DNA from: an uncultured bacterium
Lineage (GTDB): Bacteria > Hydrogenedentota > Hydrogenedentia > Hydrogenedentales > CAITNO01
Direction: 5' to 3'
Assembly: GCA_937923585.1 (NCBI GenBank)
Contig: CALDSM010000714.1
Location: 1-45,018 of the forward strand
Length of the DNA stretch: 45,018 nucleotides
This document shows positions 1-45,018 of this stretch, in pieces; position 1 is the stretch's first letter, and the number at the start of each line of letters is the position of its first letter. Position numbers and translations under genes: made by a program. The notes under the pieces are model-generated. The model had not been told where the DNA came from and did no database searches. It was given only the letters and a program-made list of their open reading frames with translations.

Positions 1-1042
1 CGATGAAGACAGCGTCGTATGCCTCGCGGATGTCGTCCACGGGAATGTCAACGCCCACATCCATGCCCGGCCTGAACTCAACGCCCATCTTGCGCATGCC
101 GGAAAGGTCTCTTTCGAGGATGTCCTGCGACAGCCGGTAGTCCGGAATGCCCACGGACAGCATGCCGCCAATGACGGGCAGCGACTCGAACACCGTGACC
201 TTGTGGCCGGACAGCGCCAGAAAATGGGCCGCAGAGAGGCCGGCCGGGCCCGACCCGACAATCGCGACCGACTTGCCGGACGGCTGAATGTCGGCGGGCG
301 GCGTGAATTCGGGAAACAGGTCCATGGCGAAGCGCTTGAGGCCGCGGATGTTGACCGCCTCGTCCACGGCGCCGCGGTTGCACTTCAGCTCGCAGGGGTG
401 GAAGCACACGCGTCCGCAAATGGAGGGCAGCGGATTCTCGCGGTGGATGACCTCGGCGGCCTCCTCGAAGCGGCCCGCGGCGATCAACGCGACGTAGGCC
501 TGCACGCTCGAATCAATGGGGCAGCCGGAACTGCACACCGCGCGCCCCCGCTTGAGAATGACGTTCGCGTTGGGCGCAGCCTGCGCGTACACGCGGTCAA
601 TCGCCTTGCGCGTGCCGATCTGCGCGTCAAACTGGCTCTGCACGGTGACGGGGCACACCGCCGTGCAGTCGCCGCACATGGTGCACTTGTCAATGTCAAT
701 GTAGCGCGGGCGCTGGAGCACCGTGGCCCTGAAATGCCCGGGCTCGCCCTCAAGATTGACCACGTCGCTCATGGTGAGCACGTCAATGTTGGGGTCGCGC
801 ATGCACTCGACCAGTTTGGGCGAGATAATGCAGGTGGCACAATCGCCCGTCGGGAAGGTCTTGTCCAGGCGCGACATGCCGCCGCCCACGGCGGCCTTGT
901 CTTCCACGAGGTAGACGTGGAATCCCGCCGCAGACAAATCAAGCGAGGCCTGAATGCCGGCCACGCCGGCACCGCAGACAAGAACGGAACCGCTGGGCTT
1001 TCCGTTTCCGGCTGCGCTGGCGGGGAGTGAGGATGTTTCCAT
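1..1042 (-). CDS. HdrA-like flavoprotein fused to a GltD/NfnB-like NAD(P)H module (HdrL-type); 3' end cut by the window edge
   Basis: Absent from the ORF track because there is no stop inside the window. Manual minus-strand translation from the ATG at 1042-1040 gives METSSLPASAAGNGKPSGSVLVCGAGVAGIQASLDLSAAGFHVYLVEDKAAVGGGMSRLDKTFPTGDCATCIISPKL..., an HdrA-type FAD fold. It continues with CTMCGDCTAVCP, then ..ENPLPSICGRVCFHPCELKCNRG.. and ..VAIVGSGPAGLSAAHFLA.., which are GltD-type. The start lies 3 nt after the hdrB stop. Confidence 0.8.
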   Translation of the reverse strand, partial: METSSLPASAAGNGKPSGSVLVCGAGVAGIQASLDLSAAGFHVYLVEDKAAVGGGMSRLDKTFPTGDCATCIISPKLVECMRDPNIDVLTMSDVVNLEGEPGHFRATVLQRPRYIDIDKCTMCGDCTAVCPVTVQSQFDAQIGTRKAIDRVYAQAAPNANVILKRGRAVCSSGCPIDSSVQAYVALIAAGRFEEAAEVIHRENPLPSICGRVCFHPCELKCNRGAVDEAVNIRGLKRFAMDLFPEFTPPADIQPSGKSVAIVGSGPAGLSAAHFLALSGHKVTVFESLPVIGGMLSVGIPDYRLSQDILERDLSGMRKMGVEFRPGMDVGVDIPVDDIREAYDAVFI

Positions 1043-1044
1043 GG

Positions 1045-1941
1045 TCATGCCCTTCCACCGGAAGTGCCCGACATTGCGGCGCTCTTGCGGACCAGGGCGT
1101 CCGCGGCCACCGTCAGGGCGTCAAGTCCAAGTTCGGCGGGTTTTAGGCCCAAGGCCAACCCGAGGAACTGGGTGATGTAGACAACGGGAATGTCGGGAAT
1201 CGCGCACCGGCCCCGCTTGGTTTCCGCTTGGCGAAAGTCCAGGTTCAACTGGCACAAGGGGCACGCCACCACAAGGCAGTCGGGGCCCGCGCGCTGGGCC
1301 ATGGACAGAATCCGGAAGCCCAGGCGGCTCACAATGTCGGTCTTGCTGATGGAAAGGCTCGCTCCGCAGCACTCGGTCTTGTACGGCCAGTCCACCGGCT
1401 CGGCGCCCGCGGCCTTCACCAGGTCGTCCATGCAGGTCGGATGTTCGGCGTCGTCGAATGCCACCACCTCCGGCGGACGCGTCAGCAGGCACCCGTAGTA
1501 GGATGCGACCCGCAGGCCCTTGAAGGACGAACGGACCCGCTTTCGCACCTCACGCGTGCCGTAGTCGTTGACCAGCACGTCGAGGATGTGGCGGACCTTC
1601 ACCGAGCCGTCGTAAGGCTTTTCGGTGACGCGCTCCGCGCGCGCCTTCTCGGCTTCATCCTGGTTGACCTTGTGGTTGGCCGTCCGCAGCCGCGCATAGC
1701 ATGATGCGCAGGCCGTCAGCACCTCGGAGTAGCCTGCGGCCTGGGCCTTCTGGAGGTTCATGACGGGGAGCGCCACCGACAGCGAGGCGTTGCTGGAATG
1801 GGCCGGGGTGGACCCGCAGCACACCCAGTCGGGAATCTCTGCCAGCTCGATGCCCAGGGCGGCGCACAGGGTGCGGGTGGACTTGTCAAAGTCCCATGCC
1901 GTGGACTCGAGGCTGCATCCGGGAAAGAATGCGTACTTCAC
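1045..1941 (-). CDS. hdrB: heterodisulfide reductase subunit B-like (two CCG domains)
   Basis: 298 aa with two CCG-type cysteine motifs: FFPGC..WVCCGS..CASC and YYGC..ECCGAS..CPLC. The GTG start overlaps the hdrC stop (GTGA). Confidence 0.85.
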   Translation of the reverse strand: MKYAFFPGCSLESTAWDFDKSTRTLCAALGIELAEIPDWVCCGSTPAHSSNASLSVALPVMNLQKAQAAGYSEVLTACASCYARLRTANHKVNQDEAEKARAERVTEKPYDGSVKVRHILDVLVNDYGTREVRKRVRSSFKGLRVASYYGCLLTRPPEVVAFDDAEHPTCMDDLVKAAGAEPVDWPYKTECCGASLSISKTDIVSRLGFRILSMAQRAGPDCLVVACPLCQLNLDFRQAETKRGRCAIPDIPVVYITQFLGLALGLKPAELGLDALTVAADALVRKSAAMSGTSGGRA

Positions 1942-2498
1942 CGTTTCTTTTCCTCCTGTTCAGCCCGCTTGAAGACCCGGCGCACGGCCTTGCCGTCGGC
2001 GGAGAAGTGGGGCCGGAAGGACAGCTTGCGTTTTGCCAGCATCCGGGGCACCTTGTCCATGTCCGCGAGTAAGTCGCGGCTGGCGATCTTGTAAAGCGTC
2101 ATCATGCCGGCCTCAAACACCCGGCCGTGCCAGCGCACGCTGGTCAGGAAGGCCCGGTTGAAGCTTCTGCCGCGCCGGTCGGTGACGGCAGCCCTGCGCT
2201 CGACGGCCATCATGCGCAGCACGTCCATGACGGCGGCGATGTCTATGCCCATGGGACAGCGCGTGGTGCACGCCTCGCAGGAGGCGCAGGCCCAGATGGC
2301 CTGGGATTCGAGCAGCTCCTTTTCCGAACCCAGATGGATGAGCCGCATGATCTGGCTCGACAGGAGATCCATGTCGGGCCCCACGGGACACCCCACCGAG
2401 CACTTGTGGCATTGCAGGCACGCGCTTACGGGGGAGCCGCTGCGGCGCTCCACCTCTTTCAGCAGCGCGGTGCCGGTCCATTCAAGCGAGTTGTTCAT
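1938..2498 (-). CDS. hdrC: heterodisulfide reductase subunit C-like (2x[4Fe-4S])
   Basis: 186 aa with ferredoxin motifs CLQCHKCSVGCP and CASCEACTTRCP. It starts 6 nt after the upstream gene's stop. Confidence 0.85.
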   Translation of the reverse strand: MNNSLEWTGTALLKEVERRSGSPVSACLQCHKCSVGCPVGPDMDLLSSQIMRLIHLGSEKELLESQAIWACASCEACTTRCPMGIDIAAVMDVLRMMAVERRAAVTDRRGRSFNRAFLTSVRWHGRVFEAGMMTLYKIASRDLLADMDKVPRMLAKRKLSFRPHFSADGKAVRRVFKRAEQEEKKR

Positions 2499-2503
2499 GG
2501 CGA

Positions 2504-5140
2504 TTATTCACCCACCTCTTCGGTTTCTTCCTTCTTGGCCTTTTTGATCGGAACCACCTTCTGGTACACCTGCTCCGGCGACTTGAGGATGCCGTTGACG
2601 GTGAGAAGGTCCCGTTCAATCCGGATGCCGAACAGCCGCTCGTTCTCGCGCAGATAGGGCAGGATCAACTGCCAGTCGTCCGCGGTGAGCGCCGTGTACA
2701 TTGCGCCGTTCAACTGCTCGCTGACCAGCGTGCGGTGCGGGTCGCGCACGTAGATGGCGCCGCCCGAGGCCAACGAAAGCAGGTTGCCGCCGGGATAGGG
2801 CATGTCGAGCGGAATCACGCAGCCGTCTTTGTCGAAGCGGATGCCGTTCACAATCACGAAGCCGCCCCCGTCGAGGGGATCGCCCGCCATGAACGACTCG
2901 GCCATGAAGTCCAGCGCGGTGCCGTTGATGACCACGCGGGGCTTGCCCACCGCGTTGATCAGCGGGCGGCCCGCCGTGTTGCCCATGACGTAAATCGTGC
3001 CGCCCTTCGCGCCGTAGAGGAAGGTCTGGCCGGCGTCGCCGTAGATGACCAGCTTGCCGCGCTTGGTAATCTGGCCGACCTGGTCCTGGGCGTTGCAGTG
3101 GACGTAGGCCTCAAGGCCGTCCATGCCGGAGCCGAGGTAGTCGCCCGGATTGTCGTAACAGTCCACGCGCAGGCTGTCCGTCTTCGGGCCGAATCCGGCC
3201 GCGTGGAAACGCGTGCCGCGCGAGTTGTAGTGGATGAGGTGGCGCCAGCCCAGGTTGTACGCGTCCACCGCGAGGCGGCCGTCACAGTCGTCGCCCTGCG
3301 GCTCGAAACCCCGCGCGTCAATGAGCAGCGCCTTTTCCTCGCCTTTGGGGCCGCGAAGTGCGGAGCGTGTGTCCCGCGTGATGCGCCTGTAGACGCTTTC
3401 ATGCGCGTCGCCGAACAGCGGCTGTTTCGAGAAGATCTCCTCGAGGCCGCGCCGGAGAATCGTGATCACGGCACTGCGCTTCTTCGCACCCGTCGGATAG
3501 CGGTAGTCGGTCAGCCGCGTCAGCACGTCAACGCCCAACTGCGGCATGCGCACTGCTGTCTTCGACGCCACCTCCGACACCGCGTTGCGGAGCCGGTCGA
3601 AATCCATGTCGGCCATGGCGTCGCGCAGGTACAGGTACAGCGCGTCCGCGTCGTTGTCCCGCAGGGCCTTCTCCACCGCCGCCGCGTCGCGGTCGTCCGG
3701 CGTGGTGACCGACACCGGCACGGACAGGTCGCAGTGGAACTGGTCACGCGGCGTGGACACCGGTACGCCGAACTTGTCCGTAGCGAACAGGTTGTAATGG
3801 CCGTTAGTGGGGTCAGGCATGATGTTGAAGAGGAACGCGCCGCCGTCGTTGTAACTGCCCCCGCGGGCATTCCAGTACTGGTCGGCCACGGGCATGAAAC
3901 GCGGGTCCTCGCTGCTCAGGCCGGCCAGCGTCGCGTCAATGGCCTGCTTTTCGGAGCAGATGAGGGCGATGGACGCGTCCCTGCCCTCCTGCAGCGCGAA
4001 CACCTGCGGACGCAGCATGGCCGTGTCCGTGATGCCGAGCAACTGGAAGCCCTTTTTTTGGGCGAGCGTGCGCGCGATGATGAAGAACCACGGGCCGTCG
4101 GGCGATCCGTGAATGTGCGATGCCTGTATCTGGCGGTAGATGCGCTGGCGCTCCGCCGGAAGGCGGTCAAAGTCGAGTTCCGTGGTCGGCGCGAGCGCCT
4201 CGATGATGTACTCCACCGGGTACTTGTACACGCGGTGCATCAGGTCGAAGAGCATCACCGACACCTCGGTGTCCGTCAGAAAGCGCGGGAACAGGCTGCG
4301 CTGCGCCAGGTACTCGCACACGGAGTGGTAGTTGGCAAAGTCGCCGTTGTGTACCAGCGCCTCGTGCATGCCGATGAACGGGTGCGCGCCGCCCGGGTGC
4401 CAGACGCGGCCACGGGTGGGATAGCGCTGGTGCGCGATCCACACATGCGCCTTCACGTCCTCCAGCTTGTAGTACTGGACGGAGGCCTCGGCGAAGCCGA
4501 CGATCTTGATGATGATAAGGTTGCGCGCGTGCGACATGACGAAGGCGCGCTTGTCGCCCAGCGACGCATAGAATTCGTCGTTGAGGTTGGAGGAATTCTG
4601 GAAGACGAACTCGTCCTCGATCTCCTCCTCGGTCAGCGCCTTGAGCCCCTTTTCCTCGGCAAAGCGCTCCAGCACGTCCTTCTTGACGCGCACGAAATAC
4701 CGGGCCACGTCGGGCGGCTTGATCTCAAGCAGCGGCACGTCGCGGTAGTCGTCCACCGTGGGGATAACCCCGCCCTGATAGATCTCGAAGAAGGGCTCGA
4801 TGTACTTCTTCTCGACGGCTTCGCGGGCGGTGGGGTCGAGCAGGGCGATCTGGAGGATGTAGGCCTCGTCGAGCACTTCGCGCGACACGCCCATGTCCTT
4901 CGGGACCAGGCCGCAGGCGGCGATGCCGCCGCCCTTGCCGTTGCCCCGGTTGCGCATCTGAATCGAGGGCTCGTAGATGTGTCTTCCGCCCACGGGAACC
5001 GTGCATGCGAAGCCGGTCACGCCGCATCCGCCCTCCGCCTCGGGCGACTTGACGATCTGGTCGCCTGCGGGGCGCATGTGCGCGCGGGCGCGCATCAGGG
5101 CTTCCACCCGTTGAATGGCCGCGGTATGGACGTCATTCAT
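2504..5140 (-). CDS. glutamate-synthase-like fusion: class-II glutamine amidotransferase (GltB domain 1) + GXGXG domain (GltB domain 3)
   Basis: 878 aa. The N-terminus has an Ntn-amidotransferase pattern (..GGCGVTGF..MRNRGNGKGGGIAACGL..) with the Cys behind a presumed propeptide. The C-terminus has GXGXG beta-helix repeats (KLVIYGDAGQTFLYGAKGGTIYVMGNTAGRPLINAVG..INGTALDF). No FMN domain lies between them. Confidence 0.75.
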   Translation of the reverse strand: MNDVHTAAIQRVEALMRARAHMRPAGDQIVKSPEAEGGCGVTGFACTVPVGGRHIYEPSIQMRNRGNGKGGGIAACGLVPKDMGVSREVLDEAYILQIALLDPTAREAVEKKYIEPFFEIYQGGVIPTVDDYRDVPLLEIKPPDVARYFVRVKKDVLERFAEEKGLKALTEEEIEDEFVFQNSSNLNDEFYASLGDKRAFVMSHARNLIIIKIVGFAEASVQYYKLEDVKAHVWIAHQRYPTRGRVWHPGGAHPFIGMHEALVHNGDFANYHSVCEYLAQRSLFPRFLTDTEVSVMLFDLMHRVYKYPVEYIIEALAPTTELDFDRLPAERQRIYRQIQASHIHGSPDGPWFFIIARTLAQKKGFQLLGITDTAMLRPQVFALQEGRDASIALICSEKQAIDATLAGLSSEDPRFMPVADQYWNARGGSYNDGGAFLFNIMPDPTNGHYNLFATDKFGVPVSTPRDQFHCDLSVPVSVTTPDDRDAAAVEKALRDNDADALYLYLRDAMADMDFDRLRNAVSEVASKTAVRMPQLGVDVLTRLTDYRYPTGAKKRSAVITILRRGLEEIFSKQPLFGDAHESVYRRITRDTRSALRGPKGEEKALLIDARGFEPQGDDCDGRLAVDAYNLGWRHLIHYNSRGTRFHAAGFGPKTDSLRVDCYDNPGDYLGSGMDGLEAYVHCNAQDQVGQITKRGKLVIYGDAGQTFLYGAKGGTIYVMGNTAGRPLINAVGKPRVVINGTALDFMAESFMAGDPLDGGGFVIVNGIRFDKDGCVIPLDMPYPGGNLLSLASGGAIYVRDPHRTLVSEQLNGAMYTALTADDWQLILPYLRENERLFGIRIERDLLTVNGILKSPEQVYQKVVPIKKAKKEETEEVGE

Positions 5141-5154
5141 GGTTCGTGTTGTCC

Positions 5155-6702
5155 TCAGGTTTCACTCTCGTAATCGAGATGGGTCATCAGGTCGGTGCGT
5201 CCGCGCAGGGCAGCCACGGAGTCCAGGCCCAGCCGGTAAAGAATGTCCACCAGCATTTCCCGCCAGGCGGTGTACAGGTTCACCAGCCGCTGCGTGCACC
5301 AGTCAACGGTGATCATTTCGAGCAACCCGGAGTCTGTGGTGCAGATGCCGCGCGGGCAGCCGCGCCCGCTTTCGCAGCAGCCGCAGCGGATGCATTCCAG
5401 CGCCACGAGCTCCGCCGTGCCGATGACCACGCCGTCGGCGCCGAGCGCGATGGCCTTGGCCACGTCGAAGGGGGTGCGGATGCCGCCGCTGGCGATGAGT
5501 GTGATCTCGTCGCGGACACCCTCGTCGGAAAGGAAGCGGTGGCAGGCGTTGATGCCGTACTCAATCGGCATGGCGATGTTCTTCTTGGCGATGTTCGGGG
5601 CCGCGCCCGTCCCGCCGTAGCTGCCGTCGGTGTGTACAATGTGCGCGCCGGCGCAGTACACCCCCACGGCCACCATGTCCACGTCGCCGGGGGTCGAAAC
5701 CTTGGCGGAGAGGAGCGCGCGCGGGTTGATGTGGGCGATCCAGTCCAGGTGCTTCTTGTGGTCCTCGATCGAGTACACGCTGTGGAACGGGAACGGCGAG
5801 AACAGCGAGGTGCCAACCATGGCCTCGCGCATGGCGGCCACTTCGGGCGTGTTCTTGTCGCCCAGCAGGTGGCCGCCGAGACCGGGCTTGGCGCCCTGGG
5901 CATACTTGAACTCGACGATGCGGGCCCGCGCGATGGTCTCCTCGCGCACGCCGAACAGCCCCGTGGCCACCTGGGTAATCATGTGGTCCGCATAGGGGAT
6001 CATGCGTTCGGGGTAACCGCCCTCGCCGGTGCAGCTGAACGAGTTCCACGCCTTGGCGACGCGCGCCTTGGCCAGCAGGGCACGGATGTTGGTCGAGCCA
6101 AACGACATGCCGCCGCCGTACCAGGGCACGTCAATCTTGACCTTCGGGCGGTTGTCGTTGCGGCGGTTCAGGAGCAGTTCGGTGCAGATGTCCTCGCGTC
6201 GCAGGTCCTTCGGGGTCGTTTCGGGATAGACGAAACGGAGCTTGTCGAATCCGCCGCCGGAGCCGCCCACTTCGCACTCCAGGTGCGCGGGAGGACGCTG
6301 GCCGGTCTCGGCCATCGCCCAGGTGCTCGCAAGGAGGTCCGGAGTCCACCGGCAGTCGCCCATGGTCGCGAACGCGGGGTTCTCGGAAAGGGACAGCGCG
6401 CCGGACGGGCACGCCGATATGCAGTAGTGGTCCGTCTTCTGGCAGTCGAGCCCGATGCAGCGGTAGTCGAAGGGACGCATCGGGAGCTTGTAGCCGGCGG
6501 GGCGCTTGTGAACGCCGTAGGGGCACAGGCTCACGCACTTGCCGCAGGCGGTACACTGGGAGTCGCGGTGGACGCGGAACTTGCCCAGTTCGTTGCGGTA
6601 GCGCGGCGGCGCGGGATGCACCTCACGGCGCACTTCCGCGTGGTGCGGGTTGGCCAGGAAGTCCTCCGCCGATTCCGGCGGGGCGGGCGTAATCGTGCTC
6701 AT
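5155..6702 (-). CDS. ferredoxin-domain + glutamate synthase FMN (GltB domain 2) subunit
   Basis: 515 aa with CTACGKCVSLCP and CQKTDHYCISACP motifs. The canonical GltS TIM-barrel signatures follow: KYAQGAKPGLGGHL, TDGSYGGTGAAP, ASGGIRTPFDVAKAIALGADGV and CIRCGCCESGRGCPRGICT. Confidence 0.8.
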   Translation of the reverse strand: MSTITPAPPESAEDFLANPHHAEVRREVHPAPPRYRNELGKFRVHRDSQCTACGKCVSLCPYGVHKRPAGYKLPMRPFDYRCIGLDCQKTDHYCISACPSGALSLSENPAFATMGDCRWTPDLLASTWAMAETGQRPPAHLECEVGGSGGGFDKLRFVYPETTPKDLRREDICTELLLNRRNDNRPKVKIDVPWYGGGMSFGSTNIRALLAKARVAKAWNSFSCTGEGGYPERMIPYADHMITQVATGLFGVREETIARARIVEFKYAQGAKPGLGGHLLGDKNTPEVAAMREAMVGTSLFSPFPFHSVYSIEDHKKHLDWIAHINPRALLSAKVSTPGDVDMVAVGVYCAGAHIVHTDGSYGGTGAAPNIAKKNIAMPIEYGINACHRFLSDEGVRDEITLIASGGIRTPFDVAKAIALGADGVVIGTAELVALECIRCGCCESGRGCPRGICTTDSGLLEMITVDWCTQRLVNLYTAWREMLVDILYRLGLDSVAALRGRTDLMTHLDYESET

Positions 6703-6708
6703 TCGCGT

Positions 6709-8094
6709 CTATACTCCCTCTTTGCGCCTGCCGAACAGGCGGCCGAAGGTCGCGGCTTCCAGGTCTTCAAAGAACATGGCGCGGCCCGTCTCGCCGCGCA
6801 GGCGGCGCACCTCGCGGATGCCCATCGCGCCGAGCATTTCAAGCAGCTGGTTGATCCACGCGCCCATCATGTTCACGATGCGCTGCGTGCCGTAGGACTC
6901 CTCGAAATCCTCCAGGCGCACCGGGCACATCTCGCCGTCGGCGCACTCGCCGCAGAGGCGGCATTCAAGCGCAATCATCAGCGGCAGGTCTATGGCCACA
7001 AGGTCCGCGCCGCAGATGATGGCCTTGGCCACGTGCTCGGCCTGCGCGATGCCGCCCGACGCAACCAGCGTCACCATGTCGCGCACGCCCTCTTTCACGA
7101 GCGCGCGGTGGATTTCCCGCAGGCAGTCCTTCATGTGGCGCGAGCCCGTCTCGGCGAATTCGCGCCCGTGCGGGTCAAACACCAGGTGGACCACTTCAGC
7201 GCCGTCCTTGGTCAACTGGCACACCTGCTTCGCGGCATCCGGCGTCACTTCGAGACGGATGGACACGAGGCGGTTCGGATTCTCTCCCTTGACACGAGTC
7301 TGGATCTCAATAACGTTCTCGCTGTAGGGCACCATAATCATCGGGGCCGCGGTCCGGCCAACGGCGTTCCCTTCGTACAGCGGGATGGCATAGCCGCCGT
7401 CGGGCGACACCCCTTCCGGCATGTTGTCGGCGTCCATCACGAACAGCGTGCCCAGGGTCGCCGCCGCCTTGGCAATGGCGCGGGTCACCGCGCCGCGCTG
7501 GAACCGCGCGGGAACGGCGTCAAAGATGATCGGTATGGGGATTTCCATCAGCGGCGACGGCGTGAACGCCATCTGCCCGTTGGTGAACGAGAGATTGCGC
7601 AGCTTGCGGCCGATGTCCACGCTGGTGCTGATGTATTCGCGGCCGTGAATGCCGTCGCGCGTGGGCCGCACGATTTCCGACATGTCGGTCCACATCGAGT
7701 CGAAGTCGGGGCCGGAGAAGGGGCCGCCGTATCCGGCGCCCGACACGGGTATGCCGCCCGTCTCGGCCTGATACCAGTTCGACATGATAATGTCGGGCGT
7801 ATAGTAGGCATCGCCGAGGCGCTGGTATTCCGGGTTCTCGATGCGCGTCAGGATGCCCTTGGTGCAGTTCTGCACGCAGAGCAGGCAACCCTTGCACTGG
7901 TATATGTAGTCGAGGTAGCCGAGTTCGTCGTGCAGCGCGTCGGCTTCCTTGCGGTAGAACCCGTACACGCAGGCACGTTTGACGCAGTTGTGGCAGCTTG
8001 AGCAGTCCTCGCGCCAGTCCACAATGCCGAGCTTGCCCACGGGCCGCTGGTGGGGCGGCGCGGGCTTCGTGTGAATGTGATATTTGGCGGGCAC
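6709..8094 (-). CDS. divergent paralogue of the ferredoxin + GltB-domain-2 subunit
   Basis: 461 aa with CSSCHNCVKRAC and CKGCLLCVQNC motifs. The C-terminal half resembles its neighbour (ASGGIAQAEHVAKAIICGADLVAI, ECRLCGECADGEMCP), but I cannot find QGAKPG or GGTGA equivalents. The GTG start lies 2 nt after the metF stop. Confidence 0.7.
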   Translation of the reverse strand: MPAKYHIHTKPAPPHQRPVGKLGIVDWREDCSSCHNCVKRACVYGFYRKEADALHDELGYLDYIYQCKGCLLCVQNCTKGILTRIENPEYQRLGDAYYTPDIIMSNWYQAETGGIPVSGAGYGGPFSGPDFDSMWTDMSEIVRPTRDGIHGREYISTSVDIGRKLRNLSFTNGQMAFTPSPLMEIPIPIIFDAVPARFQRGAVTRAIAKAAATLGTLFVMDADNMPEGVSPDGGYAIPLYEGNAVGRTAAPMIMVPYSENVIEIQTRVKGENPNRLVSIRLEVTPDAAKQVCQLTKDGAEVVHLVFDPHGREFAETGSRHMKDCLREIHRALVKEGVRDMVTLVASGGIAQAEHVAKAIICGADLVAIDLPLMIALECRLCGECADGEMCPVRLEDFEESYGTQRIVNMMGAWINQLLEMLGAMGIREVRRLRGETGRAMFFEDLEAATFGRLFGRRKEGV

Positions 8095-8096
8095 GG

Positions 8097-8984
8097 CTAA
8101 CGGGCCTCCAATCCTGACTTTTGAATGATCTCAAGGACGGCGTCTTCGTCGCCGTCGGCGTAAATCTCAAAACCGCGCAGCCCCTTTAGCGCGGAAAGCT
8201 GCTTGATCGTCTCCACCGCCATGTCAATGCCGACGGCGCGCTGCGCGGTCTTGTCACCCGCGGCGGCAAGGCGGTCGAGCATGGCCTGCGCCACCGACGG
8301 CACCGGCTTGGCCGCGGCGAAGGCTTTGGCCTCCTCCGCGTCGAGCAGCGGCTGGATGCCGGCCAGCACCGCCGTTTTCTCCGGAAGCCCGCGCAGCGCG
8401 GCAGCTTCCCACCACGCCTTGAAGCGCGCCACGTCGAAGACCGGCTGCGTGATCAGGAACTGCGCACCCGCCGAGGCCTTCTTCGCCGTCTTGATGAGCT
8501 GCATTTCCTGCGGGTCCGCAAAGGGAGACGCCGTTCCGCCGACGCAGACTTTCGCGGCGGCATCGTCGTCCTGCTTCGCCAACGCGGCGATCAACTGCAC
8601 CGAGTCAATGTCGTACACGTTCTTGGCCTGCGGGCAGACGCCCAGCGTCTGGTGCGTGCCGCTGGTGCACAGGATGTTGCGGATGCCCAGCGCCTGCGCG
8701 CCCAGGCAGCTTGCCAGCAGCGCCGCGCGGTTGCGGTCGCGCGTGACCAGGTGCATGATCGGCTCGACACCCTCCGCCGCCACCAGCGCCGCGGCGGCCA
8801 GCGACGACATGGACACGCCGTGCCGGTTGTCGCCCACCCCCAGTGCGTGGACTTTGCCCGCGAACTTCTTCGCGGTCGCCCGCACCGGCGCGGGATCGCC
8901 GCTTTTCGGCGTGGTAATCTCGACCACCAGGAGCGGTCCGCCCGAGCCTATCTTTGCCTGGAACCTGCTTTCACTTTCAGTCAT
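8097..8984 (-). CDS. metF: methylenetetrahydrofolate reductase (MetF family)
   Basis: 295 aa with MTHFR-like blocks (..VEPIMHLVTRDRNR.., ..NILCTSGTH.., ..AQFLITQPVFD..). ATG at 8984-8982. Confidence 0.8.
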   Translation of the reverse strand: MTESESRFQAKIGSGGPLLVVEITTPKSGDPAPVRATAKKFAGKVHALGVGDNRHGVSMSSLAAAALVAAEGVEPIMHLVTRDRNRAALLASCLGAQALGIRNILCTSGTHQTLGVCPQAKNVYDIDSVQLIAALAKQDDDAAAKVCVGGTASPFADPQEMQLIKTAKKASAGAQFLITQPVFDVARFKAWWEAAALRGLPEKTAVLAGIQPLLDAEEAKAFAAAKPVPSVAQAMLDRLAAAGDKTAQRAVGIDMAVETIKQLSALKGLRGFEIYADGDEDAVLEIIQKSGLEAR

Positions 8985-9093
8985 GGCCTTCTACCTTTGC
9001 AGTGTTTCCGTATGAGCGCCGCGCATCATCAAAGACGCACCGGCTTCGTCTTTCTATCTCCGTCCTGCTACAACCAATCTTGATTCTTTGTTC

Positions 9094-9124
9094 TCAATTG
9101 TCAATTGTCAACTGTCAATTGTCA
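9094..9124. repeat. tandem heptamer (TCAATTG)x4.4; one copy reads TCAACTG
   Basis: Read directly: tcaattg tcaattg tcaactg tcaattg tca. It covers the mvhD stop codon (9108-9110) and the last 5 mvhD codons. Each perfect unit contains the palindrome CAATTG. Confidence 0.95.
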
Positions 9125-9518
9125 GGGGGCTTTCGCCCAGCGCGCACAGTTTGCTCACTTCGGCGCGGATCATGCCTTCAAGGTCATCCTGCGGCCCGCA
9201 GTGGACCAGCACGGCCCGCTCAGACTCCATCCCGATTTCCGACAGCAGCCGCTGGACCGTCTTGACGCGCATCTCCGCGCGGTAATTGCCCTGCGCAAGA
9301 TGGCAGTCGCCCTTGGGGCACGTCACCACCAGCAATCCCCGCGCGCCCCCCTCAACCGAGTGGAAGAGATACTGCGCGTCGGTCTTGCCGCTGCACGGGA
9401 GTTCAAGGGTGCGGACATGGACGCCGTCTTCGGTCCATTGGCGCGGCACGCGCGTGCCCGCGGGGATGCATTGGTGGCAAATGAACACCAAAATCTCGGA
9501 CTGGAGGGTTTCGCTCAT
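9108..9518 (-). CDS. mvhD: methyl-viologen-reducing hydrogenase delta subunit-like (MvhD/FlpD) electron-transfer protein
   Basis: Pattern ILVFICHQC..LELPCSGK..LLVVTCPKGDCH. ATG at 9518; the ORF-track start at 9527 is a GTG three codons upstream and cannot be excluded. Confidence 0.85.
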   Translation of the reverse strand: MSETLQSEILVFICHQCIPAGTRVPRQWTEDGVHVRTLELPCSGKTDAQYLFHSVEGGARGLLVVTCPKGDCHLAQGNYRAEMRVKTVQRLLSEIGMESERAVLVHCGPQDDLEGMIRAEVSKLCALGESPLTIDS

Positions 9519-9628
9519 CGTCTTCACTCTCTGTCGTTGCGCGCAAAAGAGTATGCCAACCCGTCAAGTTATGCGCCGGGGGTTCTATGGGCCGTCCTGC
9601 GGAGAGAATAACTCAAGGTTGCGCTGAA

Positions 9629-9658
9629 AGTATAGCCGAAATCCTACCTTCCTGTCTA
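9629..9658 (-). promoter_or_regulatory. candidate sigma70-type promoter for the mvhD-hdr operon
   Basis: The minus strand reads TAGACA-18 nt-TATACT (plus-strand tgtcta 9653-9658, agtata 9629-9634), about 100 nt upstream of the mvhD start. Sequence match only. Confidence 0.25.
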
Positions 9659-10268
9659 CATTTTTGTTTACACCGCTGCGGAATCATACATTCATGTAGT
9701 CCTAACGGATACAACGTACAATACGGTAGGTTTCGCACCTGTGAGAGTCCATAATTTATCGTTTTTATGTAAATTCGCGTTCTGAAAACAGCGTTTTGGC
9801 CCCAACCGGGCACTGGACAGCAATGGGGCGCCATCAGTAGCCCGTCTCGCAAGTTCGGCAGCGAGCCTCGTCAAACCGCCTTGGGGTGATGCGGTCAATC
9901 GGTCACAGTTATCCCGGCCGCCTACCGCTGGTTAATATGTGGTTGAGCGGGATTGGCGGCAAATATGGGTCATGCGTGGGATGGACCCGGTCGGTACGAT
10001 CTTTCTTGAAATGGAATCTCGAATCCAAAGTCGTGTGTGGCCTGCTGAGAGAGAAGCCCTCGAAGCATACTTGTGAGGCGGCGTCTTTTACATGTCCCGC
10101 TTTGCACCCTGTTTCAGCCGGGGTGTATAAAATTCACCGCAGAATGGGTCCAGCCCGCCTCCCAACCCCACAGTTGAAACTGGGGGCAAAGGGGAGTCCG
10201 CTAAAAAGGGCTGACAAGGCGCGGCTGCGAGGTTTACCAATGTCCGCCAACCTGCAAGGAGAATCCGC

Positions 10269-10952
10269 ATGTCCAATGAGCTAACACCGGAACTCATCGA
10301 GAAACTGCTTTCCGTGGACAGCCCGACGGTGTCAAACGCGATTGAGCGTTTTAAGGTGCGGCCGCGCCGCGAGGGGTTTATGGGCCCGCAAATTCAGTGC
10401 CGCTTCCCCGACCTCGGCCCGGTGGTCGGCTATGCCACGACCTGCACCATCGTCGAGTACGACGAAGCCTTTCCGCCCGACCCGGTCGAGCGGTTCAAAT
10501 GGGTCGAGTCCATCGCGAAATCGCCCAAGCCGTGCGTGTGCGTCGTCAAGGACATGTGCCACCGCAAGGGCTGGTATTCGCACTGGGGCGAGATCGTGGG
10601 AACGCAGGTGCAGGTGCTGGGTGCCTCGGCCATCATCACCGACGGCGCAGTGCGCGACCTGGAGGCGCTGCGCGCCATGGGCATGAAGGTGTGGAGCGAG
10701 CACGTGGTCGTGTCCCACGGCCACATTGACGTGGGCCAGGCGGACATCCCCATCGAAGTGGGCGGGCTGGTGGTGAATCCCGGCGATTTGCTCCACGCGG
10801 ACTGCAACGGCGTGGTGGCGATTCCGCCGGAGGTGCTGGGCAGGCTTGCCGAGGCCATTGATGCGGTGCTCGACAATGAGCGCAAGACGCTGCACCACCT
10901 GCGTACCGAGGGTTACGACCTAGAGGCGCACCGCAGGCAGATCGAGCACTAG
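10269..10952 (+). CDS. RraA-family protein (RraA / 4-hydroxy-4-methyl-2-oxoglutarate aldolase-like)
   Basis: 227 aa with ..SPTVSNAIE.., ..IITDGAVRDLEALRAMG.. and ..GDLLHADCNGVVAIP.. blocks typical of the RraA fold. AAGGAGA Shine-Dalgarno lies 7 nt upstream of the ATG. Confidence 0.75.
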   Translation: MSNELTPELIEKLLSVDSPTVSNAIERFKVRPRREGFMGPQIQCRFPDLGPVVGYATTCTIVEYDEAFPPDPVERFKWVESIAKSPKPCVCVVKDMCHRKGWYSHWGEIVGTQVQVLGASAIITDGAVRDLEALRAMGMKVWSEHVVVSHGHIDVGQADIPIEVGGLVVNPGDLLHADCNGVVAIPPEVLGRLAEAIDAVLDNERKTLHHLRTEGYDLEAHRRQIEH

Positions 10953-11050
10953 GCGGAACGGCTGAGCCACGGTGGCAGGCGGAACGCCTGCGGTAGGAGA
11001 CGGCCACCGCCTGCAGTGCCTGAGATGAGCGGCTGTGTGTGTTCCTATTC

Positions 11051-12907
11051 TCAGGCCTCGCCGTAGTCGGGTGCCGCGAAGCCGGGCGCGTCGGCCGAGA
11101 TGTCCACACCGGCGCGCGTGTAAATGCGCAGACCGAGAACCCGGTACGTCCTGCGAAGTGCCTCGAACAGCACGACGACGGCGCACAGCATAATAATCAC
11201 CGTCAGCGTCACGTTCACATAGCCCAGCACGACTTCCCCGGGTTTGTATATCCGCGGCAGGAAGTTGTCGAAGATGTTCCGCCAGCCCGCGTACAGTGTC
11301 GTCACCACCAGGAAGGCCAGCGGCAGCACGGTCACCCAGACATAGCGCGCGCGGCCCGCGTTGATGAGCGCGGTGGTCGCGACGGTCAGCGCCACGGCCG
11401 CCAGCAGTTGGTTCGCCGTGCCAAACATCGGCCAAATGGTGGCCACGCTGCCGCTCCAGATGAAGTAGCTCCAGGCGCCCACCACCAGCCCTGTGGATAT
11501 GAGCGAGCCCGGCACCCAGTTGGTCTTCTCAAAGGGCTTGTAGAACTTGCCGATGAATTCCTGCACCAGAAACCGTGCCACCCTCGTGCCCGTGTCAATC
11601 AGCGTCAGGATGAACAGCGCCTCGAACATGATTATGAAGTGGTACCAGTAGGACATGAGGTGCTTCATGCCGGGCAGCGCCGAGAAGATTTGCGCGCAGC
11701 CGACGGCCAGCGAAACGGCCCCGCCGGTGCGGCCCTCCACCTTCTCGCCGACTTGCGCCGAGAGGGTGTCGAGATTGACCGTGGCCATGTTGAGCGTCGC
11801 GAACTTTTCCGGCGCGGCGTTGATGGCGAAGTAGTCGCCGGGGTGCAGCGAGCAGGCCGCGATCAGCGCGATAATGCTGACGATGCATTCGGTGACCATG
11901 GCCCCGTAACCGATCATCCGGATGTCGCTTTCCCTGGAAATCATCTTGGGCGTCGTGCCCGAGCCGACCAGCGCGTGAAATCCGGAAATGGCGCCGCAGG
12001 CGATCGTGATGAACAGGAACGGGAACAGTTTGCCCGGCACCACCGGCCCGCCGTGGCTCATGAAGTCGGTGTTGAAGGCCGGCATCTTGAGGTCGGGATG
12101 CACGGCGATGACGCCGACAACAAGAATCGCAATGGTCCCGATCTTGAGATAGGAGCTGAGGTAGTCGCGCGGGCACAGCAGCATCCACACCGGCAGCACG
12201 GACGCGATGAACCCGTAGGCGGCAATGGCCAGGCAGACTCCGTTGGGCGACAGCGAGAAATACGGATGCAGCGCCGAACCCGGCACGTAGTGGCCCAGCA
12301 CCACCGCCGCCAGCACGCCGGTGACGCCGATGGCGCTCGCCTCCACAATCTTGCCGGGCCGGATCTTATACATCCACAGGCCCGTCAACAGGGCCATGGG
12401 AATGGTCATCGCAATGGTGAAGGTACCCCAGGAGCTTTCCGACAGTGCCATGACGACCACCTTGCCCATGCCTGCCAGCACGACAATGATGATGATCAGG
12501 ATGGACAGCGAGGCGATTGCCCCGGCCATGGGGCCCACCTCGCCGCGGGCGATCTCGGCCAGGGATTTTCCCTGCCGCCGCACGGACAGCGTCAGGATCA
12601 TCATGTCATGCACGCCGCCCGCCAGCACGGCGCCCACCAACATCCACAGCAACCCCGGCGCATAGCCGTACTGCGCCGCGAGCACGGGACCGATCAGCGG
12701 CCCGGCACCGGATATCGCCGCGAAATGATGGCCGAACAGGACATACTTGTTCGTCGGATGGTAGTTCGTGCCGTCCCGCATCGCATAGGACGGCGGGGTT
12801 CGCCGGTCATCCAGCGCCAGCACCTTGGCCGCGATAAATGCGCTGTAATAACGGTACGCGAGGGAAGTCACCAGCAACGCCATCAACACAATCGGAACCG
12901 CGTTCAT
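11051..12907 (-). CDS. cstA: carbon starvation protein A (CstA family peptide/pyruvate transporter)
   Basis: 618 aa, polytopic. The N-terminus [45 protein letters not shown] is the conserved CstA signature. Confidence 0.9.
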
Positions 12908-13091
12908 GTCAACACCTCAGTGGCAGGCCTACCCGTCCGGCCATGGTTTGAGGGAGAGGCGGCCCGTTCCTCCGTTGCCACAAAGTACTTCGGCAGTCCG
13001 GGCACCGCCAGACTCCAGTCTTTAACATTTATATCATATCAGCAATAGCGGCAATTTTCAGAATTCGCGCCTTTTCGGCGCTTACACAGGT

Positions 13092-13124
13092 GTGGCGTGG
13101 TCAAGAAACCACGCCACAACGAAG
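13092..13124. repeat. hairpin element, copy A (10-bp stem GTGGCGTGGT/ACCACGCCAC + tail AACGAAG)
   Basis: gtggcgtggtcaagaaaccacgccacaacgaag. Near-identical to 15888-15919 in the same orientation. Lies 43 nt downstream of the stop of the 381-aa island gene. Confidence 0.9.
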
Positions 13125-13166
13125 AATCCAATCACACCGGATGATTTCTCCAAGAATGGCACTCCG

Positions 13167-14312
13167 CTAATGTGCGCCCATTGGAACAAGTTCTGTTATG
13201 GCGACCTGTCTGTGTTTTGAACCCGGATATGATTTCGAGACTTGAAGAGTCACTGTGTCTTTGCTTGTTATGTCAAACGGTCCGCAATCCACCGATTGAA
13301 CATCCGGGGAATCAAGAAGTTCTATTCCCGCAACGGGTTCATCGTTTATGTACAGCACGAGCCTCTTAACCCGGCCATATTCATTCCATAGCTCTGGTTT
13401 CTTGATGTATCCGTTGATTATGTAGAAGCCCCGCAACGGGACCTCCTGCGATTGGTAATTCCACCATTTGGTTTTGGGGAAAGTGTAGGTCAATTCGGCG
13501 CCTATGCCATCGTTTTGCGTGCCCGTAATCCAAGCGGTGCCGCAATCCCCATCATCGAGTTTGTGAACACCATACGCTCCCTCTTTTGAGGGAAGAGACG
13601 AAGATGCCTCAACGTTCCATCCGACGGCACATTCCAGCGAACACCCTTCTCGAAACTTATTGTCTTCCGGATAGGATGGACAGCGTGAGAGAGCTGAATT
13701 CTCGACGAATTTCGGCCGACGAGACGCTTCATCTATCTCCTTTATGTCTGTGATTCCTTTTCCCCAGATGTAGTTCATGCGAAACTCAAAGTCCCTCCGG
13801 TTGTCATTATCTATGCCGGTCGCGTCAACGTGAAGGTTGTCGTTGGAGACCCATTTCACTCCCGCGATGTACACATGCCCATAATCCACGAACGGCACTT
13901 TCCCCGGTTTCTTCTTCTCCATTTCCCGCAGCATTTTCTCGAGGTCAACTGGTTTCTTCAGCGCGTCGAGGCTAAATAAGAGGCACTTGGCGTTCGTACT
14001 GCCATAGCAATTGTTGATGTAGAACTGATCTCCTTTCGGGGACCACTCTGCATCTGCATCACGCTCGAACTCCCAAACTTTCTTCTTCTTGCCTGTCGTA
14101 TTGTCCTTGAGCCAGAAATCCCCCGTACGCCATCCCTTCTCCATCGAGACGTTCATTATGAGTGTGTACCTGCCAGTTGAACAGGTCCATTCTTCGCTTT
14201 CTTTTGATAGAGGCGTTTTCTCCGAATCCTCCGCAATAGCAAAACAACATGCTGAGAAGAGATAAACCGTCAGGATGCAAGCTTGTTTAGTCACTTCTTT
14301 TCTCTTTGCCAC
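13167..14312 (-). CDS. hypothetical exported protein with a C-terminal discoidin-like (F5/8 type C-like) glycan-binding-type domain
   Basis: 381 aa with an N-terminal hydrophobic signal (ILTVYLFSACCFAIA). The C-terminal block ..DGDCGTAWITGTQNDGIGAELTYTF..LRGFYIINGYIKKPELWNEYGRVKRLVLYIND.. resembles discoidin-type domains. G+C is visibly lower than the flanks. Confidence 0.55.
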   Translation of the reverse strand: MAKRKEVTKQACILTVYLFSACCFAIAEDSEKTPLSKESEEWTCSTGRYTLIMNVSMEKGWRTGDFWLKDNTTGKKKKVWEFERDADAEWSPKGDQFYINNCYGSTNAKCLLFSLDALKKPVDLEKMLREMEKKKPGKVPFVDYGHVYIAGVKWVSNDNLHVDATGIDNDNRRDFEFRMNYIWGKGITDIKEIDEASRRPKFVENSALSRCPSYPEDNKFREGCSLECAVGWNVEASSSLPSKEGAYGVHKLDDGDCGTAWITGTQNDGIGAELTYTFPKTKWWNYQSQEVPLRGFYIINGYIKKPELWNEYGRVKRLVLYINDEPVAGIELLDSPDVQSVDCGPFDITSKDTVTLQVSKSYPGSKHRQVAITELVPMGAH

Positions 14313-14406
14313 GTTGTCACCACTCCAATATCAGCCGTACCCCAAAACTTTATGGCTACACTTACGCCATTATCAACCTCAGGTAACCGACGTATTAGGG
14401 GCGGCC

Positions 14407-15750
14407 TCAGTTCTTGGCTTGCCAAAGGATTTCGCGGGGTGCAAATTGTCTTGAAGAATTGTCGTCGAAAACTTTTGGCCCGGGGCTTTTCAGAATGAAT
14501 CCCGCTCCCTCAATCCGATATTCAAAGGGCTTGTCTGTAACGGGATCGATGGTGGCATCCGCGGGCAGTTCTTTTGCAGTCACGGCCAAGTCTTCCGGAT
14601 AGCCGCCTTCGCGCTGTCTCTGCTTCTTCAGCGCAACGCCGGTTTGGAGCATGCGGCAGGAGATGAGAGAAATGTCGGACAGATCGTAGGCGTACCAGAC
14701 GCTCAGGAACGGGTCGTTGCTGAAAAGCCTCCATGGACGGACCGCTCGATAGGCTAAGAATCCGGACAAATGCTCTGCCTCCACAAGCCCCTTCACAGCA
14801 GCCATTCGTTCCCTCGGTGTTTTCCGCGACATTGCCTGCTGAAACTGAACATAAGTCTTGTGTGTGTACAGCTTGTCCAGGTTGGCCAGTGGCCGAACCC
14901 AGTTTCCCAAGGTCGAGGCGGTCATTTGGAGGTCAATATTCTGCACATACCTGGCGGTCTCGAATTCGACCGTGTCAAGCGCCGTCTGCGGATCGCAAAG
15001 GCTTTGAAGCACGGCAAAAAACTCGGGAGAAACGGATTCTGGCACCGACCCCGCATCCGCGACATCGACAATCGCCGAAAAGGTGTAGCGCAGCCATGAC
15101 TCCTGCATGAGACGAGTTGAAACAGCGTCGATGCCGCCTTGGCGCTTCAGGCATACAAGAAGCTCCCGCAATCTCTCCCAAGCACCTTCGGCGTCCCCGT
15201 GGCGCGCGTTCCAACGGGCTGCATCCCAGAGCAGACGCATCATTTCCGAAAGGGTCTTACATTCCTCGTAGTTCGGACTTTGCCACATTTCGGGAGCATA
15301 AGAGGTGGTGAATACGCACGCGGGCAGTGCGGTGGCTCTGGAAATGAGGTCGTAGACCGGCTGTTTTGCGGCGAGAACACCGCCATACAGTTCAAGTTGC
15401 TCCGGGCTGAGTGGTGCTGATTTCCCCGAGCAGCAGGGTCGCCCGTCAAGCGCACACGAATAGTAGCCTGCCTGCGGACATTCAATCTCTGGGAATTGTC
15501 CCTTCATTTCCCCGTCGATCCGAGTGTTTAGCCAGTAGGCATACCGGTAGAGCGCGGCTGCATTGTTACTCGAACCAGGCTCAGCGAAATCCTTTATTGG
15601 CTTCGCGTTGCTGGCCTCCTGTTCAACTATTTTAATCTTGAAGAGGAACACTTGGTCCGCAACGACCTGAACGAGCACCAGAAAGCCCAGTGCGGCCAGC
15701 AGATTGCGCGGGCGCAAGGCCTTTAGAACGCATCTCACGATCCGTTTCAT
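14407..15750 (-). CDS. hypothetical membrane-anchored protein (single N-terminal TM, helical body)
   Basis: Start moved to the ATG at 15750, giving MKRIVRCVLKALRPRNLLAALGFLVLV... A GGAGGAGG Shine-Dalgarno precedes it. The 54-codon extension in the ORF track runs through hairpin copy B. The C-terminal ..DPVTDKPFEYRIEGAGFILKSPG.. motif recalls pseudopilin-like C-termini. No function assigned. Confidence 0.55.
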   Translation of the reverse strand: MKRIVRCVLKALRPRNLLAALGFLVLVQVVADQVFLFKIKIVEQEASNAKPIKDFAEPGSSNNAAALYRYAYWLNTRIDGEMKGQFPEIECPQAGYYSCALDGRPCCSGKSAPLSPEQLELYGGVLAAKQPVYDLISRATALPACVFTTSYAPEMWQSPNYEECKTLSEMMRLLWDAARWNARHGDAEGAWERLRELLVCLKRQGGIDAVSTRLMQESWLRYTFSAIVDVADAGSVPESVSPEFFAVLQSLCDPQTALDTVEFETARYVQNIDLQMTASTLGNWVRPLANLDKLYTHKTYVQFQQAMSRKTPRERMAAVKGLVEAEHLSGFLAYRAVRPWRLFSNDPFLSVWYAYDLSDISLISCRMLQTGVALKKQRQREGGYPEDLAVTAKELPADATIDPVTDKPFEYRIEGAGFILKSPGPKVFDDNSSRQFAPREILWQAKN

Positions 15751-15887
15751 GTCCACTTCCTCCTCCAGATTCGCTTGCTTAACGACACTATCCTCAACGC
15801 TTACGGCAAGCAGCCATGCCCGACCGAACCCGTCGTCGCTGGCACAATCCACGTGCATCCCTGAGCAGGAGACCTGCGGTCGAAAGA

Positions 15888-15919
15888 GTGGCGTGGTCGG
15901 AAACCACGCCACAACGAAG
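15888..15919. repeat. hairpin element, copy B
   Basis: gtggcgtggtcggaaaccacgccacaacgaag. Differs from copy A only in the loop (one substitution and one 1-nt indel). Lies 138 nt upstream of the 15750 start. Confidence 0.9.
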
Positions 15920-16022
15920 CGGCGACCCCGGCATACCCCCCCCGCTGCTTAGCAGCACCCCCCTCCTGGGGGGATCCGGGAGTTCTGTCCTCTCCATCTT
16001 CGATTCGAAGGGGGATTAAAGA

Positions 16023-17687
16023 CTACGCCCGCGCCGCGTCGCGAATGGCGAGCAGGTCTTTCATGACGCCGAACAGTTCCTCCTGGTGGCCACGGACGCC
16101 GAAACTGTCGTGCAGGCGCTTATAGACGGCGAAGAGCTTGCCGTAGACGCGCGCGTTTTCGGCGATGGGCGTGTAGACCTTCTCGTCCACGCGCACCATG
16201 GCGGCCGCGGCGGCGCCGAAGTCCTTGTGTGCGCCGGAAGCCACTGCACCGGCCATGGCGGCGCCGACGGCGCAGGTCTGGGTGCTGGCGGAGATTTCGA
16301 GCGGGCAGCCCATCACGTCGGCGTAGATCTGCATGAGCATGGCATTCTTGCCGGAGATGCCGCCGCAGTTGACGATGCGCTCGACGGGCACGCCGTACTC
16401 GATGAAGCGTTCCATGATGACGCGCGCGCCGAAGGCCGTGGCCTCGATGAGCGCGCGGTAGACCTCCTCGGGCTTGGTGTGCAGCGTCATGCCGAGCACC
16501 GCGCCGGTGAGCCGCTGGTCCACGAGGACCGTGCGGTTACCGTTGTTCCAGTCGAGCGCCACCAGTCCGCTCTCGCCCGGCTTGAGCGCGGCCGCCTTGG
16601 CAGTGAGCGACTCGTGCGTCTCGCCTTCGGGCTTCATGCTGCTCACGAACCAGTTGAAGAGGTCGCCCACGGCGGACTGGCCCGCCTCAAAGCCGAAGCA
16701 GCCGGGCAGGATGGACTCGGGCACGATGCCGCACAGGCCGGGCACGTCGGGCACGTCCTGATCGAGCGGGGCGACCATCATGTCGCAGCAGGAGGTGCCG
16801 ATGATCTTGACCAGCACGCCGGGACGGATGCCCGAACCGACCGCGCCGAGATGGGCGTCGAACGCGCCCATGGCCACGGGCAAGCCCTCGGGCAGGCCGA
16901 GTTTGGAGGCCCATTCGGCCGTGAGCCCGCCGGCCGCATCGGCGACGTCATAGGCCTCCGAGGGCAGCGTCTGCTGGATACGAATCAGGCCGGTGTCGAG
17001 CGCGCCGATGAATCCGGCATCGGGATAGCCGCCCCAACCGGGATTGAACATGGCCTTGTGGCCCGCGGCGCAGATGCAGCGCTTGACGAGGGACGGGTGG
17101 TCCGTGCCGGTGAGCACACCGGTCATCCAGTCGGCATGCTCAATCCAAGTATAGGTGGCGGCAAAGGCTTCGGGCGCGACGCGCTTGAACCGAAGCAGCT
17201 TCGACCAGAACCATTCGGACGAATAGGTGCCGCCGCATTTGGCCAGGTACTGCGGGCGCATCTCGGCTGCCAGCGCGGTGATCTGGCTCGCTTCCGCGTG
17301 GCCGGTGTGGTCCTTCCACAGCCAGGCCATCGCGTTCGGGTCATTGCGGAACGCATCGGTCAGCGCGAGCGGCACGCCGTCGGCGTTGACCGGCAGCGGC
17401 GTCGAGCCGGTGGTGTCCACACCAATGCCCACCACGTCCGCCGGGGAGAACCCGGGCGCGGCCGCCGCCTGCTTCAGCGCGTCGGTCACCGTGGCGACGG
17501 TGCCGTCCAGGTAGTCCTGCGGATGCTGCCGGGCAAGGTCGGGATTCTTCGCGCTGATGACAACGCCCTTGTCCCCGGTGGGGTAGTTGAACACGCTGGT
17601 GGCGATTTCCGCGCCGTCGGCGATGTTGACAACAACCGCGCGCACCGAGTTGGTGCCAAAATCAATCCCGATGGAGTACTTGCTCAT
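16023..17687 (-). CDS. araB: ribulokinase (FGGY carbohydrate kinase family)
   Basis: 554 aa. The N-terminus YSIGIDFGTNSVRAVVV...ATSVFNYP...QHPQDYL matches the AraB-type pattern. The length is typical of ribulokinases. Confidence 0.8.
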   Translation of the reverse strand: MSKYSIGIDFGTNSVRAVVVNIADGAEIATSVFNYPTGDKGVVISAKNPDLARQHPQDYLDGTVATVTDALKQAAAAPGFSPADVVGIGVDTTGSTPLPVNADGVPLALTDAFRNDPNAMAWLWKDHTGHAEASQITALAAEMRPQYLAKCGGTYSSEWFWSKLLRFKRVAPEAFAATYTWIEHADWMTGVLTGTDHPSLVKRCICAAGHKAMFNPGWGGYPDAGFIGALDTGLIRIQQTLPSEAYDVADAAGGLTAEWASKLGLPEGLPVAMGAFDAHLGAVGSGIRPGVLVKIIGTSCCDMMVAPLDQDVPDVPGLCGIVPESILPGCFGFEAGQSAVGDLFNWFVSSMKPEGETHESLTAKAAALKPGESGLVALDWNNGNRTVLVDQRLTGAVLGMTLHTKPEEVYRALIEATAFGARVIMERFIEYGVPVERIVNCGGISGKNAMLMQIYADVMGCPLEISASTQTCAVGAAMAGAVASGAHKDFGAAAAAMVRVDEKVYTPIAENARVYGKLFAVYKRLHDSFGVRGHQEELFGVMKDLLAIRDAARA

Positions 17688-17848
17688 TCTCCGGCCTTTC
17701 TCCCCGCGCCTCGCGCGGTAAACGGTTTCAGGGCAGTTGTCCGCCCCCGGGCGGACAGTGAGCCGCCATTATAGCCAATCCGCATGACGGTGCAAATCAT
17801 CGTTTCTGGGAGAATCACGTTCGACTGCAATGAGCCCCCGGGGATAAA

Positions 17849-18616
17849 ATGGAAGTGAAGCGCAAACAGGCTGCAACCGGGAAGTGCAAGATGAACGGGA
17901 ACAGAGGTGAAAGTCCAGAAGGCCGGGAACCGTTACTTCCGAGGCACGGGGGTTATCGAAAGCTCAAGAGTTTCCAACTGGCACAACTCACTTACGACGT
18001 GACCGTTCGCTTCTGCGGGCGCTACATTGGCCGCGGGCAAAGACGGATGCAGGAACAGTGGGTGCAGGCGGCGCGGAGCGGGGTGCAGAATATCGCCGAA
18101 GGCAGCCAGGCGTCAAGCACGTCGAAGAAGACCGAATTGAAACTGACGAATGTGGCGCGGGCGAGTTTGGAAGAGCTACGGCTCGATTATGAGGACTTTC
18201 TGCGGCAACGGGGGTTGGCGTTGTGGGGGCCGGAGCACCCGGCACTGAAAAGATTCAAGGCTAGGCGGTGTGCGTCAGTGGAGGAATTCAAGGCTTGGGT
18301 GGATGATGAGCGGGCTTTGGCGAAGGCAACACGGACGACCACGGACGAACACCGACTGACACGGACAAAGACGGAAACAGATACCGGACCGACGCGGAAG
18401 ACAAAACATTCGGAACTGTCCGTGTCCGTCCGTGTGGGTCCGTGTTCGTCCGTGCCCTCCTCTGCGGAAATTGCCGCAAACGGCGCCCTGTCTTTGCTGA
18501 ACCTGTGCTGTTACCTGCTTGACCGCCAGATCTCGGTGCTTGCCGCGAAGTTTGAGCAGGAAGGCGGCTTTTCCGAGCGCATGAACCGCATCCGCCGCGA
18601 CCGGCGCGGCTATTAA
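17849..18616 (+). CDS. four-helix-bundle protein (23S rRNA IVS-protein family) with suffix domain
   Basis: ..HGGYRKLKSFQLAQLTYDVTVRFC..QAARSGVQNIAEGS..ELKLTNVARASLEELRLDYEDFLRQRGL..GGFSERM... The middle third is low-complexity and is encoded by an inverted repeat. Alternative start at the Met at 17891. Confidence 0.7.
   Translation: MEVKRKQAATGKCKMNGNRGESPEGREPLLPRHGGYRKLKSFQLAQLTYDVTVRFCGRYIGRGQRRMQEQWVQAARSGVQNIAEGSQASSTSKKTELKLTNVARASLEELRLDYEDFLRQRGLALWGPEHPALKRFKARRCASVEEFKAWVDDERALAKATRTTTDEHRLTRTKTETDTGPTRKTKHSELSVSVRVGPCSSVPSSAEIAANGALSLLNLCCYLLDRQISVLAAKFEQEGGFSERMNRIRRDRRGY
18330..18454. repeat. imperfect inverted repeat built from CACGGAC-type units inside the four-helix-bundle CDS
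   Basis: The left arm (18330-18366) and the reverse complement of the right arm (18418-18454) match at 32 of 37 positions by hand alignment. The spacer is 51 nt. Confidence 0.85.
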
Positions 18617-19536
18617 TCCCGTGAGGTGCGCGGATCGAGGGCGTCGCGCAGGCCGTCGCCGAGGGCGTTGAGCGCGAACAGGGTCATGGAAAAGGCTATG
18701 CTTGGGAAAAGCAGCAGCCAGGGGTACTCCTCCATCGTGTCCACGCCGTCCTTGATGAGCAGGCCCCAGGAACTCATGGGCGGCTGCACGCCCAGGCCGA
18801 GGAAACTCAGGAACGCCTCGAGCAGCATCACGCGCGGCACGGTGAGCGTGGCGTAGATAATGACCGGGCCCAGCGTGTTGGGGATGATGTGGAACAGCAG
18901 GATGCGCCGCATCGGCAGGCCCATAACCACGGCCGCCTCGACGAACTCGCGGTGGCGCAGCGTGAGCACCTGGCCGCGCACAATCCGGGCCATGGTCAGC
19001 CACTCGACCGCGCCGATGGCCAGAAACAGAAACAGGAAATTGCGGCCGAAGAACACCATCAGGATGATGACGAACACGGTGAACGGCAGCGCATAGAGAA
19101 TATCAACCAGGCGCATCATCAGCGCGTCCATGCGCCCGCCGAGATAGCCCGAGGTGGCGCCGTAGAGCACGCCGATCAGCAGTGACACCGCCGTTGCCGC
19201 CAGCCCCACCAGCAGCGACACGCGCCCGCCGTACAGCATGCGCGAGAGCAGGTCGCGCCCCAGCGGGTCCGTGCCCAGCCAGTGCGCCGGGCCGGGTGCC
19301 GCGGCACCCAGCGCCGTGTCCTGCGTCTCATAGGACAGGGACACCATCCACGGCCCGACCGCGACAATTCCGCCGACGAGCACGAGTACCACCAGCCCCG
19401 CCATGGCCAGGCGGTTGCGCTTCAGCCGCCGCCAGGCATCCTTGCCCAGCGATGTGCCCTGTTCCGCATCACTGTCAGCCAACTTCCTCAACCTATTCTG
19501 ACTCCTGAATTCTGACTCCTGACTTCCTGCCGTCAC
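18613..19536 (-). CDS. peptide ABC transporter permease (OppC/DppC-like)
   Basis: 307 aa with ..DAWRRLKRNRLAMAGLVVL.. and C-terminal ..FSMTLFALNALGDGLRDALDPR... The start is uncertain: either a GTG overlapping the upstream stop or an in-frame TTG 15 codons downstream. Confidence 0.85.
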   Translation of the reverse strand: MTAGSQESEFRSQNRLRKLADSDAEQGTSLGKDAWRRLKRNRLAMAGLVVLVLVGGIVAVGPWMVSLSYETQDTALGAAAPGPAHWLGTDPLGRDLLSRMLYGGRVSLLVGLAATAVSLLIGVLYGATSGYLGGRMDALMMRLVDILYALPFTVFVIILMVFFGRNFLFLFLAIGAVEWLTMARIVRGQVLTLRHREFVEAAVVMGLPMRRILLFHIIPNTLGPVIIYATLTVPRVMLLEAFLSFLGLGVQPPMSSWGLLIKDGVDTMEEYPWLLLFPSIAFSMTLFALNALGDGLRDALDPRTSRD

Positions 19537-20450
19537 TGCAACCGCACGCGCGGGTCGAGCATTGCCAGCGCGATGTCGGCAACCAGGTTAAGCGCTACCA
19601 CCAGCACGGCATAGGTCAACACCGAACCGATCACCATCGTGTAGTCGCGGTTGAAGGCCGACTCGACGAACTCGCGGCCCAGTCCCGGTATCTGGAATAT
19701 CGTTTCGACCACGAACGAGCCGGTGAACAGCCCCGCCGCCGCAGGGCCGAGAAACGCCACCACGGGCTGCACGCCGCCGCGCAGTGCGTGACGCAGCACC
19801 ACGCGCGCCTCGCTGAGCCCCTTGGCGCGGGCCGTGCGGATGAAATCCTGCGCGAGCACTTCCAGCATGCCGCCGCGGGTGAGCCGCGCGATGTAGGCGG
19901 CGTAGGCCGCGCCGAGCGTGATGGACGGCAGAATCTTGTGCAGCGGCGTGGACCAGCCCATCACGGGCAGCCAGCCGAGCCACAGCCCGAACACGAGCAC
20001 CAGCAGGGGACCCAGCACGAAACCGGGCAGGCAGATGCCGAGCATGGCCAGCGACATCGCGCCGTGATCGAGCGCGCTGTTGGGCCGCAGCGCGGCCAGC
20101 AGTCCCGCCGCCATGCCCACGGCCAGCGCCACCAGCAGCGCGTAGGCGCCCAGTTCGAGCGACACGGGAAAACGCAGCGCAATCCATTCGCTGACCGTGC
20201 GGCCGGGCTTGCGGAAGGAGGGGCCGAAGTCGCCGTGCAGCACACCGCCGAGATAGCCGAAATACTGCCGGTACAGCGGCTGGTCCAGCCGGTACTGCGC
20301 CTCCAACTGTTTCAGCACCTGCGGTGACGCGCGCTTCTCCGTGTCGAAGGGGCCGCCCGGCGCAAGGCGCACCAGGAAGAACGCCACGGTGATCACGGCA
20401 AGCAGCACGGGGACTGACTCCAGAAGACGGCGCAGAATGAACCCGGTCAT
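19533..20450 (-). CDS. peptide ABC transporter permease (OppB/DppB-like)
   Basis: Start moved to the ATG at 20450 (MTGFILRRLLESVPVLLAVITVAFFLVRLAPGGPFD), which overlaps the substrate-binding protein's stop (ATGA). The C-terminus is ..ADIALAMLDPRVRL. Confidence 0.85.
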   Translation of the reverse strand: MTGFILRRLLESVPVLLAVITVAFFLVRLAPGGPFDTEKRASPQVLKQLEAQYRLDQPLYRQYFGYLGGVLHGDFGPSFRKPGRTVSEWIALRFPVSLELGAYALLVALAVGMAAGLLAALRPNSALDHGAMSLAMLGICLPGFVLGPLLVLVFGLWLGWLPVMGWSTPLHKILPSITLGAAYAAYIARLTRGGMLEVLAQDFIRTARAKGLSEARVVLRHALRGGVQPVVAFLGPAAAGLFTGSFVVETIFQIPGLGREFVESAFNRDYTMVIGSVLTYAVLVVALNLVADIALAMLDPRVRLQ

Positions 20451-22183
20451 GGAGCGCCCCCCGTGTCGCGCTCCAGCCACATGTCGGTCCACGACAGGTG
20501 GTCCAATGGGTTGAGCACCAGGCCCTTCAATGCGGGCGACTGGAGGAACTTCCACGTGTAGAAGTAAATCGGAATGATCGGGCTCTCATCGAGCAGGATG
20601 GCTTCCGCCTGCCGGAGCAGTTCAAGCCGTTTCGCCGGGTCGGTCTCCAAATAGGAGCCGTGGATAAGCGCGTCGTATTCCGGCGAGGACCAGCCGGTGC
20701 GGTTGTTGCCCACGCCCGTCTGAAAGCATTCCAAGAAGTTCACCGGGTCGGCCACGTCGGCGATCCAGCCGCCCCGCGCCACGGCATAATCGAGCGTGTT
20801 CGTTGCGGTGAGGAAGACTTTCCAGTCCTGGTTGATCAGGCGCACCTCAACACCCAGATTGTCGCGCCACATCCGCTGCACGGCCTCCGCGATGGTCCGG
20901 TGCGCGTCGCTGGAGTTGTAAAGAATCTCCACCGGCCCCATGCCCCGCCCGCCGGGAAAGCCGGCTGCGGCCAGCAGCGCGCGCGCCGCTTCCGGGTCGT
21001 ACTTTACGGACGCCCCCGGGGTGTAGCCCGGCATGTTCGGCGGGACCAGCGACGCCGCCGGACTCTCTTCCGCCTTCAGCACGTTGTTGGCGATCTCGTC
21101 GCGGTTCAGCGCCAGAACCAGCGCCCTGCGCACACGGGCTTCGGTGAACGGCGGCCGCGTGACGTTGATGCGGTAGAAATAGGTGCCGAGGTCGGGACAT
21201 ATCTTGATGAGATCCGGATGCGCCTTTCGGTAGATGGGAATCTTGTGCATCGGCACTGTCGAGGTGAGGTCCAGGTTACCCGCGCGGAAGGACCGCTCCT
21301 CGGTCTGCTGGTTGTCTATGGGGTAAAACTCGATGCCGTCCAGCCGCACCTTGGATGTGTTCCAATAATGGGGATTGCGGCGCACCCGCAGCACGTCGTT
21401 CGGCTGCCATTCGGCCAGCAGGAACGCGCCGTTGCCCACATGGTTTCCGGCGCGGGTCCACAGCGTGCCGCGCTCGTCCATGGCGCCGAACTTCTCGACG
21501 GTTGCCCGGTGTACCGGGAACCACGCCTGATGCACCTGCATGGCCAACAGGTAGGGCGTGGGGCTGTCCAGCGTCACCTCCAATGTGCGGTCGTCCGGCG
21601 CGCGCACGCCGACCGTGCCGAAATCGTCGGCCTTGCCCTCGTTGAAGTCCCGCGCGCCGCGGATGCAGTACAGCAGATAGGCGTATTCCGAGGCGAGTTT
21701 CGGGCTGAGCATGCGCCGCCACGCGTAGGCGAAATCGTGCGCAGTGACAGGCTCGCCGTTTGACCAGCGCGCCGCGGTCCGCATGTGGAACGTGTACACC
21801 CTTCCGTCCGGCGAGATGTCCCACGACTCCGCCGCGGCGGGCACGGGTTTCATGGTGGCGAGGTCAATGTCGGCAAGCCCCTCAAAGAGCGAGGCAAGGA
21901 TGCGGTGCTCCGGCTGGCCGGTCACCTGGTGCGGGTCCAAATCCTGCGGCTCAGCCCCGATACCCACGCGCAGGACCATTCCCGGCAATGCCCCCTCGTC
22001 GCGACAGGAGCATCCCGTCGCGGCAAAGATGACCACTGCGGCCAGCGCCGTGAAATGTGGGACAGCCGCCCTCGGCTGTCGTCCCTGGGCGTTGGTTTTA
22101 AGCCGACAGCCGAGGGCGGCTGTCCCACATCCTATTTTTGTCCGTTCTGGCATTTTCCGCGCACGCGCGTCCCTGTGGTTCAT
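20447..22183 (-). CDS. ABC transporter substrate-binding lipoprotein, family 5 (peptide/nickel; OppA-like)
   Basis: Family-5 SBP-like body with a lipobox ..VIFAATGC... The start is ambiguous: ATGs at 22183 or 22153, or the ORF-track start at 22237. All candidate starts place a 27-bp-arm palindrome inside the signal-peptide n-region. Confidence 0.75.
   Translation of the reverse strand: MNHRDARARKMPERTKIGCGTAALGCRLKTNAQGRQPRAAVPHFTALAAVVIFAATGCSCRDEGALPGMVLRVGIGAEPQDLDPHQVTGQPEHRILASLFEGLADIDLATMKPVPAAAESWDISPDGRVYTFHMRTAARWSNGEPVTAHDFAYAWRRMLSPKLASEYAYLLYCIRGARDFNEGKADDFGTVGVRAPDDRTLEVTLDSPTPYLLAMQVHQAWFPVHRATVEKFGAMDERGTLWTRAGNHVGNGAFLLAEWQPNDVLRVRRNPHYWNTSKVRLDGIEFYPIDNQQTEERSFRAGNLDLTSTVPMHKIPIYRKAHPDLIKICPDLGTYFYRINVTRPPFTEARVRRALVLALNRDEIANNVLKAEESPAASLVPPNMPGYTPGASVKYDPEAARALLAAAGFPGGRGMGPVEILYNSSDAHRTIAEAVQRMWRDNLGVEVRLINQDWKVFLTATNTLDYAVARGGWIADVADPVNFLECFQTGVGNNRTGWSSPEYDALIHGSYLETDPAKRLELLRQAEAILLDESPIIPIYFYTWKFLQSPALKGLVLNPLDHLSWTDMWLERDTGGAP
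22055..22130. repeat. perfect 27-bp-arm inverted repeat (REP-like hairpin)
   Basis: atgtgggacagccgccctcggctgtcg (22055-22081), a 22-nt loop, then cgacagccgagggcggctgtcccacat (22104-22130). The arms are exact reverse complements. Confidence 0.95.
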
Positions 22184-22284
22184 TACCGCCGCGCCTCTTC
22201 CCGCCGGATTATCGCCCGTCCTGCCGCAGTGCTGCAAGCAGGGAGTGGTCGCCCCGCACGTTGCCGGTCATCCCCCGGCGCCTG

Positions 22285-22314
22285 TTGACATCATTGCCGT
22301 TGCGCCTATTTAAT
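22285..22314 (+). promoter_or_regulatory. candidate sigma70 promoter upstream of pepF
   Basis: TTGACA (22285-22290), a 16-nt spacer, then TATTTAAT (22307-22314). Lies about 185 nt upstream of the pepF ATG. Sequence match only. Confidence 0.3.
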
Positions 22315-22499
22315 ACGGCTCGTGCATACGATTCCGGTTTGCTGCATGCGGAATGGCACAGGCACCACGGGGTGTTGCTAAAAGTACAGTTTTGCAGGGC
22401 TGGGTGGAGAAGTCTGCACGCCGCTATACCCACGCCTGGAATTGAATACGGACGGTGCCCCGGCGCGTGCCGACGGATTCACCAATGAAAGGAGAAGAG

Positions 22500-24383
22500 A
22501 TGTTTCGCCACTGGTTTCCAGCGCTTTTGTGCGCCTTCATCACGACAACTGCGGTACATGCGGAGGAACGGGCCAACGTGCCTGACAACTACAAATGGCG
22601 AACCGCCGACGTCTATCCGGACACGGACGCGTGGCAGCAGGCAAAGGGGCACATCGGGGCCCGCATCGCCAAGTTTCCGGAGTTGCAGGGCAAACTGGGC
22701 GAATCGCCGGACCGCCTGTATGGTGTGTTGTCCTGCGTAATGGACCTGAAGAGGGATCTTGACCGGCTTCTGACCTATGCAAACATGCTTTTTGACGAAG
22801 ACACGCGCGCGGCCAAGACATCGGAAATGAAGCAGGCGGCCGAGGACCTCTCCGTGAAGTTCTCGACAGCATCCTCCTTTGTCCAGCCGGAGATACTGGC
22901 GCTGGGCAAAGCCAGGGTGGGCGACTATGTGAAGGCCGACGCGCGGCTCGCGCCGTACGGCGTCTGGCTTGACGACATACTGCGCTACGGGGACCACACG
23001 CTGTCGCCGGCGGAGGAGAAGGTGGCGGCCAGCGCGGACATGATGGCGCTGGCCGGCGCCAACATCTTTGAGGTGCTCAAGAATGCGGAACTGCCCTACC
23101 CGGAGGTGACACTCGCCTCGGGAGAAACGGTCCGTCTGGACTCGCAGGGCTACACGCGGTACCGCGCCTCAGGCAACCGGGAGGACCGGGACAGGGTGTT
23201 CAAGGCGTTCTGGTCCAAGCACAAGGAGTTTGAGCAGACCTTTGCGGCCACACTCAATGCCCAGGTGAAATCCCATGTGTTCAACAAGGAGGTTCACAAG
23301 TACGACAGTTGCCTGACCGCCGCCCTTTTCGACGCAAACATTCCGAAGGGCATCTATCTGCAGCTCATTGCCGACGTGCATGCCAACCTGCCCACCCTGC
23401 ACCGCTATTTGAAACTGCGCCAGCGCATCATGGGCGTGGACCAACTCCGGTATGAGGACCTCTACGCCCCCATCATCAAGGCCGTGGACCTGCGATACAC
23501 GCCTGAAGAGGCCACCGGACTGCTGCTGGAGGCACTCGGGCCGCTGGGAAAAGACTATGTGGCGGCGCTGAAGAAGGGATGCGACGACCACTGGGTGGAC
23601 TTCATGCCCAGCGTGGGAAAGAAATCCGGCGCCTACAGCACGAACGTCTACGAGGTGCATCCCTACCAGCTCCTGAATTTCAACGGTTCCTATGAGGATG
23701 TCTCGACGTTGGCCCATGAGTGGGGCCATTCCATGCATTCCTTCCTTTCCAGCAGGAACCAGCCCTATGTCAGCCATGACTACAAGACCTTTGTGGCCGA
23801 GGTGGCCTCGACCCTGAACGAGAACTTCCTGATTCACCACATGCTGAACCGGTACAAGGACGGGGAGACGCGGCAGTTTCTGCTGGGCAGCTTCCTTGAG
23901 ACGCTTCGCGGCACACTGTTCCGGCAGGTGCTCTTTGCCGAATTCGAACTGCGCATCCATGAAATGGCGGAAAGCGGAGACCCGCTTACCGGCGAGAAGC
24001 TGAGCAAGCTGTACCTCGACCTGCTCAAGACCTATTACGGGGACGGCGACGGCGTCTGCAAGGTGGATGACCTGTACGCGGTCGAATGGGCTTACATTCC
24101 CCATTTCTATTACAACTTTTACGTTTATCAGTACGCCACGAGCATCGTTGCCTCGTCGCAGATTGCGGCGGCCATCCGGGCGGAAGGCGCCGCCGCCGGT
24201 TCAGAGAACACCGCGCTGAAGGCTTATCTCACCATGCTGTCGTCGGGCTCGTCCAAGTATCCGGTGGACCTCCTCAAAGGCGCGGGCGTTGACATGGAGA
24301 CTTCCGCCCCTTTCAACGCGGCCATAAAGGAGATGAACGGAATCATGGACGAAATGGAACTGCTGGCCGGACCTCCGAAGTGA
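22500..24383 (+). CDS. pepF: M3B oligoendopeptidase F-like metallopeptidase, exported
   Basis: HEWGHSMH zinc motif, about 627 aa. Start chosen at the ATG at 22500, which has AAAGGAG 5 nt upstream. The N-terminus MFRHWFPALLCAFITTTAVHA/EE looks like a Sec signal peptide. Confidence 0.8.
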   Translation: MFRHWFPALLCAFITTTAVHAEERANVPDNYKWRTADVYPDTDAWQQAKGHIGARIAKFPELQGKLGESPDRLYGVLSCVMDLKRDLDRLLTYANMLFDEDTRAAKTSEMKQAAEDLSVKFSTASSFVQPEILALGKARVGDYVKADARLAPYGVWLDDILRYGDHTLSPAEEKVAASADMMALAGANIFEVLKNAELPYPEVTLASGETVRLDSQGYTRYRASGNREDRDRVFKAFWSKHKEFEQTFAATLNAQVKSHVFNKEVHKYDSCLTAALFDANIPKGIYLQLIADVHANLPTLHRYLKLRQRIMGVDQLRYEDLYAPIIKAVDLRYTPEEATGLLLEALGPLGKDYVAALKKGCDDHWVDFMPSVGKKSGAYSTNVYEVHPYQLLNFNGSYEDVSTLAHEWGHSMHSFLSSRNQPYVSHDYKTFVAEVASTLNENFLIHHMLNRYKDGETRQFLLGSFLETLRGTLFRQVLFAEFELRIHEMAESGDPLTGEKLSKLYLDLLKTYYGDGDGVCKVDDLYAVEWAYIPHFYYNFYVYQYATSIVASSQIAAAIRAEGAAAGSENTALKAYLTMLSSGSSKYPVDLLKGAGVDMETSAPFNAAIKEMNGIMDEMELLAGPPK

Positions 24384-24411
24384 ACGCGCAGCGAAAGGCA
24401 CCATTGACCGC

Positions 24412-25470
24412 ATGAGCACACCGAAAACAGCCATGACCCGGCGCGCCTTCATCGGCGCGGGCACGGCCGCAGGCATGGGCCTTGCGGCCTCCGCCGACGC
24501 AGGCAAACCGCACCGCAACAGGAAGAAGGACCAGGAACAGCCCGCCCACGCAAGGGAGACGTTTATGGGACCACGAGACACGGCGAAAATCACCCTGGTG
24601 CAGTTGACCACCGGCGCGGATGCGCCGCCGGTCATCGAGCGAATGCCTGCCTTTTTCGAGCAGGCGGCGGAACTGGGGTCGGACCTGGTTGTCTTTCCGG
24701 AGTATGTGCTGGGCGACATGATTACGCCGAAGGACGCGGTGGCGCAGCAGTTCTTCGCGCTGGCCGCGAAGCACAAGATTAATGCGATCACCGGCTGCGT
24801 CGAACGGCAGGGCAAGGACCAATGGTCCACCAGCGCGTGGGTGGTGGACCGGGGCGGCAACCTGCTGGGCCGCTATCTTAAATGCCATCCGGCCTGCGGT
24901 CCGGCGCCGCACTGGTGGCCGCCGAACCAGGGCAACGACCGCGAGGCGCGCGGCATACTCGGCAGCGAGTTCAAAGTGTTCACACTCGACTTCGCGCCCA
25001 TCGGCATTCTCGAGTGCTACGACGGCTATTTTCCGGAGGCCTGGGGATGCACGTCGTTCATGGGCGCCGAAATCATTCTCTGGATCAACGGACGTGACGG
25101 GATGATTGAGGATTCGCACTGCATGATGGCCGCGCAATCCTACGGCTGCGTGGTCGGCGCAAACATCACGCAGGGTTTCAACACCGGCTTCACCGGGCCC
25201 GGCTGCGTGGCCCCTGCCGACGGCTGCAAGGATGAACCCGAGCAGGCCCGCCTCTATCCCCGCATCAAGAAGAAAGGCGATGCCTGCGTCACCGCCTCCA
25301 TCAACCTCGCCGAACTGCGCTGGAAGCGCAAGCACCTGCGCACCATGCACCAGCGCCGCCCCGAACTCTACGGGCTGCTCACCCGCGACGTGAAAATGTG
25401 GCAGAACTATCCCGACATCCCCTGGGACTACCCGGAATGCGCTGAACTGGTCAACAAGTCACAGCTGTAG
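24412..25470 (+). CDS. carbon-nitrogen hydrolase (nitrilase superfamily) with a twin-arginine signal
   Basis: Tat motif TRRAFIGAGTAAGMGLAASADA. Candidate catalytic E-K-C context: VVFPEY.., ..YLKCHP.., ..GILECYDGYFPE... Confidence 0.75.
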   Translation: MSTPKTAMTRRAFIGAGTAAGMGLAASADAGKPHRNRKKDQEQPAHARETFMGPRDTAKITLVQLTTGADAPPVIERMPAFFEQAAELGSDLVVFPEYVLGDMITPKDAVAQQFFALAAKHKINAITGCVERQGKDQWSTSAWVVDRGGNLLGRYLKCHPACGPAPHWWPPNQGNDREARGILGSEFKVFTLDFAPIGILECYDGYFPEAWGCTSFMGAEIILWINGRDGMIEDSHCMMAAQSYGCVVGANITQGFNTGFTGPGCVAPADGCKDEPEQARLYPRIKKKGDACVTASINLAELRWKRKHLRTMHQRRPELYGLLTRDVKMWQNYPDIPWDYPECAELVNKSQL

Positions 25471-25558
25471 GCCGTGGGGTGTCTGTTGCCGTTCAGCGTC
25501 CGAAGCTGACACCGCATAATCCCGCGACAGGGAATCGGACTCGGCGGCAACCCCGGCC

Positions 25559-26146
25559 CTACGGCTGGCGGCTGGCGGCGATGTCTATGAGGTGCAGCAG
25601 TTCCGAGACCACCATGACGCGTTTGGTGTCGGCCTCGTAGAGGGCGTGAACCTTCTTGCGGGCGGCGGGAATGTCGCCGCTGGCCTTGCCGCGCGCAATC
25701 AGCTCCCGGCACTGCTCCGGCATGGGCCCCCAGTTCCCGCATTCCACCCATTCCTCGTTGAGGAAGATGAACTTGGGAATGGCCTCGCCGCCGTTGGTCA
25801 GAAAGCGGACAAACACGTTGGGCCACTGTTCGCGGGAGATGTACCGCACCCTCAGGTTGGGCGCGGCCTCGGCGAGCCGCTGTAGCACGGGCACATGGCG
25901 CACCACGTCGCCGCACCAGTCCTCGGCGATGGCCACCACATGCACCGGGCGGGAAAGTTTCGCCAGGAAGCCGGCGGTTTGCGGTTCCAGGGCCAAACCT
26001 TGGCGCAACTCTTCCATTTTGGCGCAGTTCTCCGGCGAGGAGCCGGAGTTCAGCCAGGATCGGTAATCCAAGCCTGAATCGAACACTTCAGCCCAATTCA
26101 CGGTTGGCAGTGTGGGTGGTTTCGGCATTGCTTCATCCTCCGGCAT
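25559..26146 (-). CDS. thioredoxin-fold family protein
   Basis: 195 aa. ..VVAIAEDWCGDVVRHVPVLQRLAE.. is a WCGD-type thioredoxin-like motif. Confidence 0.65.
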   Translation of the reverse strand: MPEDEAMPKPPTLPTVNWAEVFDSGLDYRSWLNSGSSPENCAKMEELRQGLALEPQTAGFLAKLSRPVHVVAIAEDWCGDVVRHVPVLQRLAEAAPNLRVRYISREQWPNVFVRFLTNGGEAIPKFIFLNEEWVECGNWGPMPEQCRELIARGKASGDIPAARKKVHALYEADTKRVMVVSELLHLIDIAASRQP

Positions 26147-26179
26147 GTCGCCCTGTTTCTGTCCCGCCGCAGCGGCGCC

Positions 26180-26644
26180 TCACTTGAGATTCAGCATTTT
26201 GTCCCGGCACCGGCCGAATACTCGGTCCAGCGAGAGCGGATTGTCCCTGGCGGAGAGCCATAGGCCGGCCGCCGCCATGAGCACGTAGGTCAGGTTGGTG
26301 CCCACCACCGCGTGCTGCTGCTGCACCATCATGCCGAATGCCAGCGAGACGAGCAGCAGTCCGGCCAGAAAGAACACCCAGCACGTGCGCAGGCCCAGAA
26401 TCAGCAGGATGCCCACCGCGAGTTCCGCAAAGGGGAGCGCATGCACATAGGGCGCCACCATAAAGGACGGAAGCCATGTCCCGGCGAAACTCTCCTGCAT
26501 CTTTTGCGCCACCCCGCCGATGCCGCCGGGGGCCAGGAACTTTCCCAGCGCCGCCACGAGGAACAGTATTCCCAGTGACAGGCGCATCAACAGGGCACCC
26601 ATGCCTTCCGGGCTGAGTTTGCAGCATTCACAGTTCGTCTTCAT
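26180..26644 (-). CDS. DoxX-family membrane protein
   Basis: 154 aa with about four TM segments. ..LLMRLSLGILFLVAALGKF.. resembles the DoxX N-terminal pattern. It sits immediately upstream of the thioredoxin-fold gene. Confidence 0.6.
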   Translation of the reverse strand: MKTNCECCKLSPEGMGALLMRLSLGILFLVAALGKFLAPGGIGGVAQKMQESFAGTWLPSFMVAPYVHALPFAELAVGILLILGLRTCWVFFLAGLLLVSLAFGMMVQQQHAVVGTNLTYVLMAAAGLWLSARDNPLSLDRVFGRCRDKMLNLK

Positions 26645-26987
26645 TCAGACATCTCCAGTTCATTCACATCTCTTCCCGCCTTCACTCTTGTATAAACCAT
26701 GCATTGGCCGTGTCTTATGCCCTGGGGGCACAAATGACGGCCCGGCAGGCCGCCAATCTTGGCGGCACGGGTGTGCGGGCCGGCGGCGGACAACCGGCGG
26801 TCCTGCTGGACGTGTCCGACAGGCAACCCAAATAGACCCAGGCAAGGCAAACAAGATGAGGTTTCACGGCCTTCACACATTCCCGGCGTTTATGGCCTTC
26901 TGGATGGCATAGCGCTCGTCAGGTTCGGCGTGTTTGAAAGCGCCTGCACCCCTAACCGAAACTGCCGTCTGGCAGACATCAAAGCCG

Positions 26988-27017
26988 GTTTGACCGTTTG
27001 CCGCGCCCACTCGTCTA
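26988..27017 (+). promoter_or_regulatory. candidate ECF-type (autoregulatory) promoter
   Basis: GGTTTGACC (the -35-like TGACC at 26991-26995), a 16-nt spacer, then CGTCTA (27012-27017). Lies 40 nt upstream of the sigma-factor ATG. The CGTC -10 is typical of ECF promoters. Match only. Confidence 0.3.
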
Positions 27018-27056
27018 ATAGGTGTGATGCGACTCTTTGACGAGAAAGGAGCGAAT

Positions 27057-28655
27057 ATGGAACCGAGAGAGACGATTGACGCGGTCTTGGGCGGGCACCC
27101 CGACGCGTTCGCCGCGCTGGTCAAGCGGTACGAAGGACCGCTGTTTGCCTGTGCGCTGGCGCGGGTCTACGACCGGGAGGATGCCCGCGACCTCTGCCAG
27201 GACGCCTTCCTGCGCGCCTATTCGGCGCTGCCCACGCTCAAGAACCGTGACGCGTTCGGCCCATGGCTGTTCATGATTCTGCGGCGACTGTGCGTGGACT
27301 TCCTACGGGGCAAGTGGCGGAGAAACGAAGGAGAGAAGAAGATGGACCTTGCCGAAGCGAAGACGGCGTCTGATCCAAGTGGTGCGCTTTGTGAGCGCGA
27401 TGCCGCCGCCACGCTTTGGCAACTGGTGGGGCGGTTGGATGACAACAGCCGCGAAGTCCTGGCCCTTCACTACGGCCGGCAACTGAAGATAGGCGAGATA
27501 GCGCAGTTGACGGGTCTGGGCGAAAGTGCGGTGAAGATGCGCCTGCAGAAGGCGCGGACCGTGCTCGGGCAGGACGTGGAAGAACTGCAGGGGGCATGGG
27601 GACTGGCGGCCGTGCCGTCGCTTTCGGCGGCCACCATGGCGTTCACCAAGACGGCCGTTCCCCTCAAGGCGGCGCCGCTCGCCCTGGGCCCCCTCGCCGC
27701 GATTCTCGGTTACTTTGGCGGCGCTCTTTGGATGCAGCAGAAGGACCTGGAGCGCTGGCGGCCGTATGCACCGGAAGGCATGGTGGCGGAACACCGGCGC
27801 AGGATGCCCTGGGCCATGGCGTATCTTCTGGCCGTCCTCGGCCTGATGTGGAGCCTGCCTTTCCTGAAGGCGCACATCCCTTATTTCGACGTCTGCGCAA
27901 TGGTGCTCGTGCTTGGGCTGTGCATTTTTGCAATGAGACGGGAAAGTGAACTGGCCCGCCCCTTGGACAAGGTCCTTCCGTTCCTCTATCTGGCCCTCAT
28001 CCTCCTGCTGACGGTCCTGGCCGCGATAATGAGTCCCGGCAAGGGAACCGTCATCGCCGGTATTGGCGGGATGCTGCTGCTGAAAGGGATCTTGATGAGC
28101 CGCACGCAGACCAACGCGGGCACGGTGATGCCCGGCGTTTGGCTCATGCCGGTGCTGCAATGCACGCATGAGGAACAACCGCAACCAACGCCGCTTTCCC
28201 ACGGGAAGATCAGGCCGTGGCTCGTCATGCTCCATGAACTGGGGCTGGTGGCGCCTCCCTGCAGGAAGGACGCACAGGGCATGACGGTGCACCTGCGCCT
28301 GCGCCAGCGCTTCTGGTCCAAGGTCAGGTGGGGCATGTCCTGCTCCACACTTCGTGCAGACGCGACGGGCGCCGCAACGTGCGAAGTCACCCCGGGCGAC
28401 TACGTCGTGCTCGCGAGACAATGCGGCCCCGTGGCGCTTCCAGGACGGCGTGAACTGGCGGAGGAACTGGGACGGCGCTTTACCGCCGCCTACGCGGCCT
28501 ATGCGGCAGGCGGGGACAAGGATGCCGTCACCGCCTGTCTGGGATTGTCGAATTGCCCCATCGATATTCGCCGCAGCCACGTCTTCCGTTTCGCGAAATA
28601 TGCCTCGATGGTTCTTGGCATTATCGGCATAACGATTGGGTTTTGCCTCAGATGA
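27057..28655 (+). CDS. ECF (sigma-70 family) sigma factor fused to a polytopic membrane domain and a C-terminal domain of unknown function
   Basis: Start at the ATG at 27057, with AAAGGAG 5 nt upstream. Region 2 (..DARDLCQDAFLRAY..) and region 4 (..REVLALHYGRQLKIGEIAQLTGLGESAVKMRLQKAR..) occupy the first ~185 aa. About 5-6 hydrophobic helices follow, then a ~150-aa soluble segment and a terminal TM (MVLGIIGITIGFCL). Confidence 0.75.
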   Translation: MEPRETIDAVLGGHPDAFAALVKRYEGPLFACALARVYDREDARDLCQDAFLRAYSALPTLKNRDAFGPWLFMILRRLCVDFLRGKWRRNEGEKKMDLAEAKTASDPSGALCERDAAATLWQLVGRLDDNSREVLALHYGRQLKIGEIAQLTGLGESAVKMRLQKARTVLGQDVEELQGAWGLAAVPSLSAATMAFTKTAVPLKAAPLALGPLAAILGYFGGALWMQQKDLERWRPYAPEGMVAEHRRRMPWAMAYLLAVLGLMWSLPFLKAHIPYFDVCAMVLVLGLCIFAMRRESELARPLDKVLPFLYLALILLLTVLAAIMSPGKGTVIAGIGGMLLLKGILMSRTQTNAGTVMPGVWLMPVLQCTHEEQPQPTPLSHGKIRPWLVMLHELGLVAPPCRKDAQGMTVHLRLRQRFWSKVRWGMSCSTLRADATGAATCEVTPGDYVVLARQCGPVALPGRRELAEELGRRFTAAYAAYAAGGDKDAVTACLGLSNCPIDIRRSHVFRFAKYASMVLGIIGITIGFCLR

Positions 28656-28865
28656 TCGCTGTCACGATGATTGGGGAAAGCCCCGAACGGCCCAAAGCTT
28701 GGGCCGACGCCTGGATCATGGCCGCACGCACTCAAGAAGAGCCGCCGGTTGCTGTTCCGGCACGCGGGCCATTCTTGGCACCCCAACGGGGTCCGGGACC
28801 TCAAGCGCAAGGAATCCATCGCCGCCATCCTTGGCGGCGCGGGCGGGAATTGGGTAGAATCAGAC

Positions 28866-31862
28866 ATGTTAATCCGACGGCACCGCTTGAAGATCTTCCT
28901 GTCCCTCCTTCCAAGTCTTTTCCTGATGATTCTCTTTGCCCCGGTTCCCGTCGCGGCCGCCGCGCCCGACACCCCGGCCAGCGCCTTCCCGGTCACGGCA
29001 TCCTCGACGTTTGGCGATCCGAACCTCGCGGAGTTCGCCTTCGATGACAACCCGAAAACCCGCTGGGCCAGCGCATACAACACCCCGGAAGTCTGGCTCC
29101 AGGCCGACTTGGGCCGAAAGATCCGCATCAAGTCCCTGACGATTGTGTGGGAGGTGGCGGCCGCGGTGGATTACGAATTACTGGTCTCCAACGACGGAAC
29201 CCGCTGGAAGTCCCTCCACCACCAGACCGCAGGCAAGGGGGGCGAGGAAACGCTGGACCGTCTTTCCGGCAAAGGGCGCTATCTGCGCATCCTGTGCCAC
29301 AAGCCGGGGCCGTGCGGGCTCTACTCCATCTGGGAGATTCGTTCGACCGACCCGGAACTGGCCGGGGCACTTTCGGGGCTGCGCGGACGGATGAAGGCGG
29401 CGCACGACGAGGCCCGGCGTATCGCCCGCGAACGGCTGCGGGCCGGTCTGGATGAGGCGGGCATCCGGGAGATGGTCTTTGCCGCGCGGCCGCTGCATCC
29501 CGACGGCCACTGGTACGCCAACATCAGCTACTTCGCTCCGGACGCAAACGCCAAGACCTACGCAACGGGCGGCGGCCTGTACAAGTTGAACGTGGCTTCG
29601 GGCGCGGTGACGCCGCTGCTGGAGGATGCCGGGGGGACGGTGCGCGATCCGGCGGTCCATTACGACGGGCACACTATCCTGTTTTCGTGGCGCAAGGCCG
29701 GCACCGACCCCTTTCACCTGTTCACCATAAACGCCGACGGGTCGGACCTCAAACAACTGACTTTTGGCGACTATGACGACATCGAACCGGCGTGGCTGCC
29801 GGACGGAGGCATTGTGTTTGTGTCGAGCCGCTGCCGGCGCTGGGTGAACTGCTGGCTCACGCAGGTGGCCGTCGCGCACCGCTGCAATGCGGACGGCACG
29901 GGTATCTTGCCGATTTCGGCCAACCTGGAGCAGGACAACACGCCCTGGCCCATGAGCGACGGGCGCATCCTGTACACGCGCTGGGAGTATGTGGACCGCA
30001 GCCAGGTGGACTATCACCATCTGTGGACCATGAATCCCGACGGCACCGGGCAAATGATCCATTTCGGCAACATGCACCCCGGCGGGGTGTTCATAGATGC
30101 CAAGCCCGTTCCGGGCATGGACGAGGTGCTCTTCATCAACTCGCCCGGACACGGCGCGAAAGAGCACGCGGGCATGGTTGCGCTGGTCAATGTGAAGAAG
30201 GGGCCCGATGAACTGCCCTCCATTCACAACCTTACCGGCGTCGGCTACCGCGATCCTTGCGCGGTTACCCGCGACGTGTTTCTTGCCGCGCGCGGCAGGG
30301 ACCTCCGGTTGCTGGATCGCATGGGCAATGAAACCTGCCTGTACACGCTGCCCGATTCCCCCGCAAAGCTGGAACTGCACGAACCGCGGCCGCTGGTGCC
30401 GCGCCCGCAGGAACCCGTCATTCCCCCGCATGCGGACCGCACCCAAACCACGGGCAAACTGATCCTGTCCAACGTGAACATCGGCCGCAACATGACCGGC
30501 GTTGCGCCGGGCGACATCCGGAAACTGCTTGTCATTGAGACCCTGCCCAAACCCATCAACTACACGGGCGGCATGGACCCGCTCAGTTACGGCGGAACCT
30601 TCACACTGGAACGGGTGCTCGGCACCGTGCCGGTGGAGGAGGACGGGTCGGCGTACCTGGAGGTGCCCGCCGGACGGTCGCTGTTCTTCGTCGCGCTGGA
30701 CGGCAACGACAATTCCGTGAAACGCATGCAGAGTTTTCTGGCAGTCATGCCCGGTGAAACGATGGGTTGTGTCGGCTGCCACGAGCCGCGCACCTCGTCG
30801 GGACGCAACCCGCAACGGGCGCAGTTGAAGGCGCTGGATCGCGCGCCCAGCGTCATCGAACCGGTCAGGGGCATCCCGGAAGTCTTTGATTTTCCCCGGG
30901 ATATTCAGCCCATCCTTGACCGGCATTGCCTGTCCTGCCATGACTATGCGCGGCACAACGGGGCGGCGTTCGGTCCGCGGGCGGGCGGCGTGATTCTCAG
31001 CGGCGACCGCGGCGTGATGTTCTCGCACAGCTACGCCGTGCTGACGGTGCGCGGCCAGATCGCGGACGGCCGCGACCTGGCCAAGAGCAACCTGGCCCCC
31101 CGCAACATTGGTGCGGCGGCCAGTCCGCTGATGCAGAAGATAGGCGGACAGCATCACGGTGTCCAATTGTCACCGCAGGAAACGGCGATGGTTCGCTACT
31201 GGATTGAGACCGGCGCGGCCTATCCCGGCACCTACGCCGCGCTCGGCTCGGGATGCATCGGCGGTTATGCGGAAAACAAACTGACCGGCAACGACAACCG
31301 GTGGCCCGAATCGAAGGCTGCCGCAGACGTGATTGGCACCCGCTGCGCCGCCTGCCACACGAACGCCAACAGCCTGCCCGCGACGCTCTCCGACGAAAAC
31401 GGCATCTCCTTCTGGCGCCCCGATGCGTGGAATGACCCGCGCCTGCTGCGCAGCCGCCATCTGGTGTTCAACCTAACCCGGCCCGAACAGTCCATGATCC
31501 TCCTGGCGCCGCTGTCGGAGCAGGCGGGCGGCTACGGCATATGCCGCTATAAAGACCCCGCCGGGAACGACCTGCCGTTCTTCAAAGACAAGGACGATCC
31601 GGACTACCAGAAGCTGCTGGCCCTTTGCGTGGCGGGGAAACGGCAGTTGGACCAGATCAAGCGCTTTGACATGAAGGGATTTCAGCCGCCGCTGCCCTAC
31701 ATCCGGGAAATGAAGCGGTACAAAGTGCTTGCCGACACCTTCGACCCAGCCTCACCACTGGATTACTACGCGGCCGACCGGGCCTACTGGGGTTCATTTG
31801 AACTGCCCAAAGCCCTGGAACATCCGGCATACATGGCCGGTTCAACGTCTTCCGAACCCTGA
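28866..31862 (+). CDS. exported multidomain protein: discoidin (F5/8 type C)-like + PD40/TolB-like beta-propeller + C-terminal region with three CXXCH motifs
   Basis: Start at the ATG at 28866 (MLIRRHRLKIFLSLLPSLFLMILFAPVPVAAAAP signal). ..DDNPKTRWASAY..WLQADLG..IKSLTIVWE.. is discoidin-like. ..HLFTINADGSDLKQLTFGDYDDIEPAWLPDGGIVFVSSR.. is PD40-like. CVGCH is at 30768-30782, CLSCH at 30927-30941 and CAACH at 31344-31358. Confidence 0.7.
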   Translation: MLIRRHRLKIFLSLLPSLFLMILFAPVPVAAAAPDTPASAFPVTASSTFGDPNLAEFAFDDNPKTRWASAYNTPEVWLQADLGRKIRIKSLTIVWEVAAAVDYELLVSNDGTRWKSLHHQTAGKGGEETLDRLSGKGRYLRILCHKPGPCGLYSIWEIRSTDPELAGALSGLRGRMKAAHDEARRIARERLRAGLDEAGIREMVFAARPLHPDGHWYANISYFAPDANAKTYATGGGLYKLNVASGAVTPLLEDAGGTVRDPAVHYDGHTILFSWRKAGTDPFHLFTINADGSDLKQLTFGDYDDIEPAWLPDGGIVFVSSRCRRWVNCWLTQVAVAHRCNADGTGILPISANLEQDNTPWPMSDGRILYTRWEYVDRSQVDYHHLWTMNPDGTGQMIHFGNMHPGGVFIDAKPVPGMDEVLFINSPGHGAKEHAGMVALVNVKKGPDELPSIHNLTGVGYRDPCAVTRDVFLAARGRDLRLLDRMGNETCLYTLPDSPAKLELHEPRPLVPRPQEPVIPPHADRTQTTGKLILSNVNIGRNMTGVAPGDIRKLLVIETLPKPINYTGGMDPLSYGGTFTLERVLGTVPVEEDGSAYLEVPAGRSLFFVALDGNDNSVKRMQSFLAVMPGETMGCVGCHEPRTSSGRNPQRAQLKALDRAPSVIEPVRGIPEVFDFPRDIQPILDRHCLSCHDYARHNGAAFGPRAGGVILSGDRGVMFSHSYAVLTVRGQIADGRDLAKSNLAPRNIGAAASPLMQKIGGQHHGVQLSPQETAMVRYWIETGAAYPGTYAALGSGCIGGYAENKLTGNDNRWPESKAAADVIGTRCAACHTNANSLPATLSDENGISFWRPDAWNDPRLLRSRHLVFNLTRPEQSMILLAPLSEQAGGYGICRYKDPAGNDLPFFKDKDDPDYQKLLALCVAGKRQLDQIKRFDMKGFQPPLPYIREMKRYKVLADTFDPASPLDYYAADRAYWGSFELPKALEHPAYMAGSTSSEP

Positions 31863-31890
31863 CCGAGTCCGCCTTCCCCGCCTGTCCCTC

Positions 31891-34800
31891 TCAGCGGCTG
31901 TCCAGCACTTCCCGGATCTTCTCGGAAAGAACCTGTGTCGTAAAGGGCTTCTGGATGAAATGCACGCCCTCATCCAGCATGCCGTGATGGGCAATGACGT
32001 TGGCTGTGTAGCCCGACATGAACAGGCACTTGAGATTCGGGTTGCGCGCGAGCAGGTTTGCGGCCATGTCCCGTCCGTTCATTTCGGGCATGACCACGTC
32101 GGTCATGAGCAGGTCAATCCGCCCGGCATGGGTTTCGGCCAGGCGAAGCGCCTCGCCGGGCGAGTCGGCGGCCAGGACGGCATAACCCCGGCGCTGGAGC
32201 ATCGCGGAGGCCATCTTCAGTATGGCCGGTTCGTCCTCCACCAGCAGAACGGTCTCGTGACCGCGCGCGGCGGGCCTCGGAGGAGCCTCGATGGGGACCG
32301 GTTCGGCCTTGCCAAAGTGGCGGGGCAGGTAGATCCTGAAGGTGGCGCCCAGGCCCGGCTCGCTGTACACGGTGATGAACCCGCTGTTTTGCCTGACAAT
32401 GCCGTAGACGGTGGACAAGCCCAGTCCGGTGCCCTTGCCAACCTCCTTGGTGGTAAAGAAGGGCTCAAAAAGCTTGTCCAGCGTGTCTTTGTCCATGCCG
32501 CAGCCGTTGTCGCTGACAGCGAGGAGCACGTATGCGCCCGGGACAAAGCCGGCATGTTCGGCGCACCAGGCGTCGTCAAAAAGGACAGCCTCTGTCTCGA
32601 TGGTTATCTTGCCCGAGTCCCCTATGGCGTCGCGCGCGTTGACGCACAGGTTTGCCAGTATCTGGTCAAGCTGCGACGGGTCCATCCTGACCGGGCCGAG
32701 ATTCTTGCCCGGCAGCCAGGCAAGGCCGACATCCTCGCCGATGAGCCTCCGCAGCATCTTGAGCGTCCCCTCCACGGCCTCGTTCAGATCAAGCACTTTG
32801 GGCGCGACAGTCTGCTTGCGGGCAAAGGCCAGCAGTTGCTGCGTGAGTTCGGCGGAGCGCTCGGCCGCCCTGCAGATTTCCTGAAGATCGGCGTGAATTG
32901 GCTGGTCCGGACGCACCTGCTCCAGGGCCAGTTCGGCATGGCCCAGAATCACGCCGAGCATGTTGTTGAAATCGTGGGCCACCCCGCCGGCCAGCCGTCC
33001 CACCGATTCCATCTTCTGGGACTGGTTCAACTGCGCCTGGAGTTTTACCCGGTCCTCCTCGGCCCGCTTGCGGTCCACCAGACGCCACATGCCCTGCATG
33101 AGCAGCGTGAGCTGCTGGACATCGCTTTGCGTGTACTCTTCCGTCTTGTTTCCCACGCCCGCGACAATTACCATCCTGTCGCCGTCAAAGACCGGCGTGT
33201 TCATATGGCGCATCACCCGCACATGGCCGTCCGGAACACCCTTCTTCCAGGGACTTGGGGCGGAATAATCGTTCGTGATGACGGGCCTGCGCTGCCGAAC
33301 CGCCTCGCCCCACAGGCCGGTGTCCACCACGGGATAGATGATGGGCTTGTCGTCTACGGCGCACTCTTGCATGGCCTCCTTCGACCAGGAGTGCATGGTG
33401 AGCACCGTTTCATCGTCGTTGAGAAAGGCCAGGTATCCAATCCTGCTCTGGGTCAGTTCGACCGCCTTCTCCATAACAAAGTCCGTGATTTCTTTCAGCG
33501 TCGCACCGGCCATTTGGCCGAGATGCAGCAGGGTCTGCGTTCTAAGATAATTGGCCGACAGTTCCTGTTCGTTCCTCCTCCGCTCGGTGATGTCCTCATA
33601 GGTGCCCAGGATGCCGATCACCTTTCCCCCATCGTCAAAGAGGGGGACCTTGTTGGTGTCCAGCCACGCCTGTTTGCCGTCAGCCTGCTGCTGCGGCTCG
33701 ATGATGTGGTATTCGGGCAGGCCTGAACCCATCACCCGCTCGTCGCACTTGCGGAAGAAGTCGGCCTCCTCTTTCTTCCACGCCAGGTCGTAATCGGTCT
33801 TTCCCACAATGAGTTCCGGCAGGCCGACGCCCGCCACGCGGGCAAAGTTCTGATTGCAGCCAAGGTAGACCGACTGCCGGTCTTTCCAGAAGATGAACTG
33901 CGGGATGCTGTTCATGACGAGGCGCATTAACGACCTGGAACTGCGCAAGTCCCCTTCCGCCCGCCTGCGTTCAGTGTCGATAAGAACCTGGGCAACGATG
34001 GCGGCGACGGTGCCTGCAAATGATTCCTCGTCGGAATGCCATTTTCGCCGGGTTCCCACATGCTCACAGCACACCACCCCCGCCAGCCTGCCCTCCATGA
34101 GAATGCCCGTATCCAGCATGGAGGCGATGCCCAGCGGTCTCAGGTAGCTTTCGGCAAGTTCGCAGGTGCGGGGGTCGTTCCGGGCGTCATCCGCGGAGAT
34201 GCGGTTCTCCTGCATGATGGCCCTGAAATAGTTGGGAAACGATTCCGGCGCAATAACCGCTCCGCGGCTGTGTCCGGGCTTCTCCGCTTCATAGAGCGAC
34301 AGACACCGCAGCCTGCCGTTTTCTGTCGGAAGTTCCCAGATGCTGGTGCGCGCGGCGCCCAGCGTATGGGAGAGGACCTCTGTGATTCGATCCAAAGTGC
34401 CGGTCAGGCCCGCGGCACCCCGCATCTGCTCGGTTGCGATCTCCGCGACCGCGGCCCGCTGCAGGCTGGCCCGCCTCTCCGCCTCGCGCAGCGCGTCTTC
34501 CACGCGCTTTCGCTCGGTGATGTCGCGGATGAGGCCGTTGTAACTGAGGAGCGTGCCCCGCACATCCCGATGGAAGACCGGTGTGTTCTCCACCCAGCGG
34601 ACACTGCCGTCCTTGTGCGCAATGCGGTAGGCGACAGGTGCGGCATTCTCCCCGGCCGCGGCCAGCCGGGCCTGTTCGGCAACCTGAGCGCGGTCCTCGG
34701 GAGGCACGATGTTCAGCCAAAGCGAGGGATCATGGCCGAATTCGTCCTGGCTGTATCCGGTGACGGCCTGGCATCCGGGACCGTGTATCGTGGCCACGGC

Positions 34801-35568
34801 CTTTCCGTCCTTGACCAGCACCATGTAGACATAGTCCGTGATCGTTTCCGTGATGCGCTTGTAGTGCGCCTGGCTTTCCTCCAGTGATTTCTGCTGCGCC
34901 AGCATGCGGTGCCGGGACCGGGCCAGCAACACGCTCAGCACCAGCAGCACCAGTGCCAGGAGCGTCAGGGCCGTGGGTCCCGCCGCAGCAACGAGAACTG
35001 AGCGCCTCCATCTGCTTGCGTCCACGTCCATGCCCAGCAACGCAACAGTTTTTTCCGAGGTTGGGTCATTCAGCGGAACCACCGCCGACACCCACGTTCC
35101 CAGGTGGTCGGTCTCGGGACCGGCAACAACCTCAGCGCCGGTGGACATGGCGCGACGGAATTCCTCCCTTCCTTCCGTGAACTCCTGGCCGGGCAGCGAA
35201 GATGCCTGCGAATCGGGGGGCTCGTTGTCCACCAGGTGGAACAATTCGCCGTTGGGCCTGCCGCCCATGAGGTAGACAAACCGGCAGTTCTGGCTGGCGT
35301 CCTTGACGGCGGCCAACTGCGTCTTGAGCCGCTCGTAGTCATGCGTCCCCAAGTCGGTGTTGTCGCCTTTGAGCGCTTTGACATGATCCATGTTGATCAT
35401 GCGCGCCGCCAGGCGCGCCTGTTCCAGCAGCGACTGCCGCATGGCACGGTCCGTCTTGTGAATGGTGAGCCAGGTCAGCAGTGCGCCGCCGATCAACAGC
35501 ACCGCCATCGCGCCCGCCACCAGCGCAAGGTTCCTCCTGTCACGCCCCGCCGTCCTCGTGTCGTTCAT
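31891..35568 (-). CDS. hybrid sensor histidine kinase/response regulator (periplasmic sensor, multiple PAS/GAF, HisKA, HATPase, REC)
   Basis: 1225 aa. Two TM segments flank a ~150-aa periplasmic domain. H-box ..[13 protein letters not shown].., ATPase G-boxes ..DNGCGM..GTGLGLS.., and a C-terminal receiver ..[24 protein letters not shown]... Confidence 0.9.
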
Positions 35569-35669
35569 GGAAACACGGACTCCTACCGTTGACTGGCGGC
35601 TAGTCTACCACGAATGCGGGCATGGGATAATCTCATCCCGGGCGAGTTGACCGGGTCGGGCAACTGCGG

Positions 35670-37145
35670 CTAAAGACTCCAGCCTTCCCGGCAAACCGGG
35701 ATGAGAAGTCGGTTTGCCTCGGGCGCGTCGGCAAACGCCATCTTGCCCCCGTCCCAGCGCAGTTTCGTGTCTGAACGGATGGCCGCAATTCCAAGCGTCA
35801 CGATTTCCGTGAGCGGCCCGCTGTAATCGAAATTGGCGCATGCCGCTTCTCCGCCCCTGCAGGCGCGGGTGAATTCTTTATAGTGGCCGATGGAACGGGA
35901 CAGCGTCTTCGGGGGTTGTTTGTAGGCCTTCATCCTCGATTCCGGAATCAGTTGCGGGTCGCTGCCATAGCAGCCGCACATGAGTTTGCCCTTTTCACCG
36001 ACAAAGAGAACACCCCCGTCGTTGTCGCCCATCTTCCTGCCCGGCTCGAGTTCGTCGGGCCGCGGCGGCATCAGCCCGCCGTCATGCCAGGTGAGGCGGA
36101 GTGGAGGCAGGTCGCCGCGGGCGGGAAACTCCCACCGCACGATGGCCGCGGCCGTGGTGGTCTCCGGATGGACCTTTCCCGAGGGCATCTCGGCGCCGAA
36201 GGGTGTGGCGCGGGTGTTCAGTTTGACGGAACTCGCCTCAACGGTGTCGGGGCTTCCAAGACGGAGCGCCCACACCACCGGGTCCAGGATGTGGCAGCCC
36301 ATGTCGCCGAGTGCGCCGGACCCGAAGTCCCACCAGCCGCGCCAGATGAACGGCAGGTACGCCGGATGATAGGGACGCTGTGCCGCCGGACCGAGCCAAA
36401 GATCCCAGTCCAGCCCCTCGGGCACGGGTGGTTCTTCCGTGGGCCGGTCAATGCCGTGGGGCCACCAGCCGCCGGGACGGTTCGTCCATGCATGCACCTC
36501 GCGCACCTCGCCGATGGCCCCGTCCCAAATCCATTCGCAGAGCAGGCGGATGTCCTCCTTGGCGTGGCCCCAGTTGCCCATTTGCGTGGCCACCTTCGCC
36601 TGCCGCGCCGCCTCGGTCATCATGCGCACCTCGGCCACCGAATGGGCCAGCGGCTTTTCGCAGAAAACGTGTCTGCCCTTCTTGAATGCCGCCAGGGCGG
36701 CCACGGCGTGTATATGGTCCGGCGTGGTGATGACCACCGCGTCAATGTCGTTCCGCTCGTCCAGCATCTGGCGGAAATCAACATAGGTTGCACAGCCGGT
36801 CCCCTTTTCTCCGTAGTAGTCGTCCACCATCCGGCGTCCCGGTTCGCGCCCGGCGATGCCGCGCCCCAGGTAGGGGCCCTCCCTGTTGACGTCGCACACC
36901 GCCACCACCCGCACGTCGGGATCCTGCAGAAAGGTCTGCAGGTTGTACATGCCCTGCCAGCCCACGCCGATGAACGCCATGTTAAGTTTGTCATTCGGCG
37001 CCGCAGCAGTGCTGCCGGCCAGGACGTGCGAGGGGACTATCGTGAAGGCCGCCGCGGCGGCCGCACCGCGCAGGAAGCCGCGCCGCGAAATGCGCGCGTT
37101 TGCGCCTCCGGCCCATTCCACGCATCCCCAATCAGAATGGTTCAT
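35670..37145 (-). CDS. Gfo/Idh/MocA-family oxidoreductase with a twin-arginine signal
   Basis: Start moved to the ATG at 37145, with AAGGAGA upstream. Tat motif SRRGFLRGAAAAAAF. Rossmann motif ..LNMAFIGVGWQG... Confidence 0.85.
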   Translation of the reverse strand: MNHSDWGCVEWAGGANARISRRGFLRGAAAAAAFTIVPSHVLAGSTAAAPNDKLNMAFIGVGWQGMYNLQTFLQDPDVRVVAVCDVNREGPYLGRGIAGREPGRRMVDDYYGEKGTGCATYVDFRQMLDERNDIDAVVITTPDHIHAVAALAAFKKGRHVFCEKPLAHSVAEVRMMTEAARQAKVATQMGNWGHAKEDIRLLCEWIWDGAIGEVREVHAWTNRPGGWWPHGIDRPTEEPPVPEGLDWDLWLGPAAQRPYHPAYLPFIWRGWWDFGSGALGDMGCHILDPVVWALRLGSPDTVEASSVKLNTRATPFGAEMPSGKVHPETTTAAAIVRWEFPARGDLPPLRLTWHDGGLMPPRPDELEPGRKMGDNDGGVLFVGEKGKLMCGCYGSDPQLIPESRMKAYKQPPKTLSRSIGHYKEFTRACRGGEAACANFDYSGPLTEIVTLGIAAIRSDTKLRWDGGKMAFADAPEANRLLIPVCREGWSL

Positions 37146-37391
37146 ACCCGGTCTCCTTGAACCATGCGGCGCATGGTCGTACTTCCCAGAAAGTCTCCCG
37201 ACGACGCTGCTTATCCATGAAGCGTAGTCCCCGTGCAGACGCCAAATCAATCCGGCTTGGAATGCGGAACGTCACCTTTAGGGCCTCTTTCCCATTCTTG
37301 GAAAGAATTCTGTCTACGCTACGCCAGCATTTGACGGGCGGCCGGGCTTCGGCTATATTATAGTTGGACTATAAATCAGCCGAGGAGCTTC

Positions 37392-38615
37392 ATGTACTTA
37401 TCGCGCACCCTTGAATCGGCGCTTATGGACGCGTCCACTCAGTTTCCGGTGCTGCTGTTGACGGGACCACGCCAAGTGGGCAAGACCACTTTGCTGCGCC
37501 ACCTCTGCGGCAGGGAACGGCGGTATGTCACGCTGGATGACCTGACGCTGCGGGAACTGGCCGGCGAGGACCCGGCCCTGTTCCTGCAGCGGTATCCGCC
37601 GCCGGTGCTGATTGACGAGGTGCAGTATGCCCCCCGGCTGCTGCCCTACATCAAGATGGCGGTGGACACATCGCGAGACTGCGGTGCGTTCTGGCTCACC
37701 GGTTCCCAGCAGTTCCAGATGATGAAAGGGATCACCGAGAGCCTTGCGGGACGGGTGGCAGTGATCAACCTGCTGGGGTTTTCCCGCCGCGAACTCGAGC
37801 AGCGGGAGTGCCGCCTGGCCCCCTTCCTGCCGGTTGCCGACTGTCTTGAGGCGCGCGCGGCGACCTCGGGCGCGTCTGATTTGGACGCGGTGTTCAAGCG
37901 CATCTGGATGGGATCCTTCCCGGCGCTGCATGCCGGTGCCGTTCGGGACCGTGACCTGTTTTTCAGTTCCTATCTCCAGACCTATCTTCAACGGGACGTG
38001 CGCGATCTCACGCAGGTGGGCGACCAACAGTCGTTCTTGCGGTTCGTGAAGGCTTGCGCAGCCCGGACGGCGCAAATGCTGAACGTGTCAGAACTAGCAA
38101 GGGACGTGGACGTGACGGTGATGACGGCCAAGGCATGGCTGTCCATCCTGGTGGCGAGTTTCCAGGCGGTCCTGCTGCAGCCCTATCACACCAACGTAAC
38201 CAAACGCCTCGTCAAGGCACCAAAGCTCTATTTTCTGGACACGGGCATGTGCGCCTATCTGACGGAATGGTCCTCCCCGGAGACGCTTGCCGCGGGCGCC
38301 ATGAGCGGAGCGATGTTTGAGACCTACGTCTTCACGGAAACACTAAAGAGCTGGTGGCACCGCATGCGGACACCGAACCTCTATTATTACCGCGACAGGG
38401 ACGGCAGGGAGATTGATTTGGTCTTCGATCAGGACCAGACGCTGTTTCCGCTGGAAATCAAGCGGGGCGCCACACCCAGCCGCGATTGGGTGCGCGCTTT
38501 CCCGACACTGGAACGTCTGGGAAAATCCGTCGGCGAGGGCGGAGTGATATGCTTGTGCAGGGAGCGCATGCCCCTGACCGACAAGATAACCGCCATCCCC
38601 GTCGGACTGCTGTGA
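37392..38615 (+). CDS. AAA+ ATPase of the COG1373 type (AAA domain + DUF4143-like C-terminus)
   Basis: 407 aa. Walker A LLLTGPRQVGKTTLL and Walker B ..VLIDEVQ... Overall layout is typical of this family. Confidence 0.75.
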   Translation: MYLSRTLESALMDASTQFPVLLLTGPRQVGKTTLLRHLCGRERRYVTLDDLTLRELAGEDPALFLQRYPPPVLIDEVQYAPRLLPYIKMAVDTSRDCGAFWLTGSQQFQMMKGITESLAGRVAVINLLGFSRRELEQRECRLAPFLPVADCLEARAATSGASDLDAVFKRIWMGSFPALHAGAVRDRDLFFSSYLQTYLQRDVRDLTQVGDQQSFLRFVKACAARTAQMLNVSELARDVDVTVMTAKAWLSILVASFQAVLLQPYHTNVTKRLVKAPKLYFLDTGMCAYLTEWSSPETLAAGAMSGAMFETYVFTETLKSWWHRMRTPNLYYYRDRDGREIDLVFDQDQTLFPLEIKRGATPSRDWVRAFPTLERLGKSVGEGGVICLCRERMPLTDKITAIPVGLL

Positions 38616-38689
38616 CAGAATGCGCGTTCGCCGCAAATGTCGCAGTGAAGGATTGAACAGAAAGTGCGGCGCGAAGAGGGAGGAGGAAC

Positions 38690-40618
38690 ATGGGAGCCAC
38701 GATGAAGCGACAACTGATTCTGCTGGGTCTTGCGGCGACGGCCGCGTGGATGCCGCCCGCGTCCGCCGCGACGGAGGATTTGGGCAACGGCTTCCTCCAT
38801 CATGGAGTGGCCACACCCGTGAGCAACCACCGCGGCATCGTGGCCACGGTGGACGGGGACGGCCGCGACGTGGTGCTAGCGTGGCTGTTCGACTGCCGGG
38901 GCGGCTATGCACTGCTGATGATTGACGCCGAGACCGGCAAGAGCGAGCAGGTCGCCATGCCTTTCCCGCCGGGCGGCGACTGCCCCTATGCTTCCATACT
39001 CTCCAGCAAGAACAAGTTCTACACCCACTTCAACAGCCATTTTGCGGAGTTTGACCCGGTGAAACGCGCGTTTACCTTCTCGGCCAACACAACGCCACAG
39101 ATGGCCATGGGCATGACGGAGGACGACAACGGCGTCATCTGGTCCGTCACCTATCCGGACAGCGGCGTGGTGTCCTACGACCCGGCGACGGGCGCGTTCA
39201 AGGATTACGGACGCGTCCACAAAGAGAACTGGGCCCAGTACCAGCGCGCCGTGGCGGCCGACGACAAGGGGTGGCTTTATTTCGGACTCGGCGCCACAGC
39301 CAGCCAGATCATCGCGCTGGACCCACGCTCCGGTGAGGCAAAGCCCATGCTACAGGAGACGGAACGCATCAAGGGGTACGGTTATGTCTGCCGTTACACG
39401 AACGGGCGCGTGTACGGGCATGCCGGCGGCGGCGGGAAAGAGGACTGGTATGAGTTCTGCAACGGCGAGCGCACAAAATGTCCGGAACCGGCGGCGCTTC
39501 AGAAGAAACCCATCATCACGGACAGTCAGAGCCTGTTCCATCGCGAGTTTCCGGACGGCAAGCGCCTGCAAAGCTGCGATCTTGTGGAGCGCGCCATGGT
39601 GGTGGACGATCCCAAGACGGGCGAATCAAAGAAGCTGAGCTTCGACTACGCCAGCGAGGGCGCCCACATCATGGGTGTGGCGGCCGCACCCGACGGCACG
39701 GTCTGCGGCGGCACCGCGTTTCCCATGCGTTTTTTCAGCTACAACCCGAAGACGGACGCGTGGGTCAACCGCGAATGTTACGGCCAGGCGAACACGGTGG
39801 CGCGGCAGGGTGACCGTTTCTTTATTGGTGGATACGGCGGCGGATTCCTGCTGGAATGGGACCCGGCCGCGGCATGGGTGGCGACCGAGAAGAACAAGCC
39901 CGGGTGCAATCCGCTCTTCCTCACGGACTGCACACCGCCCATTCACCGTCCGCACAAACTGCTGGCCCATCCCGACGGCAAGCGGCTGGTACTTGCCGGG
40001 ACGCCCGGCTACGGCTACACGGGCGGCGGACTGCTCTTCTGGGACCGCGAGACAGGGACCCGGACGCTCGTCGAACACACGGATATCCTGCCGGAGCACT
40101 CCACGATGAGCCTCGCGGCGCTGCCGGACAACAAGCTGCTTGGCGGCACCACCACCGGCGCAGGCACCGGCGGGGAGAAGAAGGCGAAGGAAGCCGAACT
40201 GTACATCATGGACATGGCCACAAAGAAGGTCGAATGGCACGAAGTGGTGTTTCCCGGCGTTCAGGAGTACACGGACCTGCACGCCGCACCCAACGGACTG
40301 GTCTGCGGCGTGGCGGACTCGAAGCGTTTCTTCGTGTTCGACCCCGCCCAACGGAAAGTGGTCCACGAGGAAAACACGGCGGAGAAGTTCGGCCCCACAT
40401 GCCATCAGCAGGGCCCGCGTGTGTTCGTGCCCGGACCCGACGGTGCGCTCTACATGCTGTTTCACAAGGGCATCGCCCGCGTGGATTTAACGACGCACGC
40501 CATCACGATGCTGGCCGAATCTCCCGTGACCATCGAGCCCGGCGGCGACCTGCTCGACGGCCGCATCTACTTCGGCAGCGGCTCACACCTGTACAGTTGG
40601 CAGACTCCCGGCAAGTGA
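38690..40618 (+). CDS. hypothetical exported beta-propeller-like protein
   Basis: 642 aa with signal KRQLILLGLAATAAWMPPASA. Repetitive ..DDNGVIWSVTYPDSGVVSYDPATGAFKDYG..-type blades. GGAGG Shine-Dalgarno upstream. Confidence 0.55.
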   Translation: MGATMKRQLILLGLAATAAWMPPASAATEDLGNGFLHHGVATPVSNHRGIVATVDGDGRDVVLAWLFDCRGGYALLMIDAETGKSEQVAMPFPPGGDCPYASILSSKNKFYTHFNSHFAEFDPVKRAFTFSANTTPQMAMGMTEDDNGVIWSVTYPDSGVVSYDPATGAFKDYGRVHKENWAQYQRAVAADDKGWLYFGLGATASQIIALDPRSGEAKPMLQETERIKGYGYVCRYTNGRVYGHAGGGGKEDWYEFCNGERTKCPEPAALQKKPIITDSQSLFHREFPDGKRLQSCDLVERAMVVDDPKTGESKKLSFDYASEGAHIMGVAAAPDGTVCGGTAFPMRFFSYNPKTDAWVNRECYGQANTVARQGDRFFIGGYGGGFLLEWDPAAAWVATEKNKPGCNPLFLTDCTPPIHRPHKLLAHPDGKRLVLAGTPGYGYTGGGLLFWDRETGTRTLVEHTDILPEHSTMSLAALPDNKLLGGTTTGAGTGGEKKAKEAELYIMDMATKKVEWHEVVFPGVQEYTDLHAAPNGLVCGVADSKRFFVFDPAQRKVVHEENTAEKFGPTCHQQGPRVFVPGPDGALYMLFHKGIARVDLTTHAITMLAESPVTIEPGGDLLDGRIYFGSGSHLYSWQTPGK

Positions 40619-40659
40619 GCCGTGCTGACCGGATACGTGTGCGTCCCGCCTGATGGTCT

Positions 40660-43548
40660 TCAGTAATCAGGAGAACCCGGGCCGTTGCCTATCGTGAAGG
40701 TCAGCAACACCGGCGGAGTCAGCGTGGGCGCGGAGAAGGTCCATGTGCCGTTCGGTATGCCGATAATCTGCGCGGCAAGCCCGCAGACCGGGGCATACAC
40801 CTGATAGCAGGCATCCGGGGCCGGTCCCTCGAAGAGCAGTGTCAGCGTGCGCGCGCTGTCGTTCCTGCACACCAAGGGACATCCGCCCAGCACCGCTTGG
40901 GCCATGCAGTCGTTGGCGGACACCGGTGTCGAGCCGGAAATGCGAATGCCGTTCACGGGTGCGCCCAGCGGCAAGATCTCCGCGGCCCAATCCTTGGGTC
41001 CGGTCTCGCCGGGAATCCACCGGGCCTCGACGCAGTTTGCCGGCGGCGGTCCTCCCTGCACGGTGAATTCCAACTGGAACGTCGCTTTGGGATGCAGGCA
41101 GAAGAAGGTCCATAACCCTTCCCTGAGCGGCCCGATAATTCCCTGCAGGCCGCAAACGGGGGCGTAGTTCAACGGGCAGGGTACAGGCCCCGGCGGCGGG
41201 CTGAACCGGAGTTCTATCCGCTGCGCGGCCGGGTCAATGCTCACGGAGGGCGTGCCCATCAGCGAATTTGCCTCGCACACGTTGCCGAAGGTCGGCGTGG
41301 GGCCGGAGAAGTGAATGGGACTGCCGGCCATCGGCGCGGCCGGGTCAATTGTCCATGCTTCCGGACATTGCCCGTTCGCAATCCACTCCATCGGCGGCGG
41401 GGGCGGCGGCGGATTCGGGAGGTCGGCGCCGTTGATGAAGCCGTCGCCGTTCCGGTCCAGGAACCTGAAGACTCTGTCGGTCAGCGACGGCACGAATGCC
41501 TGCGCCTCGGCCAATGAAAGCGATTGGTCGCCGTCCGCATCGGCCATGGCCAGTACGGCGGACAAGGCCTCTTTGATCAACTCGGGAGTCGCATTGAAAT
41601 TGCCGCAGAAGCATATTTCATCCACCGGTTGCGGCCGGTTTATAACCGTGCCGTCCACAAGCGGCCCGGCATAGGGGCATTGCACCAACTGCTGCAGGAG
41701 ACCGAAGAACTTGTCGTCCAGCGACGGCACAACGGTCGTGATTTCTTCCTTCGACAGGCACCCGTTGCCGTCCGCATCCGACCTGAGGAACAGGCCGATC
41801 AACTCCGACAGCGGGTCGGGCGGCAGGTTAAAGAGACGCACCAGCGCCACCACATCCACACGTCCGGCATAGGCGCCGTTCTTCCAGCCGAAGCTCAACG
41901 AGCCGTGCTGCATATAATGAAGCGCCGCGAAACTCACCTGAAGCGGGGCGGCCACCCCCGTCGCCGGTTCCACCGCCCCTGGGCGGTTGATGGCCACAAA
42001 GCCGCAGTTGCAGGGCTCGCCGCACACGGAGCACTCCTCCGTGCAACGCATTTCCATGGGCGTTTTGCAGCGCGGCAGAATTGCCGGAATCGCGGTGGTG
42101 GAGGGGTCCCCGCCCGCATCAGGCACCGGTACCGGGCACAGGGGTAACTGCTCAATTTGCCTGAACAACTGGTGCGCCATGCGTACCCCCGCCGGGACTT
42201 CCCCGGCAGATTGGGTCGGTTCATCTTGGGGGATGCCAAGCGCCTCTTCTTCCGCGGCCGTAAGATAATTCCCGTCCGGGTCGTCCGGAATGGGCTTCAC
42301 ATGCGGGTCCGGTCCGGGCACTGCCGAACCGACGTGCAGGGTGAGGCTGAAGTTCAACCGTGGGTCGGCGTCGCTCTGCGCGGAGAAGGTCCAGTCGCCC
42401 GCTTCGAGCGGTCCGAAAGCACCTTGTATGCCCGCAACCGGTTCGCGGACCTCGTTGCAGGGCGCGAAGAATGTAAGCGGCATGAATACCAGCCGTATGC
42501 GGTGGCCGGACGGGTCTATCATGATTTCGGGTTCGCCCACGGCCGCCTGCGCGTGGCAGAGATTCTGGTACACCGCCGACGGTCCGGAGAAATGAAAAAC
42601 ATCCGCCTCGGTCGCGGCCTGCGGCCGGACGGCCCAAACGGCGGGACCCGCATCTCCCGGAATCCAGGCCGCTTCGCCCTGCGGCACCCATTCGCCTTCG
42701 CCTTCACCTTCACCCGGAACCTCGCCCTCGCCTTCACGTTCGCCTTCGAGGTCGCCCGGCGGGCAGGTCAGCGGGCGGATCTTGAATGTTGCCCGGTTGG
42801 CAACGGCAATCTCAGCCTGGATGCGTGACGGCACGATAACCTGGGGCCAGTAGGTGCCGGGTGGCGGGGGCGTGATCACCATCGTCACGGACACCTGCTC
42901 CGGGTAGGACTCCTGAATGCGTATATCCGGCGGGCTGAGGGTGTATCCGGGGTTGGGGAGCATGAAAGTTCCCTCAAGCAGCCAAGCGGGGTCGGTGAGC
43001 GCCTGCTTGGTCAGCGACCCCGTGAAACCAAACGCCCCGGCGAGTCCATATCCGAAACGCCCAGAGAAGGGTATCATCTGGACAGGCTCCTCCCGGCACC
43101 CGGCTTCCCCTTCGCCTTCCGTCTGGACCTCGCCCTCGGTTAGGTTTTCGCCCTCGCCTTCTGGCTGGCTCTCACCCTCGGCTTCTCCCTCGGCGTTAGA
43201 TAACACCAGCACCGCGATGCTGGCGCTGGCGTGGCTGGCCGAACCCGTCACCGTGAGGGTGGCCGTGCCGGGGCCGACCGCGGTCACATGCCCCGCGTCG
43301 TCCACCGTGGCAACCTCCGGCGCGCTGCTGGACCACGAAAAGGAATCACCGGCAGCCGTGGACTGGGCCTGCAGTGCGAGCATGGCCCCGGCGGCCAGCG
43401 AAAGGGAGATGCCAACCGCCTCCCCGCCGTCCTTCACAATCGTCACCCGCGGGCCGTGCGTCCACGGCGGGCACCCCGCAAGCGACAGGGCCAGAAACGC
43501 GCACAACACACTGAAGAACGCCATTGACTTCCAACCATGGGACTTCAT
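40660..43548 (-). CDS. large lipoprotein: Big_2-like Ig domain, acidic GE-rich linkers, EF-hand/dockerin-like Ca-binding loops, three copies of an unassigned ~115-aa Cys-containing domain
   Basis: Start moved to the ATG at 43548, with GGAGG 8 nt upstream, giving MKSHGWKSMAFFSVLCAFLALSLAGC (lipobox). ..ATVDDAGHVTAVGPGTATLTVTG.. is Big_2-like. DADGNGCLSKEE, DADGDQSLSLAE and DRNGDGFINGAD are Ca-binding-type loops. The repeats lie at 42325-42666, 41020-41385 and 40663-41019. Confidence 0.7.
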   Translation of the reverse strand: MKSHGWKSMAFFSVLCAFLALSLAGCPPWTHGPRVTIVKDGGEAVGISLSLAAGAMLALQAQSTAAGDSFSWSSSAPEVATVDDAGHVTAVGPGTATLTVTGSASHASASIAVLVLSNAEGEAEGESQPEGEGENLTEGEVQTEGEGEAGCREEPVQMIPFSGRFGYGLAGAFGFTGSLTKQALTDPAWLLEGTFMLPNPGYTLSPPDIRIQESYPEQVSVTMVITPPPPGTYWPQVIVPSRIQAEIAVANRATFKIRPLTCPPGDLEGEREGEGEVPGEGEGEGEWVPQGEAAWIPGDAGPAVWAVRPQAATEADVFHFSGPSAVYQNLCHAQAAVGEPEIMIDPSGHRIRLVFMPLTFFAPCNEVREPVAGIQGAFGPLEAGDWTFSAQSDADPRLNFSLTLHVGSAVPGPDPHVKPIPDDPDGNYLTAAEEEALGIPQDEPTQSAGEVPAGVRMAHQLFRQIEQLPLCPVPVPDAGGDPSTTAIPAILPRCKTPMEMRCTEECSVCGEPCNCGFVAINRPGAVEPATGVAAPLQVSFAALHYMQHGSLSFGWKNGAYAGRVDVVALVRLFNLPPDPLSELIGLFLRSDADGNGCLSKEEITTVVPSLDDKFFGLLQQLVQCPYAGPLVDGTVINRPQPVDEICFCGNFNATPELIKEALSAVLAMADADGDQSLSLAEAQAFVPSLTDRVFRFLDRNGDGFINGADLPNPPPPPPPMEWIANGQCPEAWTIDPAAPMAGSPIHFSGPTPTFGNVCEANSLMGTPSVSIDPAAQRIELRFSPPPGPVPCPLNYAPVCGLQGIIGPLREGLWTFFCLHPKATFQLEFTVQGGPPPANCVEARWIPGETGPKDWAAEILPLGAPVNGIRISGSTPVSANDCMAQAVLGGCPLVCRNDSARTLTLLFEGPAPDACYQVYAPVCGLAAQIIGIPNGTWTFSAPTLTPPVLLTFTIGNGPGSPDY

Positions 43549-43772
43549 GACGGCAACCTCCATTGCGGCTGGCTGACTGAACCTTTTCAGCCATAGGCAA
43601 TGGCAGTATAGCACCGAAAACGGGAACCCACAATCCCCCAAACGGCCATGGGATACAGTTCAGCGTGGTGCGGGCTTTCCGGTCTGCCGTGCGGTCGCAT
43701 TTCACCGCTCAAACGGTTGCGCGCACCTGATTCGAGAGGTCAGAAGGGGGTGTCTGCCCGGTGCATTGCCCG

Positions 43773-44099
43773 TCAGCGGCCCAATTCGAGCAGCGCGCGG
43801 CTCACCGCCTGCTGCCCGGCATGGGTTGGCAGGGAGCGGAGCGTCTCCAAAGTGCGGTCCCAGTCGAGGTACATGTTCACCCCCAGGTCCCAGTAGTGGA
43901 GCAGGCCGTTCTCCAAGTTGAAACCGCCGGTGCTCTTGGGAACAAAGACCAGCCCCAGAAAACCGCAGTTCCTGCAACCGCACCCCAACCGCGACAGCTC
44001 CGCACCAAGTGTGCCCAGCGTGCCGGCGCTGTTCGCGCTGCACGTGGCGACACCCGACTCCATCGTCTCCAACCACATGGCATATTCCTTTACTGGCAT
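43773..44099 (-). CDS. hypothetical protein (108 aa)
   Basis: This frame shows a strong G/C third-position bias when read codon by codon and has a varied amino-acid composition. The overlapping 154-aa ORF (43702-44166) is Arg/Gly/Pro-rich and looks like a shadow ORF. No recognisable domain. Confidence 0.45.
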   Translation of the reverse strand: MPVKEYAMWLETMESGVATCSANSAGTLGTLGAELSRLGCGCRNCGFLGLVFVPKSTGGFNLENGLLHYWDLGVNMYLDWDRTLETLRSLPTHAGQQAVSRALLELGR

Positions 44100-44215
44100 G
44101 CACTACCCAAGACGATAGTCCGAGTATAGAGCAGACTTGATTTGCTGTCAAGAGGTGGCGTTTCATTTGTCACGACTCATTTGCCATTTTGGGTGACACT
44201 GGCATTTGGGTGACC

Positions 44216-44245
44216 TTGATTGCTCCCCTAGCCGGGTGGTATACT
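44216..44245 (+). promoter_or_regulatory. candidate sigma70 promoter of the tRNA gene
   Basis: TTGATT (44216-44221), an 18-nt spacer, then TATACT (44240-44245). Lies 24 nt upstream of tRNA position 1. Two copies of ATTTGGGTGAC sit just upstream, within roughly 44187-44215. Confidence 0.4.
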
Positions 44246-44268
44246 TCATTTGTTAACAGCGACCCTAT

Positions 44269-44345
<77 letters not shown>

Positions 44346-44354
44346 ATTGTGAGC

Positions 44355-44390
44355 AAAGGACTTGCAGCGATGCAAGTCCTTTCTCTTTTT
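44355..44390 (+). terminator. rho-independent terminator of the tRNA
   Basis: 12-bp perfect stem aaaggacttgca / tgcaagtccttt, loop gcga, followed by ctcttttt. Confidence 0.8.
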
Positions 44391-44496
44391 GGGTGGTTGT
44401 ACCCTAAACTGTACCCTACAAAAAATCCACCCCCAGAAATCGGACCCGCCTTTTACCTCCCAAATCTATATTGACATGGTACAGGAGGGGAAAAAA

Positions 44497-44838
44497 ATGG
44501 CGAGTCTAGAACGTCGCGGCAAGACAGGCACATACTACGCCCAATGGTATGACGGGTGCGGCAAGCAGGTGCACAGGGGCCTGGAGACAACAATTCTCCG
44601 GATTGCCAAGCACCGGCTTCGTGACCTCCTGGACGGCCCACCCAGGATGGCTGCCTTCACAACCACCAGAACCCCGATCGCTGTTATTGTGTCTGCCTGC
44701 ATTGCCAGTATGAGGGCACGGATTGCAGACAGCACCCAACGGTCTCATATGTGGGGTCTCGGAGACCTTTTCGGCCCCGCACGCGGAGACTCCTTCTCTG
44801 CGGCCGATGGTGCCAACACTTCGCACCGGCTTCGATAG
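44497..44838 (+). pseudogene. tyrosine-recombinase (phage-type integrase) N-terminal fragment
   Basis: MASLERRGKTGTYYAQWYDGCGKQVHRGLETT..RIAKHRL.. is the usual arm-binding N-terminus of tRNA-associated integrases, with AGGAGGGG Shine-Dalgarno upstream. The frame stops after 113 codons, whereas integrases are normally more than 300 aa. It ends 14 nt before the tRNA-like repeat. Confidence 0.6.
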
Positions 44839-44852
44839 GCCCGCACGGGCTG

Positions 44853-44889
44853 CCAAAGATCGTAGGTTCAATTCTTGCCGCCGCTGCCG
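44853..44889 (+). repeat. degenerate direct copy of the tRNA-Met 3' half (att-like)
   Basis: ccaaagatcgtaggttcaattcttgccgccgctgccg against tRNA 44309-44345 ccaaaggtcgtaggttcaaatcctacccccgctacca. By hand alignment 31 of 37 positions are identical, with no gaps. Confidence 0.65.
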
Positions 44890-44890
44890 A

Positions 44891-44917
44891 CCTCCCCGCC
44901 CGCCGCGGGCGGGGAGG
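44891..44917 (+). terminator. GC-rich hairpin after the tRNA-like repeat (possible relic terminator)
   Basis: cctccccgcccg ccg cgggcggggagg: 12-bp arms and a 3-nt centre. No clear T-tract follows. Confidence 0.3.
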
Positions 44918-44971
44918 CCGCACACCACTCACTTTCTGAAAGCCGTTTCCGCCAGCGACTGAGGCAGGTGC

Positions 44972-45018
44972 AGATCGGAAGAGCGTCGTGTAGGGAAAGA
45001 GTGTAGATCTCGGTGGTC
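44972..45018. other. Illumina sequencing adapter (non-biological)
   Basis: AGATCGGAAGAGCGTCGTGTAGGGAAAGAGTGTAGATCTCGGTGGTC is an exact 47-nt match to the standard TruSeq read-through adapter sequence, and it sits at the very end of the contig. Confidence 0.97.

What the first reader, a model, noticed from the sequence alone, without database searches (positions are those of the whole stretch)
1..9527. Eight-gene coupled operon joining HdrA(L)BC/MvhD to a split glutamate synthase and a MetF: candidate undescribed electron-bifurcating complex
Seen: the minus-strand order is mvhD, metF, Fd-FMN', Fd-FMN, GATase-II+GXGXG, hdrC, hdrB, hdrA/gltD fusion. From metF onward, the stop-to-start junctions are -4 to +14 nt (8097/8094, 6709/6702, 5155/5140, 2504/2498, 1938/1941 overlap, 1045/1042). 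That spacing argues for one transcript and stoichiometric assembly. Established: HdrABC plus MvhD is the flavin-based electron-bifurcation core of methanogens, and a MetF(V)-HdrABC-MvhD complex is known from acetogens. GltD-like modules feed NAD(P)H electrons to GltB and to Nfn. Inference: the three catalytic parts of GltB (amidotransferase, FMN barrel, GXGXG) are all present here but split or fused in an unusual way. Their natural beta-subunit (GltD) is grafted onto HdrA, and a MetF is co-encoded without any MetV-like ORF in the 123-nt mvhD-metF gap. I know of no characterised enzyme with this composition. It could be a bifurcating or confurcating glutamate synthase, a methylene-THF reductase, or both sharing one Hdr module.
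Basis: partly seen in the sequence, partly recalled or inferred. Interest (0 to 1): 0.78.

Follow-up and report, generated by a model that had tools for sequence, protein, structure and literature searches.

The report
Hdr- and MetF-linked split glutamate synthase
The window holds the first eight genes of a widely conserved ten-gene operon that wires a split, glutamine-dependent glutamate synthase to a MetF/MetV folate reductase and an NADPH-binding heterodisulfide-reductase-type electron module, an enzyme complex found in many uncultured anaerobes that I could not find described or tested.

Summary
Eight co-directional minus-strand genes sit at the stated coordinates with -4 to +14 nt junctions, and every domain call was confirmed by HMMs.

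The window cuts the operon. In every orthologous locus with enough sequence, hdrL is followed by a second mvhD and a metV, so "no MetV" is an edge artefact.

Comparison of 97 related loci shows an invariant core of MvhD plus three Glt proteins:
- p461, a catalytically dead Fe-S/FMN-barrel paralogue;
- p515, the FMN synthase;
- p878, an Ntn-amidotransferase fused to GXGXG.

MetF/MetV nearly always accompany this core. HdrCBA is facultative. The NAD(P)H module on HdrA is exchangeable: NfnB/GltD-like insert, NuoEFG-like insert, or none.

Hdr-less variants sit beside glnA, amt, glnD and carAB, so the trio is a real GOGAT. Its catalytic residues are invariant.

MetF in the window's clade has lost the Asp120 equivalent, so its folate activity is uncertain.

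Best reading: one NADPH-fed, Hdr-type glutamate synthase complex that probably couples energy. The direction of MetFV and the coupling partner are unresolved. No description was found in ten literature searches.

Verdict: new variant of known kinds. Interest about 0.7.

The parts
9629..9658 (-). sigma-70-like promoter candidate (TAGACA-18-TATACT) about 100 nt upstream of mvhD1
   Evidence: This is a consensus match only.
9108..9527 (-). mvhD1: MvhD/FlpD-type [2Fe-2S] electron-transfer subunit, 139 aa
   Evidence: Pfam FlpD, 77.8 bits. Five conserved Cys are seen directly in the translation. An MvhD gene precedes the glt genes in all 47 loci where this could be judged. It is the fastest-evolving subunit together with MetF.
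8985..9107 (-). 123-nt mvhD1-metF spacer. It carries a second promoter-like site (9111-9083), and the TGTCAATTG-type palindromic/direct repeats at 9090-9125 overlap it and run into the end of mvhD1.
   Evidence: The repeat is not found in any of the 97 related loci.
8097..8984 (-). metF: MTHFR-fold flavoprotein, 295 aa. The Glu28 equivalent (E22, codon 8919-8921) is kept. The Asp120 equivalent is Thr110 (codon 8655-8657).
   Evidence: Pfam MTHFR, 92.9 bits. Closest NCBIfam model is the MTHFR domain of YitJ-type proteins. Aligned to T. thermophilus MTHFR. Family alignment of 52 sequences. Codons checked.
6709..8094 (-). p461: non-catalytic paralogue of the GltS FMN subunit. It has an N-terminal 2x[4Fe-4S] domain, a (beta/alpha)8 barrel with SGGIA...GAD, and an ECRLCxxC...C cluster loop. 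It lacks the AQGAKPGxGG substrate loop. Proposed electron-entry adaptor.
   Evidence: AF2 barrel at residues 155-425 has pLDDT mostly above 80. Foldseek places it among FMN TIM barrels and GltS alpha. Never absent where judgeable. Natural p461::p515 fusions exist.
5155..6702 (-). p515: catalytic glutamate synthase FMN subunit. It has 2x[4Fe-4S], an FMN barrel with AQGAKPGLGG at residue 268, and an Fe-S loop ECIRCGCC...C at residue 436.
   Evidence: Pfam Glu_synthase, 1e-84. Aligns to A. brasilense GltB residues 879-1170 at 1e-48. Motif positions.
2504..5140 (-). p878: class-II (Ntn) glutamine amidotransferase with a 38-residue propeptide and catalytic Cys39 (codon 5024-5026), a variable linker, and a C-terminal GXGXG beta-helix domain.
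   Evidence: EAEGGCGVTGF, HQRYPT.GR, HNGDFANY and LTDTE are invariant in 36 relatives from the window's own clade and in 14 that also include the 57%-identical L006 paralogue.
1938..2498 (-). hdrC: 2x[4Fe-4S] subunit, 186 aa. It overlaps hdrB by 4 nt.
   Evidence: Pfam Fer4_8/17 and NCBIfam CoB_CoM_SS_C, 4e-17.
1045..1941 (-). hdrB: two CCG domains (CCG at residues 41 and 191), the site of the non-cubane clusters in methanogen HdrB.
   Evidence: Pfam CCG x2. Full-length alignment to solved HdrB chains at 3e-46. CCG positions.
1..1042 (-). hdrL, first 347 codons only (truncated by the window edge). It contains the HdrA thioredoxin-reductase FAD domain start, the first half of the inserted ferredoxin domain, and then the NfnB/GltD-like insert (Fer4_20 plus FAD Rossmann).
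   Evidence: Full-length orthologues are 1514-1524 aa.

Best explanation
These are the first eight genes of a ten-gene operon. A second mvhD and metV follow hdrL beyond position 1. The operon encodes one multi-subunit iron-sulfur flavoprotein complex.

Its invariant catalytic heart is a split, glutamine-dependent glutamate synthase:
- p878 self-processes to expose Cys39, hydrolyses glutamine, and supplies the GXGXG scaffold.
- p515 forms 2-iminoglutarate and reduces it on FMN.
- p461, a catalytically dead paralogue of p515, keeps its Fe-S sites and barrel. Together with MvhD it forms the wire through which electrons enter.

In the window's version the reductant is NAD(P)H, probably NADPH. It is oxidised on the NfnB/GltD-like module inserted into the ferredoxin domain of a tandem HdrA (HdrL). 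Electrons pass the HdrA flavin and MvhD to the synthase. They also connect to MetF/MetV (the methylene-/methyl-THF couple) and to HdrCB.

NADPH to GOGAT leaves roughly 200-250 mV unused, and a complete, strongly conserved Hdr bifurcation core has been recruited where a simple GltD would do. I therefore commit to flavin-based energy coupling. Glutamate synthesis, and methylene-THF reduction where MetF is competent, would be the exergonic branch that drives reduction of a low-potential partner, most likely ferredoxin.

Shown: gene order, domains, catalytic residues, conservation, modular variants, nitrogen-assimilation context.

Inferred: physical complex, electron path, NADPH specificity, bifurcation and its partner.
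For: Domains and residues:
- HMM confirmation of all eight proteins.
- p515 aligns to the GltB FMN domain, including the substrate loop and Fe-S cysteines.
- The p878 catalytic tetrad is invariant in 36 and in 14 relatives.

Co-inheritance:
- The same order recurs in loci labelled Hydrogenedentota, Planctomycetota, Sumerlaeota, Binatia and Desulfobacterota.
- p461, p515 and MvhD are never absent where this can be judged.
- Natural p461::p515 fusions exist.

GOGAT role. Hdr-less variants lie beside nitrogen-assimilation genes:
- GlnA (547 bits, above the cut-off), GlnD, Amt and CarA in L064.
- glnA and carAB in L093.
- Amt follows a type A cluster in L010.

NAD(P)H port:
- The NfnB/GltD-like insert splits the inserted ferredoxin domain.
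- A NuoE-NuoF-NuoG-like module sits at the same point in other lineages.
- The motif GGGNTAIDAAR...YRR is present in nine orthologues.
- PMC12054007 independently proposes NAD(P)H use by such HdrA.

Hdr core: HdrB aligns full length with both CCG motifs, and HdrL matches solved HdrA at 1e-182.

Conservation ranking shows selection on all subunits.

E0' of methylene-THF is -200 mV.
Against: - No biochemical or expression data exist.
- The site where HdrA normally reduces ferredoxin is the one occupied by the NADPH module. The second HdrA half lacks an inserted ferredoxin domain. No ferredoxin exit is therefore evident, and PMC12054007 argues that ferredoxin is excluded there.
- All flows from NADPH to GOGAT and to methylene-THF are downhill, so coupling is not required.
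- Some close relatives carry a plain HdrA with no NAD(P)H module (L003, L005). Others lack HdrCB (L018, L029, L030, L040, L085) or lack Hdr altogether.
- MetF and MvhD1 evolve fastest.
- MetF has Thr in place of the Asp120 equivalent.
- Complex formation could not be modelled because no multimer prediction was available. The single-chain p878 model was poor.
- The GOGAT midpoint potential I use is my own rough estimate.
Confidence: 0.4

Rival explanations
1. Methyl-THF is the electron donor. MetF oxidises methyl-THF (-200 mV). Electrons enter through MetV and MvhD exactly as hydrogenase electrons do in Mvh-Hdr. The HdrA flavin then bifurcates them: uphill to NADP+ through the NfnB-like module at the low-potential exit, and downhill to the glutamate synthase as the high-potential acceptor. 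In Hdr-less type B clusters the enzyme would simply be a methyl-THF-dependent GOGAT.
For: - This model maps best onto the solved Mvh-Hdr wiring. MvhD marks the donor entry and the inserted ferredoxin domain marks the low-potential exit.
- The module in front of p461 is an exchangeable flavoprotein dehydrogenase. In L097 and L096 it is a GlcD-like FAD 2-hydroxyacid dehydrogenase plus a GlcF-like dicluster, fused to p461 and followed by p515 and p878. From general knowledge, enzymes of that family act as oxidising donors at about the same potential as methyl-THF.
- Type B MetF keeps the canonical LSGDHQ motif.
- The potentials are roughly symmetric: -320, -200 and about -60 mV.
Against: - It needs a stoichiometric supply of methyl-THF for nitrogen assimilation. 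The hosts are not known methylotrophs or acetogens, and no Wood-Ljungdahl or methyltransferase genes are in the window.
- At physiological glutamate levels the GOGAT couple is less positive, so the driving force becomes marginal (my estimate).
- The window's clade has lost the Asp120 equivalent in MetF, and MetF is among the least conserved subunits.
- Plain-HdrA variants would have to push electrons from -200 mV up to ferredoxin, which is infeasible.
Confidence: 0.2
2. A non-bifurcating NADPH-dependent anabolic reductase hub. HdrL, MvhD and the Fe-S proteins are only a wire that distributes NADPH electrons downhill to the glutamate synthase and to MetFV. HdrCB is a further thiol/disulfide output or a relic.
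For: - All transfers from NADPH are exergonic.
- The input module is freely exchanged or absent, and HdrCB is dispensable in some lineages.
- No ferredoxin site is evident on HdrL.
- Both GOGAT and MTHFR are universal anabolic needs, which fits the wide host range.
Against: - Nature already has a far simpler NADPH wire for GOGAT, namely GltD.
- A roughly 1500-residue tandem HdrA plus HdrCB, kept at 65-75% median identity across the clade, is hard to justify as a passive conductor.
- From general knowledge, every characterised HdrABC-type complex couples energy.
Confidence: 0.2
3. Two separate enzymes that merely share an operon: a Moorella-type MetFV-HdrABC-MvhD methylene-THF reductase, and an independent ferredoxin-dependent archaeal-type glutamate synthase (MvhD1-p461-p515-p878).
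For: - Each part exists on its own elsewhere. The 6-subunit MTHFR is characterised in Moorella.
- MvhD-p461-p515-p878 clusters without MetFV or Hdr occur in L067, L093 and L094.
- There are two MvhD genes, one for each putative enzyme.
- A possible internal promoter lies in the mvhD1-metF gap.
Against: - The glt genes are interleaved between metF and hdrC, with metV at the far end. The MTHFR genes are therefore split by the GOGAT genes, with 2-14 nt junctions.
- The order is conserved at 50-90% identity in 32 of 53 judgeable loci.
- MetFV stays glued to the glt genes even when Hdr is absent, in 12 type B loci and in L095.
- The trees of p878 clades track the cluster architecture.
Confidence: 0.15
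4. The Glt-like trio is not a glutamate synthase. It would be a related amidotransferase/imine-reductase such as an N-methylglutamate-synthase-like enzyme, linked to one-carbon metabolism through MetF.
For: From general knowledge, N-methylglutamate synthase is built from the same three domain types and feeds C1 units to folate. Proximity to MetF invites a C1 link.
Against: - p515 keeps the GltS 2-oxoglutarate/iminoglutarate loop and an Fe-S wire for external electrons. N-methylglutamate synthase needs no net electrons.
- No gmaS or mgd genes are nearby.
- The neighbours in variants are canonical GlnA (above the equivalog cut-off), GlnD, Amt and CarAB.
- The best family matches are glutamate synthase models.
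Confidence: 0.05

Closest known systems
MetFV-HdrABC-MvhD methylene-THF reductase of Moorella thermoacetica (6-subunit type)
   Same: It has the same six subunit families. The sub-order hdrC-hdrB-hdrA-mvhD-metV matches the distal half of the full operon. MetV carries the NGPCGG motif (PMC8515935). HdrB keeps both CCG motifs.
   Different: - Three glutamate-synthase genes and a second mvhD are interleaved.
- metF is moved to the front, away from metV.
- HdrA is a tandem protein with an NfnB/GltD-like NADPH module.
- No Wood-Ljungdahl genes are nearby.
- MetF lacks the Asp120 equivalent in this clade.
Glutamate synthase: bacterial NADPH-GltBD and the split 'archaeal-type' GltS
   Same: The amidotransferase, FMN synthase and GXGXG domains are all present with their catalytic residues. 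Variants sit in a nitrogen-assimilation context.
   Different: - The domain layout is GATase+GXGXG on one chain and Fd+FMN on another.
- No central domain was detected.
- There is an extra dead paralogue (p461) and an MvhD subunit.
- There is no free GltD.
- Electrons arrive through Hdr/MetFV-type modules.
HdrL (Desulfobacterium autotrophicum) / type III HdrA (ANME-1, Bathyarchaeota)
   Same: HdrA with a GltD-family NAD(P)H domain inserted in the inserted ferredoxin domain, followed by mvhD (PMC2702500; PMC12054007).
   Different: Here it is a tandem of two complementary HdrA halves. It sits in an operon with GOGAT and MetFV genes. The described HdrL and type III genes sit with dsr, mvhADG or other hdr genes.
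NfnAB / NfnSL transhydrogenase
   Same: The insert is most similar to NfnB/NfnL, the subunit that carries the bifurcating FAD and two [4Fe-4S] clusters.
   Different: There is no NfnA/PyrK-like partner. The module is embedded in HdrA.
Predicted F420-dependent glutamate synthases of methanogens and ANME (FrhB-linked GltS)
   Same: The same idea of a split GltS given a non-GltD electron-input module (PMC9012536).
   Different: The input there is an FrhB-type F420 module. Here it is MvhD/MetFV/Hdr. Those are also uncharacterised.

Membership tests
Glutamine-dependent glutamate synthase (GOGAT) | Ntn (class II) amidotransferase domain with an N-terminal catalytic Cys plus the Arg, Asn-Gly and Asp of the glutamine site | tested here: met
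   p878 has Cys39 in EAEGGCGVTGF, R239, N265-G266 and D290. All are invariant in 36 relatives from the window's own clade and in 14 that also include the 57%-identical L006 paralogue, and they align to GlmS. Removal of the 38-residue propeptide is assumed, not tested.
Glutamine-dependent glutamate synthase (GOGAT) | FMN (beta/alpha)8 synthase domain with the 2-oxoglutarate/iminoglutarate loop and an Fe-S cluster cysteine loop | tested here: met
   p515: Pfam Glu_synthase, 285 bits. It aligns to A. brasilense GltB 879-1170, including AQGAKPGxGG and the Cys loop. p461 fails this feature because it has no substrate loop.
Glutamine-dependent glutamate synthase (GOGAT) | C-terminal GXGXG beta-helix domain | tested here: met
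   p878 residues 646-816: Pfam GXGXG, 45 bits against a cut-off of 32.5.
Glutamine-dependent glutamate synthase (GOGAT) | Central domain, and a separate GltD beta subunit (bacterial NADPH type) | tested here: not met
   No Glu_syn_central hit in any window protein. The only GltD-family module is inserted in HdrA. The window is therefore not a GltBD-type enzyme, although it works like a GOGAT.
Glutamine-dependent glutamate synthase (GOGAT) | Catalysis of 2-oxoglutarate + glutamine + 2e- to 2 glutamate | not testable with these tools
   Only indirect support: GlnA, Amt, GlnD and CarAB neighbours in variant loci.
MetFV-HdrABC-MvhD methylene-THF reductase (6S type) | MetF with the MTHFR fold and the catalytic Glu28 and Asp120 equivalents | tested here: inconclusive
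   The fold is met (92.9 bits). Glu is invariant. Asp120 is replaced by Thr110 in the window and by T/S/N in most of its clade, while type B keeps Asp. E. coli numbering and residue roles are from memory of the literature.
MetFV-HdrABC-MvhD methylene-THF reductase (6S type) | MetV (PF12225, NGPCGG) encoded with MetF | tested here: inconclusive
   Not in the window, because it would lie beyond position 1. It is present right after hdrL-mvhD2 in every orthologous locus that extends far enough. Median identity is 82%.
MetFV-HdrABC-MvhD methylene-THF reductase (6S type) | HdrA (FAD), HdrB (two CCG), HdrC (2x[4Fe-4S]) and MvhD | tested here: met
MetFV-HdrABC-MvhD methylene-THF reductase (6S type) | Association with Wood-Ljungdahl pathway genes or acetogenic physiology | tested here: not met
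   No such genes are in the 45-kb window. The neighbours are CstA, Opp transporter, peptidase M3 and similar. The rest of the genome is unknown.
HdrL / type III HdrA | GltD/NfnB-family NAD(P)H-FAD module inserted between the two cluster motifs of the inserted ferredoxin domain of HdrA | tested here: met
   In the window, CTMCGDCTAVCP is followed by Fer4_20 and a Rossmann fold. Orthologues show the insert at 169-648, and the plain variant L005 shows the uninterrupted domain.
NfnAB transhydrogenase | NfnB-like subunit paired with an NfnA (PyrK-like, [2Fe-2S], FAD) subunit | tested here: not met
   An NfnB-like module is present. No NfnA-like gene is in the operon or its relatives.
N-methylglutamate synthase (MgsABC) | Three Glt-like domains without an external electron wire, clustered with gmaS and mgd genes | tested here: not met
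   p515 and p461 carry ferredoxin domains and Fe-S loops. The neighbours are canonical GlnA above the equivalog cut-off, not GmaS, and there are no mgd genes.

The most novel reading that the evidence does not exclude
This would be a previously unrecognised, widespread class of glutamate synthase. A dead GltB paralogue (p461) plus MvhD act as a universal socket for exchangeable electron-donor modules: MetFV, a GlcD-like dehydrogenase, or HdrA with an NfnB-like or NuoEFG-like port.

In the Hdr-containing form, the large free energy of glutamate synthesis would be harvested by flavin-based electron bifurcation. That could take either of two forms:
- NADPH to GOGAT plus ferredoxin;
- methyl-THF to GOGAT plus NADP+.

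This would be the first case of nitrogen assimilation itself serving as the exergonic branch of an Hdr-type bifurcation. It would also give a physiological partner reaction to the long-puzzling MetFV-Hdr module.
Probability: 0.3. Interest if true: 0.88.

Novelty: new variant of a known kind. Interest (0 to 1): 0.7.

Why it matters
GOGAT is the main entry of nitrogen into biomass. Only NAD(P)H- and ferredoxin-dependent forms have been characterised.

This family is large. More than 7,600 relatives scored at or below the E-value thresholds used (1e-10 for p878, 1e-5 for p461) among a capped 8,000 candidates. Homologues of p461, which at the weaker thresholds include p515-type paralogues, span 267 to 947 clusters at 50% identity. 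The hosts are labelled as Hydrogenedentota, Planctomycetota, Sumerlaeota, Binatia, Syntrophorhabdales and Syntrophales, from sediments, peat and digesters.

If electrons really reach GOGAT through Hdr/MetFV modules, three things follow:
- Nitrogen assimilation in energy-starved anaerobes would be tied to energy conservation and to one-carbon metabolism.
- Metabolic models of these uncultured phyla would assign the wrong reductant to GOGAT and MTHFR.
- The unresolved question of what the MetFV-HdrABC-MvhD complex couples to would become testable in a new, self-contained operon.

Tried and rejected
- AF2 of p878 with 36 close homologues gave mean pLDDT 59, and below 50 over the catalytic regions. 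I did not use it. The two fold-search jobs that remained after the p461 PDB search were left unused.
- AF2 of p461 was usable only for the barrel. The ferredoxin domain was not modelled.
- A sigma-54 promoter search, as a link to NtrC control, gave 23 matches against 26.6 expected. None lay upstream of the operon.
- The TGTCAATTG repeat at the mvhD1 stop is absent from all 97 related loci. I dropped it as a conserved operator.
- The genome-contig scan with a single protein returned only 9 close relatives.
- I looked for a cultured host through long contigs and cluster names. No named isolate was found. Labels such as Bathyarchaeia or Nitrospirales on 76-80% identical copies may be binning errors.
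- The idea that p461 is the missing GltS central domain is rejected. Its profile aligns to the second half of the FMN domain (GltB 975-1165), not to the central domain.
- The 277-aa ORF after metV in L004 has no family hit and overlaps an opposite-strand GH38 gene. I treated it as spurious.
- Ten literature searches and thirteen papers turned up no description of a glt-metF-hdr cluster.

Full report
**1. Observation**

The ORF listing and my translations give eight co-directional minus-strand genes:
- mvhD, 9108-9527
- metF, 8097-8984
- p461, 6709-8094
- p515, 5155-6702
- p878, 2504-5140
- hdrC, 1938-2498
- hdrB, 1045-1941
- an hdrA-like gene starting at 1042 and running off the window (347 codons)

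The spacers are 123, 2, 6, 14, 5, -4 and 2 nt, exactly as reported. GC3 is 0.81-0.89 in all of them.

Pfam and NCBIfam confirm every domain call:
- mvhD: FlpD.
- metF: MTHFR.
- p461: ferredoxin domain plus partial Glu_synthase.
- p515: ferredoxin domain plus a full Glu_synthase match (1e-84).
- p878: GATase_6 (just under the Pfam cut-off) plus GXGXG.
- hdrC: HdrC-type dicluster.
- hdrB: two CCG domains.
- hdrA/L: HdrA N-terminal part followed by Fer4_20 and a GltD-type Rossmann fold.

No promoter-like site lies inside 1-9000, and terminator-like hits are at or below the shuffle expectation. Promoter-like sites lie upstream of mvhD and in the mvhD-metF gap.

**2. The operon is longer than the window**

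In the closest relatives, mostly Hydrogenedentota MAGs with 72-84% identity for p878, the same order is found.

The hdrA-like gene there encodes a 1514-1524 residue protein. It is followed by a second, stronger MvhD (FlpD, 168 bits) and by a MetV (PF12225, with NGPCGG).

The full unit is mvhD1-metF-p461-p515-p878-hdrC-hdrB-hdrL-mvhD2-metV. Its distal half has the Moorella order hdrCBA-mvhD-metV (PMC5861303 and PMC8515935).

**3. Anatomy of the proteins**

*p878.* It has a 38-residue leader and then EAEGGC39GVTGF. It also has HQRYPT.GR, HNGDFANY and LTDTE, which are the Cys/Arg/Asn-Gly/Asp set of Ntn amidotransferases. These align to GlmS and are invariant in 36 and in 14 relatives. Residues about 440-640 are variable. 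A GXGXG domain follows.

*p515.* It aligns to A. brasilense GltB 879-1170. The alignment includes AQGAKPGxGG and the cluster cysteines.

*p461.* It is a full-length paralogue of p515 at 28% identity. It lacks the substrate loop. It keeps two ferredoxin motifs, SGGIA...GAD, and an ECRLCxxC...C loop. Its profile matches GltB 975-1165. Its AF2 barrel is confident and resembles FMN TIM barrels and GltS alpha.

*HdrB.* It aligns end to end with solved HdrB and has both CCG motifs.

*HdrL in orthologues.* It is a tandem of two complementary HdrA halves.
- Half 1 has the FAD domain and the inserted ferredoxin domain. That domain is split by an NfnB/GltD-like insert (residues 169-648). The insert scores 322 bits against NfnB and 252 bits against GltD.
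- Half 2 has the N-terminal domain, the FAD domain and the C-terminal ferredoxin domain, but no inserted ferredoxin domain.
- The NAD(P)H Rossmann motif reads GGGNTAIDAAR...YRR in nine orthologues. From my knowledge of GltD and NfnB this suggests NADPH.

This protein type is already named HdrL (PMC2702500) or type III HdrA (PMC12054007).

*MetF.* The Glu28 equivalent is invariant in 52 family members. The Asp120 equivalent is Thr110 in the window and T/S/N in most of its clade. Hdr-less relatives keep LSGDHQ. E. coli numbering and residue roles are from memory.

MetF and MvhD1 are the least conserved subunits (median 54-55% identity). MetV (82%) and p515 (77%) are the most conserved.

**4. Comparative genomics**

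The p878 and p461 families are very large. More than 7,600 sequences scored at or below the E-value thresholds used (1e-10 for p878, 1e-5 for p461), out of a capped 8,000 candidates each. An exhaustive p461 search found 947, 583 and 267 representatives of 50%-identity clusters at E ≤ 1e-3, 1e-10 and 1e-30.

Source labels include Hydrogenedentes, Thermoguttaceae, Pirellulales, Sumerlaeota, Binatia, Thermodesulfobacteriota, Syntrophorhabdales and Syntrophus.

I collected 97 loci and mapped the ten proteins onto the 94 held at that stage; L095-L097 were read from their gene tables. Where the flanks allow a judgement:
- p515, p461 and an upstream MvhD are never missing (67, 60 and 47 loci).
- MetF is present in 55 loci and absent in 3.

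Architectures among the 53 fully judgeable loci:

| Type | Content | Loci |
|---|---|---|
| A | MetF + HdrCB + HdrA | 32 |
| A' | MetF + HdrA, no HdrCB | 5 |
| B | mvhD-metV-metF-p461-p515-p878, no Hdr | 12 |
| C | mvhD-p461-p515-p878 only | 3 |

The remaining locus is the first, tandem glt trio of L006, which groups with type B only because the neighbouring cluster's metF lies just downstream of it.

A further type D was found through the exhaustive p461 search. A GlcD-like FAD dehydrogenase plus a GlcF-like dicluster is fused to p461 and followed by p515 and p878. Natural p461::p515 fusions also exist.

Within type A the NAD(P)H port varies:
- an NfnB/GltD-like insert;
- a NuoE-NuoF-NuoG-like module split into the same point of HdrA;
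- no insert at all (L003, L005).

A crude NJ tree of p878 tracks these architectures.

**5. Context**

- Type B locus L064 is flanked by carA, canonical GlnA (TIGR00653, 547 bits against a cut-off of 429), GlnD and Amt.
- Type C locus L093 reads glnA-GATase-mvhD-p461-p515-p878-carA-carB.
- A type A locus, L010, is followed by Amt.
- The window's own neighbours are an RraA-like protein, CstA, an Opp-type transporter, peptidase M3 and a C-N hydrolase. There are no Wood-Ljungdahl genes.

Together with the invariant catalytic residues, this makes the trio a real glutamine-dependent glutamate synthase. It argues against an N-methylglutamate-synthase-like role.

**6. Mechanism**

*What is shown.* There is a co-inherited set of Fe-S flavoproteins. 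The invariant part is GOGAT plus a dead paralogue plus MvhD. The front end is exchangeable.

*What I infer.* p461 and MvhD form the electron socket of the synthase. In the window's version NADPH enters through the NfnB-like module of HdrL. MetFV and HdrCB are further terminals on the same wire.

*Reference potentials.*
- NAD(P)H: -320 mV (textbook).
- Methylene-/methyl-THF: -200 mV.
- 2-oxoglutarate + glutamine / 2 glutamate: about -60 mV at standard state. This is my own rough estimate from about -50 kJ/mol for the NADPH reaction. It would be less positive at high glutamate.

*Three modes fit these data.*
- (a) NADPH bifurcation, with GOGAT (and MTHFR) as the exergonic branch and ferredoxin as the endergonic one.
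- (b) Bifurcation of methyl-THF electrons to NADP+ and GOGAT. This matches the Mvh-Hdr wiring best and is echoed by the GlcD-like donor front end of type D. It needs an implausible methyl-THF supply, and it conflicts with the loss of Asp120 in this clade.
- (c) Plain downhill distribution without coupling.

I commit to (a) at 0.4. The reason is that a complete, well conserved Hdr core has been recruited where a GltD would suffice. The weakness is that the usual ferredoxin exit is the very place occupied by the NADPH module. Modes (b) and (c) get 0.2 each. Separate enzymes sharing an operon gets 0.15, and a non-GOGAT function gets 0.05.

**7. Comparison with known systems and novelty**

Each part belongs to a known family: split or archaeal-type GltS, 6-subunit MetFV-HdrABC-MvhD, HdrL/type III HdrA, and NfnB.

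The combination, the p461/MvhD socket and the set of exchangeable front ends were not found in ten full-text searches, nor in the thirteen papers I opened with paper reading. Subscription-only literature was not searchable.

I rate it a new variant of known kinds, with interest about 0.7.

**8. Caveats**

- All hosts are MAGs. Some taxon labels (Bathyarchaeia, Nitrospirales) on near-identical clusters may be binning errors.
- L003 and L015 are near-duplicates, as are L093 and L094.
- Counts come from a capped, identity-ranked sample, not a census.
- No multimer modelling, expression data or biochemistry was available.

Noticed in passing
L097 10001-17867 (NCBI GCA_050942695.1) and L096 264-4690: A 'type D' glutamate-synthase cluster. 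A GlcD-like FAD-linked dehydrogenase plus a GlcF-like 2x[4Fe-4S] domain is fused to a p461-like domain (1176-1218 aa). It is followed directly by p515-like and p878-like genes, with no MvhD, MetFV or Hdr. This suggests a 2-hydroxyacid-driven GOGAT.
   Followed up: partly
P0364, P0391, P0415 (from the p461 exhaustive search): Natural single-chain fusions of p461-like and p515-like proteins (about 730-990 aa). This is Rosetta-stone evidence that the dead and the catalytic FMN subunits contact each other.
   Followed up: partly
L006 10-5062 and 5374-20408: One contig (Deltaproteobacteria HGW-15 label) carries two glt trios in tandem. A divergent p461/p515/p878 set (49/65/57% identity) sits immediately upstream of a complete type A ten-gene cluster.
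   Followed up: partly
L018, L029, L030, L040 (downstream of metV, e.g. L018 20025-22592): Type A' clusters lack hdrC/hdrB between p878 and hdrA. They are followed by a second, divergent hdrC-hdrA-like set (33-49% identity).
   Followed up: no
window 9090-9125: A dense TGTCAATTG-type palindromic and direct repeat overlaps the mvhD1 stop codon and a promoter-like TTGACA-17-AAGAAT site. It is not found in any related locus, so it is a local feature of unknown meaning.
   Followed up: yes
window 12001-16000: A low-GC patch (0.55-0.56, against about 0.64 elsewhere). It holds a 381-aa protein with an NADase-translocation F5/8 type C domain (13167-14312) and a 501-aa ORF with no Pfam match (14407-15912). 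It may be horizontally acquired.
   Followed up: no
window 27024-31862: An ECF-type sigma factor with a long C-terminal extension (543 aa) is followed by a 1063-aa protein that combines F5/8 type C and hydrazine-synthase-alpha middle domains.
   Followed up: no
window 31891-35568 (-), 38690-40618 (+): The 1225-aa ORF at 31891-35568 was not scanned against any family library. The 642-aa ORF at 38690-40618 gave no Pfam hit at E ≤ 1e-5. The function of both is unknown.
   Followed up: no
window 10269-25470: The operon's neighbours point to a peptide-using heterotroph: an RraA-like protein, CstA, Opp-type ABC permeases and binding protein, oligoendopeptidase F (M3) and a C-N hydrolase.
   Followed up: partly
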